A stretch of DNA of 32,000 bases from Candidatus Woesearchaeota archaeon (lineage in GTDB: Archaea; Nanobdellota; Nanobdellia; Woesearchaeales; ARS49): contig JAGVZE010000017.1 in the NCBI GenBank assembly GCA_018302815.1, forward strand, positions 1,783 to 33,782. Reading direction: 5' to 3'. Shown here one piece after another: positions 1-32,000 of this stretch (the first letter of the stretch is position 1; each line of letters starts with the position of its first letter). The notes beneath the pieces were generated by a model. The model had not been told where the DNA came from. It searched no databases and saw nothing but the letters and a program-made list of their open reading frames with translations. Both the position numbers and the translations under genes were made by a program.

Positions 1-187
1 AGACTGCCTATCTGAAATACACGCGCCAATACTATTTCACGAATACAAGCACACATATTTCCCACCTGCCTGTTTATTGCCTCACGTAGTCAAGATTGTC
101 GATTCAGCACTCAAACAGTGACTCTCTTTTTATATAAAACTAATAAAATGGTAAAGCTTAAAAAGCCCATATCGTCCCGAACAGCCT

Positions 188-1219
188 ATGTCAGGAGAAA
201 CAACAAGCACGCCGGCAAATCAAGGCAATTCAGTCGAGATAAAATATTCAGGCAGCAGGTATAAAGTCATAGACCGAATAGGAAGCGGAGGACAAGCCTG
301 CGTTGATCTTGCAATAGATACAACTAACGGTGTTCGCGTTGCCCTAAAACTTCCGCACGACAATCAAAACTATCTTAGCGGAGGCTATTTCGATCGCGAA
401 CACGCAATACTTCGAACACTCTCGCAACACACCAAACAAGTACCACAACTTTACGATTTCCAACGCTCGCCACCATACCTCGCAATGCATTTCATCCCAG
501 GAAAAACAATCTACGCTAAGATTGAAGACAAAACAATCTATGAACAATACAGCCTAGATGAACGCGTAGCAATGATCGCAGCAGTCTGCGCTCCGCTCAC
601 CGCTGCACATATGATGGGAATAATCCACCGGGACATCAAACCCGACAATATCCTCCTTTCAGATGATAAAGAATTATATCTGATAGACTGGGCGTTAGCC
701 AAAAAAACTCTTGAGACAATCTACGCACCAAACGAAACACCATTCAGCGGACAATCGGATGGAACCCAAGTCGTAGGAACACTAAGATATTGCCCCCCTG
801 AGCAATTAGACGGCTCATGCACATTAAGTTCTGATGTCTATTCCCTCGGAGCAGTTCTCTATGAACTTGCCGCAAAACGGCCATTTCGTAATTTCAATTC
901 CACACTCAATCCTGCGCAGCGCATTCGAATGATAAAAGCGGCAAACGGTTTCATCACATATGTGAAGCCAGCGGTTCCAGCAGGCCTTTTATCAATACTT
1001 GAAAAAGCGTATTCTCCAAAACAACGAACACGTTTCGCGAACGCGTATGAATTCGGATTCGCGCTCAACGAATATCTTAATTCGACTTCTCCACACCCGC
1101 CTTCGGGCAAAAATTCGCAATCGCACACGAACTGCACACCGGAACAGGAGCCCTGCACACTGCTCGCCCGTGAGCCTTCAACAGCCACTGAGTCTGTTTC
1201 CACCAGTCCTTTGGAATAA
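188..1219 (+). CDS. Hanks-type Ser/Thr protein kinase with S/T/P-rich C-terminal tail
   Basis: Gly-rich loop IGSGGQACV, VALK lysine, catalytic loop HRDIKPDNILL, activation segment DWA...GTLRYCPPEQ. A TATA-like TTTATATA at about 129-136 lies upstream. Confidence 0.85.
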   Translation: MSGETTSTPANQGNSVEIKYSGSRYKVIDRIGSGGQACVDLAIDTTNGVRVALKLPHDNQNYLSGGYFDREHAILRTLSQHTKQVPQLYDFQRSPPYLAMHFIPGKTIYAKIEDKTIYEQYSLDERVAMIAAVCAPLTAAHMMGIIHRDIKPDNILLSDDKELYLIDWALAKKTLETIYAPNETPFSGQSDGTQVVGTLRYCPPEQLDGSCTLSSDVYSLGAVLYELAAKRPFRNFNSTLNPAQRIRMIKAANGFITYVKPAVPAGLLSILEKAYSPKQRTRFANAYEFGFALNEYLNSTSPHPPSGKNSQSHTNCTPEQEPCTLLAREPSTATESVSTSPLE

Positions 1220-1712
1220 GCGCATTAAGATCGTTCTCTATTTTTTCAGGATTAGAATTCTTCGTCCAGCCAAGACGGTAAGATGTCCTGATAACGTGAG
1301 TGTCCACTACAACTCCGTCAACAATATTAAACGCGTTGGTCAGAATAACGATGGCTGTCTTTCTTCCAATGCCCGGCAAATCTATTAGTTCATCAATTGT
1401 TTTTGGAACTTTACCATTGTGCTTTTCAACGAGAAGTTTACATGCAGCGATGATATTCTTCGCCTTGTTGCCAGCGAAAGTAACTTTGCTAACGTATTTT
1501 AGCAAATCATCAACTGACGCTTTCGTGTAATCACTTGCAGTCTTATAGTGGTTGAACAATTCTTTCGTACACTCATTCACAACCTCATCACGCACTTGCG
1601 CCGAAAGGATAGCTGCCACCATCAAATCCAACGAAGTCTTGAAGTCAAGATAGTATTTGGCATTTGGGTACGTCTTCTTCAGTAGCTTTAGAATAACAAG
1701 GGGGCCGTTCAT
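1077..1712 (-). CDS. nth: Endonuclease III (DNA glycosylase/AP lyase)
   Basis: Helix-hairpin-helix LIDLPGIGRKTA and a C-terminal 4Fe-4S loop with C-x6-C-x2-C-x5-C spacing (CRAPVPVCSSCAIANFC). Confidence 0.9.
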   Translation of the reverse strand: MNGPLVILKLLKKTYPNAKYYLDFKTSLDLMVAAILSAQVRDEVVNECTKELFNHYKTASDYTKASVDDLLKYVSKVTFAGNKAKNIIAACKLLVEKHNGKVPKTIDELIDLPGIGRKTAIVILTNAFNIVDGVVVDTHVIRTSYRLGWTKNSNPEKIENDLNALIPKDWWKQTQWLLKAHGRAVCRAPVPVCSSCAIANFCPKAGVEKSN

Positions 1713-1897
1713 ACTGAAAGTACTCCTTGTCTTTTGAGAGTTTCAAGAGCACGTGTTATTTGGATAATTGGCAAATGCGTTTCAACGTATACATCTATCG
1801 CGTCTATCTCATACTTTCCTTGCGCTTTGCGTTTTTGGATAGATTTTTTTACAATTTCACGCATAGACGCATCGCTTACTTGTGTGATTTGAATCAT
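1709..1897 (-). CDS. Small hypothetical protein (62 aa), possibly wHTH-like, translationally coupled to nth
   Basis: ATG start. Its TGA stop overlaps the nth ATG (ATGA). No recognisable motif. Confidence 0.5.
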   Translation of the reverse strand: MIQITQVSDASMREIVKKSIQKRKAQGKYEIDAIDVYVETHLPIIQITRALETLKRQGVLSV

Positions 1898-2032
1898 TTG
1901 TAATGCCCTGATTATGATGTGATTTTTCTCTTAATAAACTCTTTGAAGAAAAAGTTGGAAAGTCTACGAATACTCGTTCACTGGACATTCCTCCACGTGC
2001 CATTTTTAAATCACTCAATACGTTGCGGTGGT

Positions 2033-2794
2033 ATGGCTCGTTTATCGCCGTTATTGAAATTGAAACTATCTGAAAAACTACAACAAGGATGGTCAATAAA
2101 CAACCTTGCGCGGGAACTATCGCTTGCCAAATCAACAATATACTATTATTACCGAAAAATAAACGGCAAAAAATACCAAGAGCCAACTTTTATTTCTTCA
2201 AATTCTGAATTGGAAGGCGAAATCAACGGTATATTCGCAGGTGATGGAAGCCAACACTATAATCGGAAAAAGGGGTCTTATCAAGTAAATGTTCATTTTG
2301 GAATCAAAAATAAGCGGTATGCTGAATATGTTAAGCAACTCTTCGAGTCATTTTTTGGCAAGCCGTTTAGACTCAATTTAGATGGAGACAATAAGCTTCG
2401 ATTAAGAATTGAATCGCGGCGCATTTTTCGTTATTTTGAGCAGTATTTATCATATAATAGTAGGGTGAAGCACTGCACGGTTCAACTTAAGCCTGATTGT
2501 TCTGCACAATTCAAAATCGGTTTTTTGCGCGGATTCTTTGATACTGATGGATGTTTTTATCAAGACCCCGGCTGTAGAAGAATCAAGCTCTTTTATACAA
2601 CAACCTCTGAAGTTCTAGCACTTCAAATCAGAGCGTTAATTTCAGATCTTAATATTCAGAGTTCTCTTTACATTCGAACACCTGCTTATGAAAAACCAGT
2701 CTATATTGTCAACATTTTAAAAGAAGGCAGGAATAGATTTATAAAGGTAGTAAAACCGCTCAAAGCCCAGCGGGCAGGTAATTCAGCCCGGTAG
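2033..2794 (+). CDS. Free-standing double-motif LAGLIDADG homing endonuclease with N-terminal HTH
   Basis: Two LAGLIDADG motifs (INGIFAGDGS and GFLRGFFDTDGCF) and an N-terminal HTH-like WSINNLARELSLAKSTIYYYY. The ATG at 2033 is preferred over the track start at 1919 because TTTTTAAAT at 2003-2011 lies about 22 nt upstream. Confidence 0.8.
   Translation: MARLSPLLKLKLSEKLQQGWSINNLARELSLAKSTIYYYYRKINGKKYQEPTFISSNSELEGEINGIFAGDGSQHYNRKKGSYQVNVHFGIKNKRYAEYVKQLFESFFGKPFRLNLDGDNKLRLRIESRRIFRYFEQYLSYNSRVKHCTVQLKPDCSAQFKIGFLRGFFDTDGCFYQDPGCRRIKLFYTTTSEVLALQIRALISDLNIQSSLYIRTPAYEKPVYIVNILKEGRNRFIKVVKPLKAQRAGNSAR
2738..2745 (+). promoter_or_regulatory. TATA box of tRNA-Ala, embedded in the LAGLIDADG ORF
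   Basis: TTTATAAA ends 27 nt upstream of tRNA position 1 (2772), which is typical archaeal spacing. Confidence 0.55.
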
Positions 2795-2845
2795 AATGCT
2801 CGGCTGGCAGCCGAGATGCCGGGGGTTCAAATCCCCCCCTGTCCA
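2772..2845 (+). tRNA. tRNA-Ala (anticodon GGC), no encoded CCA
   Basis: Manual cloverleaf: acceptor GGGCAGG/CCTGTCC with the G3:U70 alanine identity pair, D stem ATTC/GAAT, anticodon stem CTCGG/CCGAG with loop CTGGCAG, 5-nt variable loop, T arm GGGGG-TTCAAAT-CCCCC, discriminator A. Confidence 0.85.
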
Positions 2846-2888
2846 TGTGCTATCTACCAATGCGGCAAACTCAATAGGTGCTGTATTT

Positions 2889-3515
2889 TTGAATGAGAGT
2901 GACATTTTCAAAAGACTTCTTAATTTGCCACTTCAACCCACCGAAGCGATACTGGTCTTCACAGGATACGGTTTTTCTCTTTGCGATAAGGCGCACGAAC
3001 TTTACAAGGCAGGATATTCAGATAAGCTCTGCGTTTTTGGAGACAACAGCTATCCTTGGAAAGCGAACCCGAAAGCTGATTCGATAGATCACAAGAATTA
3101 TTTGCACACTCTTCCTGGCGTAAAAGAAGTATTCTGCAATTTAGTGCATACTGGAAACACAAAACAAGCATCAGAAACAGCATTGGAAAAAATGCAGGAT
3201 TCAGGGTGGAACAGCGCACTTCTAGTCACCTGCTGGTACCATATGCCAAGAGCGTATTCGACCTTCGTTAAAGCAATGCTACTGCGAGGAAAAGACCTAC
3301 ATATTGTTCCCGCGCCGTACGAGCCTTCAGTTTGGGCAGATACCGATCAGATACTTGAGATGAGCTGGACAGACGCTCTCAAACAAGAGAAAGAACGAAT
3401 CGAACGCTACCGCGCGCAAGCAGACGTCGCGACAAAAGAAGAGCTAAGCGCATATATTGAAATGCATTTCAACCAATCGACGTTCATCAGTCAACGATTC
3501 TTGAACACAAAATAA
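2889..3515 (+). CDS. DUF218 / YdcF-like protein
   Basis: ILVFTGYG ... GNTKQASE ... LLVTCWYHMPRA matches the DUF218 pattern. The track ORF start (2796) lies inside tRNA-Ala. The only in-frame starts after the tRNA are GTG 2847 and TTG 2889, so the start is uncertain. Confidence 0.65.
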   Translation: MNESDIFKRLLNLPLQPTEAILVFTGYGFSLCDKAHELYKAGYSDKLCVFGDNSYPWKANPKADSIDHKNYLHTLPGVKEVFCNLVHTGNTKQASETALEKMQDSGWNSALLVTCWYHMPRAYSTFVKAMLLRGKDLHIVPAPYEPSVWADTDQILEMSWTDALKQEKERIERYRAQADVATKEELSAYIEMHFNQSTFISQRFLNTK

Positions 3516-3538
3516 TCATTTATTTTTTTGAGAACACC

Positions 3539-4267
3539 CTAATTGCCTGAGGGAGGATTCAACGCCACATTCGCAGAACGCACTTCGTGATCGATAACCG
3601 TATTTACCGCAACCTCAAGACTGTGCAATTCAAGCTCCTTTTCCATAGAATGCGATTCGGCAAGAGAATTAAGCAAACTAAAATAGTTCGTTGAAAGATT
3701 TCGCGCCTCTTCTGACTCTATCCAGACAAGCTTTCCAGCAGGGTCAATTGCAGGATTTGTCAAAATGCTAAGCTTTTTTTTGACGAGCGCAAGACCATTC
3801 AATTTGCCATTGACACCTTCAAAACTAAGCCGCTGCATATCATTATCCTCGCGCGCTTTCTTTAGCTTTTGGAAGAACCCACTTTGTTCCTGTTTCATTA
3901 TACTAGAAACAGTATTATCTTGCAAAGAACGCACTTTTTCCACTAAGCTCCTTAGTTTTGAACGCACATTAGCGTCAGCGCCATCGAGCGCAGGCTGGTC
4001 GATAGGCGATTGATTAAGCTGATATATCATCTCAGTTACAAGCACATCCTCATCTTCCATTATGAGAAGCCGAGCCGCAGGATGAATAGATTCATCCTCG
4101 AGAATTCGCAGAACGTTCGAGTAGAAACCCGCCCATTCTTCCCTATCCTGAACTCGCGGCAGAATCGACCTTCGCTCTTTTTCGATTCTAACTTTATCCA
4201 TCAGAAGCCTTTCGCGCTCCGCCAAAACATTACGCTTTTTTCCCAATACTTTGTCAAACCAGCTCAT
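3539..4267 (-). CDS. Hypothetical charged/helical protein (242 aa)
   Basis: Long ORF with protein-like composition, 22 nt downstream of the preceding same-strand ORF. No motif recognised. Confidence 0.6.
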   Translation of the reverse strand: MSWFDKVLGKKRNVLAERERLLMDKVRIEKERRSILPRVQDREEWAGFYSNVLRILEDESIHPAARLLIMEDEDVLVTEMIYQLNQSPIDQPALDGADANVRSKLRSLVEKVRSLQDNTVSSIMKQEQSGFFQKLKKAREDNDMQRLSFEGVNGKLNGLALVKKKLSILTNPAIDPAGKLVWIESEEARNLSTNYFSLLNSLAESHSMEKELELHSLEVAVNTVIDHEVRSANVALNPPSGN

Positions 4268-4289
4268 AGTGCCTCTTTTTACTTTTATC

Positions 4290-4568
4290 TCACTGATGAC
4301 ACGGACAGTCAGCCAATCCTTTCGACTCTACCGATTTCAACGCATCCTCAAGAGAAGGTTCTCCTTCAGTTTTACCCTTTACCACATAAAACCCTACATT
4401 TTTCTCATCATTATTGAATATCTTGCGCACAGAATCATACGCGGGACCCTGCCTCACACTGCCCCAGCCATATTGCCGCGACAAATCCTCGTAAAGCCTG
4501 CAGGCTTTTGCAGCGCCGATGTCAAACCAAGAAGCCTCGTGCACAAATTCATCCAATTCATTGCTCAT
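4290..4568 (-). CDS. Hypothetical protein (92 aa) ending in CPCHQ
   Basis: The internal ATG at 4568 is preferred because TTTTTAAG (complement of about 4590-4599) lies about 24 nt upstream. The longer track ORF would overlap the divergent gene. Confidence 0.45.
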   Translation of the reverse strand: MSNELDEFVHEASWFDIGAAKACRLYEDLSRQYGWGSVRQGPAYDSVRKIFNNDEKNVGFYVVKGKTEGEPSLEDALKSVESKGLADCPCHQ

Positions 4569-4683
4569 ACTTGAACAGATGCATGCACTCTTAAAAACGT
4601 TTCGCACAATCCTTATTAATGACGCATGGTTCTTCGTTTTCATGTACGATTATACCTATTGGGGTCTAACCAGCCTTTCAGGA

Positions 4684-5559
4684 ATGGACAATATGGCGCT
4701 TGAAGAACACTTCCTTCAAGACTCAGCAGAGAAAAAAACAGCGCACATGCGATTTTACGATTTCTCAAAAGACACAGTGGTGCTAGGATACTCTCAGGCA
4801 ACCGATGCGGTGAAAAAATGGAGTTCTGATTTTCACGTTGTCCGCCGAGCGAGCGGCGGCTCCCACGTGCACGTCGGAAAAAACGTACTCGCATATTCAT
4901 TCATAGTTCCAAGAGACGGCTCATTCGTCAACCATCAAGACTTTCGGATATATTACGCAGACAAAGTCGCGCAAGCGCTTGAACAAGCAGGACTTTCAAA
5001 TATAACAACCGATCATCGGGCAAGCACCATAATGAAAGACGGCAAAGTAATCGCAAGCCACGCGGTCACATGGGGCGTCAAAAGCGCGCTTTTGCACGGC
5101 CTTATAATGATAGATCCGTACAATATGCAATCCATCCTAAATAGAATCAAACTCAACACAAGGATGATCGGCAACAAGACGTACCATGAGGCAGATGCAT
5201 TAGCGCACATCCCCACAGTCACTAAATCGTTTTCCGAATTAAAACCCCATGCGACGCCTGAACAAAAAACGCTCTTTTGCAAACAACTACTCACAAACAA
5301 CATACTTCACTCGGTGGCAAAAACCAATTTCAAATCAAGACTGCTAACTAATGAAGTCCTATCAAAAGCAGAGCTTCTCCAACGAACCAGATACGCGACT
5401 GAACGATGGGTGATGCAGCGTGACCCCACATTCACTCCTGAACAAATAGAAGAGATGCCAGGCGAAAAGCTAGATGGACCACTCAACAAAAACCAAGGAT
5501 ATTGCCTTTACATCCAAGTGCCTGATAAAGATTTTAAGAACATGACTGGGCCCGATTAG
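4684..5559 (+). CDS. Lipoate-protein ligase A-like (biotin/lipoate A/B ligase family)
   Basis: VVLGYSQ ... VVRRASGGSHVHVGKNVLAYSFIV and KDGKVIASHA resemble LplA core motifs. The ATG at 4684 is chosen because a weak TATA lies about 28 nt upstream. ATG 4642 is an alternative. Confidence 0.65.
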   Translation: MDNMALEEHFLQDSAEKKTAHMRFYDFSKDTVVLGYSQATDAVKKWSSDFHVVRRASGGSHVHVGKNVLAYSFIVPRDGSFVNHQDFRIYYADKVAQALEQAGLSNITTDHRASTIMKDGKVIASHAVTWGVKSALLHGLIMIDPYNMQSILNRIKLNTRMIGNKTYHEADALAHIPTVTKSFSELKPHATPEQKTLFCKQLLTNNILHSVAKTNFKSRLLTNEVLSKAELLQRTRYATERWVMQRDPTFTPEQIEEMPGEKLDGPLNKNQGYCLYIQVPDKDFKNMTGPD

Positions 5560-6251
5560 ACCCCAGGCAACGCGCCAAGCGCTTTTCCAATCAGGTAACC
5601 CGCTATAGCGGCAGTCATTCCCACAATCGCCATCTCGACACCTGATTTCAACGGCCGAACGCCAGTCATCTTGCCTTTAGCGGCACCTGAAACAAATAAA
5701 GTTAGCGTGGATATTATAAGAGTCAAAATAACAGCATCAGCTACGGGCAGCAAGACAAATGAAATAAGAGGAATGATGCTTCCCACAATCGCTGCAAGCC
5801 CAACTATAATCGCGTCTCTAACCGGGTGAGCGAACTCCTGCGGGTTAAGCCCAAGCTCATCACGCATCATCGTCTCAACCCAAATCTTCTTGTTGCTAGT
5901 GATTTTACGAACTATCTGATCGAGAAGCTTGCCGCTAAAACCTTTCCTTGCATAAATTTGACGAACTTCCTCACGCTCTTCCTTTGGAACAGCCTCAACC
6001 TCTTTTTGTTCAGTCTCAAGCTCTTTTTGATAATACTCTTTAGCAGCTTTACTGCTCGTGTACGCAACAGCAGCCATACTAATAGACTCTGCGAACGTTG
6101 CCGCAAGCCCCGAAATCATTATCATTTGCGTACTATGCGTAGCCTCGGCCACTGCAAGAACAATGCCGAGCACATTCACAAGACCATCCTGCCCGCCTAA
6201 AATAAGATCACGTATGACTGCAGAACCCTTACCGTGAACCTCTTTTCTCAT
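5556..6251 (-). CDS. VIT1/CCC1 family iron/manganese transporter
   Basis: GGQDGLVNVLGIVLAVAEA signature, a central charged loop, and C-terminal TM helices. TATA TTTTTTAAAG lies about 22 nt upstream. Confidence 0.85.
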   Translation of the reverse strand: MRKEVHGKGSAVIRDLILGGQDGLVNVLGIVLAVAEATHSTQMIMISGLAATFAESISMAAVAYTSSKAAKEYYQKELETEQKEVEAVPKEEREEVRQIYARKGFSGKLLDQIVRKITSNKKIWVETMMRDELGLNPQEFAHPVRDAIIVGLAAIVGSIIPLISFVLLPVADAVILTLIISTLTLFVSGAAKGKMTGVRPLKSGVEMAIVGMTAAIAGYLIGKALGALPGV

Positions 6252-6288
6252 GTTCTTAAAGAACGTTCCTCTCTTTAAAAAAGTTTAG

Positions 6289-8874
6289 TTACGGCCGTGG
6301 AAGACTCTTCGCCAAAGAAGGCTTGTAAAATCTTAGCAGCAAACTATTCGAGACAACGCTAACGCTCGAAAGCGACATCGCGATGCCTGCAAGCAATGGA
6401 TTAAGAAGAGTGCCTGTGAAAGGATAAATCGCACCAGCTGCCACAGGAATCAAGATAATATTGTACGCGAACGCCCAGAACAAATTCTGCTTTATTTTGC
6501 GCATGGTCTTTGCGCTCAATTCAATCGCGGTCACAACATCACGCACATCACTTTTCATCAACACGACATCACCAGATTCTATAGCAATGTCAGTTCCTGA
6601 CCCAATCGCAATGCCAACATCCGCTTGGCTAAGCGCAGGAGCGTCATTGACACCATCACCAACCATCGCGACCTTTTTGCCACGCTCCTGAAGCTGCTTT
6701 ACTCTTGAAGCTTTCTCACCCGGAAGAACGTTCGCCAGCACATCATCAATACCTGCCTCTTTAGCTACCGCCCTTGCCACGCGCTCATTATCGCCGGTAA
6801 TCAACATAACCTTCTTGCCAAGCCTGTGAAGCTCCTCAACTGTTTCCTTCGCGAAAGGCTTCAACTGGTCCGCTACCGCGATAATGCCAAGAAGCTGTTT
6901 TGAAGTCGCAAGATACACCACAGTCTTTCCCTGAAGCTCAAGGTCCTGCACTTTTTGTTCGATGCTTTCAACATCAATCTTTTCACCCGACATTAGCCTG
7001 CGATTTCCAAGCAACAAATTCTTGCCCTTGTAGCTAGCCTGCACGCCCTGGCCTGTGATAGACTTGAAATGAATCGCCTCAGGAATCGCTATTTTACGCG
7101 CCTTCGCAGCATTAAGAATAGCCTCAGCAAGAGGATGCTCGCTCTTGCGCTCAAGAATCGCCGCAAGCTGCAAAAGACCTTCCGCAGAAGACTTGCCCAC
7201 AGGGACAATATCGGTTACCTCTGGCTCTCCTTTAGTCAAAGTTCCTGTTTTATCGAATAAGACAACCTTTATGTCCCTTGTTTCCTGCAAACTCTTCGCG
7301 TTTTTGAACAAAATACCATTCTGCGCCCCCTTGCCGCTGCCAACCATCACCGCAGTCGGCGTTGCAAGCCCAAGCGCGCACGGACACGCAATTATAAGAA
7401 CCGCAACAAAACTCGTGAACGCAAGCGCCCAATCGCCAAACGTCCACCAAGAAACAAAACTCGCAACCGCTATCAAGATAACCGCGGGAACAAAATAATA
7501 CGAAACTTTGTCCGCAACTTCCTCGATTGGCGCCTTAGAACCCTGCGCTTCCTCAACAAGCCTCACTATTTGAGCAAGAGCCGTGTCTTTTCCAACCTTT
7601 GAAGCGCGCATATAGAATGAGCCAGTCTTGTTCACAGTTCCGCCGATAACAGCGCTTCCCTTCACCTTCTCAACAGGAAGACTCTCACCAGTAATCATGC
7701 TCTCATCAACCGAACTTAAACCATCAGTCACAACACCATCAGTTGGAATCCTCTTTCCCGGAGACACCAGCAGAATATCTCCAACTTGAACTTCATCAAG
7801 AGATATCTCTTGCGTGAACACTTCATCGCCGCGTTTGCCCGTAACTCTTAGCGCAGTCGTAGGCTGAAGGCTCAACAATTTACGAATAGCATCGCTCGCC
7901 TTACCCCTAGCTATAGCCTCAAGCAATTTGCCAAGCAAAATGAACGCCACGATAAGACCCGCGATCTCAAAATAAAGCATTTCCATCGTGTAGCCTTCTT
8001 TGCCAACCATCAACATCACGAACACAAACGCGCTGTACAAATACGCAGCTCCAGTACCAACCGCCACAAGACTATCCATATTCGGCACCCTGTTGATAAG
8101 AAGAGCGCGAAGACCTTTAGTGTAAAATTCAAAACCTGCAATGATAATTGGAGTTGCCAGCAACAATTGCAGCAAAGCGCTCGTTGTCATCGACAATTCA
8201 GGAAGCGGAAGCCCAGCCATGTGGCCCATCGCGAGATAAAGAAGAGGAACGCCAAAAACTGCCGCAATAGACACGCGCTTGCCCCAATGCGCAACCTCAG
8301 AATGCACCTTCGTGTCAGCCACGGTTGCGCCATAACCCGCATTCTTGACAGCAGCAATGAGGCTATCAACATTTCCTCCCTTGACTCTTGCTTTGGATGT
8401 CGCAAGATTAACCTTGACTTCTGAAACACCCTCAACTTTTCTGAGCGCGCCTTCCACAATCATCTGACAATGCGCGCTATCCATCCCTGAAATCTCAAGA
8501 GTGACAACACCAGACTCTAACTGCGTTTGCGCGTTTATCGTCTCATGAGACTCAGTCTTATAGCCTGACTTTTCTATCGCCTCGCGCAAAAGTTTCTCTG
8601 ACACAAGCTTTGGGTCATAATCAACAAACGCCTTTGATGCAGCAAAATTCACGCTGGCAGATTTCACACCCGCGATTTTTTTCAACGCAGTCTCAATCGT
8701 TCTTACGCAGTTAGCGCAGCGCATATTAGAAATGACAATGATAGCTTTGCTCACATCTTCAAATTTAGCCTTGCACTCCGCGCTGCAGAAATAGTAGGTC
8801 TGCGACCTGCCTTCAATCTTGAACTTCGCAGTTACCGGATTCACTTCCATGCCACACGAAGGGTCTTTAACCAT
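6289..8874 (-). CDS. copA: Copper-translocating P1B-type ATPase with N-terminal TRASH/YHS-like domain and two HMA domains
   Basis: DPSCGMEV...CSAEC (TRASH/YHS-like), HMA1 with CANC, HMA2 with a degenerate SAHC, TGES, CPC ([11 protein letters not shown]), [15 protein letters not shown]. Confidence 0.95.
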
Positions 8875-8896
8875 GCGCCCTATAACTGAAGGAAGC

Positions 8897-8904
8897 TATA
8901 TAAA
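8897..8904 (-). promoter_or_regulatory. TATA box for copA (leaderless spacing)
   Basis: Minus-strand TTTATATA centred about 26 nt upstream of the copA ATG at 8874. Confidence 0.5.
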
Positions 8905-8964
8905 CATTATGCACTTAGACACATCTAAGAATATTCTAGCAATCTTTTGAACATGAAAGCACTA

Positions 8965-10047
8965 TCAAGCAGTCCTGCTCAACTTTCTAAGATGCATGAA
9001 CGTTTGGATATGCTCAATTGTGCTCTTGCTCGCGCCAGCGGATTTGTTCTTATCCTCATACATCAAGTCATCAGCTCTCTTTGCGATAGCGTCGAACTCC
9101 TGCGCATACTGCGGTTCATTCCAGCCCCGCAACTCTTCAGGCAAGCGAGCATAAAATAATGAGTGCCCAACATTAATCCTGAATCGAATGAATTCATCTT
9201 CCGGTTCGAACACCTTGAACCCATCAGGTTTCAAAGCAGAAGGGTCATAAAAAGGATTCCGGATCCTGATAGCGTCAACTTTCTCTTTAATCTTATCTTC
9301 CATTGATTTTGCCGCATCTTCATTCGATAAGTAATGAGCGACAGTCACGAACTCCTCTCCGCCAGCGCGGTACACCGGGTCTTTATCCCGAATCGCGGAC
9401 TTAATCGCCTTACCAACTTCCTTTAAAACCAAATCCCCGAACGGATGGCCGAACGTGTCGTTTATGCGCTTGAACTTACGCATGTCCATAAAGAAAATCG
9501 CGGAATATTTCCCTTGCGCGTAATCCTGCGCCGCCTGTTTCACGTGAACATGCTTTTGAGCGACGTATTCGGCCTGCGAATAAACGCCTATCTCTTTACT
9601 GAACAATCCATCATATTTTGCGGTATCCTTCGCGCGCTGCAATTCGCGCCTATCAATCTTATGCCTTCGCGTCGCGGTACAGTGCTTTTCCTGGACTGTT
9701 CGCAATTGATACCTGAGCCCTGACTCGTCTTCACGAAGCAGCCTTTTTAGATCATCATACTTAATATTGCGTGCCGCAATAATCGGAACCGGAATCGCAA
9801 GAGTTTGCCCATCAATATAGTTATTCCAGAATTCGTCGTCTGAAGCAAATTCATTCTGACAAACGATGATTTTGCGTTCATTTTCAATAGAAACATACGT
9901 GTATAAGAACGGCCCCTTATCATCCACTCTAAACGGAAGAAAATCTTTTGAGCCTATTGTGTAACATAACGCTTCAAGCGAAGGCAAGTCAATCTTATGG
10001 CACTGCGCTTCTCCTTTCGGTTCCAATGTCCAGACTTCGAGACTCAC
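8965..10047 (-). CDS. GGDEF-domain protein (putative diguanylate cyclase) with an unrecognised 180-aa N-terminal domain
   Basis: FFMDMRKFKRINDTFGHPFGDLVLKEVG, RDKD-PVYRA-GGEEF (I-site RxxD five residues before an intact GGEEF; 9349-9390), KRADDLMYEDKN. GTG start. Confidence 0.85.
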   Translation of the reverse strand: MSLEVWTLEPKGEAQCHKIDLPSLEALCYTIGSKDFLPFRVDDKGPFLYTYVSIENERKIIVCQNEFASDDEFWNNYIDGQTLAIPVPIIAARNIKYDDLKRLLREDESGLRYQLRTVQEKHCTATRRHKIDRRELQRAKDTAKYDGLFSKEIGVYSQAEYVAQKHVHVKQAAQDYAQGKYSAIFFMDMRKFKRINDTFGHPFGDLVLKEVGKAIKSAIRDKDPVYRAGGEEFVTVAHYLSNEDAAKSMEDKIKEKVDAIRIRNPFYDPSALKPDGFKVFEPEDEFIRFRINVGHSLFYARLPEELRGWNEPQYAQEFDAIAKRADDLMYEDKNKSAGASKSTIEHIQTFMHLRKLSRTA

Positions 10048-10241
10048 TGGTTTATTTTCCCCTCAATTCTGGACCCAAGCCTATTAGTAACACTTGCAAA
10101 CGTATCCTTCTTATCACTATGCATCTCACTCACATGACTTTTTTCCTGAATAGGCACAAAAGTATATAAGCTTTATCACTCTATACTATTTGTCATCAAA
10201 AGACCCATAATTTATAAAGTTTTGAGCCTTTCTTTATAATC

Positions 10242-11165
10242 ATGTATATTGACGCACTCATATTCATACTCGGCTGCGCCGCGCTCGTCAAAGCATCAGA
10301 ATACGCTGTAGAATCCATCGCTCATATCGCAAGAGCGTTTCGTATGACTGAATTCGTCACCAGCTTCATATTGGTGGCACTAATATCCGCACTCCCTGAA
10401 ACATTCATCAGCGTATTTTCCGCGCTAGAAGGAGACCCAAGCCTTGGCCTTGGAACTTTGCTCGGAAGCAACATCGCGGACTTGACATTAATATTAGGAC
10501 TTGTCGCGCTAGCGGGTCATCCTATCAGGATACAGAGCCACATAATCCAAAAAGACCTATACTTCGCAGCATTGACAATGCTTCCCATTATCTTGGGATT
10601 AGATGGGTTCTTAACACGGCTCGATGCGGTAATATTGCTGGTAGCAGGAACTTCTTTCATTTTCATCCTGCTCGAAGAGAGCATGTATTTTAGGAAACCA
10701 TACAACGATGGAAACCATTTCTACAAACAACTCGCGATATTCTTCTGCGCAGTCATAGTGCTGTTAGTTAGCGCGAACTTCATAGTTTCAAGCGCGGAAT
10801 CCCTTGCGATAGGCCTTGGCATTCCAACAGTCATGATAGGACTATTCCTAATAGCCCTTGGCACGACCCTTCCTGAATTCATTTTCAGCCTTCATAGCAT
10901 CAAAAAAGGGCACGCAGAACTTGCCATCGGCGACATATTGGGAGTCGTAGTTGTCGATGCGACACTTATCATCGGCATCACAGCGCTGGTCATGCCAATC
11001 GCAATCAACACATTCTTACTCTCGATGATAGGAATGTTCACCGCTTTCGCAGTCGTGTTCGCACTGCTGTTCATGCGTTCAGATGGAGTCCTAACAAAGA
11101 ACGAAGGAATGGCGCTGGTCTTGTTTTACGTCGCGTTTGTTGTCGTACAAATGTTAGTTGCGTGA
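10242..11165 (+). CDS. CaCA family cation/Ca2+ exchanger (YrbG-like)
   Basis: Two alpha-repeats, ALPETFISVF...GSNIADLTLILG and GTTLPEFIFSL...GDILGVVVVDATLIIG. About 10 TM segments. Confidence 0.85.
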   Translation: MYIDALIFILGCAALVKASEYAVESIAHIARAFRMTEFVTSFILVALISALPETFISVFSALEGDPSLGLGTLLGSNIADLTLILGLVALAGHPIRIQSHIIQKDLYFAALTMLPIILGLDGFLTRLDAVILLVAGTSFIFILLEESMYFRKPYNDGNHFYKQLAIFFCAVIVLLVSANFIVSSAESLAIGLGIPTVMIGLFLIALGTTLPEFIFSLHSIKKGHAELAIGDILGVVVVDATLIIGITALVMPIAINTFLLSMIGMFTAFAVVFALLFMRSDGVLTKNEGMALVLFYVAFVVVQMLVA

Positions 11166-12251
11166 CCAGAAAGAAATACCATTAGGCGCAACGCCAACAT
11201 GAATTGTCGCTAATACTGCGTCATTCTCAATCATTGAAACAGTATTGTCAAGAACATTTGTTACCCAAACTTTTCCATTCGGCGAAACCACAACACCGTG
11301 CGGAGCCGAACCAGACTCAATAGTGTCCACTCTTTCTCCCGATGAAACTGATACTTTGAAGACATTTGTTCCGACTGGCTTTCCCAATAAATTGCCCTGA
11401 TCTGCAACATAAATAAAGTTTCCATCAACTGAAGGGTAGAGTTGAACGGGCCCGGCATTGCCAAGCTTGAAACGGTCAAGCTTCCCTGATTTTACGTCAT
11501 ATCTTGCAAGCTCGTCCTTGTCAAAAACGGAAACGAAAACATAATCGCCGATTATCGCGGATTGCATGAGCATTCCAGAAACGTTCACACTTTTTATCGC
11601 ATTCGTATTCAAATCAACAATCAAAAGATTACCATCCATGCTGGCAATCGCGGCGAACCCATCGCCAAGCCTAAGACCATGAGGAGCAGAACCTTTCGGA
11701 AGACTTATCGAGGACACGCTCCAATCGGCAAAGCTTATTTTGAACAATTCATCAGTGTTGGTAGCGGTTATGTACGCAAATTTACCATCAGACACAACGT
11801 GAGCTAAATGAGCGCCAACACCAAGGTCAATGCGCTCCAATATGTCGTGGCTCTTCGCGTCGATTACGACCAACTGATCAAAATGCTCAGACGATTCTTC
11901 ATCGCCGTGAGCTGATGCCATAACCATTCCACTTGGCAAATTTGAGATGATGCCTGACAAGTCAGTATGACTGTTAGCTTCTGACTCTGCCTCTTCATGA
12001 GAACCTTCCTCGTGCTCATCGCCCGAGCCAGAATTCGAAGTCACTAAAACAAGATCACCTGACACTTGAACATTATGCGGAGCGTAATAAACCATCTCGC
12101 CATCATGCTCTGCTGCAAGCTTGACACGCTCGATTTCTACAAGTTTAACCGCATCGATAACACTAATAGAGCCGCCTTCCTCATTTGCCACAAAAATCTT
12201 TTCTGATACCGGTGAACAAGCGATTAGAAGTAATAGCAATAATCGTTTCAT
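11154..12251 (-). CDS. YVTN-type beta-propeller lipoprotein with His/Asp/Glu-rich insert
   Basis: Signal/lipobox MKRLLLLLLIAC. Repeats such as APHGVVVSPNGKVWVTNVLDNTVSMI and GVAPNGISF. Insert SGSGDEHEEGSHEEAESEANSH...HGDEESSEH. The track N-terminus (12252-12419) runs through tRNA-derived sequence and is discarded. TATA lies about 25 nt upstream of ATG 12251. Confidence 0.75.
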   Translation of the reverse strand: MKRLLLLLLIACSPVSEKIFVANEEGGSISVIDAVKLVEIERVKLAAEHDGEMVYYAPHNVQVSGDLVLVTSNSGSGDEHEEGSHEEAESEANSHTDLSGIISNLPSGMVMASAHGDEESSEHFDQLVVIDAKSHDILERIDLGVGAHLAHVVSDGKFAYITATNTDELFKISFADWSVSSISLPKGSAPHGLRLGDGFAAIASMDGNLLIVDLNTNAIKSVNVSGMLMQSAIIGDYVFVSVFDKDELARYDVKSGKLDRFKLGNAGPVQLYPSVDGNFIYVADQGNLLGKPVGTNVFKVSVSSGERVDTIESGSAPHGVVVSPNGKVWVTNVLDNTVSMIENDAVLATIHVGVAPNGISFWSRN

Positions 12252-12294
12252 AACTGCCAGAATCAGCCAGAACTTTAAAAAAGCTTTGGAACAA

Positions 12295-12411
12295 TGGCGC
12301 CGGCAGGTCTGAAAAACCCTGAGGGTTTTCCAGCCCATCAAAACCTGCTGTTTTGAGGATTCGAACTCTCGACACTTCGCTTGCGCTCGTGTCGGAAGTT
12401 CAAATCCTGCG
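12295..12411 (-). other. Orphan tRNA-Leu 3' segment E1: T arm plus 3' acceptor strand interrupted by about 40-nt and 51-nt inserts
   Basis: On the minus strand: CGCAGG [39-40 nt] GTTCGAAT [51 nt] CCTGCCGGCGCCA. The matching pieces are 12406-12411, 12359-12366 and 12295-12307. The first insert plus the T loop forms a 19-bp hairpin. The second insert contains the hairpin GAAAACCC-TCA-GGGTTTTTC. Confidence 0.6.
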
Positions 12412-12451
12412 TTGAACAATAAGTAGAATACGCTCTGCGTTAGCAGTGTTA

Positions 12452-12540
12452 TGGCGCCGGCAGGATTCGAACCTCAAACCAACTGCTGTTGGCTGGAGCT
12501 TCGAACCTGCGTGACTAGTCCTGTGAAGACACTTCGTGTT
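12452..12540 (-). other. Orphan tRNA-Leu 3' segment E2: variable arm to 3' end, with 14-nt and 34-nt inserts
   Basis: The 23 nt at 12452-12474 are identical to 12550-12572 of the intact gene. There is a 34-nt insert in the T loop (12475-12508, flanked by duplicated TTCGAACCT) and a 14-nt insert (12511-12524). GTGTCTTC matches the variable arm. No 5' acceptor strand is present. Confidence 0.6.
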
Positions 12541-12549
12541 GAAAACTTA

Positions 12550-12633
12550 TGGCGCCGGCAGGATTCGAACCTGCGAAGACACTAAGTCAGAGGATCTTAA
12601 GTCCCCCGCATTTGGCCGCTTTGCTACGGCGCC
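12550..12633 (-). tRNA. tRNA-Leu (anticodon UAA), type II, intron-less, no encoded CCA
   Basis: Manual fold: acceptor GGCGCCG/CGGCGCC, 3-bp D stem with loop AAGCGGCCAAA (archaeal Leu-like), anticodon stem GGGGA/TCCTC with loop CTTAAGA, 15-nt variable arm TGACTTAGTGTCTTC, T arm GCAGG-TTCGAAT-CCTGC, discriminator A. Confidence 0.85.
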
Positions 12634-12654
12634 GTAAGAGGAAAGCAAACGTGA

Positions 12655-12666
12655 CAATATTTAAAA
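12655..12666 (-). promoter_or_regulatory. TATA box of the intact tRNA-Leu
   Basis: Minus-strand TTTTAAATATTG ends about 22-24 nt upstream of tRNA position 1 (12633). Confidence 0.5.
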
Positions 12667-12687
12667 CTGCGCATCAGAACAGGCAAA

Positions 12688-12776
12688 TCTTAAGTCCCCG
12701 CATCTCAAAGAAGCCGTGCTTGTTTGAGAGCCAGAAATCCATAGATTTCTTGATTTGGCCGCTTTGCTACGGCGCC
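12688..12776 (-). other. tRNA-Leu 5' half X: acceptor to anticodon loop, with a 50-nt insert in the D loop, one G missing before the anticodon stem, and no contiguous 3' half
   Basis: 12754-12776 is identical (23 nt) to 12611-12633. The 50-nt insert (12704-12753) forms two hairpins. 12688-12703 reads ATGCGGGGACTTAAGA (anticodon loop CTTAAGA) and then diverges into the promoter of the next gene. Confidence 0.6.
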
Positions 12777-12973
12777 GCAAGACGAACTTTCAAACATCGG
12801 AAATCTTTTGCGCGGAATCCACTTGCTTTAGCTCGTGTGAGGCGCGCAAGGATTTCCGAGTGCGCTCAAGAACCACGCGTCACGTTTACTTGGCGTTATC
12901 ATTCCACGCCACCTTGCTTTAGCAGGTGGTTCTTGACAAGACGGTATTTAAATTTACTCCTATTTGACCATAT

Positions 12974-13339
12974 TTATCCAAACGGCCAGAAGATAGTCAT
13001 TGATTCATACCATTTCGTTTTTGGGGCCGCACTGCTAAGCTCTCTTGCACGCTCATTCACCATGTCCTCAAGCTCTTTTTCAGCGCGCCAAACTTTCGCG
13101 ACCATCCTTCCAACTTTTTTCAGGCGAAAGAATCCATCACATTCTTCCACGTACCTCATTCGTTTAAGCAGCTCAAAATCGTCGTCTGACGGGTACGCCA
13201 TATCGTACCCTTTTTCGCCAGCTTTTGATATCAAATCGTATAGTTCCTTGGAAGCCACATTCTCAGATTTTGTTCCTTGCTCCAGAAGGTAAATGGCTCT
13301 CAGAGTCCTTTTCTCAGGAGATTGATTCGCAGGGTACAT
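12974..13339 (-). CDS. Hypothetical protein (121 aa), co-transcribed with PadR
   Basis: Its start abuts and overlaps the PadR stop. No motif recognised. Confidence 0.55.
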   Translation of the reverse strand: MYPANQSPEKRTLRAIYLLEQGTKSENVASKELYDLISKAGEKGYDMAYPSDDDFELLKRMRYVEECDGFFRLKKVGRMVAKVWRAEKELEDMVNERARELSSAAPKTKWYESMTIFWPFG

Positions 13340-13635
13340 CAGTTCTCCTCAAAAACGTCAGCGAACATTTTCATGAATTTTCTTGTCGCGACCTCAAGCT
13401 CTTTTTTGCCTTTTTCGGTCAGCGAGTATTTCTTTTCTTTGGCGCCATCGGATGTCTCTTCTATAAGGGTGCTTTCCTTGAGATATTTGAGAACCGGATA
13501 GATTGTGCCAGCGCTTGGCTTACAGCCTTTGCGCTTCTCAAGCTCTTGGCGGATGTCTTCGCCAGAACTTGATTTTTTCTTTATGAGTCTAAGTACAAGA
13601 AAAGTCAAAAACCCCTTCATCTCGCACATCGTCAT
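13339..13635 (-). CDS. PadR family transcriptional regulator
   Basis: Winged-helix pattern FLTFLVLRLI...SGEDI...SAGTIYPVLKYLKE..LIEE...KKYSLTEKGKKEL. Confidence 0.85.
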   Translation of the reverse strand: MTMCEMKGFLTFLVLRLIKKKSSSGEDIRQELEKRKGCKPSAGTIYPVLKYLKESTLIEETSDGAKEKKYSLTEKGKKELEVATRKFMKMFADVFEEN

Positions 13636-13681
13636 GGTTTTGGTTAGCCTCTTTGGCTATTTATGCCTGCCTTTAATTATC

Positions 13682-13727
13682 TATCGGTTGTCCGATATAT
13701 TTATATATTTGTATCGGTTAACCGATA
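13682..13727. promoter_or_regulatory. Two 16-bp palindromic operators TATCGGTT-NN-CCGATA flanking a TATA-like box
   Basis: TATCGGTTGTCCGATA (13682-13697) and TATCGGTTAACCGATA (13712-13727), 30 bp centre to centre, with TTTATATATTT between them. They lie in the divergent padR / small-ORF intergenic region. Confidence 0.6.
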
Positions 13728-13753
13728 TTGCTCTGTTGAGCGGAGAAAAGAAC

Positions 13754-13906
13754 ATGAATGGATGCTGTGATGTGAAAAGCGGCTGCACAAACCGTAACTT
13801 CCTTACAAAGGAAGAGAAAGCAGAAATGCTAAACGAATACAAAGAAAGCCTTGAAAACGAACTCAAAGGAGTTGGCGAGCGCATAAAAGAGCTATCAAAG
13901 AATTGA
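13754..13906 (+). CDS. Small protein (50 aa): N-terminal Cys cluster plus coiled coil
   Basis: MNGCCDVKSGC... then LTKEEKAEMLNEYKESLENELKGVGERIKELSK. It is divergent from padR and followed by a T-rich terminator. Confidence 0.5.
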   Translation: MNGCCDVKSGCTNRNFLTKEEKAEMLNEYKESLENELKGVGERIKELSKN

Positions 13907-13968
13907 TTTTTCTTTTTTTTAGTTATATTTTTATAATCTTTGCCCTTTCAAAGCGCTAAAAGGGGAAA

Positions 13969-14610
13969 ATGGAATACCGAATAAACATTAAAAAGAAGCA
14001 CGCATACCTTCTCGCGCTAATGTCCGCATTAGTAATAACAACGCTTCTTGTCAACGCATTCGGCGGCAACAATCCATTAGTATTGGGGCACAGCGCGGGA
14101 GAGCTCATAGTTGACGGTACAAGCGTCACTGCGGACAGCCTCAATGGAACACAAATAAACGAATCGGCGCTAAACTGCAGCGCAATAACCGGCAACACAT
14201 CGCTTTGCGACTCACGAGACGATGGAGGGCTAAACTGCACCACAACAGTTGCGAGCATAAGTCCAACAGCAATCGCGCTTCCTGATTCCTGCGTTGGGCG
14301 CGAAGGAACCTGCACGATATCCGTAATGAGCACAACCTCAGCAAGCCCGCTCACCCGAGCGACAGCGAGCTACGGGCGAGTCGGAACGACCTCCGGTGGA
14401 TTTTGGATAGCGACAGTGTCTGAAACCAATGGCACAACTCCGACAGTTACGACAAGAGTCGGAGAACAAGGCGGAACTTACGAGAACATAATCACGATAA
14501 ACCGAAGCATCCTTAACATAACTGACGACTTCCCGGGATTCGAGACAATCGAACGCAATGTCACAGCGGACTTTAGCGGCCAGCAATGGAGAATAGGCGT
14601 TTGCGGTTAA
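13969..14610 (+). CDS. Membrane-anchored/secreted protein rich in N-glycosylation sequons
   Basis: N-terminal hydrophobic helix AYLLALMSALVITTLLV, then a GHSAGELIV motif, about nine N-x-S/T sequons, and several Cys. Confidence 0.6.
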   Translation: MEYRINIKKKHAYLLALMSALVITTLLVNAFGGNNPLVLGHSAGELIVDGTSVTADSLNGTQINESALNCSAITGNTSLCDSRDDGGLNCTTTVASISPTAIALPDSCVGREGTCTISVMSTTSASPLTRATASYGRVGTTSGGFWIATVSETNGTTPTVTTRVGEQGGTYENIITINRSILNITDDFPGFETIERNVTADFSGQQWRIGVCG

Positions 14611-15425
14611 TACCCTAAAATCCCTGCCAAATACTTCTTCGCGTCATCGACATCTTTGTAGAGCGCAGAGGCAAGGGTTCGCTTCCAATTCTCCTCGCCA
14701 TCTTTACCTTCAATAATCGTCTTCGCGGTATTGAACGCTTCGTTTTTCATCTTAGCGAGTGTGGCTGTGAACGGGTCATCGCCTCCAAGCTCGCGGCCCT
14801 TGTAACCTTGCAGTTCAGGAACTTCAAAATCCTCTTTTGTCTGCTGCTCGATGTAATCATCCACTTTGAATTCAGCATCTTTCTTCTTGTGCTTCTCTTC
14901 CGCAGCGCGCTCTTCTCTTGCATTATCAAGCGCTTTTTCAAGAGGAGACTTGCCGCCCTTGCTTGTTTTCTTGTCAAGAGGGTCCTCTTCTTCGTTAAGC
15001 AAAGTGTACTGGAGCTGGGAGTCCTTGGCTGAAGAATAGTCAGCCAGAATGTCATCAAGATCATAACTGCTATCTTTAGAACGGATGTGAAGCATAGCGA
15101 ACGAGTGCTCTATGATGCGCCCCACGTGGATTTTTTCAGGACGCTCTTTCGACGTCTTGAATTTAGGATTGTGAACCTCATGATAGACCCTGCCCAATAC
15201 GCGCCCTATTTGATAGTCATCAGGAATAGCAGCATCGCTTAAGCGAATCTCCAAATCCAAATGCGGTTTATCCTTTGCGCCGAACACGAACGTCAACGCC
15301 TCAAACTGGTCAGGACGCAAAGCGAAATCAACCTCGTTTTCATTCAAGAAATCATTAAAATTGCTCAAAGCCAAGCGCACACTATCAACAATATATGTTT
15401 GTTTCGCGTCCACATCAACCACCAC
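14607..15425 (-). CDS. Hypothetical acidic protein (272 aa)
   Basis: Long ORF with a GTG start. Its 3' end overlaps the previous gene's 3' end by 4 nt. No motif recognised. Confidence 0.55.
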   Translation of the reverse strand: MVVDVDAKQTYIVDSVRLALSNFNDFLNENEVDFALRPDQFEALTFVFGAKDKPHLDLEIRLSDAAIPDDYQIGRVLGRVYHEVHNPKFKTSKERPEKIHVGRIIEHSFAMLHIRSKDSSYDLDDILADYSSAKDSQLQYTLLNEEEDPLDKKTSKGGKSPLEKALDNAREERAAEEKHKKKDAEFKVDDYIEQQTKEDFEVPELQGYKGRELGGDDPFTATLAKMKNEAFNTAKTIIEGKDGEENWKRTLASALYKDVDDAKKYLAGILGY

Positions 15426-15514
15426 TTGTAAAGTCTATTTTATGCCGTTCTTGCACAATACACGATTTCTCGAACTCCTATTTAAACGTAATGACCTGCT
15501 TTTTAAACAAATAA

Positions 15515-16039
15515 TCAGAATCTGAACCCAAAACCAAACAAAAACAAATGCGAATCAATGCCCCTGTTAGGACTATCTCTTGTTCCACCGTGCGAAATGT
15601 GCATATATCTATAGCCCAGCTGAAGAAATACGCCATCATCTTGAATCCTCGCGCCAAAACCGCCCTGGTCTAAAAAGTTGAAACCCGCGTGCCCCTGCTC
15701 TCTTGTTCGCATATCAAGATAACCAGGGCCAGCTCCAGCCTCCGCGTAAACGCTAACATTGCCAAACGGATACTCATATCTTCCCATCGGAGTCGCCCCG
15801 CGCATAGAACCGCGTTCATCGCCATGAAATTCATAATCAAACGCCTCCACCGATAAGTGGAGATTGCCATGATTTTCATCAAGTCCAATATACTCGTTGA
15901 CATCCTTGCCGATACGCACGCTGAAAGGAGTTATTTCCTGATCGTTGAACCTGCCATATCCTGTCGAGACTCCCATCTCTAAACCAGAACAACCAGCGAG
16001 CGAAACGGCCAACACGGAGCCTAGGAGTTTATTCAGCAC
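15515..16039 (-). CDS. PagL-like acyloxyacyl hydrolase beta-barrel with lipobox signal
   Basis: C-terminal LQLGYRYMHISHGGTRDSPNRGIDSHLFLFGFGFRF (H-x-S catalytic-type motif, aromatic C-terminus). Signal LNKLLGSVLAVSLAGC. The GTG at 16039 is chosen because TTTATATA is centred about 27 nt upstream. Confidence 0.6.
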   Translation of the reverse strand: MLNKLLGSVLAVSLAGCSGLEMGVSTGYGRFNDQEITPFSVRIGKDVNEYIGLDENHGNLHLSVEAFDYEFHGDERGSMRGATPMGRYEYPFGNVSVYAEAGAGPGYLDMRTREQGHAGFNFLDQGGFGARIQDDGVFLQLGYRYMHISHGGTRDSPNRGIDSHLFLFGFGFRF

Positions 16040-16148
16040 TAAAATTCTTACGCTTCCAGAAGTATATAAATCTGAAGACACATTTTTTTCGAACTTTACT
16101 TCACATGCGTCGCAACATTCATAAATGCGCACGCGCTTGACAACACAC

Positions 16149-17177
16149 ATGCTTTCAAAGCTCTCGCACACTTTGTGCGCACTTGTTCTATCCGGATGCG
16201 GAGCGTTAACTTACCACACACCACAAGACCCTATGTACCGCGGACCCACTCCGCTTGACCGTTCAATTGAGGAAAGATTCAGGTACAAAGACGACGATGG
16301 CATCGCGCCCATCACAACGTTAGTTCGAAGCGAGAACAGGCTGCTTTATACCCTTGAAACGAGTACGTTCTCTCATTATGATGAAGCTTCACAAAAAGAT
16401 AGGCAGGTCACGTTCGAACACTACAGAACACGCCTTCGCGAAAACGCGCCGCTTGTTCTTGTAGCGCCAATACTTGGCGGAAAATACGCGATAGAAAGAC
16501 CGCTATGCGAAACACTTGCCGAGAATGGAATCTCGGCTGTGTTAGTGCACAGGCCAAAACACATGCTAAGATTCGCAGAGTTTGATAATTTAGAAACTTT
16601 CCTGCGCTCAATAGTTTCAGATAGACGATGCGTGCTTGACGCGCTTGATTGCGAATACGACCAAATGGGAAGCATTGGAATCAGCATGGGCGCGATAACG
16701 AATGTGCCGCTGATAGCAGTTGAGCACAGACTGCAGTACAACATACTTGGAATGCCAGGGGCAAACATACCACTGATACTAATGACGTCAACCGAAGGAA
16801 GCTTGGAAGAATTCGTGGAAGAACACTCACGCGAACTATCCAAAAACGCGGATGAACTTTTAGAACACTTCAAAGAAGGATACGAATCAGACCCCGCGAA
16901 CCTTGCGCCATATATTGATGCCCGCAATACCAGAATGTTCCTTGCATTCTTCGATACAGTAGTTCCTTACGAACGCGGGCTTGAACTGCACGAAGCGCTA
17001 GGAAGGCCCGAACTCGACGTTTTGCCAACAGGCCATTATACCGCCGCGCTGTACTATTTTTGGATAAAAGATATGGCAGTAGAGTTCTTCCAAGAGCGAT
17101 TCGGCGTTGATTCTGATGCAGTAGAATCACGAAAAAACTCCATCCTTAGAAGACACGTCAGACGGCGGGTAAGCTGA
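16149..17177 (+). CDS. Alpha/beta-hydrolase fold lipoprotein
   Basis: Lipobox ALVLSGC and nucleophile elbow GISMG. ATG 16149 is preferred over the track start at 16125. Confidence 0.65.
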   Translation: MLSKLSHTLCALVLSGCGALTYHTPQDPMYRGPTPLDRSIEERFRYKDDDGIAPITTLVRSENRLLYTLETSTFSHYDEASQKDRQVTFEHYRTRLRENAPLVLVAPILGGKYAIERPLCETLAENGISAVLVHRPKHMLRFAEFDNLETFLRSIVSDRRCVLDALDCEYDQMGSIGISMGAITNVPLIAVEHRLQYNILGMPGANIPLILMTSTEGSLEEFVEEHSRELSKNADELLEHFKEGYESDPANLAPYIDARNTRMFLAFFDTVVPYERGLELHEALGRPELDVLPTGHYTAALYYFWIKDMAVEFFQERFGVDSDAVESRKNSILRRHVRRRVS

Positions 17178-17287
17178 TTGTTCTCTATAAATACCCCTTT
17201 TAAAAAGCAAAGCTTTATAAAGGGTCAATAGGCTTTCTCTATTGCTATTCTGATGTATATTTTCGAGAATAGGGAAGACACGAACAA

Positions 17288-18493
17288 ATGACATTTTCAG
17301 AACTGAAATTACCAGCAAATATAGAAAAAGCGCTCAAAGAGCTAGGATACAGCAATCCAACATCCATCCAGCAAAAAACCATTCCTTTACTGTTCCAAGG
17401 AAAAGACGTAATCGGACAATCACAAACAGGATCGGGAAAAACAGCAGCATTCGGCCTACCTATAGTTTCACACATGAAACCAGGACAAGGCATACAAGCG
17501 CTCATATTAACGCCAACAAGAGAACTATGCGTACAGGTAAGCGAAGCGATACGAGGCTTTGCAAAATACACATCACTCAAAATAATCCCCGTATTCGGAG
17601 GAGTAGGCATAGGCTCGCAGCTACACGCCATAAGAACAGCAGACGTAGTGGTCGCAACACCAGGACGACTGCTAGACATAATGCAAAGAGGAGTTAGATT
17701 ATCAACAGTCAAGTTTTTGGTTCTAGATGAAGCCGACAGAATGCTTGACATGGGATTCATCGATGACGTTGAAAGAATCATACAGTCAACACCGAAGCAA
17801 CGCCAGACAATCCTATTTAGCGCGACACTATCACCAAAATTGCGATCAATTGTCAATCGGCACATGAAAGAACCCGCAGTCATACAGACAAAAACACAAG
17901 TCGATACACACTTGCTCACCGAAAAATCATTCTTTGTGCCATCTGGCGATAAAGTATCCCTTCTTGTGCACTGCCTCAAGAAAGAAACGCCAGGAATCGC
18001 GATCATATTCTGCGGAACAAGACACGGATGCGACAAAATCGCACGACGCCTAAGAGCTGAGAAAATAGATGCGACACCAATACACGGCGGACTTGCGCAG
18101 ACAAAACGAATGCACGTCATAGAAATACTGCACAAACGAGGAGTCGGAGTCCTAGTCGCAACTGACGTTGCCTCACGAGGAATCCACGTCTCAAACGTCT
18201 CGCACGTCTACAACTACGACTTGCCGCAAACACACGATGATTACATCCACAGAATCGGCAGAACGGCGCGAGCAGGCGCATCAGGAGAAGCAATCACATT
18301 CGTATCGCGCGAAGAAGAACGCGATTACAAGCACATGATGCGAAACCTAGGACGAAACATAACTCCAACGCCCCTTCCGGCATTCGAAAAAATACCGATG
18401 CCACAAGGCGGACCTGGCGGACCTGAAAACAACCGCGACTTCTACCGCCATAAAAGACACAAACGCTTCTCAAGGCAACAGGGCGGCCGATAA
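17288..18493 (+). CDS. DEAD-box ATP-dependent RNA helicase
   Basis: Q motif region, GSGKTAAF, PTRELC, DEAD (VLDEADRML), SAT, HGG...Q, VATDVASRGIH, HRIGRTARAG. Basic C-terminal tail. Confidence 0.9.
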   Translation: MTFSELKLPANIEKALKELGYSNPTSIQQKTIPLLFQGKDVIGQSQTGSGKTAAFGLPIVSHMKPGQGIQALILTPTRELCVQVSEAIRGFAKYTSLKIIPVFGGVGIGSQLHAIRTADVVVATPGRLLDIMQRGVRLSTVKFLVLDEADRMLDMGFIDDVERIIQSTPKQRQTILFSATLSPKLRSIVNRHMKEPAVIQTKTQVDTHLLTEKSFFVPSGDKVSLLVHCLKKETPGIAIIFCGTRHGCDKIARRLRAEKIDATPIHGGLAQTKRMHVIEILHKRGVGVLVATDVASRGIHVSNVSHVYNYDLPQTHDDYIHRIGRTARAGASGEAITFVSREEERDYKHMMRNLGRNITPTPLPAFEKIPMPQGGPGGPENNRDFYRHKRHKRFSRQQGGR

Positions 18494-18502
18494 GCGTGCA
18501 CT

Positions 18503-19042
18503 ATGGCGACCATAAAAGTAAAAGGATATGAATTCCCAGCCGTCTTAATCAAGGACTCATTCGGAAGACGAGCAGTCCAATACAAGAACGCCATAATACA
18601 ATCACTAAAGAAAATAGGAATCCTCGAACGCCATACCGACATAGTAATCGAGAACGCGCCGTTCAAGAAAATCGCGGCATCAGCCACATGGTACCACGAC
18701 GGCCACAGAATGTTCTACCAATATGACGGCGCCAACAATTACGCTGAAAACATGTACATTGTTTCTAAAGTAATAGAGTTCGAAGTCAACCAAGTCGCGC
18801 ACGGAACCAAACACATGCAAGACTTCATCAACGCATTCGCAGAAGAAGACGACGTAGATGAACAAAGAAAAGCAGCGCGAGAACTGCTTGGCGTCGACCA
18901 CGACACTAAAGATATGGATTTGATAAACAAGAAATACAAAGACCTTGCAAGAGCGCACCACCCTGACACTCCAACAGGCGATGCTGAAAAATTCAAAGCC
19001 GTCAACAAAGCGCACAAAATTCTCAAACGAGAGCTCGAGTAG
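18503..19042 (+). CDS. J-domain protein with unrecognised N-terminal domain
   Basis: C-terminal J domain KKYKDLARAHHPDTPTGDAEKFKAVNKAHKIL with the HPD tripeptide. Confidence 0.75.
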   Translation: MATIKVKGYEFPAVLIKDSFGRRAVQYKNAIIQSLKKIGILERHTDIVIENAPFKKIAASATWYHDGHRMFYQYDGANNYAENMYIVSKVIEFEVNQVAHGTKHMQDFINAFAEEDDVDEQRKAARELLGVDHDTKDMDLINKKYKDLARAHHPDTPTGDAEKFKAVNKAHKILKRELE

Positions 19043-19051
19043 AGGCCCATA

Positions 19052-19924
19052 ATGGAGCTTCACTTAGCGCCCCTTGAAAACGTAAGCTGCTGGGCATTCC
19101 GTAAAGTTTGCGCTGGGGCTACTGACACTTATACAGGAATGCTTTCTTTGAATAATTTGATTAAACGCAACAATACCTGGAAAGAAGTAGATACGTATCC
19201 GATAGCCGGGCAAAGACAATGGATACAAATAGCGACCTCCAAAGAAACAGAATGCGCTGAATTTTTGCGCAAGCTCGATGAGGAGCTCAAACGCTTTCCG
19301 GAAAAAGATAACGTGTACGGAATACAGCTCAACTGCAGCTGCCCATCACCGCAACTACTACGCATAGGACAAGGTCCAGCGCTAATAAAACGAGCAACAA
19401 AAGTCACAAATCTTGTTCGCGAGCTGCTAAAGCAGAACAAATGGAAAGTCTCAGTCAAAGTACGCCTTGGGTTGAATCTAATGGAAGTTCAACAGCGAAA
19501 GATACATACACTTCTTTCGTCCCTTGCCACTATAGATAATCCGAACTTCCACGGAGTTTCCATACATTTCAAACACGCACAGCAAAAATCAGCAGACCCA
19601 TACGATTATTCTTCGCTAAAAGAATTGCTGTCGTATAACGTGCCGATCATCATTAATGGCGGAATAAACAACGCGATTGATTACGTCAAAATAACGCGAG
19701 GAGTTGATGCTAAAAACATCCGCGGACTAATGGTCGGCAGAGCCGCGATAGAACACCCAGACGCAATCGCTGCAATCGCGCGTGAACTGTATGGCACTGC
19801 GTTCGAAGAACGTGAACTAACCGAGATACGAAGACAATTCTACGAAAACTGCTCTTTGCACGCGCCACAACCCGCGTACCTTGAGAAAATAAAAAAGTAC
19901 TGTAAATGGGCGCAAGAGCTTTAG
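19052..19924 (+). CDS. tRNA-dihydrouridine synthase-like TIM-barrel flavoprotein
   Basis: LAPLENVSCWAFRKV, IQLNCSCPSP...GQGPALI, SVKVRLG, VSIHFKH, PIIINGGI, LMVGRAAIEHP follow the order of Dus family motifs. Confidence 0.65.
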   Translation: MELHLAPLENVSCWAFRKVCAGATDTYTGMLSLNNLIKRNNTWKEVDTYPIAGQRQWIQIATSKETECAEFLRKLDEELKRFPEKDNVYGIQLNCSCPSPQLLRIGQGPALIKRATKVTNLVRELLKQNKWKVSVKVRLGLNLMEVQQRKIHTLLSSLATIDNPNFHGVSIHFKHAQQKSADPYDYSSLKELLSYNVPIIINGGINNAIDYVKITRGVDAKNIRGLMVGRAAIEHPDAIAAIARELYGTAFEERELTEIRRQFYENCSLHAPQPAYLEKIKKYCKWAQEL

Positions 19925-19972
19925 ATATAAAAGAAAATCACATGCAATTAGATAAGTACAGTGGAAAAAGTA

Positions 19973-22261
19973 TCAGCAACTTATCGTTGCCGGATTGATG
20001 ACGCATTCTGTCTTGCTCAGGTCACAATATAGTTTTCCATTACAAGAAACGCCATCTTCATACGCCGCGCAGTCTGAATTATTCTTACACTGGCATTTGT
20101 GGCCGATTGCTGTTTTATTATACTGCCAGTTTTGCACGCATTCGCTCTGCGAACACGCAGCAGACATACACGGGTGCACTTGAGTACAGGACGCATTTTG
20201 ATTGATAAACTGCATACTGCACTTTCCTGTTGCCTGATTACAGGTGTTTTTTTGGCACTCATTATCATCAACACTCGGGCAATAAACAAGCGTGGCAGGA
20301 TTGTTCACGCATTGATTTGTTTGTTTATTACAGTAGGGAACTCCATTACACACATTGCCATCATCTTTACAATCGCTATTTTCCTTGCACTCACATTTTT
20401 TGCTTTCTGAGACTTTCTTGTAGTCCCAAGCGGTCACGCACTTGCCTTTCTGGCAGGCCGAATCCAAGCAAAAGTGTTCGAAAGAACAGGCTCCATTCTC
20501 GTTCACGTCTTTCATGCCGCACAAACCTGTTTTAGGATCGCACGTGTTTTTCTGGCACGCAGTGTCAAAAACAGTTTGACACGTAATCGTTGTCGCAGGG
20601 TTAAGCACGCACTTTCCAGTCTGCTTGTTGCAATACGAGACTCCATTACACAAGTCGCCATCGTCCTTGCAGTCGGCATCCTTCTCGCAATCACATTTAT
20701 AATTCCAGTCCAGAACGCATTGGCCTTTTTTACACGTTGAATTATAACAACCCCACTCACCGCAGCTTTCATCCTCTTTAACAGGCACCATCTTGCACTT
20801 TCCAGACTTCGGATCGCACGTGTTTTGAACACACGCAGCGTCGTCAACAGACGGGCACGTGATGATTGTCGCAGGATTAAGCATGCACTGATTGGTCGCC
20901 TTATTGCAGAAAAAGATTCCATTGCAAACGTTACCATCATCCGGACATTCAGAATCACTCTGACACTCGCAAGGCAATCCTTTAGATGTCTTCTTTGACT
21001 TATCAAAAACGCTTGAGCAAGCGCCTTGCGCAGTACAAGTTCCTGTCCAGCAAGGATGACCAGTCGCACACGAACTTCCAACAAGACTGTTTTTTTGGCA
21101 CGAGCCATTAGTTTTATCACAGCCAATTTTGACACACTCGTTATAATTCTTCGGGCAAGCAACGATAGTAGCAGGGTTTATCAGGCATTGGCCGCTCGCG
21201 AAATCACAATACAATTTGCCATTGCAATGATCGCCATCCTCAAATTCGCCACAATCCTTATCATCAACGCACTTGCAGGTCTGGCCGTTTTGCAGTTTTT
21301 TGCCAAGCACCCACTTGCTCTCGCAGGACCCCGCCTCACACTCCCACTCCACACACGGGTACGAGTCAAACTGCGCCGGACACGCGGTCTTGTCAGGAAG
21401 ATTATGCAATCCACACTTGCCTGTTGAAGGCTCGCACGCATATTTAGCGCACACATCCGCTTTTCCGCAGTCCAATTCAACGCCCGATTCCACACACACG
21501 CCAAAAACGCTTGAACCCATCACGCACGAAATTTCTTTGCAATGATTGACCGCAGGATTGTTAAGACAATCATTGACAGTCATGCACCCATACGAATGCT
21601 CAACTTTCGGAATAATCGCAAAAAACACCCACCAAGGAAGTTTTTCATTCAAAACCTCAAGACTGCCCGGCCTCATAGTTTTCGTTATCTGAACTGTTGT
21701 TGGAAAAATGCCAAATAATTTCGCAGGGCGAGAAACGGTGACACTAACCACGCCACCCTCTTCTTTGACAGAGACAGCTTTCTCATCTGATGCTACAGTC
21801 ACTGTTTTTTTCGGATCCAGAACAATTTGGTTTTCATCTATGATGGGTCTTCCAATCGATGGCGTGAACGGCGCTCTGATCTGAGGAACAATCGCTGATG
21901 GCAAAACGCTAACTGACGGCGTTATGACCTTGGGAATAGCAACCGGCGGCGGAACACTAACCTGCCTTGAAACCCTTTGCGCTGGCACAGTTCTTGGCAA
22001 GCTTACAGGCGCAGCCTCTGGCTGTTCACGCGAAACAGTCTCGTGCACAGGAACAGTTTCTTCCTGCTCTCTTGAAGGCGTTACGCACCCGCCATCACAG
22101 CCCAATTCACAAAGTTCACGAGTGTAATCACAAACACTCGTTCGCTCGTTCAAAGCTCCAGTGTAATAAACGTCGCCCTGACAATAACTCGCGCAAGGCT
22201 CGCGCGCGTACACTGATAACGCAAAAAATATGACAAGAGCAAAAACCGCACCTTTTTTCAC
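19973..22261 (-). CDS. Secreted modular Cys-rich repeat protein (about 760 aa)
   Basis: GTG 22261 is preceded by GGAGG, giving the signal peptide (M)KKGAVFALVIFFALSVYA. ATG 22279 is an alternative. A Pro/Val-rich linker is followed by 4.5 tandem modules of about 95 aa with the pattern C-x-C-x3-[SD]-x-C-x-DDG-x2-CNG-x3-C-[ND]-x5-C-x2-NPAT-x3-C. Confidence 0.8.
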   Translation of the reverse strand: MKKGAVFALVIFFALSVYAREPCASYCQGDVYYTGALNERTSVCDYTRELCELGCDGGCVTPSREQEETVPVHETVSREQPEAAPVSLPRTVPAQRVSRQVSVPPPVAIPKVITPSVSVLPSAIVPQIRAPFTPSIGRPIIDENQIVLDPKKTVTVASDEKAVSVKEEGGVVSVTVSRPAKLFGIFPTTVQITKTMRPGSLEVLNEKLPWWVFFAIIPKVEHSYGCMTVNDCLNNPAVNHCKEISCVMGSSVFGVCVESGVELDCGKADVCAKYACEPSTGKCGLHNLPDKTACPAQFDSYPCVEWECEAGSCESKWVLGKKLQNGQTCKCVDDKDCGEFEDGDHCNGKLYCDFASGQCLINPATIVACPKNYNECVKIGCDKTNGSCQKNSLVGSSCATGHPCWTGTCTAQGACSSVFDKSKKTSKGLPCECQSDSECPDDGNVCNGIFFCNKATNQCMLNPATIITCPSVDDAACVQNTCDPKSGKCKMVPVKEDESCGEWGCYNSTCKKGQCVLDWNYKCDCEKDADCKDDGDLCNGVSYCNKQTGKCVLNPATTITCQTVFDTACQKNTCDPKTGLCGMKDVNENGACSFEHFCLDSACQKGKCVTAWDYKKVSESKKCECKENSDCKDDGNVCNGVPYCNKQTNQCVNNPATLVYCPSVDDNECQKNTCNQATGKCSMQFINQNASCTQVHPCMSAACSQSECVQNWQYNKTAIGHKCQCKNNSDCAAYEDGVSCNGKLYCDLSKTECVINPATISC

Positions 22262-22339
22262 CAAAAAACCTCCACACATCAATAAATGGCAAACGGGTAT
22301 TAAAAATGTTCGAAAACACAAAACGCCCTTTTTTTGAAA

Positions 22340-22495
22340 ACGGCACGAATGGAGGACGGCGGGACGGGAGGACGGCACGTACGAAGAACGGCAAGACGAC
22401 TTGTCGGTGGACGGATGGACGGCAAGTATGGAGGACGGCTGACGGTAGGAAGGAGGACGGCGGGTACGGAAGACGGCAGAGGCTAAGACGGGGAT
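22340..22495. repeat. Degenerate 8-nt periodic GGACGG(C) tract (C-rich on the gene-sense strand)
   Basis: 13 ACGG cores at 22340, 22356, 22364, 22372, 22388, 22411, 22419, 22435, 22442, 22457, 22466, 22473 and 22488. Spacings cluster on 7-9 nt and 15-16 nt, except one gap of 23 nt. GGAGGACGGC occurs four times. Confidence 0.7.
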
Positions 22496-22543
22496 GGTCA
22501 CTTTGGAAACCCCTTGGTTTCCAAGGAAACCATGCGCGTATAC

Positions 22544-22876
22544 CTAAGACTTTAATAACGCCTTCTTCGCGAACTCCCTATTCGCCTCGTCCTTCACCAG
22601 ATCCAACATCTTCTTGTGGTAGGCGTTCCTGCGCGCTATCAGCTCTTCGCTCGGAGCGTGATTCGTCACGCTCCTGAACTCCTCAGCGCTCTTCCTGCCA
22701 ACAATAAACGACTTCTCAAGCTCAGATAACAACTTATCCTTGGCCGTCTTCACCAGTTCCGTCACATTGTAGCGAACCCACTCGCTCTTAGATATTTGCG
22801 TTGCACGCGATATGAAGTCTAAATCTTTGATAAGCGACATAGATAATCTGATGTTAAACTGCTCAGTCTCGTCCAT
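22544..22876 (-). CDS. Ribbon-helix-helix (CopG/MetJ-like) DNA-binding protein
   Basis: N-terminal FNIRLSMSLIKDLDFISRATQISKSEWVRYNV fits the beta-alpha-alpha RHH pattern. ATG 22876 is preferred over TTG 22897. Confidence 0.55.
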   Translation of the reverse strand: MDETEQFNIRLSMSLIKDLDFISRATQISKSEWVRYNVTELVKTAKDKLLSELEKSFIVGRKSAEEFRSVTNHAPSEELIARRNAYHKKMLDLVKDEANREFAKKALLKS

Positions 22877-22991
22877 GATGATAGCAAATGATAGCAATTA
22901 ATATTTAATGATTGTGTTGCTTCAGAAGGACGTTCTTTTAGGAATAATCCTGTCAAAACACTATATATAGTCTCATTTCGCTCATTCTCTT

Positions 22992-23162
22992 ATGGCAGAT
23001 GCCATCATATTCAACCAGAGAAAGAACATCAACGGCAAATACTACTACCTGGCACGTTTCGGCTGGTGCTTTCACAACGAAGGATACGTCGTGCCGGAAT
23101 CGTGGATTGAGCAACAATCCATCACATTCAAGGGAAAACGCCCAGTATCAGTCTCTTTCTGA
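22992..23162 (+). CDS. Mini-ORF (56 aa), hypothetical
   Basis: MADAIIFNQRKNINGKYYYLARFGWCFHNEGYVVPESWIEQQSITFKGKRPVSVSF. ACTATATATAG at about 22961-22971 lies about 25 nt upstream of the ATG. Composition is more protein-like than the overlapping 65-aa track ORF. Confidence 0.35.
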   Translation: MADAIIFNQRKNINGKYYYLARFGWCFHNEGYVVPESWIEQQSITFKGKRPVSVSF

Positions 23163-23180
23163 ACGAATATATCCATCGTC

Positions 23181-23387
23181 ATGGAGCATAAAATGAAAAA
23201 ATCAACGAAAAAACAAGAACTAAAAGTTGAAGCCGAAAAAGCAAAATTGATTCGAAGTTTAGTCAAAGCATACAGACAAGACTTAAGAGAGGAAATCCAA
23301 CGCATTAAAAAAACGAGCTTAAGAAAATTAAAAAAGGAAGACCATGACCAGTGGGTCAGAGACTTCATGGATATGACTGATTATTGA
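23181..23387 (+). CDS. Small basic coiled-coil protein (68 aa), hypothetical
   Basis: Lys/Glu-rich helical sequence, 19 nt downstream of the mini-ORF. Confidence 0.4.
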   Translation: MEHKMKKSTKKQELKVEAEKAKLIRSLVKAYRQDLREEIQRIKKTSLRKLKKEDHDQWVRDFMDMTDY

Positions 23388-23399
23388 ATAGTTGCCATA

Positions 23400-24869
23400 C
23401 TACTTGGCAATCTTTTGAAGCGCCTCAAGAATCTCAACCATCCCTTCAGTATCCCGCCCGCAATACTTTAACAGGTCTTCTCTTGCCTTTTTCACGTCCT
23501 TAGTGTTTAGTGTGTTGTTTAGGAGTGCGATAAACGCACGGGTGGCCGCTCCGCCTTCTGCGATGCCGAGTCCTTCGTAACCTTTTCCCGTCATTGAGGG
23601 CAGGACTTCTTTGATGGAGTAGCTTCCGTGTTGGTTGGGGTGGTAGTACCAGAACTCTCTGAATGGCGTTGCGAGATCATCCATTCGGTCAATTATTTGA
23701 GTTATCCATTTAGCGTCTTTTGGGAACGCTTCTGCCAAATCGTGCAGGACGCGTTTCTCAAAACTGGCGTTGAACGCCAAAACGCTCCCCTCCTTTGGCA
23801 ATTGTTTCAAACCCTCAAGAAACTCCTTGCGCGGGTCACCTTTGCCATCCGCAAGCACTTCAATATGCTTAACCTTGCCATTCTCTATAACGTGCGCTGA
23901 GAACTGGAACGGCACTTGCTGATACGGCCAAGTTCCAATAAAGAGAGGGACACCAGGATTTATCGTTTCAAAGTCAAGGCACGTGAGCGGTTCCTTGAAC
24001 GCCTTGAGAAAGTTCTTTATCGCTTTGACTTCAATGTGCGGCTTGCCCTTCTCAACCGCATCAATTTGAATTTGCTGCTTAGAACCCAATTTTACGTCAG
24101 ACGGAATGTTCTCAAAGGTGGTAATTCCTTGGTTGATGAGCGGCCAAGCTTTCTTTCCAAAATAATACAGTTCGGCAAGTTCAATCCCTTCTAAATCAGG
24201 AGCGCATACTGGGCAGTCCTTAGGCTCTTTGCACTCAGAACCGTACTTTGGCTTGGGACACTTGCCCTTAACGATTTCAAGCATACCTTCAATATTACCC
24301 TCAACTTCTTCTGACTTTGTAACTGCATCTTCAGTCACGTCGTGCTTTGCCAAAAACTCCTTAAGCTCTAGCTTTCCATCAAAAACATACTCATTATTGA
24401 CAACCATCAAATAGACCTTATGCAGTTTAACCCCTGCGCCAGTTAAGCAATAATACTGGAAGCCAACATCCTCCAAGTGCTCATCCTTGACTTCTGTTGA
24501 ACTCTTGACTTCAATAAGCACCCACTCATCCTTACCGTGAGGAATCAACAGGTCAGCCTTGCAATACGCATGCTTATACGCGAACGTGGCCTCAAAAAGC
24601 GGCTTACGCTCCCTCAAAAGCTCCTGAGTCGTCTTTACCGATGAACCGTCACGTTTCACTTCAAAACCATCCGGATAAAGCTGCTTGGCTAAAGCTCCAA
24701 CCTCATGACCCGCATCAAACCTTGCCTGCGTAGCAGCATCAACAGGCGGAATCCTCTCAGGAGCGTTAATTTTAAGCCAAAGAAGCTTAGGACAGGAAAG
24801 ACCGGAGGTGTAGTTGGATTTGGAGAGGGTACTTTTGCTGTTCATATGGCGTCTCAAAATATAATTCAA
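23400..24869 (-). CDS. Cas4-like PD-(D/E)XK/4Fe-4S nuclease fused to a DEDD-type exonuclease-like domain (DUF2779-type architecture)
   Basis: N-terminus: SCPKLLWL, D...IEVK, QYY, and the Cys cluster C-x9-C-x5-C-x2-C. C-terminus: LDFET (DxE), FNASFEKRVL, YCGRDTEGM. The family name is from memory of Pfam DUF2779. Confidence 0.75.
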   Translation of the reverse strand: MNYILRRHMNSKSTLSKSNYTSGLSCPKLLWLKINAPERIPPVDAATQARFDAGHEVGALAKQLYPDGFEVKRDGSSVKTTQELLRERKPLFEATFAYKHAYCKADLLIPHGKDEWVLIEVKSSTEVKDEHLEDVGFQYYCLTGAGVKLHKVYLMVVNNEYVFDGKLELKEFLAKHDVTEDAVTKSEEVEGNIEGMLEIVKGKCPKPKYGSECKEPKDCPVCAPDLEGIELAELYYFGKKAWPLINQGITTFENIPSDVKLGSKQQIQIDAVEKGKPHIEVKAIKNFLKAFKEPLTCLDFETINPGVPLFIGTWPYQQVPFQFSAHVIENGKVKHIEVLADGKGDPRKEFLEGLKQLPKEGSVLAFNASFEKRVLHDLAEAFPKDAKWITQIIDRMDDLATPFREFWYYHPNQHGSYSIKEVLPSMTGKGYEGLGIAEGGAATRAFIALLNNTLNTKDVKKAREDLLKYCGRDTEGMVEILEALQKIAK

Positions 24870-24871
24870 AT

Positions 24872-25861
24872 TTATTTCCAGAGTTCACTTATTTTTTTAG
24901 CCTTAAGCAATTTGGATAATTTCGTAAATCTTGGAGATTGCGGCGCCATTCCTTTTACGCCTTTATCCAACTCTATCGGGCTGACTGTTTTCTTATTTTT
25001 CAAATACAAGATGAATTTTCCTGAATCTTTATACGTGTCGATTCGTTCTATTTCGGCATAATTTCTTATCGCTGCAACTGGCGATTTTTCATACATTGCT
25101 AGATATCTTATTTGTTCGCGAGCCCTTTGTGATAGTCTGATTGCCCACCATGCATTCTTTTCAACGTATGCATGTTTAAACCCGTCTTCAAATGCCGGAC
25201 ACACGATGGTATCGATCTCTTCAATATCTGACTCTTTAGACTTTGTTTTTTTACCGTCGAATTCCTGCAATTCTTCTCTCATGGGTTCGTAAAAGTATGC
25301 AATATCTGTCTTGTTTACGTATCGTTTCAGTGTGACAACGTCAGGTCGTTCTCTAAATACGTCAAGTGCGTCATTCAGATCGGTGGTGGCTTCATCAATT
25401 ACCAAAACAATCTTTATCTTATTTTCAGTTAGAAAAATCATTAACTCATCAATATTCTTAAAATCAGTATTTTTAAGATATTTCTCTATTTCTTTAGAAA
25501 GTGCAGTATTTGATTTAATAACTTCAAGCAATTTAGTTCTAATTTGATTCTGAGACGTTCTTGTGATAGTTGTGAATCTTACCAACTGCTCAGAAATATG
25601 GTTGTAAACATCATGTGTTGACAACTCATTCTCAACAAAATACAGTCGAGGCTGCTTATTACTCGTAAAATCAATCAAATACCCATCAGGCACGCCTTTG
25701 TTATATGATTCAGACTTTCCAAAGCGCTTCTTAATATCAATATAAACAACATCGTTTCCGAACAAATATTTGCAATTTTCAATAACTGCCTTCTCAAACA
25801 CTTCTTCAGTCTCAAAATCCAGTAAACTGTATTTCTTCCCGCTGATAAGAATGTTAGTCAT
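24872..25861 (-). CDS. PD-(D/E)XK-like nuclease-fold protein with uncharacterised C-terminal domain (329 aa)
   Basis: VPDGYLIDF...LYFVENELSTHD...ISEQLVRF (D / ExE / QxxxF pattern). The C-terminal YLAMYEKSPVAAIRNYAEIERID...GKFILYL is a recurring module I cannot name. Its stop lies 2 nt before the downstream ATG, so the genes are coupled. TATA lies about 28 nt upstream of the ATG. Confidence 0.6.
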   Translation of the reverse strand: MTNILISGKKYSLLDFETEEVFEKAVIENCKYLFGNDVVYIDIKKRFGKSESYNKGVPDGYLIDFTSNKQPRLYFVENELSTHDVYNHISEQLVRFTTITRTSQNQIRTKLLEVIKSNTALSKEIEKYLKNTDFKNIDELMIFLTENKIKIVLVIDEATTDLNDALDVFRERPDVVTLKRYVNKTDIAYFYEPMREELQEFDGKKTKSKESDIEEIDTIVCPAFEDGFKHAYVEKNAWWAIRLSQRAREQIRYLAMYEKSPVAAIRNYAEIERIDTYKDSGKFILYLKNKKTVSPIELDKGVKGMAPQSPRFTKLSKLLKAKKISELWK

Positions 25862-25999
25862 GCTTTATCACTGGGAAGAGAGGGATATAAATGTTTTGTA
25901 GTGTTGTGTGCAATGCTACTGGAGGGATATCCTAATTTAAAGAATGGCAGTATTCTAATAGTTAACTGATTTTAGGTAGAAATACATAAAAAGGACTGG

Positions 26000-28726
26000 G
26001 TGAACCATTCAGATATGGACATTGTTGCTGCGCGTCAAGCCCTTCAAAAACTGGTTGATGAGTATAATAAGAAATTCAAAGATGATAAAAGTCTTCTGAG
26101 TAATGAAAAACAGATTTGTGCGAGTTTAATCCTTCCGCTTGTTGAAGCAGTTCTTCATTGGAATACTAAAGATGTTTCAGAATTTAGACTTGAAGAACAA
26201 AGAGCAGGAAAACGTCCTGACTATCTGGTCTATTATCAAGGCATGACGCAATTCATTGTTGAAGCGAAAGCCGCTACGAAAGATTTGTTCGAAGATGAAG
26301 CAGCATTAACGCAAGCACTTGAGTATGGATATAATGCGGATAAAGAATTCGTTATTTTAACAAATTTTAGACAAATTGTAATTTTAGCCCCTAAAATACA
26401 GTATCGGAATGTGCATGAAGCAGCTATTGCACGAATCAATCTTTTAACTGTAAGTGATGATGACTTGAAAACGTTATTGTGTTTTGAACGAGAATACTGG
26501 ATTTCAGCAGCTAAAGATAATCTTCTTTATTCAAAACTCGTTCATCATAAAAAATCTGTTCCTGTTGATGATCGCCTTTTGGATGATATGAAAAATTGGC
26601 GAGAAATGTTACTCACCAATATTCAAAAGAAAAATCTTAAATTAAATTTTGATGATGAACAGGACTTTGCAGAAATTGAGAAAGAAGTTCAAAAAATAAT
26701 AGATAGGTTGGTTTTCATTTGTTGTTGTGAAGATAAAGGAATTCACCATGAGCCAACTTTAAAACGATTGCTTAATGAGAAACAGACTCGTTATTCGATG
26801 ACTCTGGGCTGGTTATTGGAATCTATTCATGGACTTTTCGCAAAATATCGAAAAGTGCCTGATAGCGATCTTTTTGATATGAGTCCGGCTGATAAATACA
26901 TAATCGAAGATACAAAACTAATGGACTTATTGACTGATCTACGCGAACCGAAAGGCCGACCAGCATACAATTTTGATGAAATCGATGAAGACATTCTTGG
27001 CAAAGTTTATGAAAATTTTATCGGGCATGTTCAGACTGGAAAGAAGCGCTTCAAGGAAAAAGAAGATATTGGAAAACGAAAGAAGGAGGGCATTTATTAC
27101 ACGCCAAAATACATTGTTGAATACATAGTGAATAACACTGTTCGTGACTATATTAAAGGAAAATCATTTGAAGAAATTCTGAAAGTGAAAATTCTTGATC
27201 CCGCGTGCGGGTCGGGAAGCTTTCTTTTAAGGGCGTTTAATGTACTAATTGAAGAAGCTGCAAAAGCACTAAAACGGCCCTTGGAATATGCGGAGAAAAA
27301 GGACTTGCTTCTAAATTGTATATACGGAGTCGATCTTGATGAACGAGCCGTTGAGATTACCAAGTTAACATTTTCATTGAAACTGGCGCAGATTTCAGAA
27401 GGACTTCCAGTACTTGCGGATAATATTCGACACGGAAATAGTTTGATTGATGATAAAGAAGTGGCGGGCGATTATCTGGCGTTTAAATGGGAAGATGAGT
27501 TCAAGGAAATAATGACTGGTGGAGGGTTTAACATCGTGATTGGGAATCCGCCGTACGGTGTTGCATTCAAACTGGAGGAGAAAAAATATTTTGAACTGCA
27601 TTATTCATATGTGAAATCAGTTTATGAAAGTTATCGTTTATTTTTAGAGCGAGTCGCCGCGTTGGTTAAAGAAGAATCACTAGTTGGGTTAATTATACCA
27701 AACACTTGGTTTTATTTGACAAATGCACAACACATTAGAGTAGAACTGTTATCAAAATTTTCAATACTTAAATTAATTAACCTTCCTCAGAGCGTTTTTG
27801 AAGATGCAACTGTTGACACATGCATTATAATTTTTACGAAAAAGATCATCAATAACAATCAAATAGGGGCATATTTCTTCCCCCATAAAGATAAAATTAA
27901 CAATCTGAGCAATCTAAATTATGTGGCAGTCAAGCAAAAAGATTTGTTAGATTCTCCTGGAAGCGTAATTAATCTGAAACTGAATGTGGATGATGTTCAA
28001 TTAATTGCCAAGATAAAAAAACAACCAGTAGTCCTAAATGATTACGTTGAAATCATCACTGGTATTAAACCGTATCAAGTGGGCAAGGGAAACCCCTCGC
28101 AAACAAAAAGAATAGTTGACGAAAAACCATTTACTGCACTTACCAAATTAGATCAGACATTCAAGCCTTGGCTCACTGGTAAATTCATTTATCGATATGG
28201 CGTTTCCAAAAATAAAGAATATATTAGTTACGGAAAATGGCTTGCAGAGCCAAAAACGCCAAATATTTTTGAACGTGATAGAATTGTTCTGCAGCAAATC
28301 AGAAATCCTTCCTTACCTAGAAGAATTGTGGCAACATTCATTCGGGGTGGAATATACACGAACAACGGAATCCATAATTTACTTCCAAAAGATAAAGTTA
28401 AGACTTTTTGGATTCTTGGTATCCTTAATTCCAAATTAATGAATTTTTATTTTTCTGCTCACTATAATGATGTAAATATAAAACCCTCCAATCTCTATAA
28501 TTTACCTTATCCGATATATTCTTCTGAGTCAAAAATAAGTGAATTAGTGGGCAGGATTTTGGAGTTGAACGAAAAATTGAAGAACATTAAAGAAAAAAAT
28601 ACCGATGAAAGTAACAAGATACAAAATGAAATTCAAAAAATAGATGGGATGATTGATAACGAAGTTTTCAAGCTGTTTAACCTTTCTGATACGGAAATCA
28701 ATATAGTTCAACAGAATAACGTTTAA
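26000..28726 (+). CDS. Type IIG restriction-modification enzyme (MmeI/Eco57I-like fusion of endonuclease, gamma-class N6-adenine methyltransferase and TRD)
   Basis: N-terminal nuclease RPDYLVY...FIVEAK, motif I ILDPACGSGSFLL, motif IV VIGNPPYG, and a long C-terminal specificity region. GTG 26000 or ATG 26015. Confidence 0.9.
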   Translation: MNHSDMDIVAARQALQKLVDEYNKKFKDDKSLLSNEKQICASLILPLVEAVLHWNTKDVSEFRLEEQRAGKRPDYLVYYQGMTQFIVEAKAATKDLFEDEAALTQALEYGYNADKEFVILTNFRQIVILAPKIQYRNVHEAAIARINLLTVSDDDLKTLLCFEREYWISAAKDNLLYSKLVHHKKSVPVDDRLLDDMKNWREMLLTNIQKKNLKLNFDDEQDFAEIEKEVQKIIDRLVFICCCEDKGIHHEPTLKRLLNEKQTRYSMTLGWLLESIHGLFAKYRKVPDSDLFDMSPADKYIIEDTKLMDLLTDLREPKGRPAYNFDEIDEDILGKVYENFIGHVQTGKKRFKEKEDIGKRKKEGIYYTPKYIVEYIVNNTVRDYIKGKSFEEILKVKILDPACGSGSFLLRAFNVLIEEAAKALKRPLEYAEKKDLLLNCIYGVDLDERAVEITKLTFSLKLAQISEGLPVLADNIRHGNSLIDDKEVAGDYLAFKWEDEFKEIMTGGGFNIVIGNPPYGVAFKLEEKKYFELHYSYVKSVYESYRLFLERVAALVKEESLVGLIIPNTWFYLTNAQHIRVELLSKFSILKLINLPQSVFEDATVDTCIIIFTKKIINNNQIGAYFFPHKDKINNLSNLNYVAVKQKDLLDSPGSVINLKLNVDDVQLIAKIKKQPVVLNDYVEIITGIKPYQVGKGNPSQTKRIVDEKPFTALTKLDQTFKPWLTGKFIYRYGVSKNKEYISYGKWLAEPKTPNIFERDRIVLQQIRNPSLPRRIVATFIRGGIYTNNGIHNLLPKDKVKTFWILGILNSKLMNFYFSAHYNDVNIKPSNLYNLPYPIYSSESKISELVGRILELNEKLKNIKEKNTDESNKIQNEIQKIDGMIDNEVFKLFNLSDTEINIVQQNNV

Positions 28727-29007
28727 TAATTATTCAGTGTGATTTTCTCATTATTTACTTTCCAAGTTGGATCAAATGATGTTAAGTCGATTTTCGTTTG
28801 ATAACATTCCGCTGTTTTTGAACTAAAATCAACAATAATGCTACCTGATTTGAAATTGTCCGACATTTCAACTGGTCCCGCGAGACGATGGATGCGGTCA
28901 AGTTCGCTTCGGCTAAGTCGATCTCTTAAGAGATTCTTAACTACATAAACTGGCACTCTTAGAACCTTGTAGCTAGTCCCCTCTTTTATGAACAATTGGA
29001 TGTCCAT
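28723..29007 (-). CDS. Hypothetical protein (94 aa)
   Basis: ORF convergent with the RM gene, with a 4-nt overlap. No motif. Confidence 0.45.
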   Translation of the reverse strand: MDIQLFIKEGTSYKVLRVPVYVVKNLLRDRLSRSELDRIHRLAGPVEMSDNFKSGSIIVDFSSKTAECYQTKIDLTSFDPTWKVNNEKITLNNY

Positions 29008-29159
29008 GTGTTGGAGTGGTCATCTGTTGTTTTTATAGTTTGCGGAACTGCTTTTGGTGTGCCAATTAGATTGGTTAGTCTGGAATTCAGTTTACATTTT
29101 TGAGGATTTCTTAACTTTGACTAATTGAAACTTGGGCTCATCCCTTCTCCTCGTCACGT

Positions 29160-30128
29160 TCACTCCTCTTCCTTCCCAAACCCGTTCGCACTATCGTTTT
29201 TAGTCGTACAAACATTTTTCTCATTGAAACTTTTCTTGAAGTTTGCAATGTTCTCAGTTATGGTTTTAGCATGAACAAATCCTAATGAGTCATATCGAAT
29301 TTTAGCAGCGTTAGAAGCTGAATCAATTCCCATGTGGAACGATTCTCGTTCCCCTTCACTTACTCCTTCTCTATCATCAATAATACACTTAATCGCCATC
29401 TTATACTCAGAACACTTATTCGCAACAGGCTGTATCAAGCCAGTAACGCTATCACAATAGCTCTGAACGCTTTTACCAAGTTTCAAAAGCCAATTAGCAT
29501 AGTACGCATCAGCAGGCACACTCTCACCAACTTCAAAAGGAGTGTTCTGTTCATCAGTTAGCTTAAAACAAGAAGCAGAAGCGGTTATCTTACTAGTAGG
29601 TGAAACTGTAGGAAGCGCATCGATTTTCTGATGCAAATACGTTTTAGACTGAACCACCTGATTCCAATTAGGTATGATTAACGCCTTGCACTCATCAGCC
29701 CTTTTCTGAAGCGAACCCAAATACGCAGTTATCGGTTTACCTTTAAGCGCGCAGTCCCCTTTCTTGAGGTCGAACGGAGCCTTCAAAGGCTTTTTCGCAA
29801 AGGTTTTCACAACAGGGCAAACAATCTCACCTGCCAGAAGCTTCACTGGCGTTACGGTCAGTTTGCTATTAATAGAAACGCACCCCTTCTTAGAGCAAAT
29901 CTGTGACTTAGTGCACGTTTGAGCACGAAGCCACATGCCTGCCTTGCAAAGCTGGAACGTGTTATCTTCACACCTACTAACACCTGATTGGCAAACAGGA
30001 CGAACAGCAACAGTGAGTGGAACGCTTACGTTCAGGAGAGGGGTGATACGCGTAATCGTACGCTCGGCAGTACGTTCAGCCAAAACAAAAGGAATTGAGA
30101 TCAAAAGCATCAAAATCAAGTATTTCAT
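29160..30128 (-). CDS. Secreted Cys-containing hypothetical protein
   Basis: Signal peptide MKYLILMLLISIPFVLA. ATG 30128 is preferred because TTAAATAC lies about 24 nt upstream. About 14 Cys in the mature part. Confidence 0.6.
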   Translation of the reverse strand: MKYLILMLLISIPFVLAERTAERTITRITPLLNVSVPLTVAVRPVCQSGVSRCEDNTFQLCKAGMWLRAQTCTKSQICSKKGCVSINSKLTVTPVKLLAGEIVCPVVKTFAKKPLKAPFDLKKGDCALKGKPITAYLGSLQKRADECKALIIPNWNQVVQSKTYLHQKIDALPTVSPTSKITASASCFKLTDEQNTPFEVGESVPADAYYANWLLKLGKSVQSYCDSVTGLIQPVANKCSEYKMAIKCIIDDREGVSEGERESFHMGIDSASNAAKIRYDSLGFVHAKTITENIANFKKSFNEKNVCTTKNDSANGFGKEEE

Positions 30129-30215
30129 AAAACAACACAAAGATAAGAAGTATTTAACCATTATTCACGCGAGCAGAGTAGCTTGAGCTTTGATTCAATC
30201 GCCTTTTTTAGCGCG

Positions 30216-30338
30216 TTAATGTAAAGGTTCATTTTGGAGCTCGATTTCAACGCTATTGCCCGAAATGCAACTTCGGATGTAGTCAGACATGGTCTTTCTT
30301 TTCTGCACTATCATCTTTGATTTTGAGATACAAACCAT
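30216..30338 (-). CDS. Possible RHH-type mini-ORF (40 aa)
   Basis: MVCISKSKMIVQKRKTMSDYIRSCISGNSVEIELQNEPLH. The segment MSDYIRSCI resembles RHH helix 2. It is below the track threshold and was translated by hand. Confidence 0.3.
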   Translation of the reverse strand: MVCISKSKMIVQKRKTMSDYIRSCISGNSVEIELQNEPLH

Positions 30339-30366
30339 TTTAAATTCTCACGTGCTCAATTGTCCT

Positions 30367-30684
30367 ATGTTCACCATCATCTGAACTGACACCTATCTGG
30401 AAGAACTTTCTCGTTGGACCAAAGCGGACAGAGAGATCGCAGAAAAGATTCCCAAGCAGTTGAGAGAAAATCCTTTTGCCGGTGATGCCCTGAATTATAG
30501 ATTCCTGCGCGAAAAGAGAGTCCATGAGAAAAGAGTTTACTGCTTGATTTATGAAGACTTGAAGCTTGTCTTACTGGCAGCAACAAGCGGCAAAAAGGAC
30601 CAACAAGCAACTATTGACCACATCAAGAAAAGTCTGGATGCATTCAGAAGAGAAGCAGAAAAAATAGTTAAGCAAGCCGCTTGA
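30367..30684 (+). pseudogene. RelE/ParE-family toxin interrupted by an in-frame TGA at codon 6
   Basis: ATG TTC ACC ATC ATC TGA (30382-30384), then TDTYLEELSRWTKADREIAEKIPKQLRENPFAGDAL...KRVYCLIYEDLKLVLLAATSGKKDQ. TTTTAAAT at 30338-30345 lies about 24 nt upstream of the ATG. Confidence 0.55.
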
Positions 30685-30802
30685 AACGACCCTTTCTTAA
30701 ATCCTCGAGGCTGTTTGCGAACTGGCGTATCAGATCAAAATCCAATTCTTCCAGCTTCTTCAAACGCTGATACTCATGCTTTGGAATAGTTATGAGTTCC
30801 AT
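30668..30802 (-). CDS. Small ORF (44 aa), antitoxin-like, convergent with and overlapping the toxin 3' end
   Basis: MELITIPKHEYQRLKKLEELDFDLIRQFANSLEDLRKGRFKRLA. TTTATAAG lies about 28 nt upstream. It overlaps the RelE-like ORF by 17 nt. Confidence 0.35.
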   Translation of the reverse strand: MELITIPKHEYQRLKKLEELDFDLIRQFANSLEDLRKGRFKRLA

Positions 30803-30895
30803 AATTACCATAATAGGTTCAAAACTTATAAACCTTTGCTGAAATTTAGGCCCAGACTGGGCCCAAATCCGAGGGCTCACAACTTAGTTTTCGAA

Positions 30896-30945
30896 GCCAA
30901 GAAAACGCCATTGCGTTTTCTGGCATCCAAAAATCTCGGATTTTT
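30896..30945 (-). terminator. Two adjacent hairpins downstream of the Cys-rich gene
   Basis: GCCAAGAAAACGC-CATT-GCGTTTTCTGGC (30896-30924) and AAAAATC-TCG-GATTTTT (30929-30945). T runs are present on both strands. Confidence 0.5.
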
Positions 30946-31108
30946 AGAGCTTCAGGCGGGAGACAGAACGTTGGTATGGTTCCTTCACATGACCTATGAA
31001 GGCGAGCTTCCAATGATATTAGAGAAAGTGTTGAAATATATTATTGTCTCATGCTTGAAACAATGCATGATTTGAACAAGCGAGGCTTTTCTAAGGTTGC
31101 TCAGTTTT

Positions 31109-32000
31109 TCAATGGCAAGACATCGCGCACGCAGGATCGGTGGTCTGGTAGGGATTGCATTGCTGGCACGTTGACCATCCCGCAAAACCGCAACTATAAC
31201 TGTAGCAATTCTGAACGGTAGTGGTGCACGCGTTTATACAATCCTGATGTGATGTACAGATGCCATTCGAACAACTTTGTGAATAGCACTGAGACCACGA
31301 GTAACAAGATTGACCATTCTGATTCAGGCAACCCTCATCTGTTTGGCCGTTGCAATTGTCGTCGATATTATTGCCACATACGTCTTGCACAGAATATGCC
31401 TGTCCAGGAGTGCAGCCTTGCGGAACTCCATTTATACAACTCTGAACAGTATGCAGACACACACCAAGACCGCAGGATATCGTTCCTGGAGTGCAGGGTG
31501 GCGGGGGGCAACCCTCATCTGTTTGGCCGTTGCAATTGTCGTCGATATTATTACCACACATTTCAGGAATAGGAGTTCCCGGAGTCGCAGAACACGGACC
31601 TGGGGCACCGAGCACGCCATTCACACAGTGTCGTATCTGTATGCCTGTGTTAGCACATCGACCAACACCAACACTACATTGTACTGGCACAGGAGTGCAC
31701 GCAGGAACGCACGCTTGTACACACGCGGGATTCGTGGTTTGGTAGGGGTTGCAGCTTTGGCACGTTGACTGTCCAAACCACCCGCAGCTATAGCTGTAGC
31801 AGTTCTGGACTGTAGTGGTGCATGCGTTGACGCAGTCTTGATAGGGTGCACAGACGTTGCTCACGCAGTTTTGGGACTGGCAGCCGGATCCGGACGCGCA
31901 GGCATTGCCGTTTGGCTGGTTCACACAGCCGTCTTCGTATTGGCCATTACAGTCGTCATCAATATTATTGCCGCAGATTTCAGGAACAGGAGTTCCCGGA
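31109..32000 (-). CDS. Cys-rich repeat protein with CGNNIDDNCNGQTDEGC motifs (5'-truncated by the window edge)
   Basis: The frame stays open to position 32000. The track start at 31924 is an internal GTG. There are three copies of C-G-N-N-I-D-D-[ND]-C-N-G-Q-x-[DE]-[DE]-G-C and duplicated QDC[VI]NACTTTVQNCYSYSCG modules. Confidence 0.8.
   Translation of the reverse strand, partial: PGTPVPEICGNNIDDDCNGQYEDGCVNQPNGNACASGSGCQSQNCVSNVCAPYQDCVNACTTTVQNCYSYSCGWFGQSTCQSCNPYQTTNPACVQACVPACTPVPVQCSVGVGRCANTGIQIRHCVNGVLGAPGPCSATPGTPIPEMCGNNIDDNCNGQTDEGCPPPPCTPGTISCGLGVCLHTVQSCINGVPQGCTPGQAYSVQDVCGNNIDDNCNGQTDEGCLNQNGQSCYSWSQCYSQSCSNGICTSHQDCINACTTTVQNCYSYSCGFAGWSTCQQCNPYQTTDPACAMSCH
31327..31552. repeat. 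Exact 46-nt intragenic direct repeat, 180 bp apart
   Basis: GGCAACCCTCATCTGTTTGGCCGTTGCAATTGTCGTCGATATTATT occurs at 31327-31372 and 31507-31552. A diverged third copy lies at about 31925-31975. Confidence 0.85.

Follow-up and report, generated by a model that had tools for sequence, protein, structure and literature searches.

A predicted I-site-regulated diguanylate cyclase with an orphan N-terminal domain at a conserved locus beside copA in a DPANN-type archaeon

The GGDEF fold has a beta-alpha-alpha-beta-beta-alpha-beta core related to the class III cyclases, and PleD and WspR are the reference cyclases regulated through an I-site. In Hypr GGDEF proteins (cGAMP synthases such as GSU1658), Ser replaces the guanine-reading Asp, so that GD becomes GS, while the wide turn DxLTGLxNRR is a conserved element of the domain without being a catalytic requirement. 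Archaeal members were taken up in the first experimental paper on the question (Sidorov et al., Mol Microbiol, Sept 2026; PMC13725321), which drew on archaeal isolates, DPANN MAGs and class II MAGs and reported that archaeal GGDEF proteins, DPANN included, show cyclase activity, with c-di-GMP levels rising in reporter assays run in Salmonella and E. coli. Some of these proteins gave catalysis-independent phenotypes, and the Hypr Ser occurred in 0/20 archaeal proteins (PMC13725321). The same paper makes the preliminary statements that GGDEF is "only occasionally found" and "not in multiple copies per chromosome", and treats the phosphodiesterases, the receptors, copy number and origin as open questions; it also describes c-di-GMP itself as not yet detected in an archaeal cell (PMC13725321). 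A sequence-only reading of the present locus had taken c-di-GMP signalling to be undescribed in archaea, a view that the reported activity of archaeal and DPANN cyclases in heterologous assays does not support (PMC13725321). The occurrence of GGDEF proteins in archaea is already known, and the gene described here adds a subfamily member to a published kind; archaeal use of c-di-GMP is a live question, to whose headline this locus adds little.

Near-universal in one DPANN family (24/24 and 28/28 sampled genomes, with 1–6 copies each), present in nearly half of the phylum as sampled (183 of 401 high-quality genomes) and often multicopy, the GGDEF domain speaks in this lineage against a rare, single-copy picture. 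It also occurs in 10 of 16 other families of the order, closed one-contig genomes included. Both preliminary statements quoted above are corrected for the present lineage, by the 28/28 genomes and by the four GGDEF genes of the host, and the supposition that GGDEF proteins are extremely rare in archaea fails on the same counts. The three paralogs in the host score higher than the protein under study (99–137 bits). One of them, C26:49220-50566, has orthologs across the family that adjoin a YGR210-type Obg GTPase gene, and it forms a clean clade of its own, the signature of vertical inheritance, outside which the present protein falls.

The gene lies in the window, that is, the whole stretch of 32,000 nucleotides that was analysed, and is organized as follows.

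8965..10047, minus strand: gene for a GGDEF protein of 360 aa, starting at GTG and ending in TGA (8965-8967; open reading frame list, Pfam)
9028..9612, minus strand: GGDEF catalytic domain, residues 146-340 (pLDDT >90, Foldseek TM-score ~0.8)
9349..9363, minus strand: A-site GGEEF, residues 229-233, read from the sequence
9379..9390, minus strand: I-site RDKD (220-223), separated by five residues from the GGEEF that follows, read from the sequence
9613..9747, minus strand: helical stalk, residues ~101-145, with a TRR[YFH] motif and one long helix at 111-144 in the model
9748..10047, minus strand: orphan N-terminal domain, residues 1 to ~100, predicted mixed alpha/beta

Membership in the GGDEF family is supported by matches well above cut-off to PF00990 in Pfam (82.9 bits, E 2.7e-23; cut-off 23.8) and to TIGR00254 in NCBIfam (76.7 bits; cut-off 37.4), and all 46 of the 46 relatives returned by a sequence-based search of solved structures are GGDEF proteins. 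Three motifs can be read directly: D188-M-R-K-F-K193-R-I-N196-D-T-F-G-H-P-F-G-D205; R220-D-K-D223, followed by the five residues PVYRA and by G229-G-E-E-F233, with R227 preceding the glycines; and K-R-A-D326-D-L-M-Y330-E-D-K333. The motif positions, D188, N196, D205, G229, G230 and E232 among them, are invariant columns of a 34-sequence alignment, and R220 and D223 are invariant in 5/5 positional orthologs. We take D188 to correspond to the metal-binding D327 of PleD, and N196 and D205 to its guanine readers N335 and D344. The residues of the catalytic core and of the I-site are thus all present (GGEEF, RxxD, D188, N196, D205), and the guanine-specificity position holds Asp (D205), the Hypr-type Ser being absent. 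These observations bear out the sequence-only reading: the protein is of the GGDEF type, neither its A-site nor its I-site is damaged, and the specificity position carries Asp, not Ser. Its description of a motif-by-motif match stands for the catalytic core and fails for the domain as a whole. The Pfam alignment covers profile positions 20-111 of 161 only, because two insertions follow beta-4; these are lineage-specific, lie in the C-terminal half of the domain at roughly 264-288 and 298-312, and the former is common to this protein and the G011 ortholog. The wide turn is not kept, D146 and L148 alone remaining (DGLFSKEIGVYSQ), whereas the G346 and G337 orthologs retain it as DDNTELPNRR. In the C-terminal K-x-x-G-R motif, K333 is present and the equivalent of PleD R446 is absent, the sequence reading KNKSAG; K335 might stand in for the missing Arg.

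The structural model agrees with the assignment of the catalytic domain. AlphaFold2 gave pLDDT >90 across residues ~145-340, all 50 of the top 50 Foldseek matches in the PDB were GGDEF proteins (the best being SiaD, 7e6g, E 3.6e-12), and TM-scores of ~0.8 were obtained against the stand-alone GGDEF domains of DosC, TM1788 and WspR. The stalk has as its best structural matches cyclases that are likewise composed of a stalk and a GGDEF domain (SiaD 7e6g, GCN4-WspR 3i5c and DgcB 6ttr), and its TRR is invariant across orthologs; judging from the model, it is probably a dimerising coiled coil. The N-terminal portion had been described as a 180-aa domain matching nothing. The lack of a match is upheld, and the single domain is replaced by one of ~100 aa followed by the helical stalk of ~45 aa. 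This N-terminal domain, presumed to be a sensor or partner-binding module, matches nothing in Pfam or the PDB, a search with a profile of six sequences included, and a conserved Cys/His pattern was not found in it. An exhaustive phmmer search with the N-terminal 160 residues against 1.84 billion representatives returned as relatives just P0002 and the stand-alone 162-aa protein P0042, to which two profile word-index searches added none. Structure prediction, which the sequence-only reading had proposed for this domain, was run twice, on the 360-aa protein and on the full-length ortholog P0002 with P0042 added; pLDDT stayed <50 in both models, which therefore allowed no meaningful fold search and gave no usable fold.

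The 5′ end of the gene and its neighbours contribute the following features.

10044..10124, minus strand: 26-codon uORF (MHSDKKDTFASVTNRLGSRIEGKINQ*), the former N-terminus, whose TGA overlaps the GTG start (GTGA)
10163..10173, minus strand: TATA-like box (AGCTTATATA), ~38 nt ahead of the original ATG (10124)
10242..11165, plus strand: member of the Na/Ca exchanger family, encoded divergently on the upstream side (Pfam, synteny)
8897..8904, minus strand: TTTATATA box in the 90 bp that separate the GGDEF stop from copA, 22 nt ahead of the copA ATG
6289..8874, minus strand: CopA-type P1B ATPase (YHS, two HMA, E1-E2 ATPase and HAD domains), the downstream neighbour (Pfam)
5556..6251, minus strand: VIT1-family iron/manganese transporter (Pfam, 208.9 bits)

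Relative to the ortholog contig L126, a 1-base deletion in the GGGGAAAA run splits the uORF from the main open reading frame. In L126 the segment ATG..NRLESRIE.. is in frame with the GGDEF reading frame, and the N-terminal helix to which it belongs (..NRLE..VE..) is conserved in all orthologs; in the host it is encoded by the uORF, in a different frame. Assemblies made independently (ENA, Logan) carry the same deletion, which is therefore real and no assembly error. Gene callers applied to the JGI data placed the start at the GTG or at a nearby TTG. Translation of the 360-aa protein probably begins anew at the GTG, which shares letters with the stop of the uORF; a GAGG motif 11-13 nt upstream of this GTG makes such a restart plausible. 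Programmed -1 frameshifting at GGGGAAAA was also considered and judged unlikely: the A-site AAA would re-pair with GAA, and there is no canonical slippery heptamer. The TATA-like box, conserved in position as AAAGTTTAAAAA in the ortholog contig, is likely the promoter of the GGDEF gene.

Open reading frames and Pfam confirm that the gene is co-oriented with, and upstream of, copA and the VIT1 gene, as had been noted. The 22-nt spacing of the TTTATATA box is that expected of an archaeal promoter for a leaderless mRNA. By its sequence and position, this box probably gives copA a promoter of its own, and copA therefore need not be co-transcribed with the GGDEF gene. At CopA loci of other lineages, a GGDEF gene occurs within 4 kb in 1 of 80, and we reject a general linkage of GGDEF genes to copA. 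Many of the nearest named CopA loci come from Woesearchaeota or Nanoarchaeota MAGs. Given the separate TATA box and the 1/80 count, a functional tie to copA is not supported, although the adjacency is conserved inside a small subfamily.

This subfamily is sparse. Among 5.8 billion proteins, the sole full-length match is one close relative, P0002 (69% identity); the remaining matches span the catalytic core only, and outside the family identity does not go beyond 55% (46% in the hit ranked first), over at most about a quarter of the protein. In most family genomes, copA and the Na/Ca exchanger gene stand back to back. In three of them, two from one genus (G346, G337) and one from another (G011), a GGDEF gene of 351-366 aa lies exactly between the two, and on the P0002 contig the order is GGDEF, one gene, copA. 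The positional orthologs, which had escaped the sequence searches and came to light through synteny, align end to end with the 360-aa protein at 19-25% identity against 59-73% for the flanking genes, and the subfamily is therefore fast-evolving at a fixed address. A five-sequence profile found full-length members in just 4 of 77 family genomes and added none from a metagenome protein collection. About six members with the orphan N-terminal domain are known, the full-length ones always between the exchanger gene and copA; most family genomes lack the subfamily, among them G022, which belongs to the same genus as G346 and G337. Every member has retained RxxD and GG[DE]EF; the G011 ortholog has Ser at the guanine-specificity position (GS, not GD). 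Between the 360-aa protein, which was assembled independently and identically in ENA, JGI and Logan data, and its 69%-identical relative, dN is 0.22 (0.14 for the N-terminal domain), far below a saturated dS (>2), and the protein is therefore under purifying selection. In three relatives (L126, L140, L141) the cyclase gene is followed by a gene of 230-260 aa that is absent from the host locus. Its product keeps an R-x-T-D motif plus five residues and aligns to GGDEF in hhalign with a probability of 16% (E 0.0016), with no Pfam or PDB support for the relation; that it is a degenerate GGDEF domain is a weak idea drawn from its sequence.

The fixed genomic position hints at a connection with the handling of metals or cations, and together with the uncharacterised input domain it yields a specific, testable hypothesis. 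More elaborately, the cyclase and the 230-260-aa neighbour, the latter acting as a degenerate GGDEF-type I-site receptor in the relatives, could form a fast-evolving c-di-GMP module wired to metal homeostasis. We regard that proposal as very doubtful; if true, it would be the first concrete c-di-GMP output pathway in Archaea.

The host is a small-genome DPANN-type archaeon to which the contig is native. The assembly comprises 1.55 Mb in 26 contigs (100% complete, 0.38% contamination), and its 16S gene reaches 1424 bits with the archaeal model against 1093 with the bacterial one, in keeping with the archaeal character first seen in the window. The window belongs to a 46-kb contig (C18) with a tetranucleotide correlation of 0.984 to the rest of the genome and a GC content of 0.457 against a genome value of 0.45; the contig also encodes an archaeal-type AMP phosphorylase (TIGR03327, 567 bits, above cut-off). 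GC content was used here in place of a codon-usage score, which was dropped as a test of transfer because it failed to discriminate, rating even a restriction-modification gene of low GC as typical. The strongest evidence for a native contig is synteny. Across the family, CopA orthologs are syntenic and 59-70% identical, the syntenic VIT1 orthologs 72-73% identical, and the Na/Ca exchanger orthologs 54-66% identical in flanking loci (63-66% in loci with a positional ortholog), and a neighbouring beta-propeller protein also has orthologs in family genomes, with gene order kept. The suggestion that the contig might be bacterial or chimeric is contradicted by this synteny, by the tetranucleotide composition and by the AMP phosphorylase, and contamination is rejected on these grounds. 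In the GGDEF phylogeny, the 360-aa protein and P0002 share a stem of 1.5 substitutions/site, a long isolated branch of unsettled placement (SH-aLRT 80-84). The phylogenetic check thus gave no sign of a recent bacterial donor and, since its comparison set was picked by similarity to the query, allows none to be named.

Little of a surrounding pathway is recognisable. In the window, Pfam searches agree with the earlier statement that no EAL, HD-GYP or PilZ gene is present. Extended to the host genome, the partner search found no EAL domain, no PilZ domain and no match to the c-di-GMP-I/II riboswitches (RF01051, RF01786), and it recovered one HD-GYP-like protein of 225 aa at C24:211390-212079 (HD_5, 33.8 bits). 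This protein has HDLGK, HHE and DIYDALSSRRAYK, reads NPYP instead of GYP and keeps the metal ligands; its closest solved relatives are the HD-GYP phosphodiesterases V-cGAP3 (5z7c), PmGH (4mcw) and PA4781 (4r8z). A survey of 24 family genomes found HD_5 in 3, EAL in none and PilZ in 1. Most archaea of the family carry cyclases without recognisable turnover or receptor proteins; for turnover and reception they must therefore rely on components yet to be recognised.

Taken together, sequence and model make it reasonably probable that the 360-aa protein, the product of a native archaeal gene, acts as a diguanylate cyclase that dimerises through its stalk, is regulated at its I-site and has an unassigned input domain. 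Such a protein would be soluble, with two subunits pairing through the helical stalk (~101-145). Each GGDEF domain would bind GTP-Mg, with D188 and E231/E232 at the metal, N196 and D205 holding the guanine base, and K193, R227 and K333 acting on the phosphates and the transition state, so that two GTPs would be condensed to c-di-GMP. By binding the RDKD I-site (R220-D223), the product would presumably turn the enzyme off, while the orphan domain of ~100 aa would serve as the input module that senses a ligand or a partner protein. The gene is no recent bacterial import, and its subfamily, known from a few genera within a single family, occupies a fixed slot with the Na/Ca exchanger gene on one side and copA-VIT1 on the other; the 1-base deletion has detached the conserved first 26 residues, and translation of the remaining 360 aa probably resumes at the GTG. 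The lone HD-GYP-like protein on C24 would be left to degrade the product, for which the PilZ and riboswitch searches brought up no receptor.

Several features weigh against a cyclase: the reduced wide turn, the absent Arg of PleD R446, the frameshift that cuts the N-terminal helix, the missing 230-260-aa gene, and the absence from the genome of EAL, PilZ and c-di-GMP riboswitches. Lost wide turn, lost R446 equivalent and insertions in the C-terminal half also fit a weak or dead GGDEF protein, serving as a scaffold or as an I-site sensor of the c-di-GMP made by the three canonical paralogs. These paralogs score better (99-137 bits), RxxD is the most strictly conserved feature among the fast-evolving orthologs, and catalysis-independent phenotypes are on record for some archaeal GGDEF proteins (PMC13725321). 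However, the residues known to be essential for catalysis are all kept in the 360-aa protein, P0002, G346 and G337, whereas degenerate receptor-type GGDEF domains normally lose GGDEF, and we consider this account unlikely. Early decay, in which the gene would be a leftover, shorn of its N-terminus, from a module that has already lost its partner gene, seems to us less likely again. It would explain the real frameshift that severs the NRLE helix identically in three assemblies, the absence here of the gene that follows the cyclase in L126, L140 and L141, and the patchy distribution of the subfamily, missing from most family genomes including G022. Against it, the remaining 360 codons are open and identical across several samples, dN is far below dS in the N-terminal domain too, and the GTGA stop-start overlap with its upstream GAGG allows re-initiation.

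A different product, whether 3′3′-cGAMP or c-di-AMP made in the Hypr manner or a linear dinucleotide, is improbable to a high degree: the best solved relative of the HD-GYP-like protein (5z7c) is a cGAMP-specific phosphodiesterase and the G011 positional ortholog carries Ser (GS) at the specificity position, but the 360-aa protein itself has D205 and N196, the GTP-reading pair, and the Hypr Ser is found in none of 20 archaeal proteins (PMC13725321). A bacterial origin, through contamination, a chimeric contig or recent transfer, is barely credible. The GGDEF domain is typically bacterial, a PagL/OMP-like ORF lies 5.5 kb away, and some CopA relatives from beyond the family belong to CPR and Omnitrophota bacteria; yet the flanks are syntenic, with genes 59-73% identical in family genomes, GC content, tetranucleotides and the contamination estimate are those of a native contig, no match from outside the family exceeds 55% identity or about a quarter of the protein, and the gene sits on its long isolated branch. 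An ancient transfer of the GGDEF gene into the phylum is still conceivable.

Set against the closest described proteins, namely M. arvoryzae GGDEF_MRE50 and the 20 DPANN and class II MAG proteins studied with it (e.g. KHO53289.1, KYK22704.1), the 360-aa protein shares the archaeal host, the conserved GG(D/E)EF, the signature residues and the lack of the Hypr Ser (PMC13725321). Some of these also have short or undefined N-terminal regions, and their structural models likewise match solved cyclases; none of the architectures described (GAF, REC, PAS, PocR, 7TM, GGDEF only) corresponds to the N-terminal domain found here (PMC13725321). Unlike that set, the present lineage has four copies in a host genome of 1.55 Mb and the domain in 28/28 family genomes, and the evidence here is that of sequence and model. 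With SiaD (7e6g), Caulobacter DgcB (6ttr) and GCN4-WspR (3i5c), the protein has in common a long helix running straight into GGDEF and the RxxD motif; identity is ~20%, its N-terminal domain is unrelated, and unlike them it lacks the DxLTGLxNRR wide turn and has two insertions after beta-4 and an extra C-terminal helix. The paralog at C26:49220-50566 shares the genome and the GGEEF active site. Unlike the 360-aa protein it is canonical (137 bits over the full profile, no RxxD), and it has full-length orthologs at 32-38% identity in every sampled genus, in a clade of their own. Relative to PleD and WspR (1w25, 2v0n, 3bre), the 360-aa protein has an unrecognised input domain in place of a receiver domain and no equivalent of PleD R446, and it shares with them the catalytic Asp/Glu, the Asn/Asp guanine readers, the Lys, the Arg before GG and an RxxD five residues from GGEEF.

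Beyond the cyclase encoded in the window, the source genome (G000) carries GGDEF paralogs and one HD-GYP-like protein on other contigs, and a positional ortholog of the cyclase lies between a Na/Ca exchanger gene and copA in G011, a genome of another genus of the family:

C26:49220-50566 (locus L001), plus strand: canonical GGDEF paralog, 137 bits
C7:41345-42868 (locus L003), minus strand: third GGDEF paralog
C24:211390-212079 (locus L007:1216-1893), minus strand: HD-GYP-like protein, 225 aa
L142:5456-6538 (G011), minus strand: positional ortholog of the cyclase

The C26 paralog, from which RxxD is absent, has orthologs in all sampled genera of the family and is convergent with a YGR210-type Obg-like GTPase gene (62-66% conserved). 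It looks like the core cyclase of the family, inherited vertically. The C7 paralog combines a long N-terminal coiled coil with GGEEI, RSTD and a change of GH to GV, and could be a GGDEF protein of degenerate or receptor type. The HD-GYP-like protein, the only one in G000, has all metal ligands present and NPYP in place of GYP, and is a candidate phosphodiesterase for c-di-GMP or cGAMP; its gene overlaps by 4 nt that of a 224-aa protein, in which no known domains were found. The G011 ortholog retains both RxxD and GGDEF, and its nucleotide-binding region is altered from FK to FG, ND to NK and GD to GS, the Ser of which occupies the Hypr (cGAMP) signature position.

In three relatives, a conserved gene encoding 230-260 aa separates the GGDEF gene from copA; this gene is not present in the window:

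L126:1447-2139: intervening gene, first relative
L140:5354-6079: intervening gene, second relative
L141:4555-5340: intervening gene, third relative

Its product keeps the motif R-[KD]-T-D, five residues, then [FG][GD][AK]VQ, a pattern that aligns with the RxxD-x5-GGEEF of the cyclase. On that resemblance, the protein could be a GGDEF-type I-site protein that has degenerated, a tentative reading for which hhalign gave a probability of 16% and searches of Pfam and PDB gave no match.

Several further features occur in the window and on the rest of its contig (C18):

window 2772-2845, plus strand: predicted tRNA-Ala(GGC)
window 15515-16171, minus strand: PagL-like ORF, 218 aa (PagL lipid A deacylase, 73.8 bits)
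window 23400-24869: DUF2779/Cas4-like gene
window 26000-28726: fused Eco57I/MmeI-type restriction-modification gene
C18:40599-42098, beyond the window, plus strand: archaeal AMP phosphorylase (TIGR03327, 567 bits)

A LAGLIDADG endonuclease ORF (1919-2794) ends, and a DUF218 ORF (2796-3515) begins, within the predicted tRNA; either the tRNA call is spurious or the ORF ends are miscalled. The PagL-like ORF also matches an outer-membrane beta-barrel model (37.9 bits); these matches are odd because the host is archaeal and, to our knowledge, archaea have no outer membrane or lipid A. The restriction-modification gene lies inside a low-GC stretch (window 25000-29000; GC 0.34-0.36 versus 0.45), whose low-coordinate edge adjoins the DUF2779/Cas4-like gene and which is probably a mobile defence island. 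DPANN genomes typically encode the AMP/RuBisCO nucleotide-salvage route, to which AMP phosphorylase belongs.

Follow-up and report, generated by a model that had tools for sequence, protein, structure and literature searches.

The tRNA-Leu(UAA) locus of a Candidatus Woesearchaeota archaeon (DPANN) consists of one intact tRNA gene flanked by a 5' fragment, X, on its upstream side and by two 3' fragments, E2 and E1, on its downstream side. The locus is read on the minus strand of the window, by which we mean the whole 32,000-nucleotide stretch of DNA that was analyzed. We think it probable that the locus holds a single functional tRNA-Leu(UAA) gene together with three copies that are not tRNAs and that arose by local duplication, the downstream copies representing an old element, E, that would be co-transcribed as a trailer and rearranged by recombination between repeats. 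Judged by comparison among related archaea, E appears to be a previously undescribed, conserved "3'-half look-alike" element located behind tRNA-Leu(UAA).

Structure of the tRNA-Leu(UAA) locus

Re-reading of the sequence placed all four tRNA-Leu-related elements on the minus strand exactly where the earlier note had located them (Table 1), and its count of two 5' acceptor strands against three 3' acceptor strands was reproduced. Chance falls far short of explaining exact repeats of 23-24 nt within 1.2 kb. Only one tRNA was detected in the region by ARAGORN, including its intron mode, and by Rfam, including E-value mode; this was the intact gene, which both programs support as the intron-less tRNA-Leu(UAA) that the note had called. 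A TATA box with correct spacing was found by direct reading of the locus only ahead of the intact gene, and a spacing of 23-25 nt and a similar promoter sequence are also seen at the tRNA-Leu genes of relatives. The intact gene is the functional gene of the locus and is probably transcribed without a leader. A group I intron in tRNA-Leu(UAA), a tmRNA and a tRNA-like element were considered and rejected, as none had Rfam support.

Table 1. Features of the tRNA-Leu(UAA) locus, with positions in the window
Feature	Positions	Strand	Basis
Beta-propeller gene, next to the tail side of E1	11154-12251	-	
T-run/TATA-like sequence GCTTTTTTAAAG, directly 3' of the E1 tail	12274..12285	-	Direct reading
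E1, distal E unit	12295..12451	-	Fold z = -6.94; alignment with L013 E
E2, proximal E unit	12452..12549	-	Fold z = -3.85; alignment with L013 E
Intact tRNA-Leu(UAA), intron-less, CCA not encoded	12550..12633	-	ARAGORN; Rfam RF00005, 57.7 bits
TATA box TTTTAAATAT serving the intact gene, 23 nt ahead of tRNA +1	12657..12666	-	Direct reading
X, partial 5' duplicate (with ~10 nt of 5' flank)	12687..12786	-	Repeat families D2, D5; fold
Structured 146-nt stretch between 121-aa ORF and X	12790..12935	-	Fold z = -5.0; repeat families D3, I10

X begins with a copy of tRNA nt 1-24 (12776-12753), and the match runs about 10 nt into the 5' flank, giving a match of 34 nt at 94% (repeat family D2). An insert of 51 nt forming two hairpins follows (12752-12702), and the remainder (12701-12687) corresponds to tRNA nt 25-40 minus one G, with the TATA box of the intact gene following further on. 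X is the 5' half described earlier, with a two-hairpin insert in the D-loop, one G missing and the same anticodon as the intact gene. Neither L013 nor L073, which are the closest relatives with data, has X, and no 5'-end copy was found upstream of tRNA-Leu in the other lineages surveyed. Given this absence, the degenerate promoter of X and its 1-nt deletion, X fits decay; it would be a lineage-specific upstream duplicate of the promoter and 5' half, decaying and functionless. E2 is likewise missing in L013 and L073, and in sequence X and E2 look like recent local duplications.

In E2, a 39-nt spacer containing the variable-arm fragment AGTGTCTTC is followed by the arm GCAGGTTCGAA, one hairpin (CCAAC-AGCA-GTTGG) and a tail identical to the last 23 nt of the tRNA (12474-12452). 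E1 starts with a 41-nt spacer that is 71% identical to the E spacer of L013. The arm GCAGGATTTGAAC (12410-12398) comes next and reproduces the T-loop and 3' T-stem strand in inverted form; behind it lie an additional hairpin at 12397-12367, the segment GTTCGAATCCT at 12366-12356, a core of two hairpins at 12355-12308 and, at 12307-12295, the tail CCTGCCGGCGCCA. The 19-bp hairpin previously reported in E1 does form in the fold (E1 fold z = -6.9). The note had interpreted E2 and E1 as 3' parts of a tRNA interrupted by inserts; the repeats and their coordinates are real, but the two are better described as tandem copies of one unit. Alignment yields a unit of ~100-157 nt made of spacer, arm, hairpin(s) and tail, E2 and E1 each align with the single E of L013, and part of what had been taken for inserts is an ancestral two-hairpin core common to relatives. 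No TATA box of its own was seen ahead of E2 or E1 by direct reading. E most likely derives from a duplicated 3' half of the tRNA.

The T-run/TATA-like sequence behind the E1 tail, with its T-run at 12283-12278, would probably act both as a read-through stop for the tRNA/E transcript and as the promoter of the beta-propeller gene. On the other side of the locus, the structured 146-nt stretch has the hairpin motifs GAAATC...GATTTC and GAGC-NAAA-GCAAG in common with the X and E1 inserts; it has no Rfam match and no homologue in the relatives, and its membership in the locus is uncertain.

Distribution and conservation of E

Most comparison loci were found through homologues of Na_Ca_ex and the beta-propeller gene; the exact 22-nt tail used as a query returned one tRNA-Leu relative each in the metagenome scan (L019) and the genome scan (L013). 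The neighborhood of Cu-ATPase, Na_Ca_ex, (beta-propeller) and tRNA-Leu is conserved in 12 related lineages; tRNA-Leu orthologues occupy this same neighborhood in 12 lineages other than that of the window, with the orientation of the tRNA-Leu module flipping between lineages. The tRNA-Leu sequence is identical in L013, and also in L073 up to the T-loop, where the L073 contig ends. E lies directly 3' of tRNA-Leu(UAA) in five Woesearchaeota lineages (the window, L013, L023, L037 and L039) and follows a common plan, in which a spacer is succeeded by the T-loop and 3' T-stem strand copied in inverted form, by a single hairpin or a pair of them, and by a tail that exactly copies the last 13-23 nt of the tRNA; one E hairpin carries an A-run and a T-run. 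Internal architecture differs from clade to clade. E is absent from L019, L025, L029, L024, L035, L032 and L033, where the difference takes the form of an indel bounded exactly by direct repeats. The E of L013 is without the two-hairpin core, and in L073, where the tRNA gene is inverted, only a degenerate relic of the tail is left of E; E1 and E2 may therefore be decaying in the window genome, and E looks plastic in the window's own clade. Layouts of fragment, filler and intact gene were also observed at tRNA-Thr and tRNA-Val in relatives. Canonical introns also interrupt tRNA-Thr in relatives; the one in L013 is 74 nt long, and those in L023 and L037 measure 12 nt.

Constraint on E was assessed in small comparisons of three to five lineages, E-bearing lineages numbering five. 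Between L037 and L039, identity is 92% in the E core and 94% in the tRNA, compared with 62% and 63% in the 5' and 3' flanks. Every E core folds into two hairpins when folded singly, and between L023 and L037/L039 the core hairpins differ by three compensatory double changes, with no change that breaks a pair; hairpins were compared by individual folds, the MAFFT alignment of the three E cores for RNAalifold being shifted. In L039 the acceptor stem reads GGCGCGG/CCGCGCC and the E tail there bears the same change. The tRNA T-loop has a G or an A variant, and in four of five lineages the E arm is complementary to the one carried by its own tRNA; the window has a G.U wobble in this pairing. Conservation above that of the flanks and structure-preserving substitutions, as anticipated for a conserved structured RNA, were thus both found in this small sample. 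Decay had been favored in the earlier note for all the fragments; this stands for X and probably for E2, which are absent from L013 and L073, but not for E1 and the E family. Presence in five lineages, a degree of conservation matching that of the tRNA between L037 and L039, compensatory hairpin changes and a tail that tracks the acceptor stem all make decay a poor fit to that family.

Conservation of the hairpin core suggests a selected role as a trailer, terminator or insulator structure. A terminator role for the hairpin with the A-run and T-run was kept as a weak suggestion only, because T-runs within E are present in some copies and missing in others. The E hairpins fold equally well on both strands in three of four cores, so a DNA-level role or a mobile-element origin may account for them as well as an RNA-level role would. 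The tRNA-identical tail of E could also be maintained by gene conversion alone, without any function.

Proposed origin and alternative readings

In the model that we favor, X, E2 and E1 would have been made by local duplication at the ends of the tRNA gene, with E1 and E2 as tandem copies of the old element E. As E has no promoter of its own, it would be transcribed solely as the 3' trailer of the pre-tRNA, where it would fold independently into long hairpins and be cut away during maturation of the tRNA 3' end. The 16-23-nt direct repeats formed by the tRNA 3' end and the E tail would be able to recombine, which would explain the precise loss of E in some lineages, the tandem duplication of E2 and E1, and the identity of the tail to the tRNA.

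It is very improbable that X, E2 and E1 are instead exons of a split, tri-split or multi-intron tRNA-Leu joined by the archaeal splicing endonuclease, one of two explanations offered previously. Nanoarchaeum, an organism with split tRNAs, falls in the same larger group as Woesearchaeota; the inserts fold into structures, the canonical tRNA-Thr introns of relatives indicate that the splicing endonuclease is present, and two copies of UGCCGGCGCCA can form a minimal symmetric bulge-helix-bulge (BHB). However, this minimal BHB between tails, the sole one in register, has flanking helices of 2 bp and owes its existence to the palindromic acceptor sequence; in L039, whose acceptor sequence differs, it is lost. 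A purpose-written strict hBHBh' scanner, with shuffled sequences as control, returned 69 candidates versus 60 +/- 9 in shuffles, with none at the insert borders and none joining X and E2/E1 in register. The relaxed CAAA/UUUG BHB that had been proposed in X is rivaled by a much stronger local hairpin in the MFE fold, and in the MFE folds the ends of the inserts lie inside long continuous hairpins. As the earlier note had observed, leader/trailer complementarity is lacking: no inverted repeat links the 3' flank of X to the 5' flank of E2 or E1. The pieces also do not add up to a tRNA. Nucleotides 41-50 (CCTCTGACTT), which include the 3' strand of the anticodon stem, are found in none of X, E2 or E1, so no full tRNA can be made from the fragments, and ARAGORN did not accept a joined X+E2 construct as a tRNA. 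Removing the inserts does not restore a canonical tRNA, X being one G short and containing no tRNA sequence beyond nt 40. In L023, L037 and L039, E is missing the 5' half of the T-loop and contains no GTTCR segment, which means that no excision can rebuild the T-loop. X repeats the anticodon of the intact gene without a proper promoter, and an intact tRNA-Leu gene is present in every lineage. On these sequence grounds, none of X, E2 and E1 is an exon of a split or multi-intron tRNA. A permuted tRNA gene was rejected from the order of 5' fragment, intact gene and 3' fragments, and a C/D-box sRNA co-transcribed with the tRNA, as in Nanoarchaeum, was rejected since no C/D boxes were seen by eye in the X insert or the tRNA-Thr leaders. 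In other assemblies, many contigs of the same strain terminate within the locus at boundaries between the pieces. This might reflect heterogeneity in the population, and it might also occur if the mosaic were a metagenome mis-assembly of repeated tRNA sequence, but such a mis-assembly is hardly credible. The repeats are no longer than 34 nt, the same E architecture is found in related genomes from other studies, and two independent assemblies, L001 (ENA) and L004 (JGI), span the locus and are 100% identical over its whole length, indicating that it is not an assembly artifact.

The other earlier explanation was that the fragments are att-site remnants. In its fuller form, X, E2 and E1 would be att-type scars of elements integrating into tRNA-Leu, in which elements with a tyrosine or SSV-type integrase each brought a replacement tRNA part and were later deleted to ~50-120 nt; alternatively, E would be a miniature non-autonomous cassette moved in trans. 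We regard this as rather unlikely, even though the geometry is that of attL/attR. Exact direct repeats of 16-24 nt, identical to the tRNA, surround the inserted DNA, E is an indel whose limits coincide exactly with 16-23-nt direct repeats of the tRNA 3' end, and the sequence after the L037 E tail matches that after the tRNA in the E-less L019. The T-arm inverted repeat in E resembles recombinase core sites, and both the flipping of the tRNA-Leu module among lineages and the similar fragment layouts at the tRNA-Thr and tRNA-Val genes of relatives are in line with integration. Partial tRNA genes derived from integration are also well documented in archaea, including a tRNA-Thr 5' fragment from mobile-element integration in Caldiarchaeum subterraneum (Sugahara et al. 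2012, PMC3293823) and partial tRNA genes in Thermococcaceae (van der Gulik et al. 2022, bioRxiv 10.1101/2022.07.05.498093). Direct support was not obtained here, with no integrase near the locus and no virus-borne copy. No Pfam integrase or recombinase was present among the called genes of 13 lineages, in stretches of 4-10 kb on each side of the query gene as contigs permit, and only 40-140 nt lie between the repeats, with no integrated element there in any lineage. Scanning IMG/VR with the 22-nt tail, a 16-nt tail and an arm-gap-tail pattern yielded no virus attP and, in archaeal contexts, neither the tRNA-Leu 3' end nor the arm-plus-tail signature; the matches were actinophage tRNA-Met genes, chance matches in coding sequence and one enterobacterial phage gene family. 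E is shared by vertical descent, and between L037 and L039 it is conserved as strongly as the tRNA, which is unexpected for a dead scar. The breakpoints of X and of the tRNA-Val fragment lie in the D-loop, which to our knowledge is not a usual integrase target. A high-copy MITE as the source of the hairpin inserts was rejected, as blastn-short with each insert as query, run against the window and 10 related loci, turned up no further copies. That E acts as a functional RNA, a mimic of the tRNA 3' half released from the trailer and serving as a decoy or regulator of an enzyme that recognizes the 3' end or T-arm of tRNA-Leu, or as a T-loop antisense, is less probable still. Such a role would be consistent with the constraint on E, which is conserved to the degree of the tRNA, shows compensatory changes and has a tail and an arm that co-vary with the tRNA, and the E. 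coli 3'ETS-leuZ provides a precedent for a functional tRNA-Leu trailer. The sense strand of the window E1 folds better than the antisense (-19.8 vs -14.4 kcal/mol) owing to G.U pairs in the arm and in the core, and MFE folds of tRNA plus E in L023 and L039 pair the T-loop with the arm and the 5' acceptor strand with the tail. This strand asymmetry, however, is found in one of four cores only, the alternative folds are a trivial outcome of duplication, and E varies in internal architecture by clade and was lost in at least seven lineages without replacement. A broader proposal, which we consider unlikely, is that E is a selected, co-evolving tRNA 3'-half mimic (a regulatory or decoy RNA, or a T-loop-targeting cassette), and that the half-gene duplicates beside Woesearchaeota tRNA-Leu, tRNA-Thr and tRNA-Val would be living intermediates of the process behind the split tRNAs of Nanoarchaeum.

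Comparison with known systems and implications

As in the archaeal integration cases, a complete tRNA gene at this locus is accompanied by partial copies that share exact end repeats, inversions have occurred, and the fragments are not functional tRNAs. In contrast, those cases have 1.8-23 kb with a recombinase between the copies, while here there are 40-140 nt and no recombinase in any lineage; the intervening sequence is moreover conserved with compensatory changes, and the repeat tracks changes in the tRNA. Similarity to the split and tri-split tRNAs of Nanoarchaeum equitans and Caldivirga maquilingensis lies in the host, an archaeon of a related superphylum, and in the occurrence of halves as separate pieces, and the multi-intron tRNAs of Thermoproteales likewise have structured sequences interrupting the D-loop and T-loop regions. 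Unlike in those systems, there is here no BHB at the borders and no leader/trailer pair, the pieces fall short of a tRNA, an intact gene with the same anticodon lies between them, and X, E2 and E1 are without promoters of their own.

Tandem repeats are also found behind the tyrT gene of E. coli, where each 178-bp unit contains 19 bp of the tRNA-Tyr 3' end; such tRNA-linked repeats are thought to arise and be homogenized by unequal recombination. E resembles them in that short units are arrayed in tandem right behind a tRNA gene and each closes with a copy of the 3' end of that tRNA. The tyrT repeats differ in being bacterial, in their unit structure and in having no inverted copy of the T-arm, and we know of no cross-species conservation with co-variation in repeats of this type. 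The 3'ETS-leuZ of E. coli is a tRNA-Leu trailer that acts as an sRNA sponge and does not resemble the tRNA itself. Like it, E is sequence behind a tRNA-Leu gene that is putatively co-transcribed and may have a role after release.

Mobile-element integration is known to leave partial tRNA genes beside complete ones, and such remains are commonly written off as scars. Here, scar-like pieces occur without any element and recur at three tRNA genes in one archaeal order, and E is conserved as much as the tRNA ahead of it and changes in step with that tRNA. In practical terms, fragments of this kind can lead tRNA annotation astray and cause metagenome assemblies to break at these loci. Should E prove functional or mobile, it would constitute a tRNA-associated element of a new kind. 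If it is neither, these loci still bear on the old debate over the ancestral or derived status of split tRNAs in Nanoarchaeum, showing that promoter-bearing 5' halves and free 3' halves arise readily beside intact genes in archaea near Nanoarchaeum.

Structure of the tRNA-Leu locus

Direct reading of the minus strand bore out the earlier note's description of a tRNA-Leu mosaic of four elements. Between 12786 and 12295 the locus holds X (a 5' partial copy of the gene), a TATA box, the intact tRNA-Leu(UAA) gene and two copies of a 3'-half look-alike element, here called E, of which E2 is proximal and E1 distal. Other contigs are designated by L-numbers (L001-L010, same strain as the window; L013, L019, L023-L025, L029, L031-L033, L035, L037, L039 and L073, relatives). 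The whole locus is identical in two independent assemblies, and the intact tRNA-Leu is its only functional gene; no second tRNA was found in the region with permissive Rfam thresholds or the intron mode of ARAGORN. The promoter is of archaeal type, with a TATA box and without a sigma-70 site. The distance from the TATA box to tRNA +1 is 23-25 nt in all related lineages, a spacing that suggests transcription without a leader. The neighboring Na_Ca_ex sodium:calcium antiporter shares 100% identity with a protein named by NCBI as Candidatus Woesearchaeota archaeon, and the source samples of the strain are aquifer metagenomes. Eight same-strain contigs from other assemblies (L002, L003, L005-L010) terminate within 12538-12909, several of them exactly at the start of X or at the start or end of the intact gene, which suggests population structural variants or assembly-graph breaks inside the locus.

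Coordinates of tRNA genes, partial copies and associated elements in the window and in contigs of relatives
Feature	Location	Strand	Detail
tRNA-Leu(UAA), intact, 84 nt	12633-12550	-	ARAGORN; Rfam tRNA 57.7 bits
TATA box TTTTAAATAT of intact gene	12666-12657	-	23 nt upstream of +1
X, 5' copy	~10 nt before second 5'-end copy, to 12687	-	direct reading
E2	12549-12452	-	closed by exact 23-nt copy of tRNA 3' end
E1	12451-12295	-	GTTCGAATCCT, then CCTGCCGGCGCCA 48 nt further on
tRNA-Thr(GGU) leader, ~108 nt	L019:10020-10127; L023:~7880-7988	-; +	
~52-nt two-hairpin insert right behind tRNA-Thr(GGU)	L023:8075-8126; L033:~6619-6671; L032:5875-5927		
tRNA-Val(GAC) with upstream 5' fragment	L032:7609-7750	+	

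X shares 34 nt with the intact gene at 94% identity, including about 10 nt of 5' flank. Positions 12776-12753 are an exact copy of nt 1-24 of the gene, next comes a 51-nt insert with a two-hairpin fold (12752-12702), and 12701-12687 corresponds to nt 25-40 minus one G, after which X passes directly into the promoter of the intact gene. X also includes an apparent degenerate, shortened copy of the promoter. This copy, together with the lack of X in L013 and L073, marks X as a recent, decaying duplicate. The 146 nt between a 121-aa ORF and X (12790-12935, minus strand) have a very strong fold (z = -5.0), comprising a 10-bp stem that closes three hairpins and one long hairpin, and produced neither an Rfam match nor a homologue in the relatives. 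A TATA-like TTTAAATA at 12952-12945 would place a transcription start within the first stem.

The fragments had also been read as a split or multi-intron tRNA. Of the gene, X holds nt 1-40, E2 runs from nt 51 and E1 has only nt 64-84; nt 41-50 (CCTCTGACTT), to which the 3' strand of the anticodon stem belongs, are in no fragment, so a complete tRNA cannot be assembled. A joined X+E2 construct was not accepted as a tRNA by ARAGORN. A purpose-written scanner for strict helix-bulge-helix-bulge-helix motifs (3-nt bulges, 4-bp central helix) returned 69 bulge-helix-bulge (BHB) candidates in 12250-12960 versus 60 +/- 9 in shuffled sequence, none of them at an insert border. For the relaxed CAAA/UUUG motif proposed in X, the UUUGAGA strand is tied up in a 7-bp hairpin of the minimum free energy fold. 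The sole BHB in register arises where the palindromic acceptor sequence UGCCGGCGCCA pairs with its other copy; its flanking helices are 2 bp long, and it is lost in a relative with a different acceptor stem. As X, E2 and E1 also have no TATA box at promoter distance, we rejected the split or multi-intron reading.

Conservation of the E element

Contig L013, from a second Woesearchaeota genome, was found by an exact-pattern scan of GTDB species genomes and carries an identical tRNA with one downstream 3' fragment. Twelve more lineages were obtained via antiporter and beta-propeller protein homologues, and across them the neighborhood of Cu-ATPase, antiporter, (beta-propeller) and tRNA-Leu(UAA) is kept. 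E lies directly behind tRNA-Leu(UAA) in the window, L013, L023, L037 and L039. It consists of an 11-41-nt spacer, an arm (GCAGGATTYGAA(C)) that is the reverse complement of the T-loop and 3' T-stem strand, one or two hairpins, and a tail that repeats the final 13-23 nt of the adjoining tRNA without change. In lineages without E, the sequence after the tRNA corresponds to that after the E tail (L019 versus L037), which indicates an indel bounded exactly by direct repeats. E-bearing lineages are scattered in two clades of the antiporter tree, a distribution that fits an old element with several losses. The promoter and tRNA-Leu module is co-directional with the antiporter in L019, L023, L024, L025, L029, L031, L035, L037, L039 and L073 and inverted in L032, L033 and the window, and the locus is thus prone to rearrangement; at least two inversions of the module have taken place within this set of lineages. 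The closest relative, L073 (83% antiporter identity), carries within L073:1-243 an identical tRNA-Leu in the opposite orientation and retains of E only a degenerate tail relic, GAATCTTGGCCTGCTGGCGCC, at 126-146 towards the beta-propeller gene.

Between L037 and L039 the E arm and hairpin core are 92% identical and the tRNA 94%, versus 81% for the antiporters and 62-63%, the random level, for the tRNA flanks. Every E core folds into two hairpins. Comparison of L023 with L037/L039 shows three double changes that are compensatory, two in hairpin 1 (A-U to G-C, U-A to C-G) and one in hairpin 2 (C-G to U-A), with every pair intact. The acceptor stem of L039 is altered to GGCGCGG/CCGCGCC, with the identical change in its E tail, and a T or C in the E arm matches an A or G in the T-loop of the adjoining tRNA in L013, L023, L037 and L039; in the window this pairing is a G.U wobble. 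These comparisons show E to be a conserved, structured element that keeps pace with the tRNA. The core conservation, compensatory changes and co-variation argue against free decay of E.

The fragments of the window all fold far better than shuffled controls (z = -3.85 for E2 and -6.94 for E1). The single E of L013 aligns with both: it shares with E1 the spacer start TAACACTGCNAAC, an ATTCT...TCAAC stretch and the arm (71% spacer identity), and with E2 a GAAGTGTCTT stretch and the arm-hairpin-tail spacing, which marks E2 and E1 as tandem paralogues. Hairpin 1 of E1, CAAAAC-AGCA-GGTTTTG, matches CGAAAACC-GC-GGTTTTCG of L037, and the 48-nt "insert" of E1 is the ancestral two-hairpin core. E2, like X, is missing from L013 and L073. 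The earlier note's preference for decayed relics holds for X and possibly E2, but it overlooks E1/E2 as a conserved element co-evolving with the tRNA.

Similar arrangements at other tRNA genes

The layout of fragment, hairpin filler and intact gene recurs at tRNA-Thr and tRNA-Val of relatives. In L019 and L023 the tRNA-Thr(GGU) leader is made up of a TATA box, the first ~16 nt of the tRNA in degenerate form, three hairpins whose differences between the two contigs are compensatory, and a duplicated 5' flank; the intact gene that follows has no TATA box of its own, and in L025 it is a plain gene. The insert behind tRNA-Thr(GGU) closes with a copy of the last 6-7 nt of the tRNA (GAGGCT/GTGGCT), keeps its hairpins through compensatory changes and is missing in L019 and L025; here a second tRNA is followed by an E-like element. 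In L032, tRNA-Val(GAC) has a TATA box upstream, then 13 nt exactly matching its own 5' end, then a 55-nt insert in which an A-run/T-run hairpin occurs, while L019 and L025 have the plain gene with neither fragment nor insert. The A-run, loop and T-run hairpin is common to the tRNA-Thr and tRNA-Val inserts and the X insert.

These archaea splice tRNAs, as the tRNA-Thr(GGU) of L013 (6916-7062, minus strand) is interrupted at the canonical 37/38 position by an intron of 74 nt, and those of L023 and L037 by 12-nt introns. Two further contigs (L016:~1640-1726, plus strand; L017:112-~200, minus strand) hold a tRNA-like gene that looks archaeal, with a TATA box, the 22-nt 3' end of tRNA-Leu and an unusual body not called by ARAGORN, which may be a non-canonical or intron-containing tRNA. 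Elsewhere in the window, the interval 1919-2845 (plus strand) holds a 291-aa LAGLIDADG ORF (Pfam LAGLIDADG_3, E = 3e-18), whose end overlaps the start of tRNA-Ala(GGC) (2772-2845), a free-standing homing endonuclease gene abutting a tRNA gene. A low-GC block (23400-28726; 0.34-0.36 versus ~0.45 elsewhere) encodes a 908-aa type IIG restriction-modification enzyme of Eco57I/MmeI type and an adjoining DUF2779/Cas4-like nuclease, and is probably a horizontally acquired defence island. Typically bacterial genes for a GGDEF diguanylate cyclase and a PagL-like lipid A deacylase/outer-membrane beta-barrel also occur on this archaeal contig (8965-10047 and 15515-16171, both minus strand).

Origin and possible role of E

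Given that E has no promoter, we propose that it would be transcribed as the 3' trailer of pre-tRNA-Leu, fold into its own hairpins and be trimmed off as the 3' end matures. Right after the E1 tail, a T6 run (12283-12278) would halt read-through, and the beta-propeller gene may use the same sequence as its TATA box. Recombination between short direct repeats would homogenise, delete and duplicate E. The simplest origin of E2 and E1 would be unequal recombination between the 22-23-nt repeats of tRNA 3' end and E tail, a process that would also yield precise loss of E elsewhere, the tail staying identical to the tRNA. The core may have a role of its own, possibly as a terminator or insulator, a folding aid or a decoy; since the folding energy favours neither strand in three of four E cores, a role at the DNA level is also conceivable.

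The main rival is that E and the fragments derive from a mobile element; direct repeats of the tRNA end on both sides of the indel give the locus an att-like geometry. We consider this unlikely: in documented archaeal integrations, element DNA of 1.8-23 kb lies between the tRNA copies (PMC3293823; bioRxiv 10.1101/2022.07.05.498093), whereas at most about 140 nt separate the repeats here. The inserts have no further copies in the window or in 10 related loci, the genes called in 13 lineages (4-10 kb per side where the contig allowed) encode no Pfam integrase or recombinase domain, and three IMG/VR scans gave only unrelated or chance matches.

A literature search found no published description of E. 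Partial gene copies flanking tRNAs are an already known kind of structure, of which E would be a variant. The locus is chiefly of value in showing a natural case of tRNA half-genes arising beside intact genes, in relatives of the split-tRNA organism.

Follow-up and report, generated by a model that had tools for sequence, protein, structure and literature searches.

Two predicted nuclease genes, here called A and B, which stand one behind the other in a genome of Candidatus Woesearchaeota archaeon, are best explained as two independent units that adjoin each other, and not as one system. One unit would be a restriction-modification (RM) cassette that includes A, a candidate modification-reading nuclease; the other would be B, a stand-alone nuclease beside a variable slot for defence genes. 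We put the probability of this reading, with the independence of the units, the reader role of A and the slot taken jointly, at about 0.55. The genes lie in a window (the whole stretch of DNA that we analysed) of 32,000 nt on contig JAGVZE010000017.1, positions 1,783 to 33,782. With their short spacer, the two adjacent genes suggested a system; the juxtaposition would, however, have arisen through insertion into a variable defence slot, and mistaking such neighbours for a system is a common trap in the reading of defence islands.

Layout and base composition of the locus

Table 1. Features at and around genes A and B (positions in the window)
Feature	Coordinates	Strand	Basis
Gene A, predicted nuclease with PUA-like reader domain, 329 aa	24872..25861	(-)	ORF, ATG start
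A N-terminal module, aa 1 to ~200	25262..25861	(-)	restriction-endonuclease (PD-(D/E)XK) fold + helical and alpha/beta extension
A C-terminal domain, aa ~214-329, PUA-like beta-barrel	24875..25222	(-)	Foldseek on structure model
Spacer, 26 nt, A stop to likely ATG of B	24846..24871	(-)	holds in-frame TTG at 24869
Gene B, DUF2779 family, 481 aa	23400..24845	(-)	Pfam DUF2779 6e-40
B as longest ORF, 489 aa	23400-24869	(-)	TTG start
B Cas4-like PD-(D/E)XK domain, aa 1 to ~225	24171..24845	(-)	conserved residues, homologue alignment
B DUF2779 RNase H-like exonuclease domain, aa ~285-481	23403..23993	(-)	Pfam + invariant residues
Type IIG restriction-modification enzyme, 908 aa	26000..28726	(+)	Pfam, PADLOC
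Divergent intergenic region between A and the IIG RM gene	25862-25999		
orf94, 94 aa	28723..29007	(-)	ORF; convergent with RM gene, overlaps its end by 4 nt
Low-G+C block, ~4.1 kb: A, intergenic region, IIG RM gene, orf94	24872..29007	(.)	base composition
117-aa ORF, weakly CopG/ribbon-helix-helix-like	22544..22897	(-)	PHROGs; context only

The first-pass annotation had placed both nuclease genes in an AT-richer stretch. This is true of A (G+C 0.351), the intergenic region (0.348), the RM gene (0.347) and orf94 (0.368), but not of B (0.469), while the remaining genes range from 0.42 to 0.52. A and B are 12 points apart in G+C content, with A having an RM-like and B a host-like composition. On these values we read the low-G+C block (Table 1) as a horizontally acquired cassette; a search for repeats flanking its ends found none.

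The gene divergent from A had been called a type IIG RM enzyme, and the profile searches agree (PADLOC REase_MTase_IIG 1e-89; Pfam Eco57I 1e-32, N6_Mtase 4e-27, TaqI_C 4e-15, MmeI_Mtase 1e-12). Like the MmeI/Eco57I-type IIG enzymes, the protein joins an N-terminal nuclease (a weak HSDR_N match at aa 59-130), a gamma-type adenine methylase and a TaqI_C specificity domain in one chain, and we noted nothing unusual about it. Over residues 12-615, the N-terminal two-thirds, it is about 27% identical to the IIG-type genes found at other A loci. The small orf94 at the far end of the cassette had no match in Pfam, NCBIfam, PADLOC or PHROGs and may not be a real gene; it is also called as an ORF on other contigs of the same organism.

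The defence-island setting ascribed to this region is borne out, but the ribbon-helix-helix and toxin-like mini-genes said to surround the pair reduce to a single weak match: the 117-aa ORF of Table 1 resembles transcriptional repressors in PHROGs (E 9e-4 to 3e-3) and matches nothing in Pfam or NCBIfam, and the other small ORFs near the pair had no match in Pfam, NCBIfam or PHROGs. The window contains no CRISPR array, and its RNA families are two tRNAs only.

The junction between A and B differs from its earlier description, according to which A ends 2 nt before the ATG of a 489-aa protein. The 329-aa reading frame of A is present and begins with ATG; its TAA stop is followed, after 2 nt, by TTG at 24869, which opens the longest reading frame of B. 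The first in-frame ATG lies at 24845, 26 nt past the stop of A; it agrees with the N-termini of the homologues, and gene callers give a 481-aa B on other contigs of the same organism. This ATG is most likely the start of B, judging from the sequence, and residues of B are numbered from it. Because of the 26-nt distance, the translational coupling that had been proposed is not shown by this junction. Our scan returned no convincing terminator or promoter between the two genes, its models being of the bacterial type and uninformative for an archaeon.

Fold, domain partners and genomic setting of gene A

Profile searches had been recommended for both proteins, and they named only B: A has no family match in Pfam, NCBIfam, PADLOC or PHROGs and no sequence match in the PDB, where sequence and profile searches with either protein gave matches at chance level only. 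The family has 607 homologues (55-73% identity) in archaea and bacteria. As the annotation and defence-finder libraries that we examined hold no model for it, its genes are currently unlabelled.

A structure model of A (pLDDT 84, pTM 0.81) and the conservation of its residues showed a two-part protein, predicted to combine a module of restriction-endonuclease fold with a PUA-like barrel, akin to ASCH, EVE and YTH, at the C-terminus. The N-terminal PD-(D/E)XK-like core proposed earlier from the motifs PDGYLIDF (aa 58), FVENEL (aa 75) and QLVRF (aa 92), all of which are present, is supported by Foldseek matches to the R.BspD6I small subunit (prob 0.92), BsmI, HamA, EndoMS, PfoI and PspGI, although each match to PD-(D/E)XK restriction enzymes is weak (E 0.03-0.5). 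No sequence profile ties the module to a known nuclease family, and profile comparison found no relation to the nuclease part of the adjoining type IIG enzyme. Among about 100 divergent representatives, E19, E23, K44, D59, E77-x-E79, H83 and Q92 are kept in 92-100%. The putative catalytic motif reads D...E-x-E, a glutamate (E77-x-E79) replacing the usual lysine of (D/E)XK, and a separate lysine is conserved. The weak fold matches and the E-x-E in place of the lysine weigh against the reading of A as a modification-dependent, Type IV-like nuclease.

The C-terminal part had been left unnamed, and in Pfam it indeed matches nothing at the sequence level; structure comparison nonetheless identifies it as a PUA-like domain. 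Its top eight Foldseek matches, over about 130 aligned columns, are ASCH or EVE-like, led by ZmASCH (5y6b; E 2e-4, prob 1.00) and including MJECL36 (2p5d) and PH1033 (2hd9), with YTH domains ranking lower. Conserved aromatic positions among the same representatives are W238, 239, Y253, Y257 and 277. Both halves of A recur in other combinations: the nuclease module is joined to SeqA_C, DUF5655, DUF4268 or EVE, and the barrel to GIY-YIG plus RAMA, HSDR_N, VRR_NUC, Mrr_cat, GmrSD_N, a protein kinase or a trypsin-like protease.

An alignment-based scan found A in 120 of 185,579 species genomes, scattered over phyla, where an earlier single-sequence pattern scan had given no match. Carriage of A by viruses or plasmids was considered and rejected, with no match among viruses and phages and the barrel domain alone on two plasmids.

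Elsewhere, A sits in or beside adenine-methylase systems of Type I, III and IIG, and the RM methylase families adjoining it are all of the adenine type. Its immediate neighbours are rich in ResIII (14), Eco57I (9), N6_Mtase (7), SWI2_SNF2 and RE_endonuc. Of the 35 fully flanked A loci, 21 have an RM methylase within 8 kb and about 40% have none; counted over all 80 loci, 23 (29%) have one within 3 kb. In 18 loci, about a quarter, a co-directional RM gene lies no more than 60 nt from A, and we found the order mod-res-A with gaps of 12-34 nt. The corresponding figure for B is 9 of 89 loci with an RM methylase within 8 kb, a contrast that may be somewhat inflated because the methylase queries were drawn from A loci. 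The closest homologue of A is followed by another IIG-type gene, which we had considered as a relative of B and rejected as such. On this gene context and on its base composition, A is read as belonging to the RM gene and as having arrived with it rather than with B.

Gene B and the occurrence of the A-B pair

B matches the Pfam family DUF2779 (PF11074) with 136.8 bits against a cut-off of 23.3 (E 6e-40; aa 298-418 of the 489-aa ORF), has at least 2942 homologues and gave a structure model with a pLDDT of 94.8. The first-pass annotation had described B as a fusion of a Cas4-like nuclease with a DnaQ/DEDD-like exonuclease, and the motifs on which that description stood are invariant or nearly so in an alignment of 31 homologues. 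In the first domain, C18, D98, E112-V-K114, FQYY at 129 (Q130) and the cysteines 205, 211 and 214 are invariant or at least 90% conserved, so that the RecB-type motifs and all four iron-sulphur cysteines (C18, C205/C211/C214) are present. In the second, with LDFET at 290, FNASFE at 358 and YCGRD at 461, residues D291, E293, E363, Y461 and D465 are invariant, the third acidic residue being a glutamate. The last motif had been taken to contain a histidine beside its aspartate; the aspartate is there (D465), but the motif is of the Y-x3-D form typical of the DEDDy type and has no histidine. B is, on these conserved residues, a predicted Cas4-like nuclease fused to a DEDDy 3'-5' exonuclease.

The first-pass annotation knew of no assigned function for a DUF2779-type fusion or for this pairing; the architecture itself was described in 2014 (PMC3985635), when PF11074 was placed among the 3'-5' exonucleases, and again in 2026 (PMC13621843). 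With Cas4, B shares the RecB-type motifs and the four cysteines, yet it scores below the curated Cas_Cas4 cut-off of Pfam (20.6 against 22.7 bits, E 5e-4; PADLOC Cas4 5e-6) and has no association with cas genes: among the scanned ORFs near the pair, B alone matches a Cas model. MMSYN1_0389, the DUF2779 protein of JCVI-syn3.0, likewise joins two nucleases and has the tyrosine form of the DEDD motif, but it has partly lost the set of four iron-sulphur cysteines that B keeps in full. B further differs from DUF2779 proteins such as MMSYN1_0389 in being archaeal, with relatives in Woesearchaeota; neither cas genes nor a CRISPR array lie nearby.

The genomic company of B varies widely. Each of five sampled close relatives (69-84% identity, the window included) has a defence system directly upstream, and among the relatives this place is held by a Type I RM system, Dnd plus SNF2, Schlafen/AlbA_2 or a TaqI_C-type methylase, with no shared synteny in the flanks. 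Judged from gene content, B is preceded in this archaeal lineage by a variable slot, filled by a different defence system in each relative. Copies on plasmids adjoin WYL regulators, PLD and helicase genes and DUF2130, and among the metagenomic neighbours there are matches to GmrSD, BrxL, DndC and retron-type RTs. Further B loci are of a housekeeping or DNA-repair kind, one with CCA-adding enzyme, GAPDH, RNase HII and SMC and another with DinB, PolX and GIY-YIG.

As a pair, A and B do not recur. The first-pass annotation, which had proposed a conserved module, had named a lack of co-conservation in other genomes as the observation that would speak against it, and this lack is what the survey found. 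A relative of B lies within 8 kb in three of 80 A loci (L006, L011, L024), never tail-to-head; there it is divergent and separated from A by another gene, or about 5 kb off. Among 89 B loci, one has a relative of A nearby, and this relative is partial, consisting of the N-terminal module. The arrangement in the window is repeated in no other surveyed locus. Three further genes that we considered as relatives of A were rejected, namely a 266-aa gene beside B in L081, a PD-(D/E)XK gene upstream of a plasmid copy of B and the gene that precedes B in L087. Each gene has a neighbour set of its own, unrelated to that of the other, and the immediate neighbours of B fall into 98 Pfam families, none of which occurs more than three times.

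Proposed mechanism and competing explanations

In the two-unit reading, the cassette with the type IIG enzyme and A would have landed in the variable defence slot next to B, and co-transcription of A and B, if there is any, may exist here because the cassette happened to land there. The barrel of A would flip out a base, inspect it in the conserved aromatic pocket and in this way read the modification or methylation state of the DNA, and such a reading would license the catalytic module to cut. By this gating A would act as a modification-dependent, Type IV-like restriction nuclease, and it could back up the accompanying adenine-methylase RM system, for example against DNA that escapes through foreign modification. 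B, for its part, would trim DNA ends of both polarities with its Cas4-like iron-sulphur domain and its DEDDy 3'-5' exonuclease.

PvuRts1I and AbaSI have an N-terminal nuclease and a C-terminal reader, as A does. More widely, A resembles the PUA-reader/nuclease restriction enzymes (types TspA15I/VcaM4I EVE-HNH, YenY4I, MspJI and PvuRts1I/AbaSI) in joining a PUA-like barrel to a predicted nuclease domain in one chain and in its sporadic occurrence, its horizontal spread and its location in defence islands. Enzymes that combine a PUA-family reader with a nuclease are modification-dependent (PMC6765204, PMC7897488). A has no detectable sequence homology to any of these enzymes, its barrel is closest to ASCH, and its putative catalytic residues form D...E-x-E, with the conserved lysine standing apart. 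Both the enzymes of the Lutz 2019 screen and the known PUA-nuclease restriction enzymes as described (PMC6765204) have an N-terminal reader, and fewer than 6% lie near a DNA methylase (within 3 kb); in A the domain order is the opposite one, and at about a quarter of its loci the gene is embedded in an RM operon. With this order and an RM methylase within 3 kb in 29% of its loci, A may therefore work with the RM system and not independently of it.

Closer in setting are the computational domain predictions of Iyer, Zhang and Aravind (2016), which link ASCH and RAMA to adenine-methylase RM systems and in which both domains are predicted to discriminate m6A (PMC4738411), and the stand-alone EVE/ASCH proteins that adjoin archaeal Type I RM systems (Bell et al., 2020). 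A shares with the ASCH/RAMA predictions the operonic link of a PUA-like/ASCH-like domain to N6-adenine methylase RM systems, and relatives of its barrel carry RAMA and GIY-YIG and those of its nuclease module SeqA_C, but it is a fusion with a nuclease module of its own and not a stand-alone reader. Text searches of this prediction literature did not find the 329-aa family named. If our reading of A is right, this compact and highly conserved protein could serve to test the ten-year-old prediction that ASCH-like domains of restriction systems discriminate DNA methylation, and the reading could explain why such a nuclease occurs inside Type I, III and IIG operons of archaea and bacteria.

Several other explanations have to be weighed against the two-unit reading. 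It is extremely unlikely that the two nucleases make up a dedicated defence system working as a unit, even though the genes are co-directional, 26 nt apart and in the same order on 17 contigs of the source organism, and though relatives of both occur within 8 kb of each other in four of about 160 loci (L006, L011, L024, L160), by a rough estimate slightly above chance. The 17 contigs represent one population and so count as a single observation, the relative of A in L160 is the partial one, and the gap in G+C content and the unrelated neighbour sets set the two genes apart; the co-occurrence counts largely refute the idea. Another possibility, with a rather small chance of being correct, gives B a general partnership with DNA-modification-based defences, for example in degrading fragments, so that its place beside the RM cassette would be functional without being specific to A. 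In its favour are the defence systems that directly precede B in all five close relatives sampled, and the plasmid and metagenomic neighbours named above; against it, few B loci have an RM methylase, others are housekeeping or DNA-repair loci, and in JCVI-syn3.0, a minimal cell free of viruses, a homologue of B is quasi-essential (PMC13621843).

For A, an unlikely though not negligible alternative is that it guards or assists the RM system: its PUA-like domain would sense attack or RM failure and set off a non-specific nuclease, leading to abortive infection, and the trigger could be either a changed methylation state or methylated nucleotides set free when host DNA is degraded. This logic resembles that of PrrC at the EcoprrI locus and of the PUA-Cal-HAD system, and a PUA domain sensing m6-dAMP has been reported (PMC12871103). 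The tight embedding of A in RM operons and the uniformly adenine-type methylases around it agree with such a role, and the fusion of the barrel to effectors other than nucleases, namely a protein kinase and a protease, is more in keeping with the sensing of a signal than with the reading of DNA sites. Against a guard stand the A loci that have no RM methylase within 8 kb, so that A can exist alone, and the swap partners SeqA_C, EVE and RAMA, which are readers of DNA marks. We also entertain, tentatively and as improbable, that A exemplifies a class of RM-operon accessories in which an ASCH-like barrel reads the adenine methylation set by the partner, on DNA or on released nucleotides, and gates a nuclease. 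If true, an ASCH-type domain would for the first time be seen to read m6A in defence, the same barrel would be a portable sensor wired elsewhere to kinases, proteases and other nucleases, and a new layer of control would lie over Type I, III and IIG restriction and over some Argonaute loci. Very unlikely, finally, is that the PUA-like domain binds RNA and that A is an RNA-directed or housekeeping nuclease. The known activities of ASCH proteins concern RNA or acylated cytosines (PMC5615036, PMC11037411): ZmASCH, to which the barrel is structurally closest, is an RNase of single strands (PMC5615036), and others act on ac4C in RNA. Yet DNA restriction-modification genes dominate the neighbourhood of A, its swap partners read marks on DNA, and its scattered occurrence is the pattern of mobile defence genes and not of housekeeping genes.

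Genes A and B do not form a conserved pair

The first-pass annotation had taken gene A and the DUF2779-family gene B for a translationally coupled two-nuclease operon and a candidate defence module. Both open reading frames are real, every motif quoted for them was found and is conserved, and the neighbouring gene divergent from A indeed encodes a type IIG restriction-modification (RM) enzyme according to its PADLOC and Pfam matches. The tight spacing of A and B stands as well, but translational coupling does not: the junction reads TAA-AT-TTG, so that the codon 2 nt past the A stop is TTG and not the ATG that had been claimed, and the first ATG of B lies 26 nt downstream of the A stop codon. 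This ATG aligns with the N-termini of B homologues, and gene callers picked it on further contigs from the organism; it is favoured as the predicted start of B.

The comparison of loci does not support the module itself, since a relative of B occurs within 8 kb in only three of 80 A loci (in L006 divergent from A with one gene between; in L011 and L024 about 5 kb away), and a partial relative of A is found near B in one of 89 B loci (L160). The 127 immediate neighbours of B are spread over 98 Pfam families, each seen at most three times. The order RM, A, B is common to 17 contigs, which represent one population. Composition separates B (G+C content 0.469, like the remainder of the window) from A (0.351), the RM gene (0.347) and orf94 (0.368), which together with the intergenic region make up a block of low G+C that spans about 4.1 kb. 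What stays of interest at the locus is gene A.

L160, the sole B locus with an A-like gene, carries the latter 333 nt upstream on the same strand; the encoded protein (335 aa) has only the N-terminal nuclease module of A in common. In the window, orf94 and the 68-aa ORF flank the RM cassette and B, and neither matched any entry in any library. The proposed defence-island setting is supported, but the ribbon-helix-helix and toxin-like mini-genes said to surround the pair come down to one 117-aa ORF with weak CopG-like matches, the others having none. The three large cysteine-rich proteins probably belong to the cell surface of the archaeal host, and the ordinary host genes at the left adjoin the 842-aa gene elsewhere too, on further contigs from the organism.

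Coordinates of features in the window and in surveyed loci (L-numbers)
Locus	Feature	Position	Strand	Remarks
Window	Host block	17288-19924	+	DEAD-box helicase, DnaJ-domain protein, Dus-like tRNA dihydrouridine synthase
Window	Cysteine-rich large protein	19973-22501	-	842 aa, repeated Cys-rich modules
Window	38-nt tandem repeat	22384-22477		Within 5' end of 842-aa ORF
Window	Small ORF	23181-23387	+	68 aa, low G+C
Window	B	23400-24869	-	Longest ORF, 489 aa; 481 aa from ATG at 24845
Window	A	24872-25861	-	329 aa, ATG start
Window	Type IIG RM enzyme	26000-28726	+	PADLOC REase_MTase_IIG 1e-89; Pfam Eco57I, N6_Mtase, MmeI_Mtase, TaqI_C
Window	orf94	28723-29007	-	94 aa, low G+C, overlaps RM gene end by 4 nt
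Window	Cysteine-rich large protein	29160-30161	-	333 aa
Window	Cysteine-rich large protein	31109-31924	-	271 aa, repeated Cys-rich modules
L037, L038, L039, L041	A-Piwi locus	8988-11087
L064	A-Piwi locus	8995-11091
L160	A-like gene and B relative	4808-5815, 6149-7621
Window	Upstream of B	24872-28726		A and IIG enzyme
L081	Upstream of B	8985-9949		Type I RM
L182	Upstream of B	276-7899		Dnd genes, SNF2 helicase
L183	Upstream of B	346-1215		Schlafen/AlbA_2 gene
L087	Upstream of B	2-1093		End of TaqI_C-type methylase
L081	ORF between B and cargo	8985-9122		44-45 aa
L182	ORF between B and cargo	7765-7899		44-45 aa
L180	Plasmid B locus	5995-8334
L181	Plasmid B locus	5998-8468

Architecture and module exchange of gene A

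Although A matched nothing in Pfam, NCBIfam, PADLOC, PHROGs or PDB sequences, 607 homologues were recovered from Woesearchaeota, Heimdallarchaeota, methanogens and many bacterial phyla, many of them full-length with 55-73% identity. The gene is present in only 120 of 185,579 species genomes, a scatter typical of a horizontally moving gene. In the structure model (pLDDT 84, pTM 0.81), the C-terminal domain (approximately residues 214-329) resembles PUA-like barrels (ZmASCH, E-value 2e-4, probability 1.00; further matches to MJECL36, PH1033 and YTH domains), and the N-terminal part gives weaker matches to PD-(D/E)XK restriction enzymes (R.BspD6I small subunit, BsmI, HamA, EndoMS, PfoI, PspGI). 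Across about 100 divergent representatives, E19, E23, K44, D59, E77, E79, H83 and Q92 of the N-terminal module are each conserved at 92-100%, and W238, aromatic residues at 239 and 277, Y253, Y257 and K282 are kept in the barrel. A combines a nuclease-like module bearing a conserved acidic constellation with a PUA-like barrel bearing a conserved aromatic pocket.

The two modules are separable. Among the best 150 representatives, 48 have the full-length architecture, 12 have the nuclease module followed by a different C-terminal domain (SeqA_C, DUF5655 or DUF4268), and 23 have the barrel preceded by a different N-terminal domain, including GIY-YIG with RAMA/DUF4357, HSDR_N, VRR_NUC, Mrr_cat, GmrSD_N, protein kinase and trypsin-like protease; one protein (P0376) combines the nuclease module with an N-terminal EVE domain instead. 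Several of the exchange partners read DNA methylation or are predicted to do so, namely SeqA (hemimethylated GATC), EVE (modified cytosines) and RAMA (a predicted m6A reader; PMC4738411, PMC7641849, PMC11037411). Individual barrel fusions are P0357 (575 aa), P0308 (266 aa), P0363 (501 aa) and P0352 (463 aa), the partners being a Ser/Thr protein kinase, a trypsin-like protease, the N-terminal domain of GmrSD and a nuclease of the Mrr type. These fusions suggest that the barrel is a portable sensor domain serving many effectors.

Association of gene A with RM systems and its putative role

RM families dominate the 139 immediate neighbours of A: ResIII (14), Eco57I and DEAD (9 each), N6_Mtase (7), Piwi (5), SWI2_SNF2, RE_endonuc and M_Eco57I_C (4 each), and HSDR_N and MmeI_Mtase (3 each). 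Cluster representatives bear out Type III (mod, res) and Type I (hsdM, hsdS, hsdR) systems, and also Eco57I-type methylases and DISARM-type PLD-SNF2 proteins; seven loci in different phyla have mod, res and A in this order, with 12-34 nt between the genes. An RM methylase lies within 3 kb at 23/80 A loci versus 3/89 B loci, and within 8 kb at 36/80 versus 9/89, a contrast that may be somewhat inflated because the methylase queries were drawn from A loci. When only fully flanked A loci are counted, the 8-kb figure is 21/35, and 18 A loci have a co-directional RM gene within 60 nt. The closest homologue of A (73% identity) is followed 84 nt downstream by another IIG-type gene, and another close one by hsdM. 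All RM methylase families seen beside A are of the adenine type. A is linked to adenine-methylase RM systems; its family, widely transferred and unlabelled, is one of RM-linked predicted nucleases with a putative ASCH-like reader.

As a mechanism, we propose that the barrel would inspect a flipped-out base and gate the nuclease module, in which case A would be a restriction nuclease that senses modification or methylation and complements the RM system with which it travels. From characterised PUA-nuclease enzymes (PMC6765204), A departs in its domain order, its embedding in RM operons and its E-x-E motif. These departures, taken with the kinase and protease fusions of the barrel, would also allow a guard-type reading: the barrel would then sense a signal, for instance methylated nucleotides (compare PMC12871103).

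Cytophagales-type genomes have a Piwi-domain (Argonaute) gene, coding for 699 aa, 9-10 nt downstream of A, and at four of these loci (L037-L039, L041) an Eco57I-type RM pair lies upstream of A. A may also be an Argonaute-associated nuclease.

Gene B and its genomic surroundings

B matches Pfam DUF2779 (6e-40), its Cas4 matches being weak, and its structure model is confident (pLDDT 94.8). The residues conserved in its Cas4-like domain (C18, D98, E112-x-K114, Q130, Cys 205/211/214) and exonuclease domain (D291, E293, E363, Y461, D465) would fit two active nucleases. The histidine ascribed to the last exonuclease motif is absent, this motif being Y-x3-D (DEDDy type). The architecture is already published: PF11074 was grouped in 2014 with RNase H-like 3'-5' exonucleases and reported to co-occur with a Cas4-type domain (PMC3985635), and MMSYN1_0389, a quasi-essential JCVI-syn3.0 protein, was described in 2026 as a Cas4-like/DEDD fusion and shares the His-to-Tyr change with B (PMC13621843). 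The family, a very large one with at least 2942 matches among the candidates scored, occurs at no fewer than 582 metagenomic loci and on 33 plasmids, and no phage record of it was found. The best reading of B would be an independent nuclease that trims DNA ends.

Among its close relatives (69-84% identity), the defence system immediately upstream differs from one to the next, and no flank synteny is common to these loci (L081, L182, L183, L087 and the window), so that the position acts as a variable defence slot in the lineage; the pattern suggests a defence-integration hotspot, or else a mobile B gene. The 44-45-aa ORFs between B and the defence cargo in L081 and L182 are 77% identical. More distant B loci are mixed, with housekeeping (L085), nondescript (L187), defence-like (L088) and DNA-repair (L184: DinB, PolX, GIY-YIG) surroundings. 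Plasmid loci with a WYL gene after B are defence-like as well: on the plasmids of Aliarcobacter butzleri and Rhodoferax antarcticus (L180, L181), a WYL-domain gene lies directly 3' of the DUF2779 gene, with nuclease, ATPase, PLD and helicase genes around, and bacteria may share a conserved DUF2779-WYL pairing.
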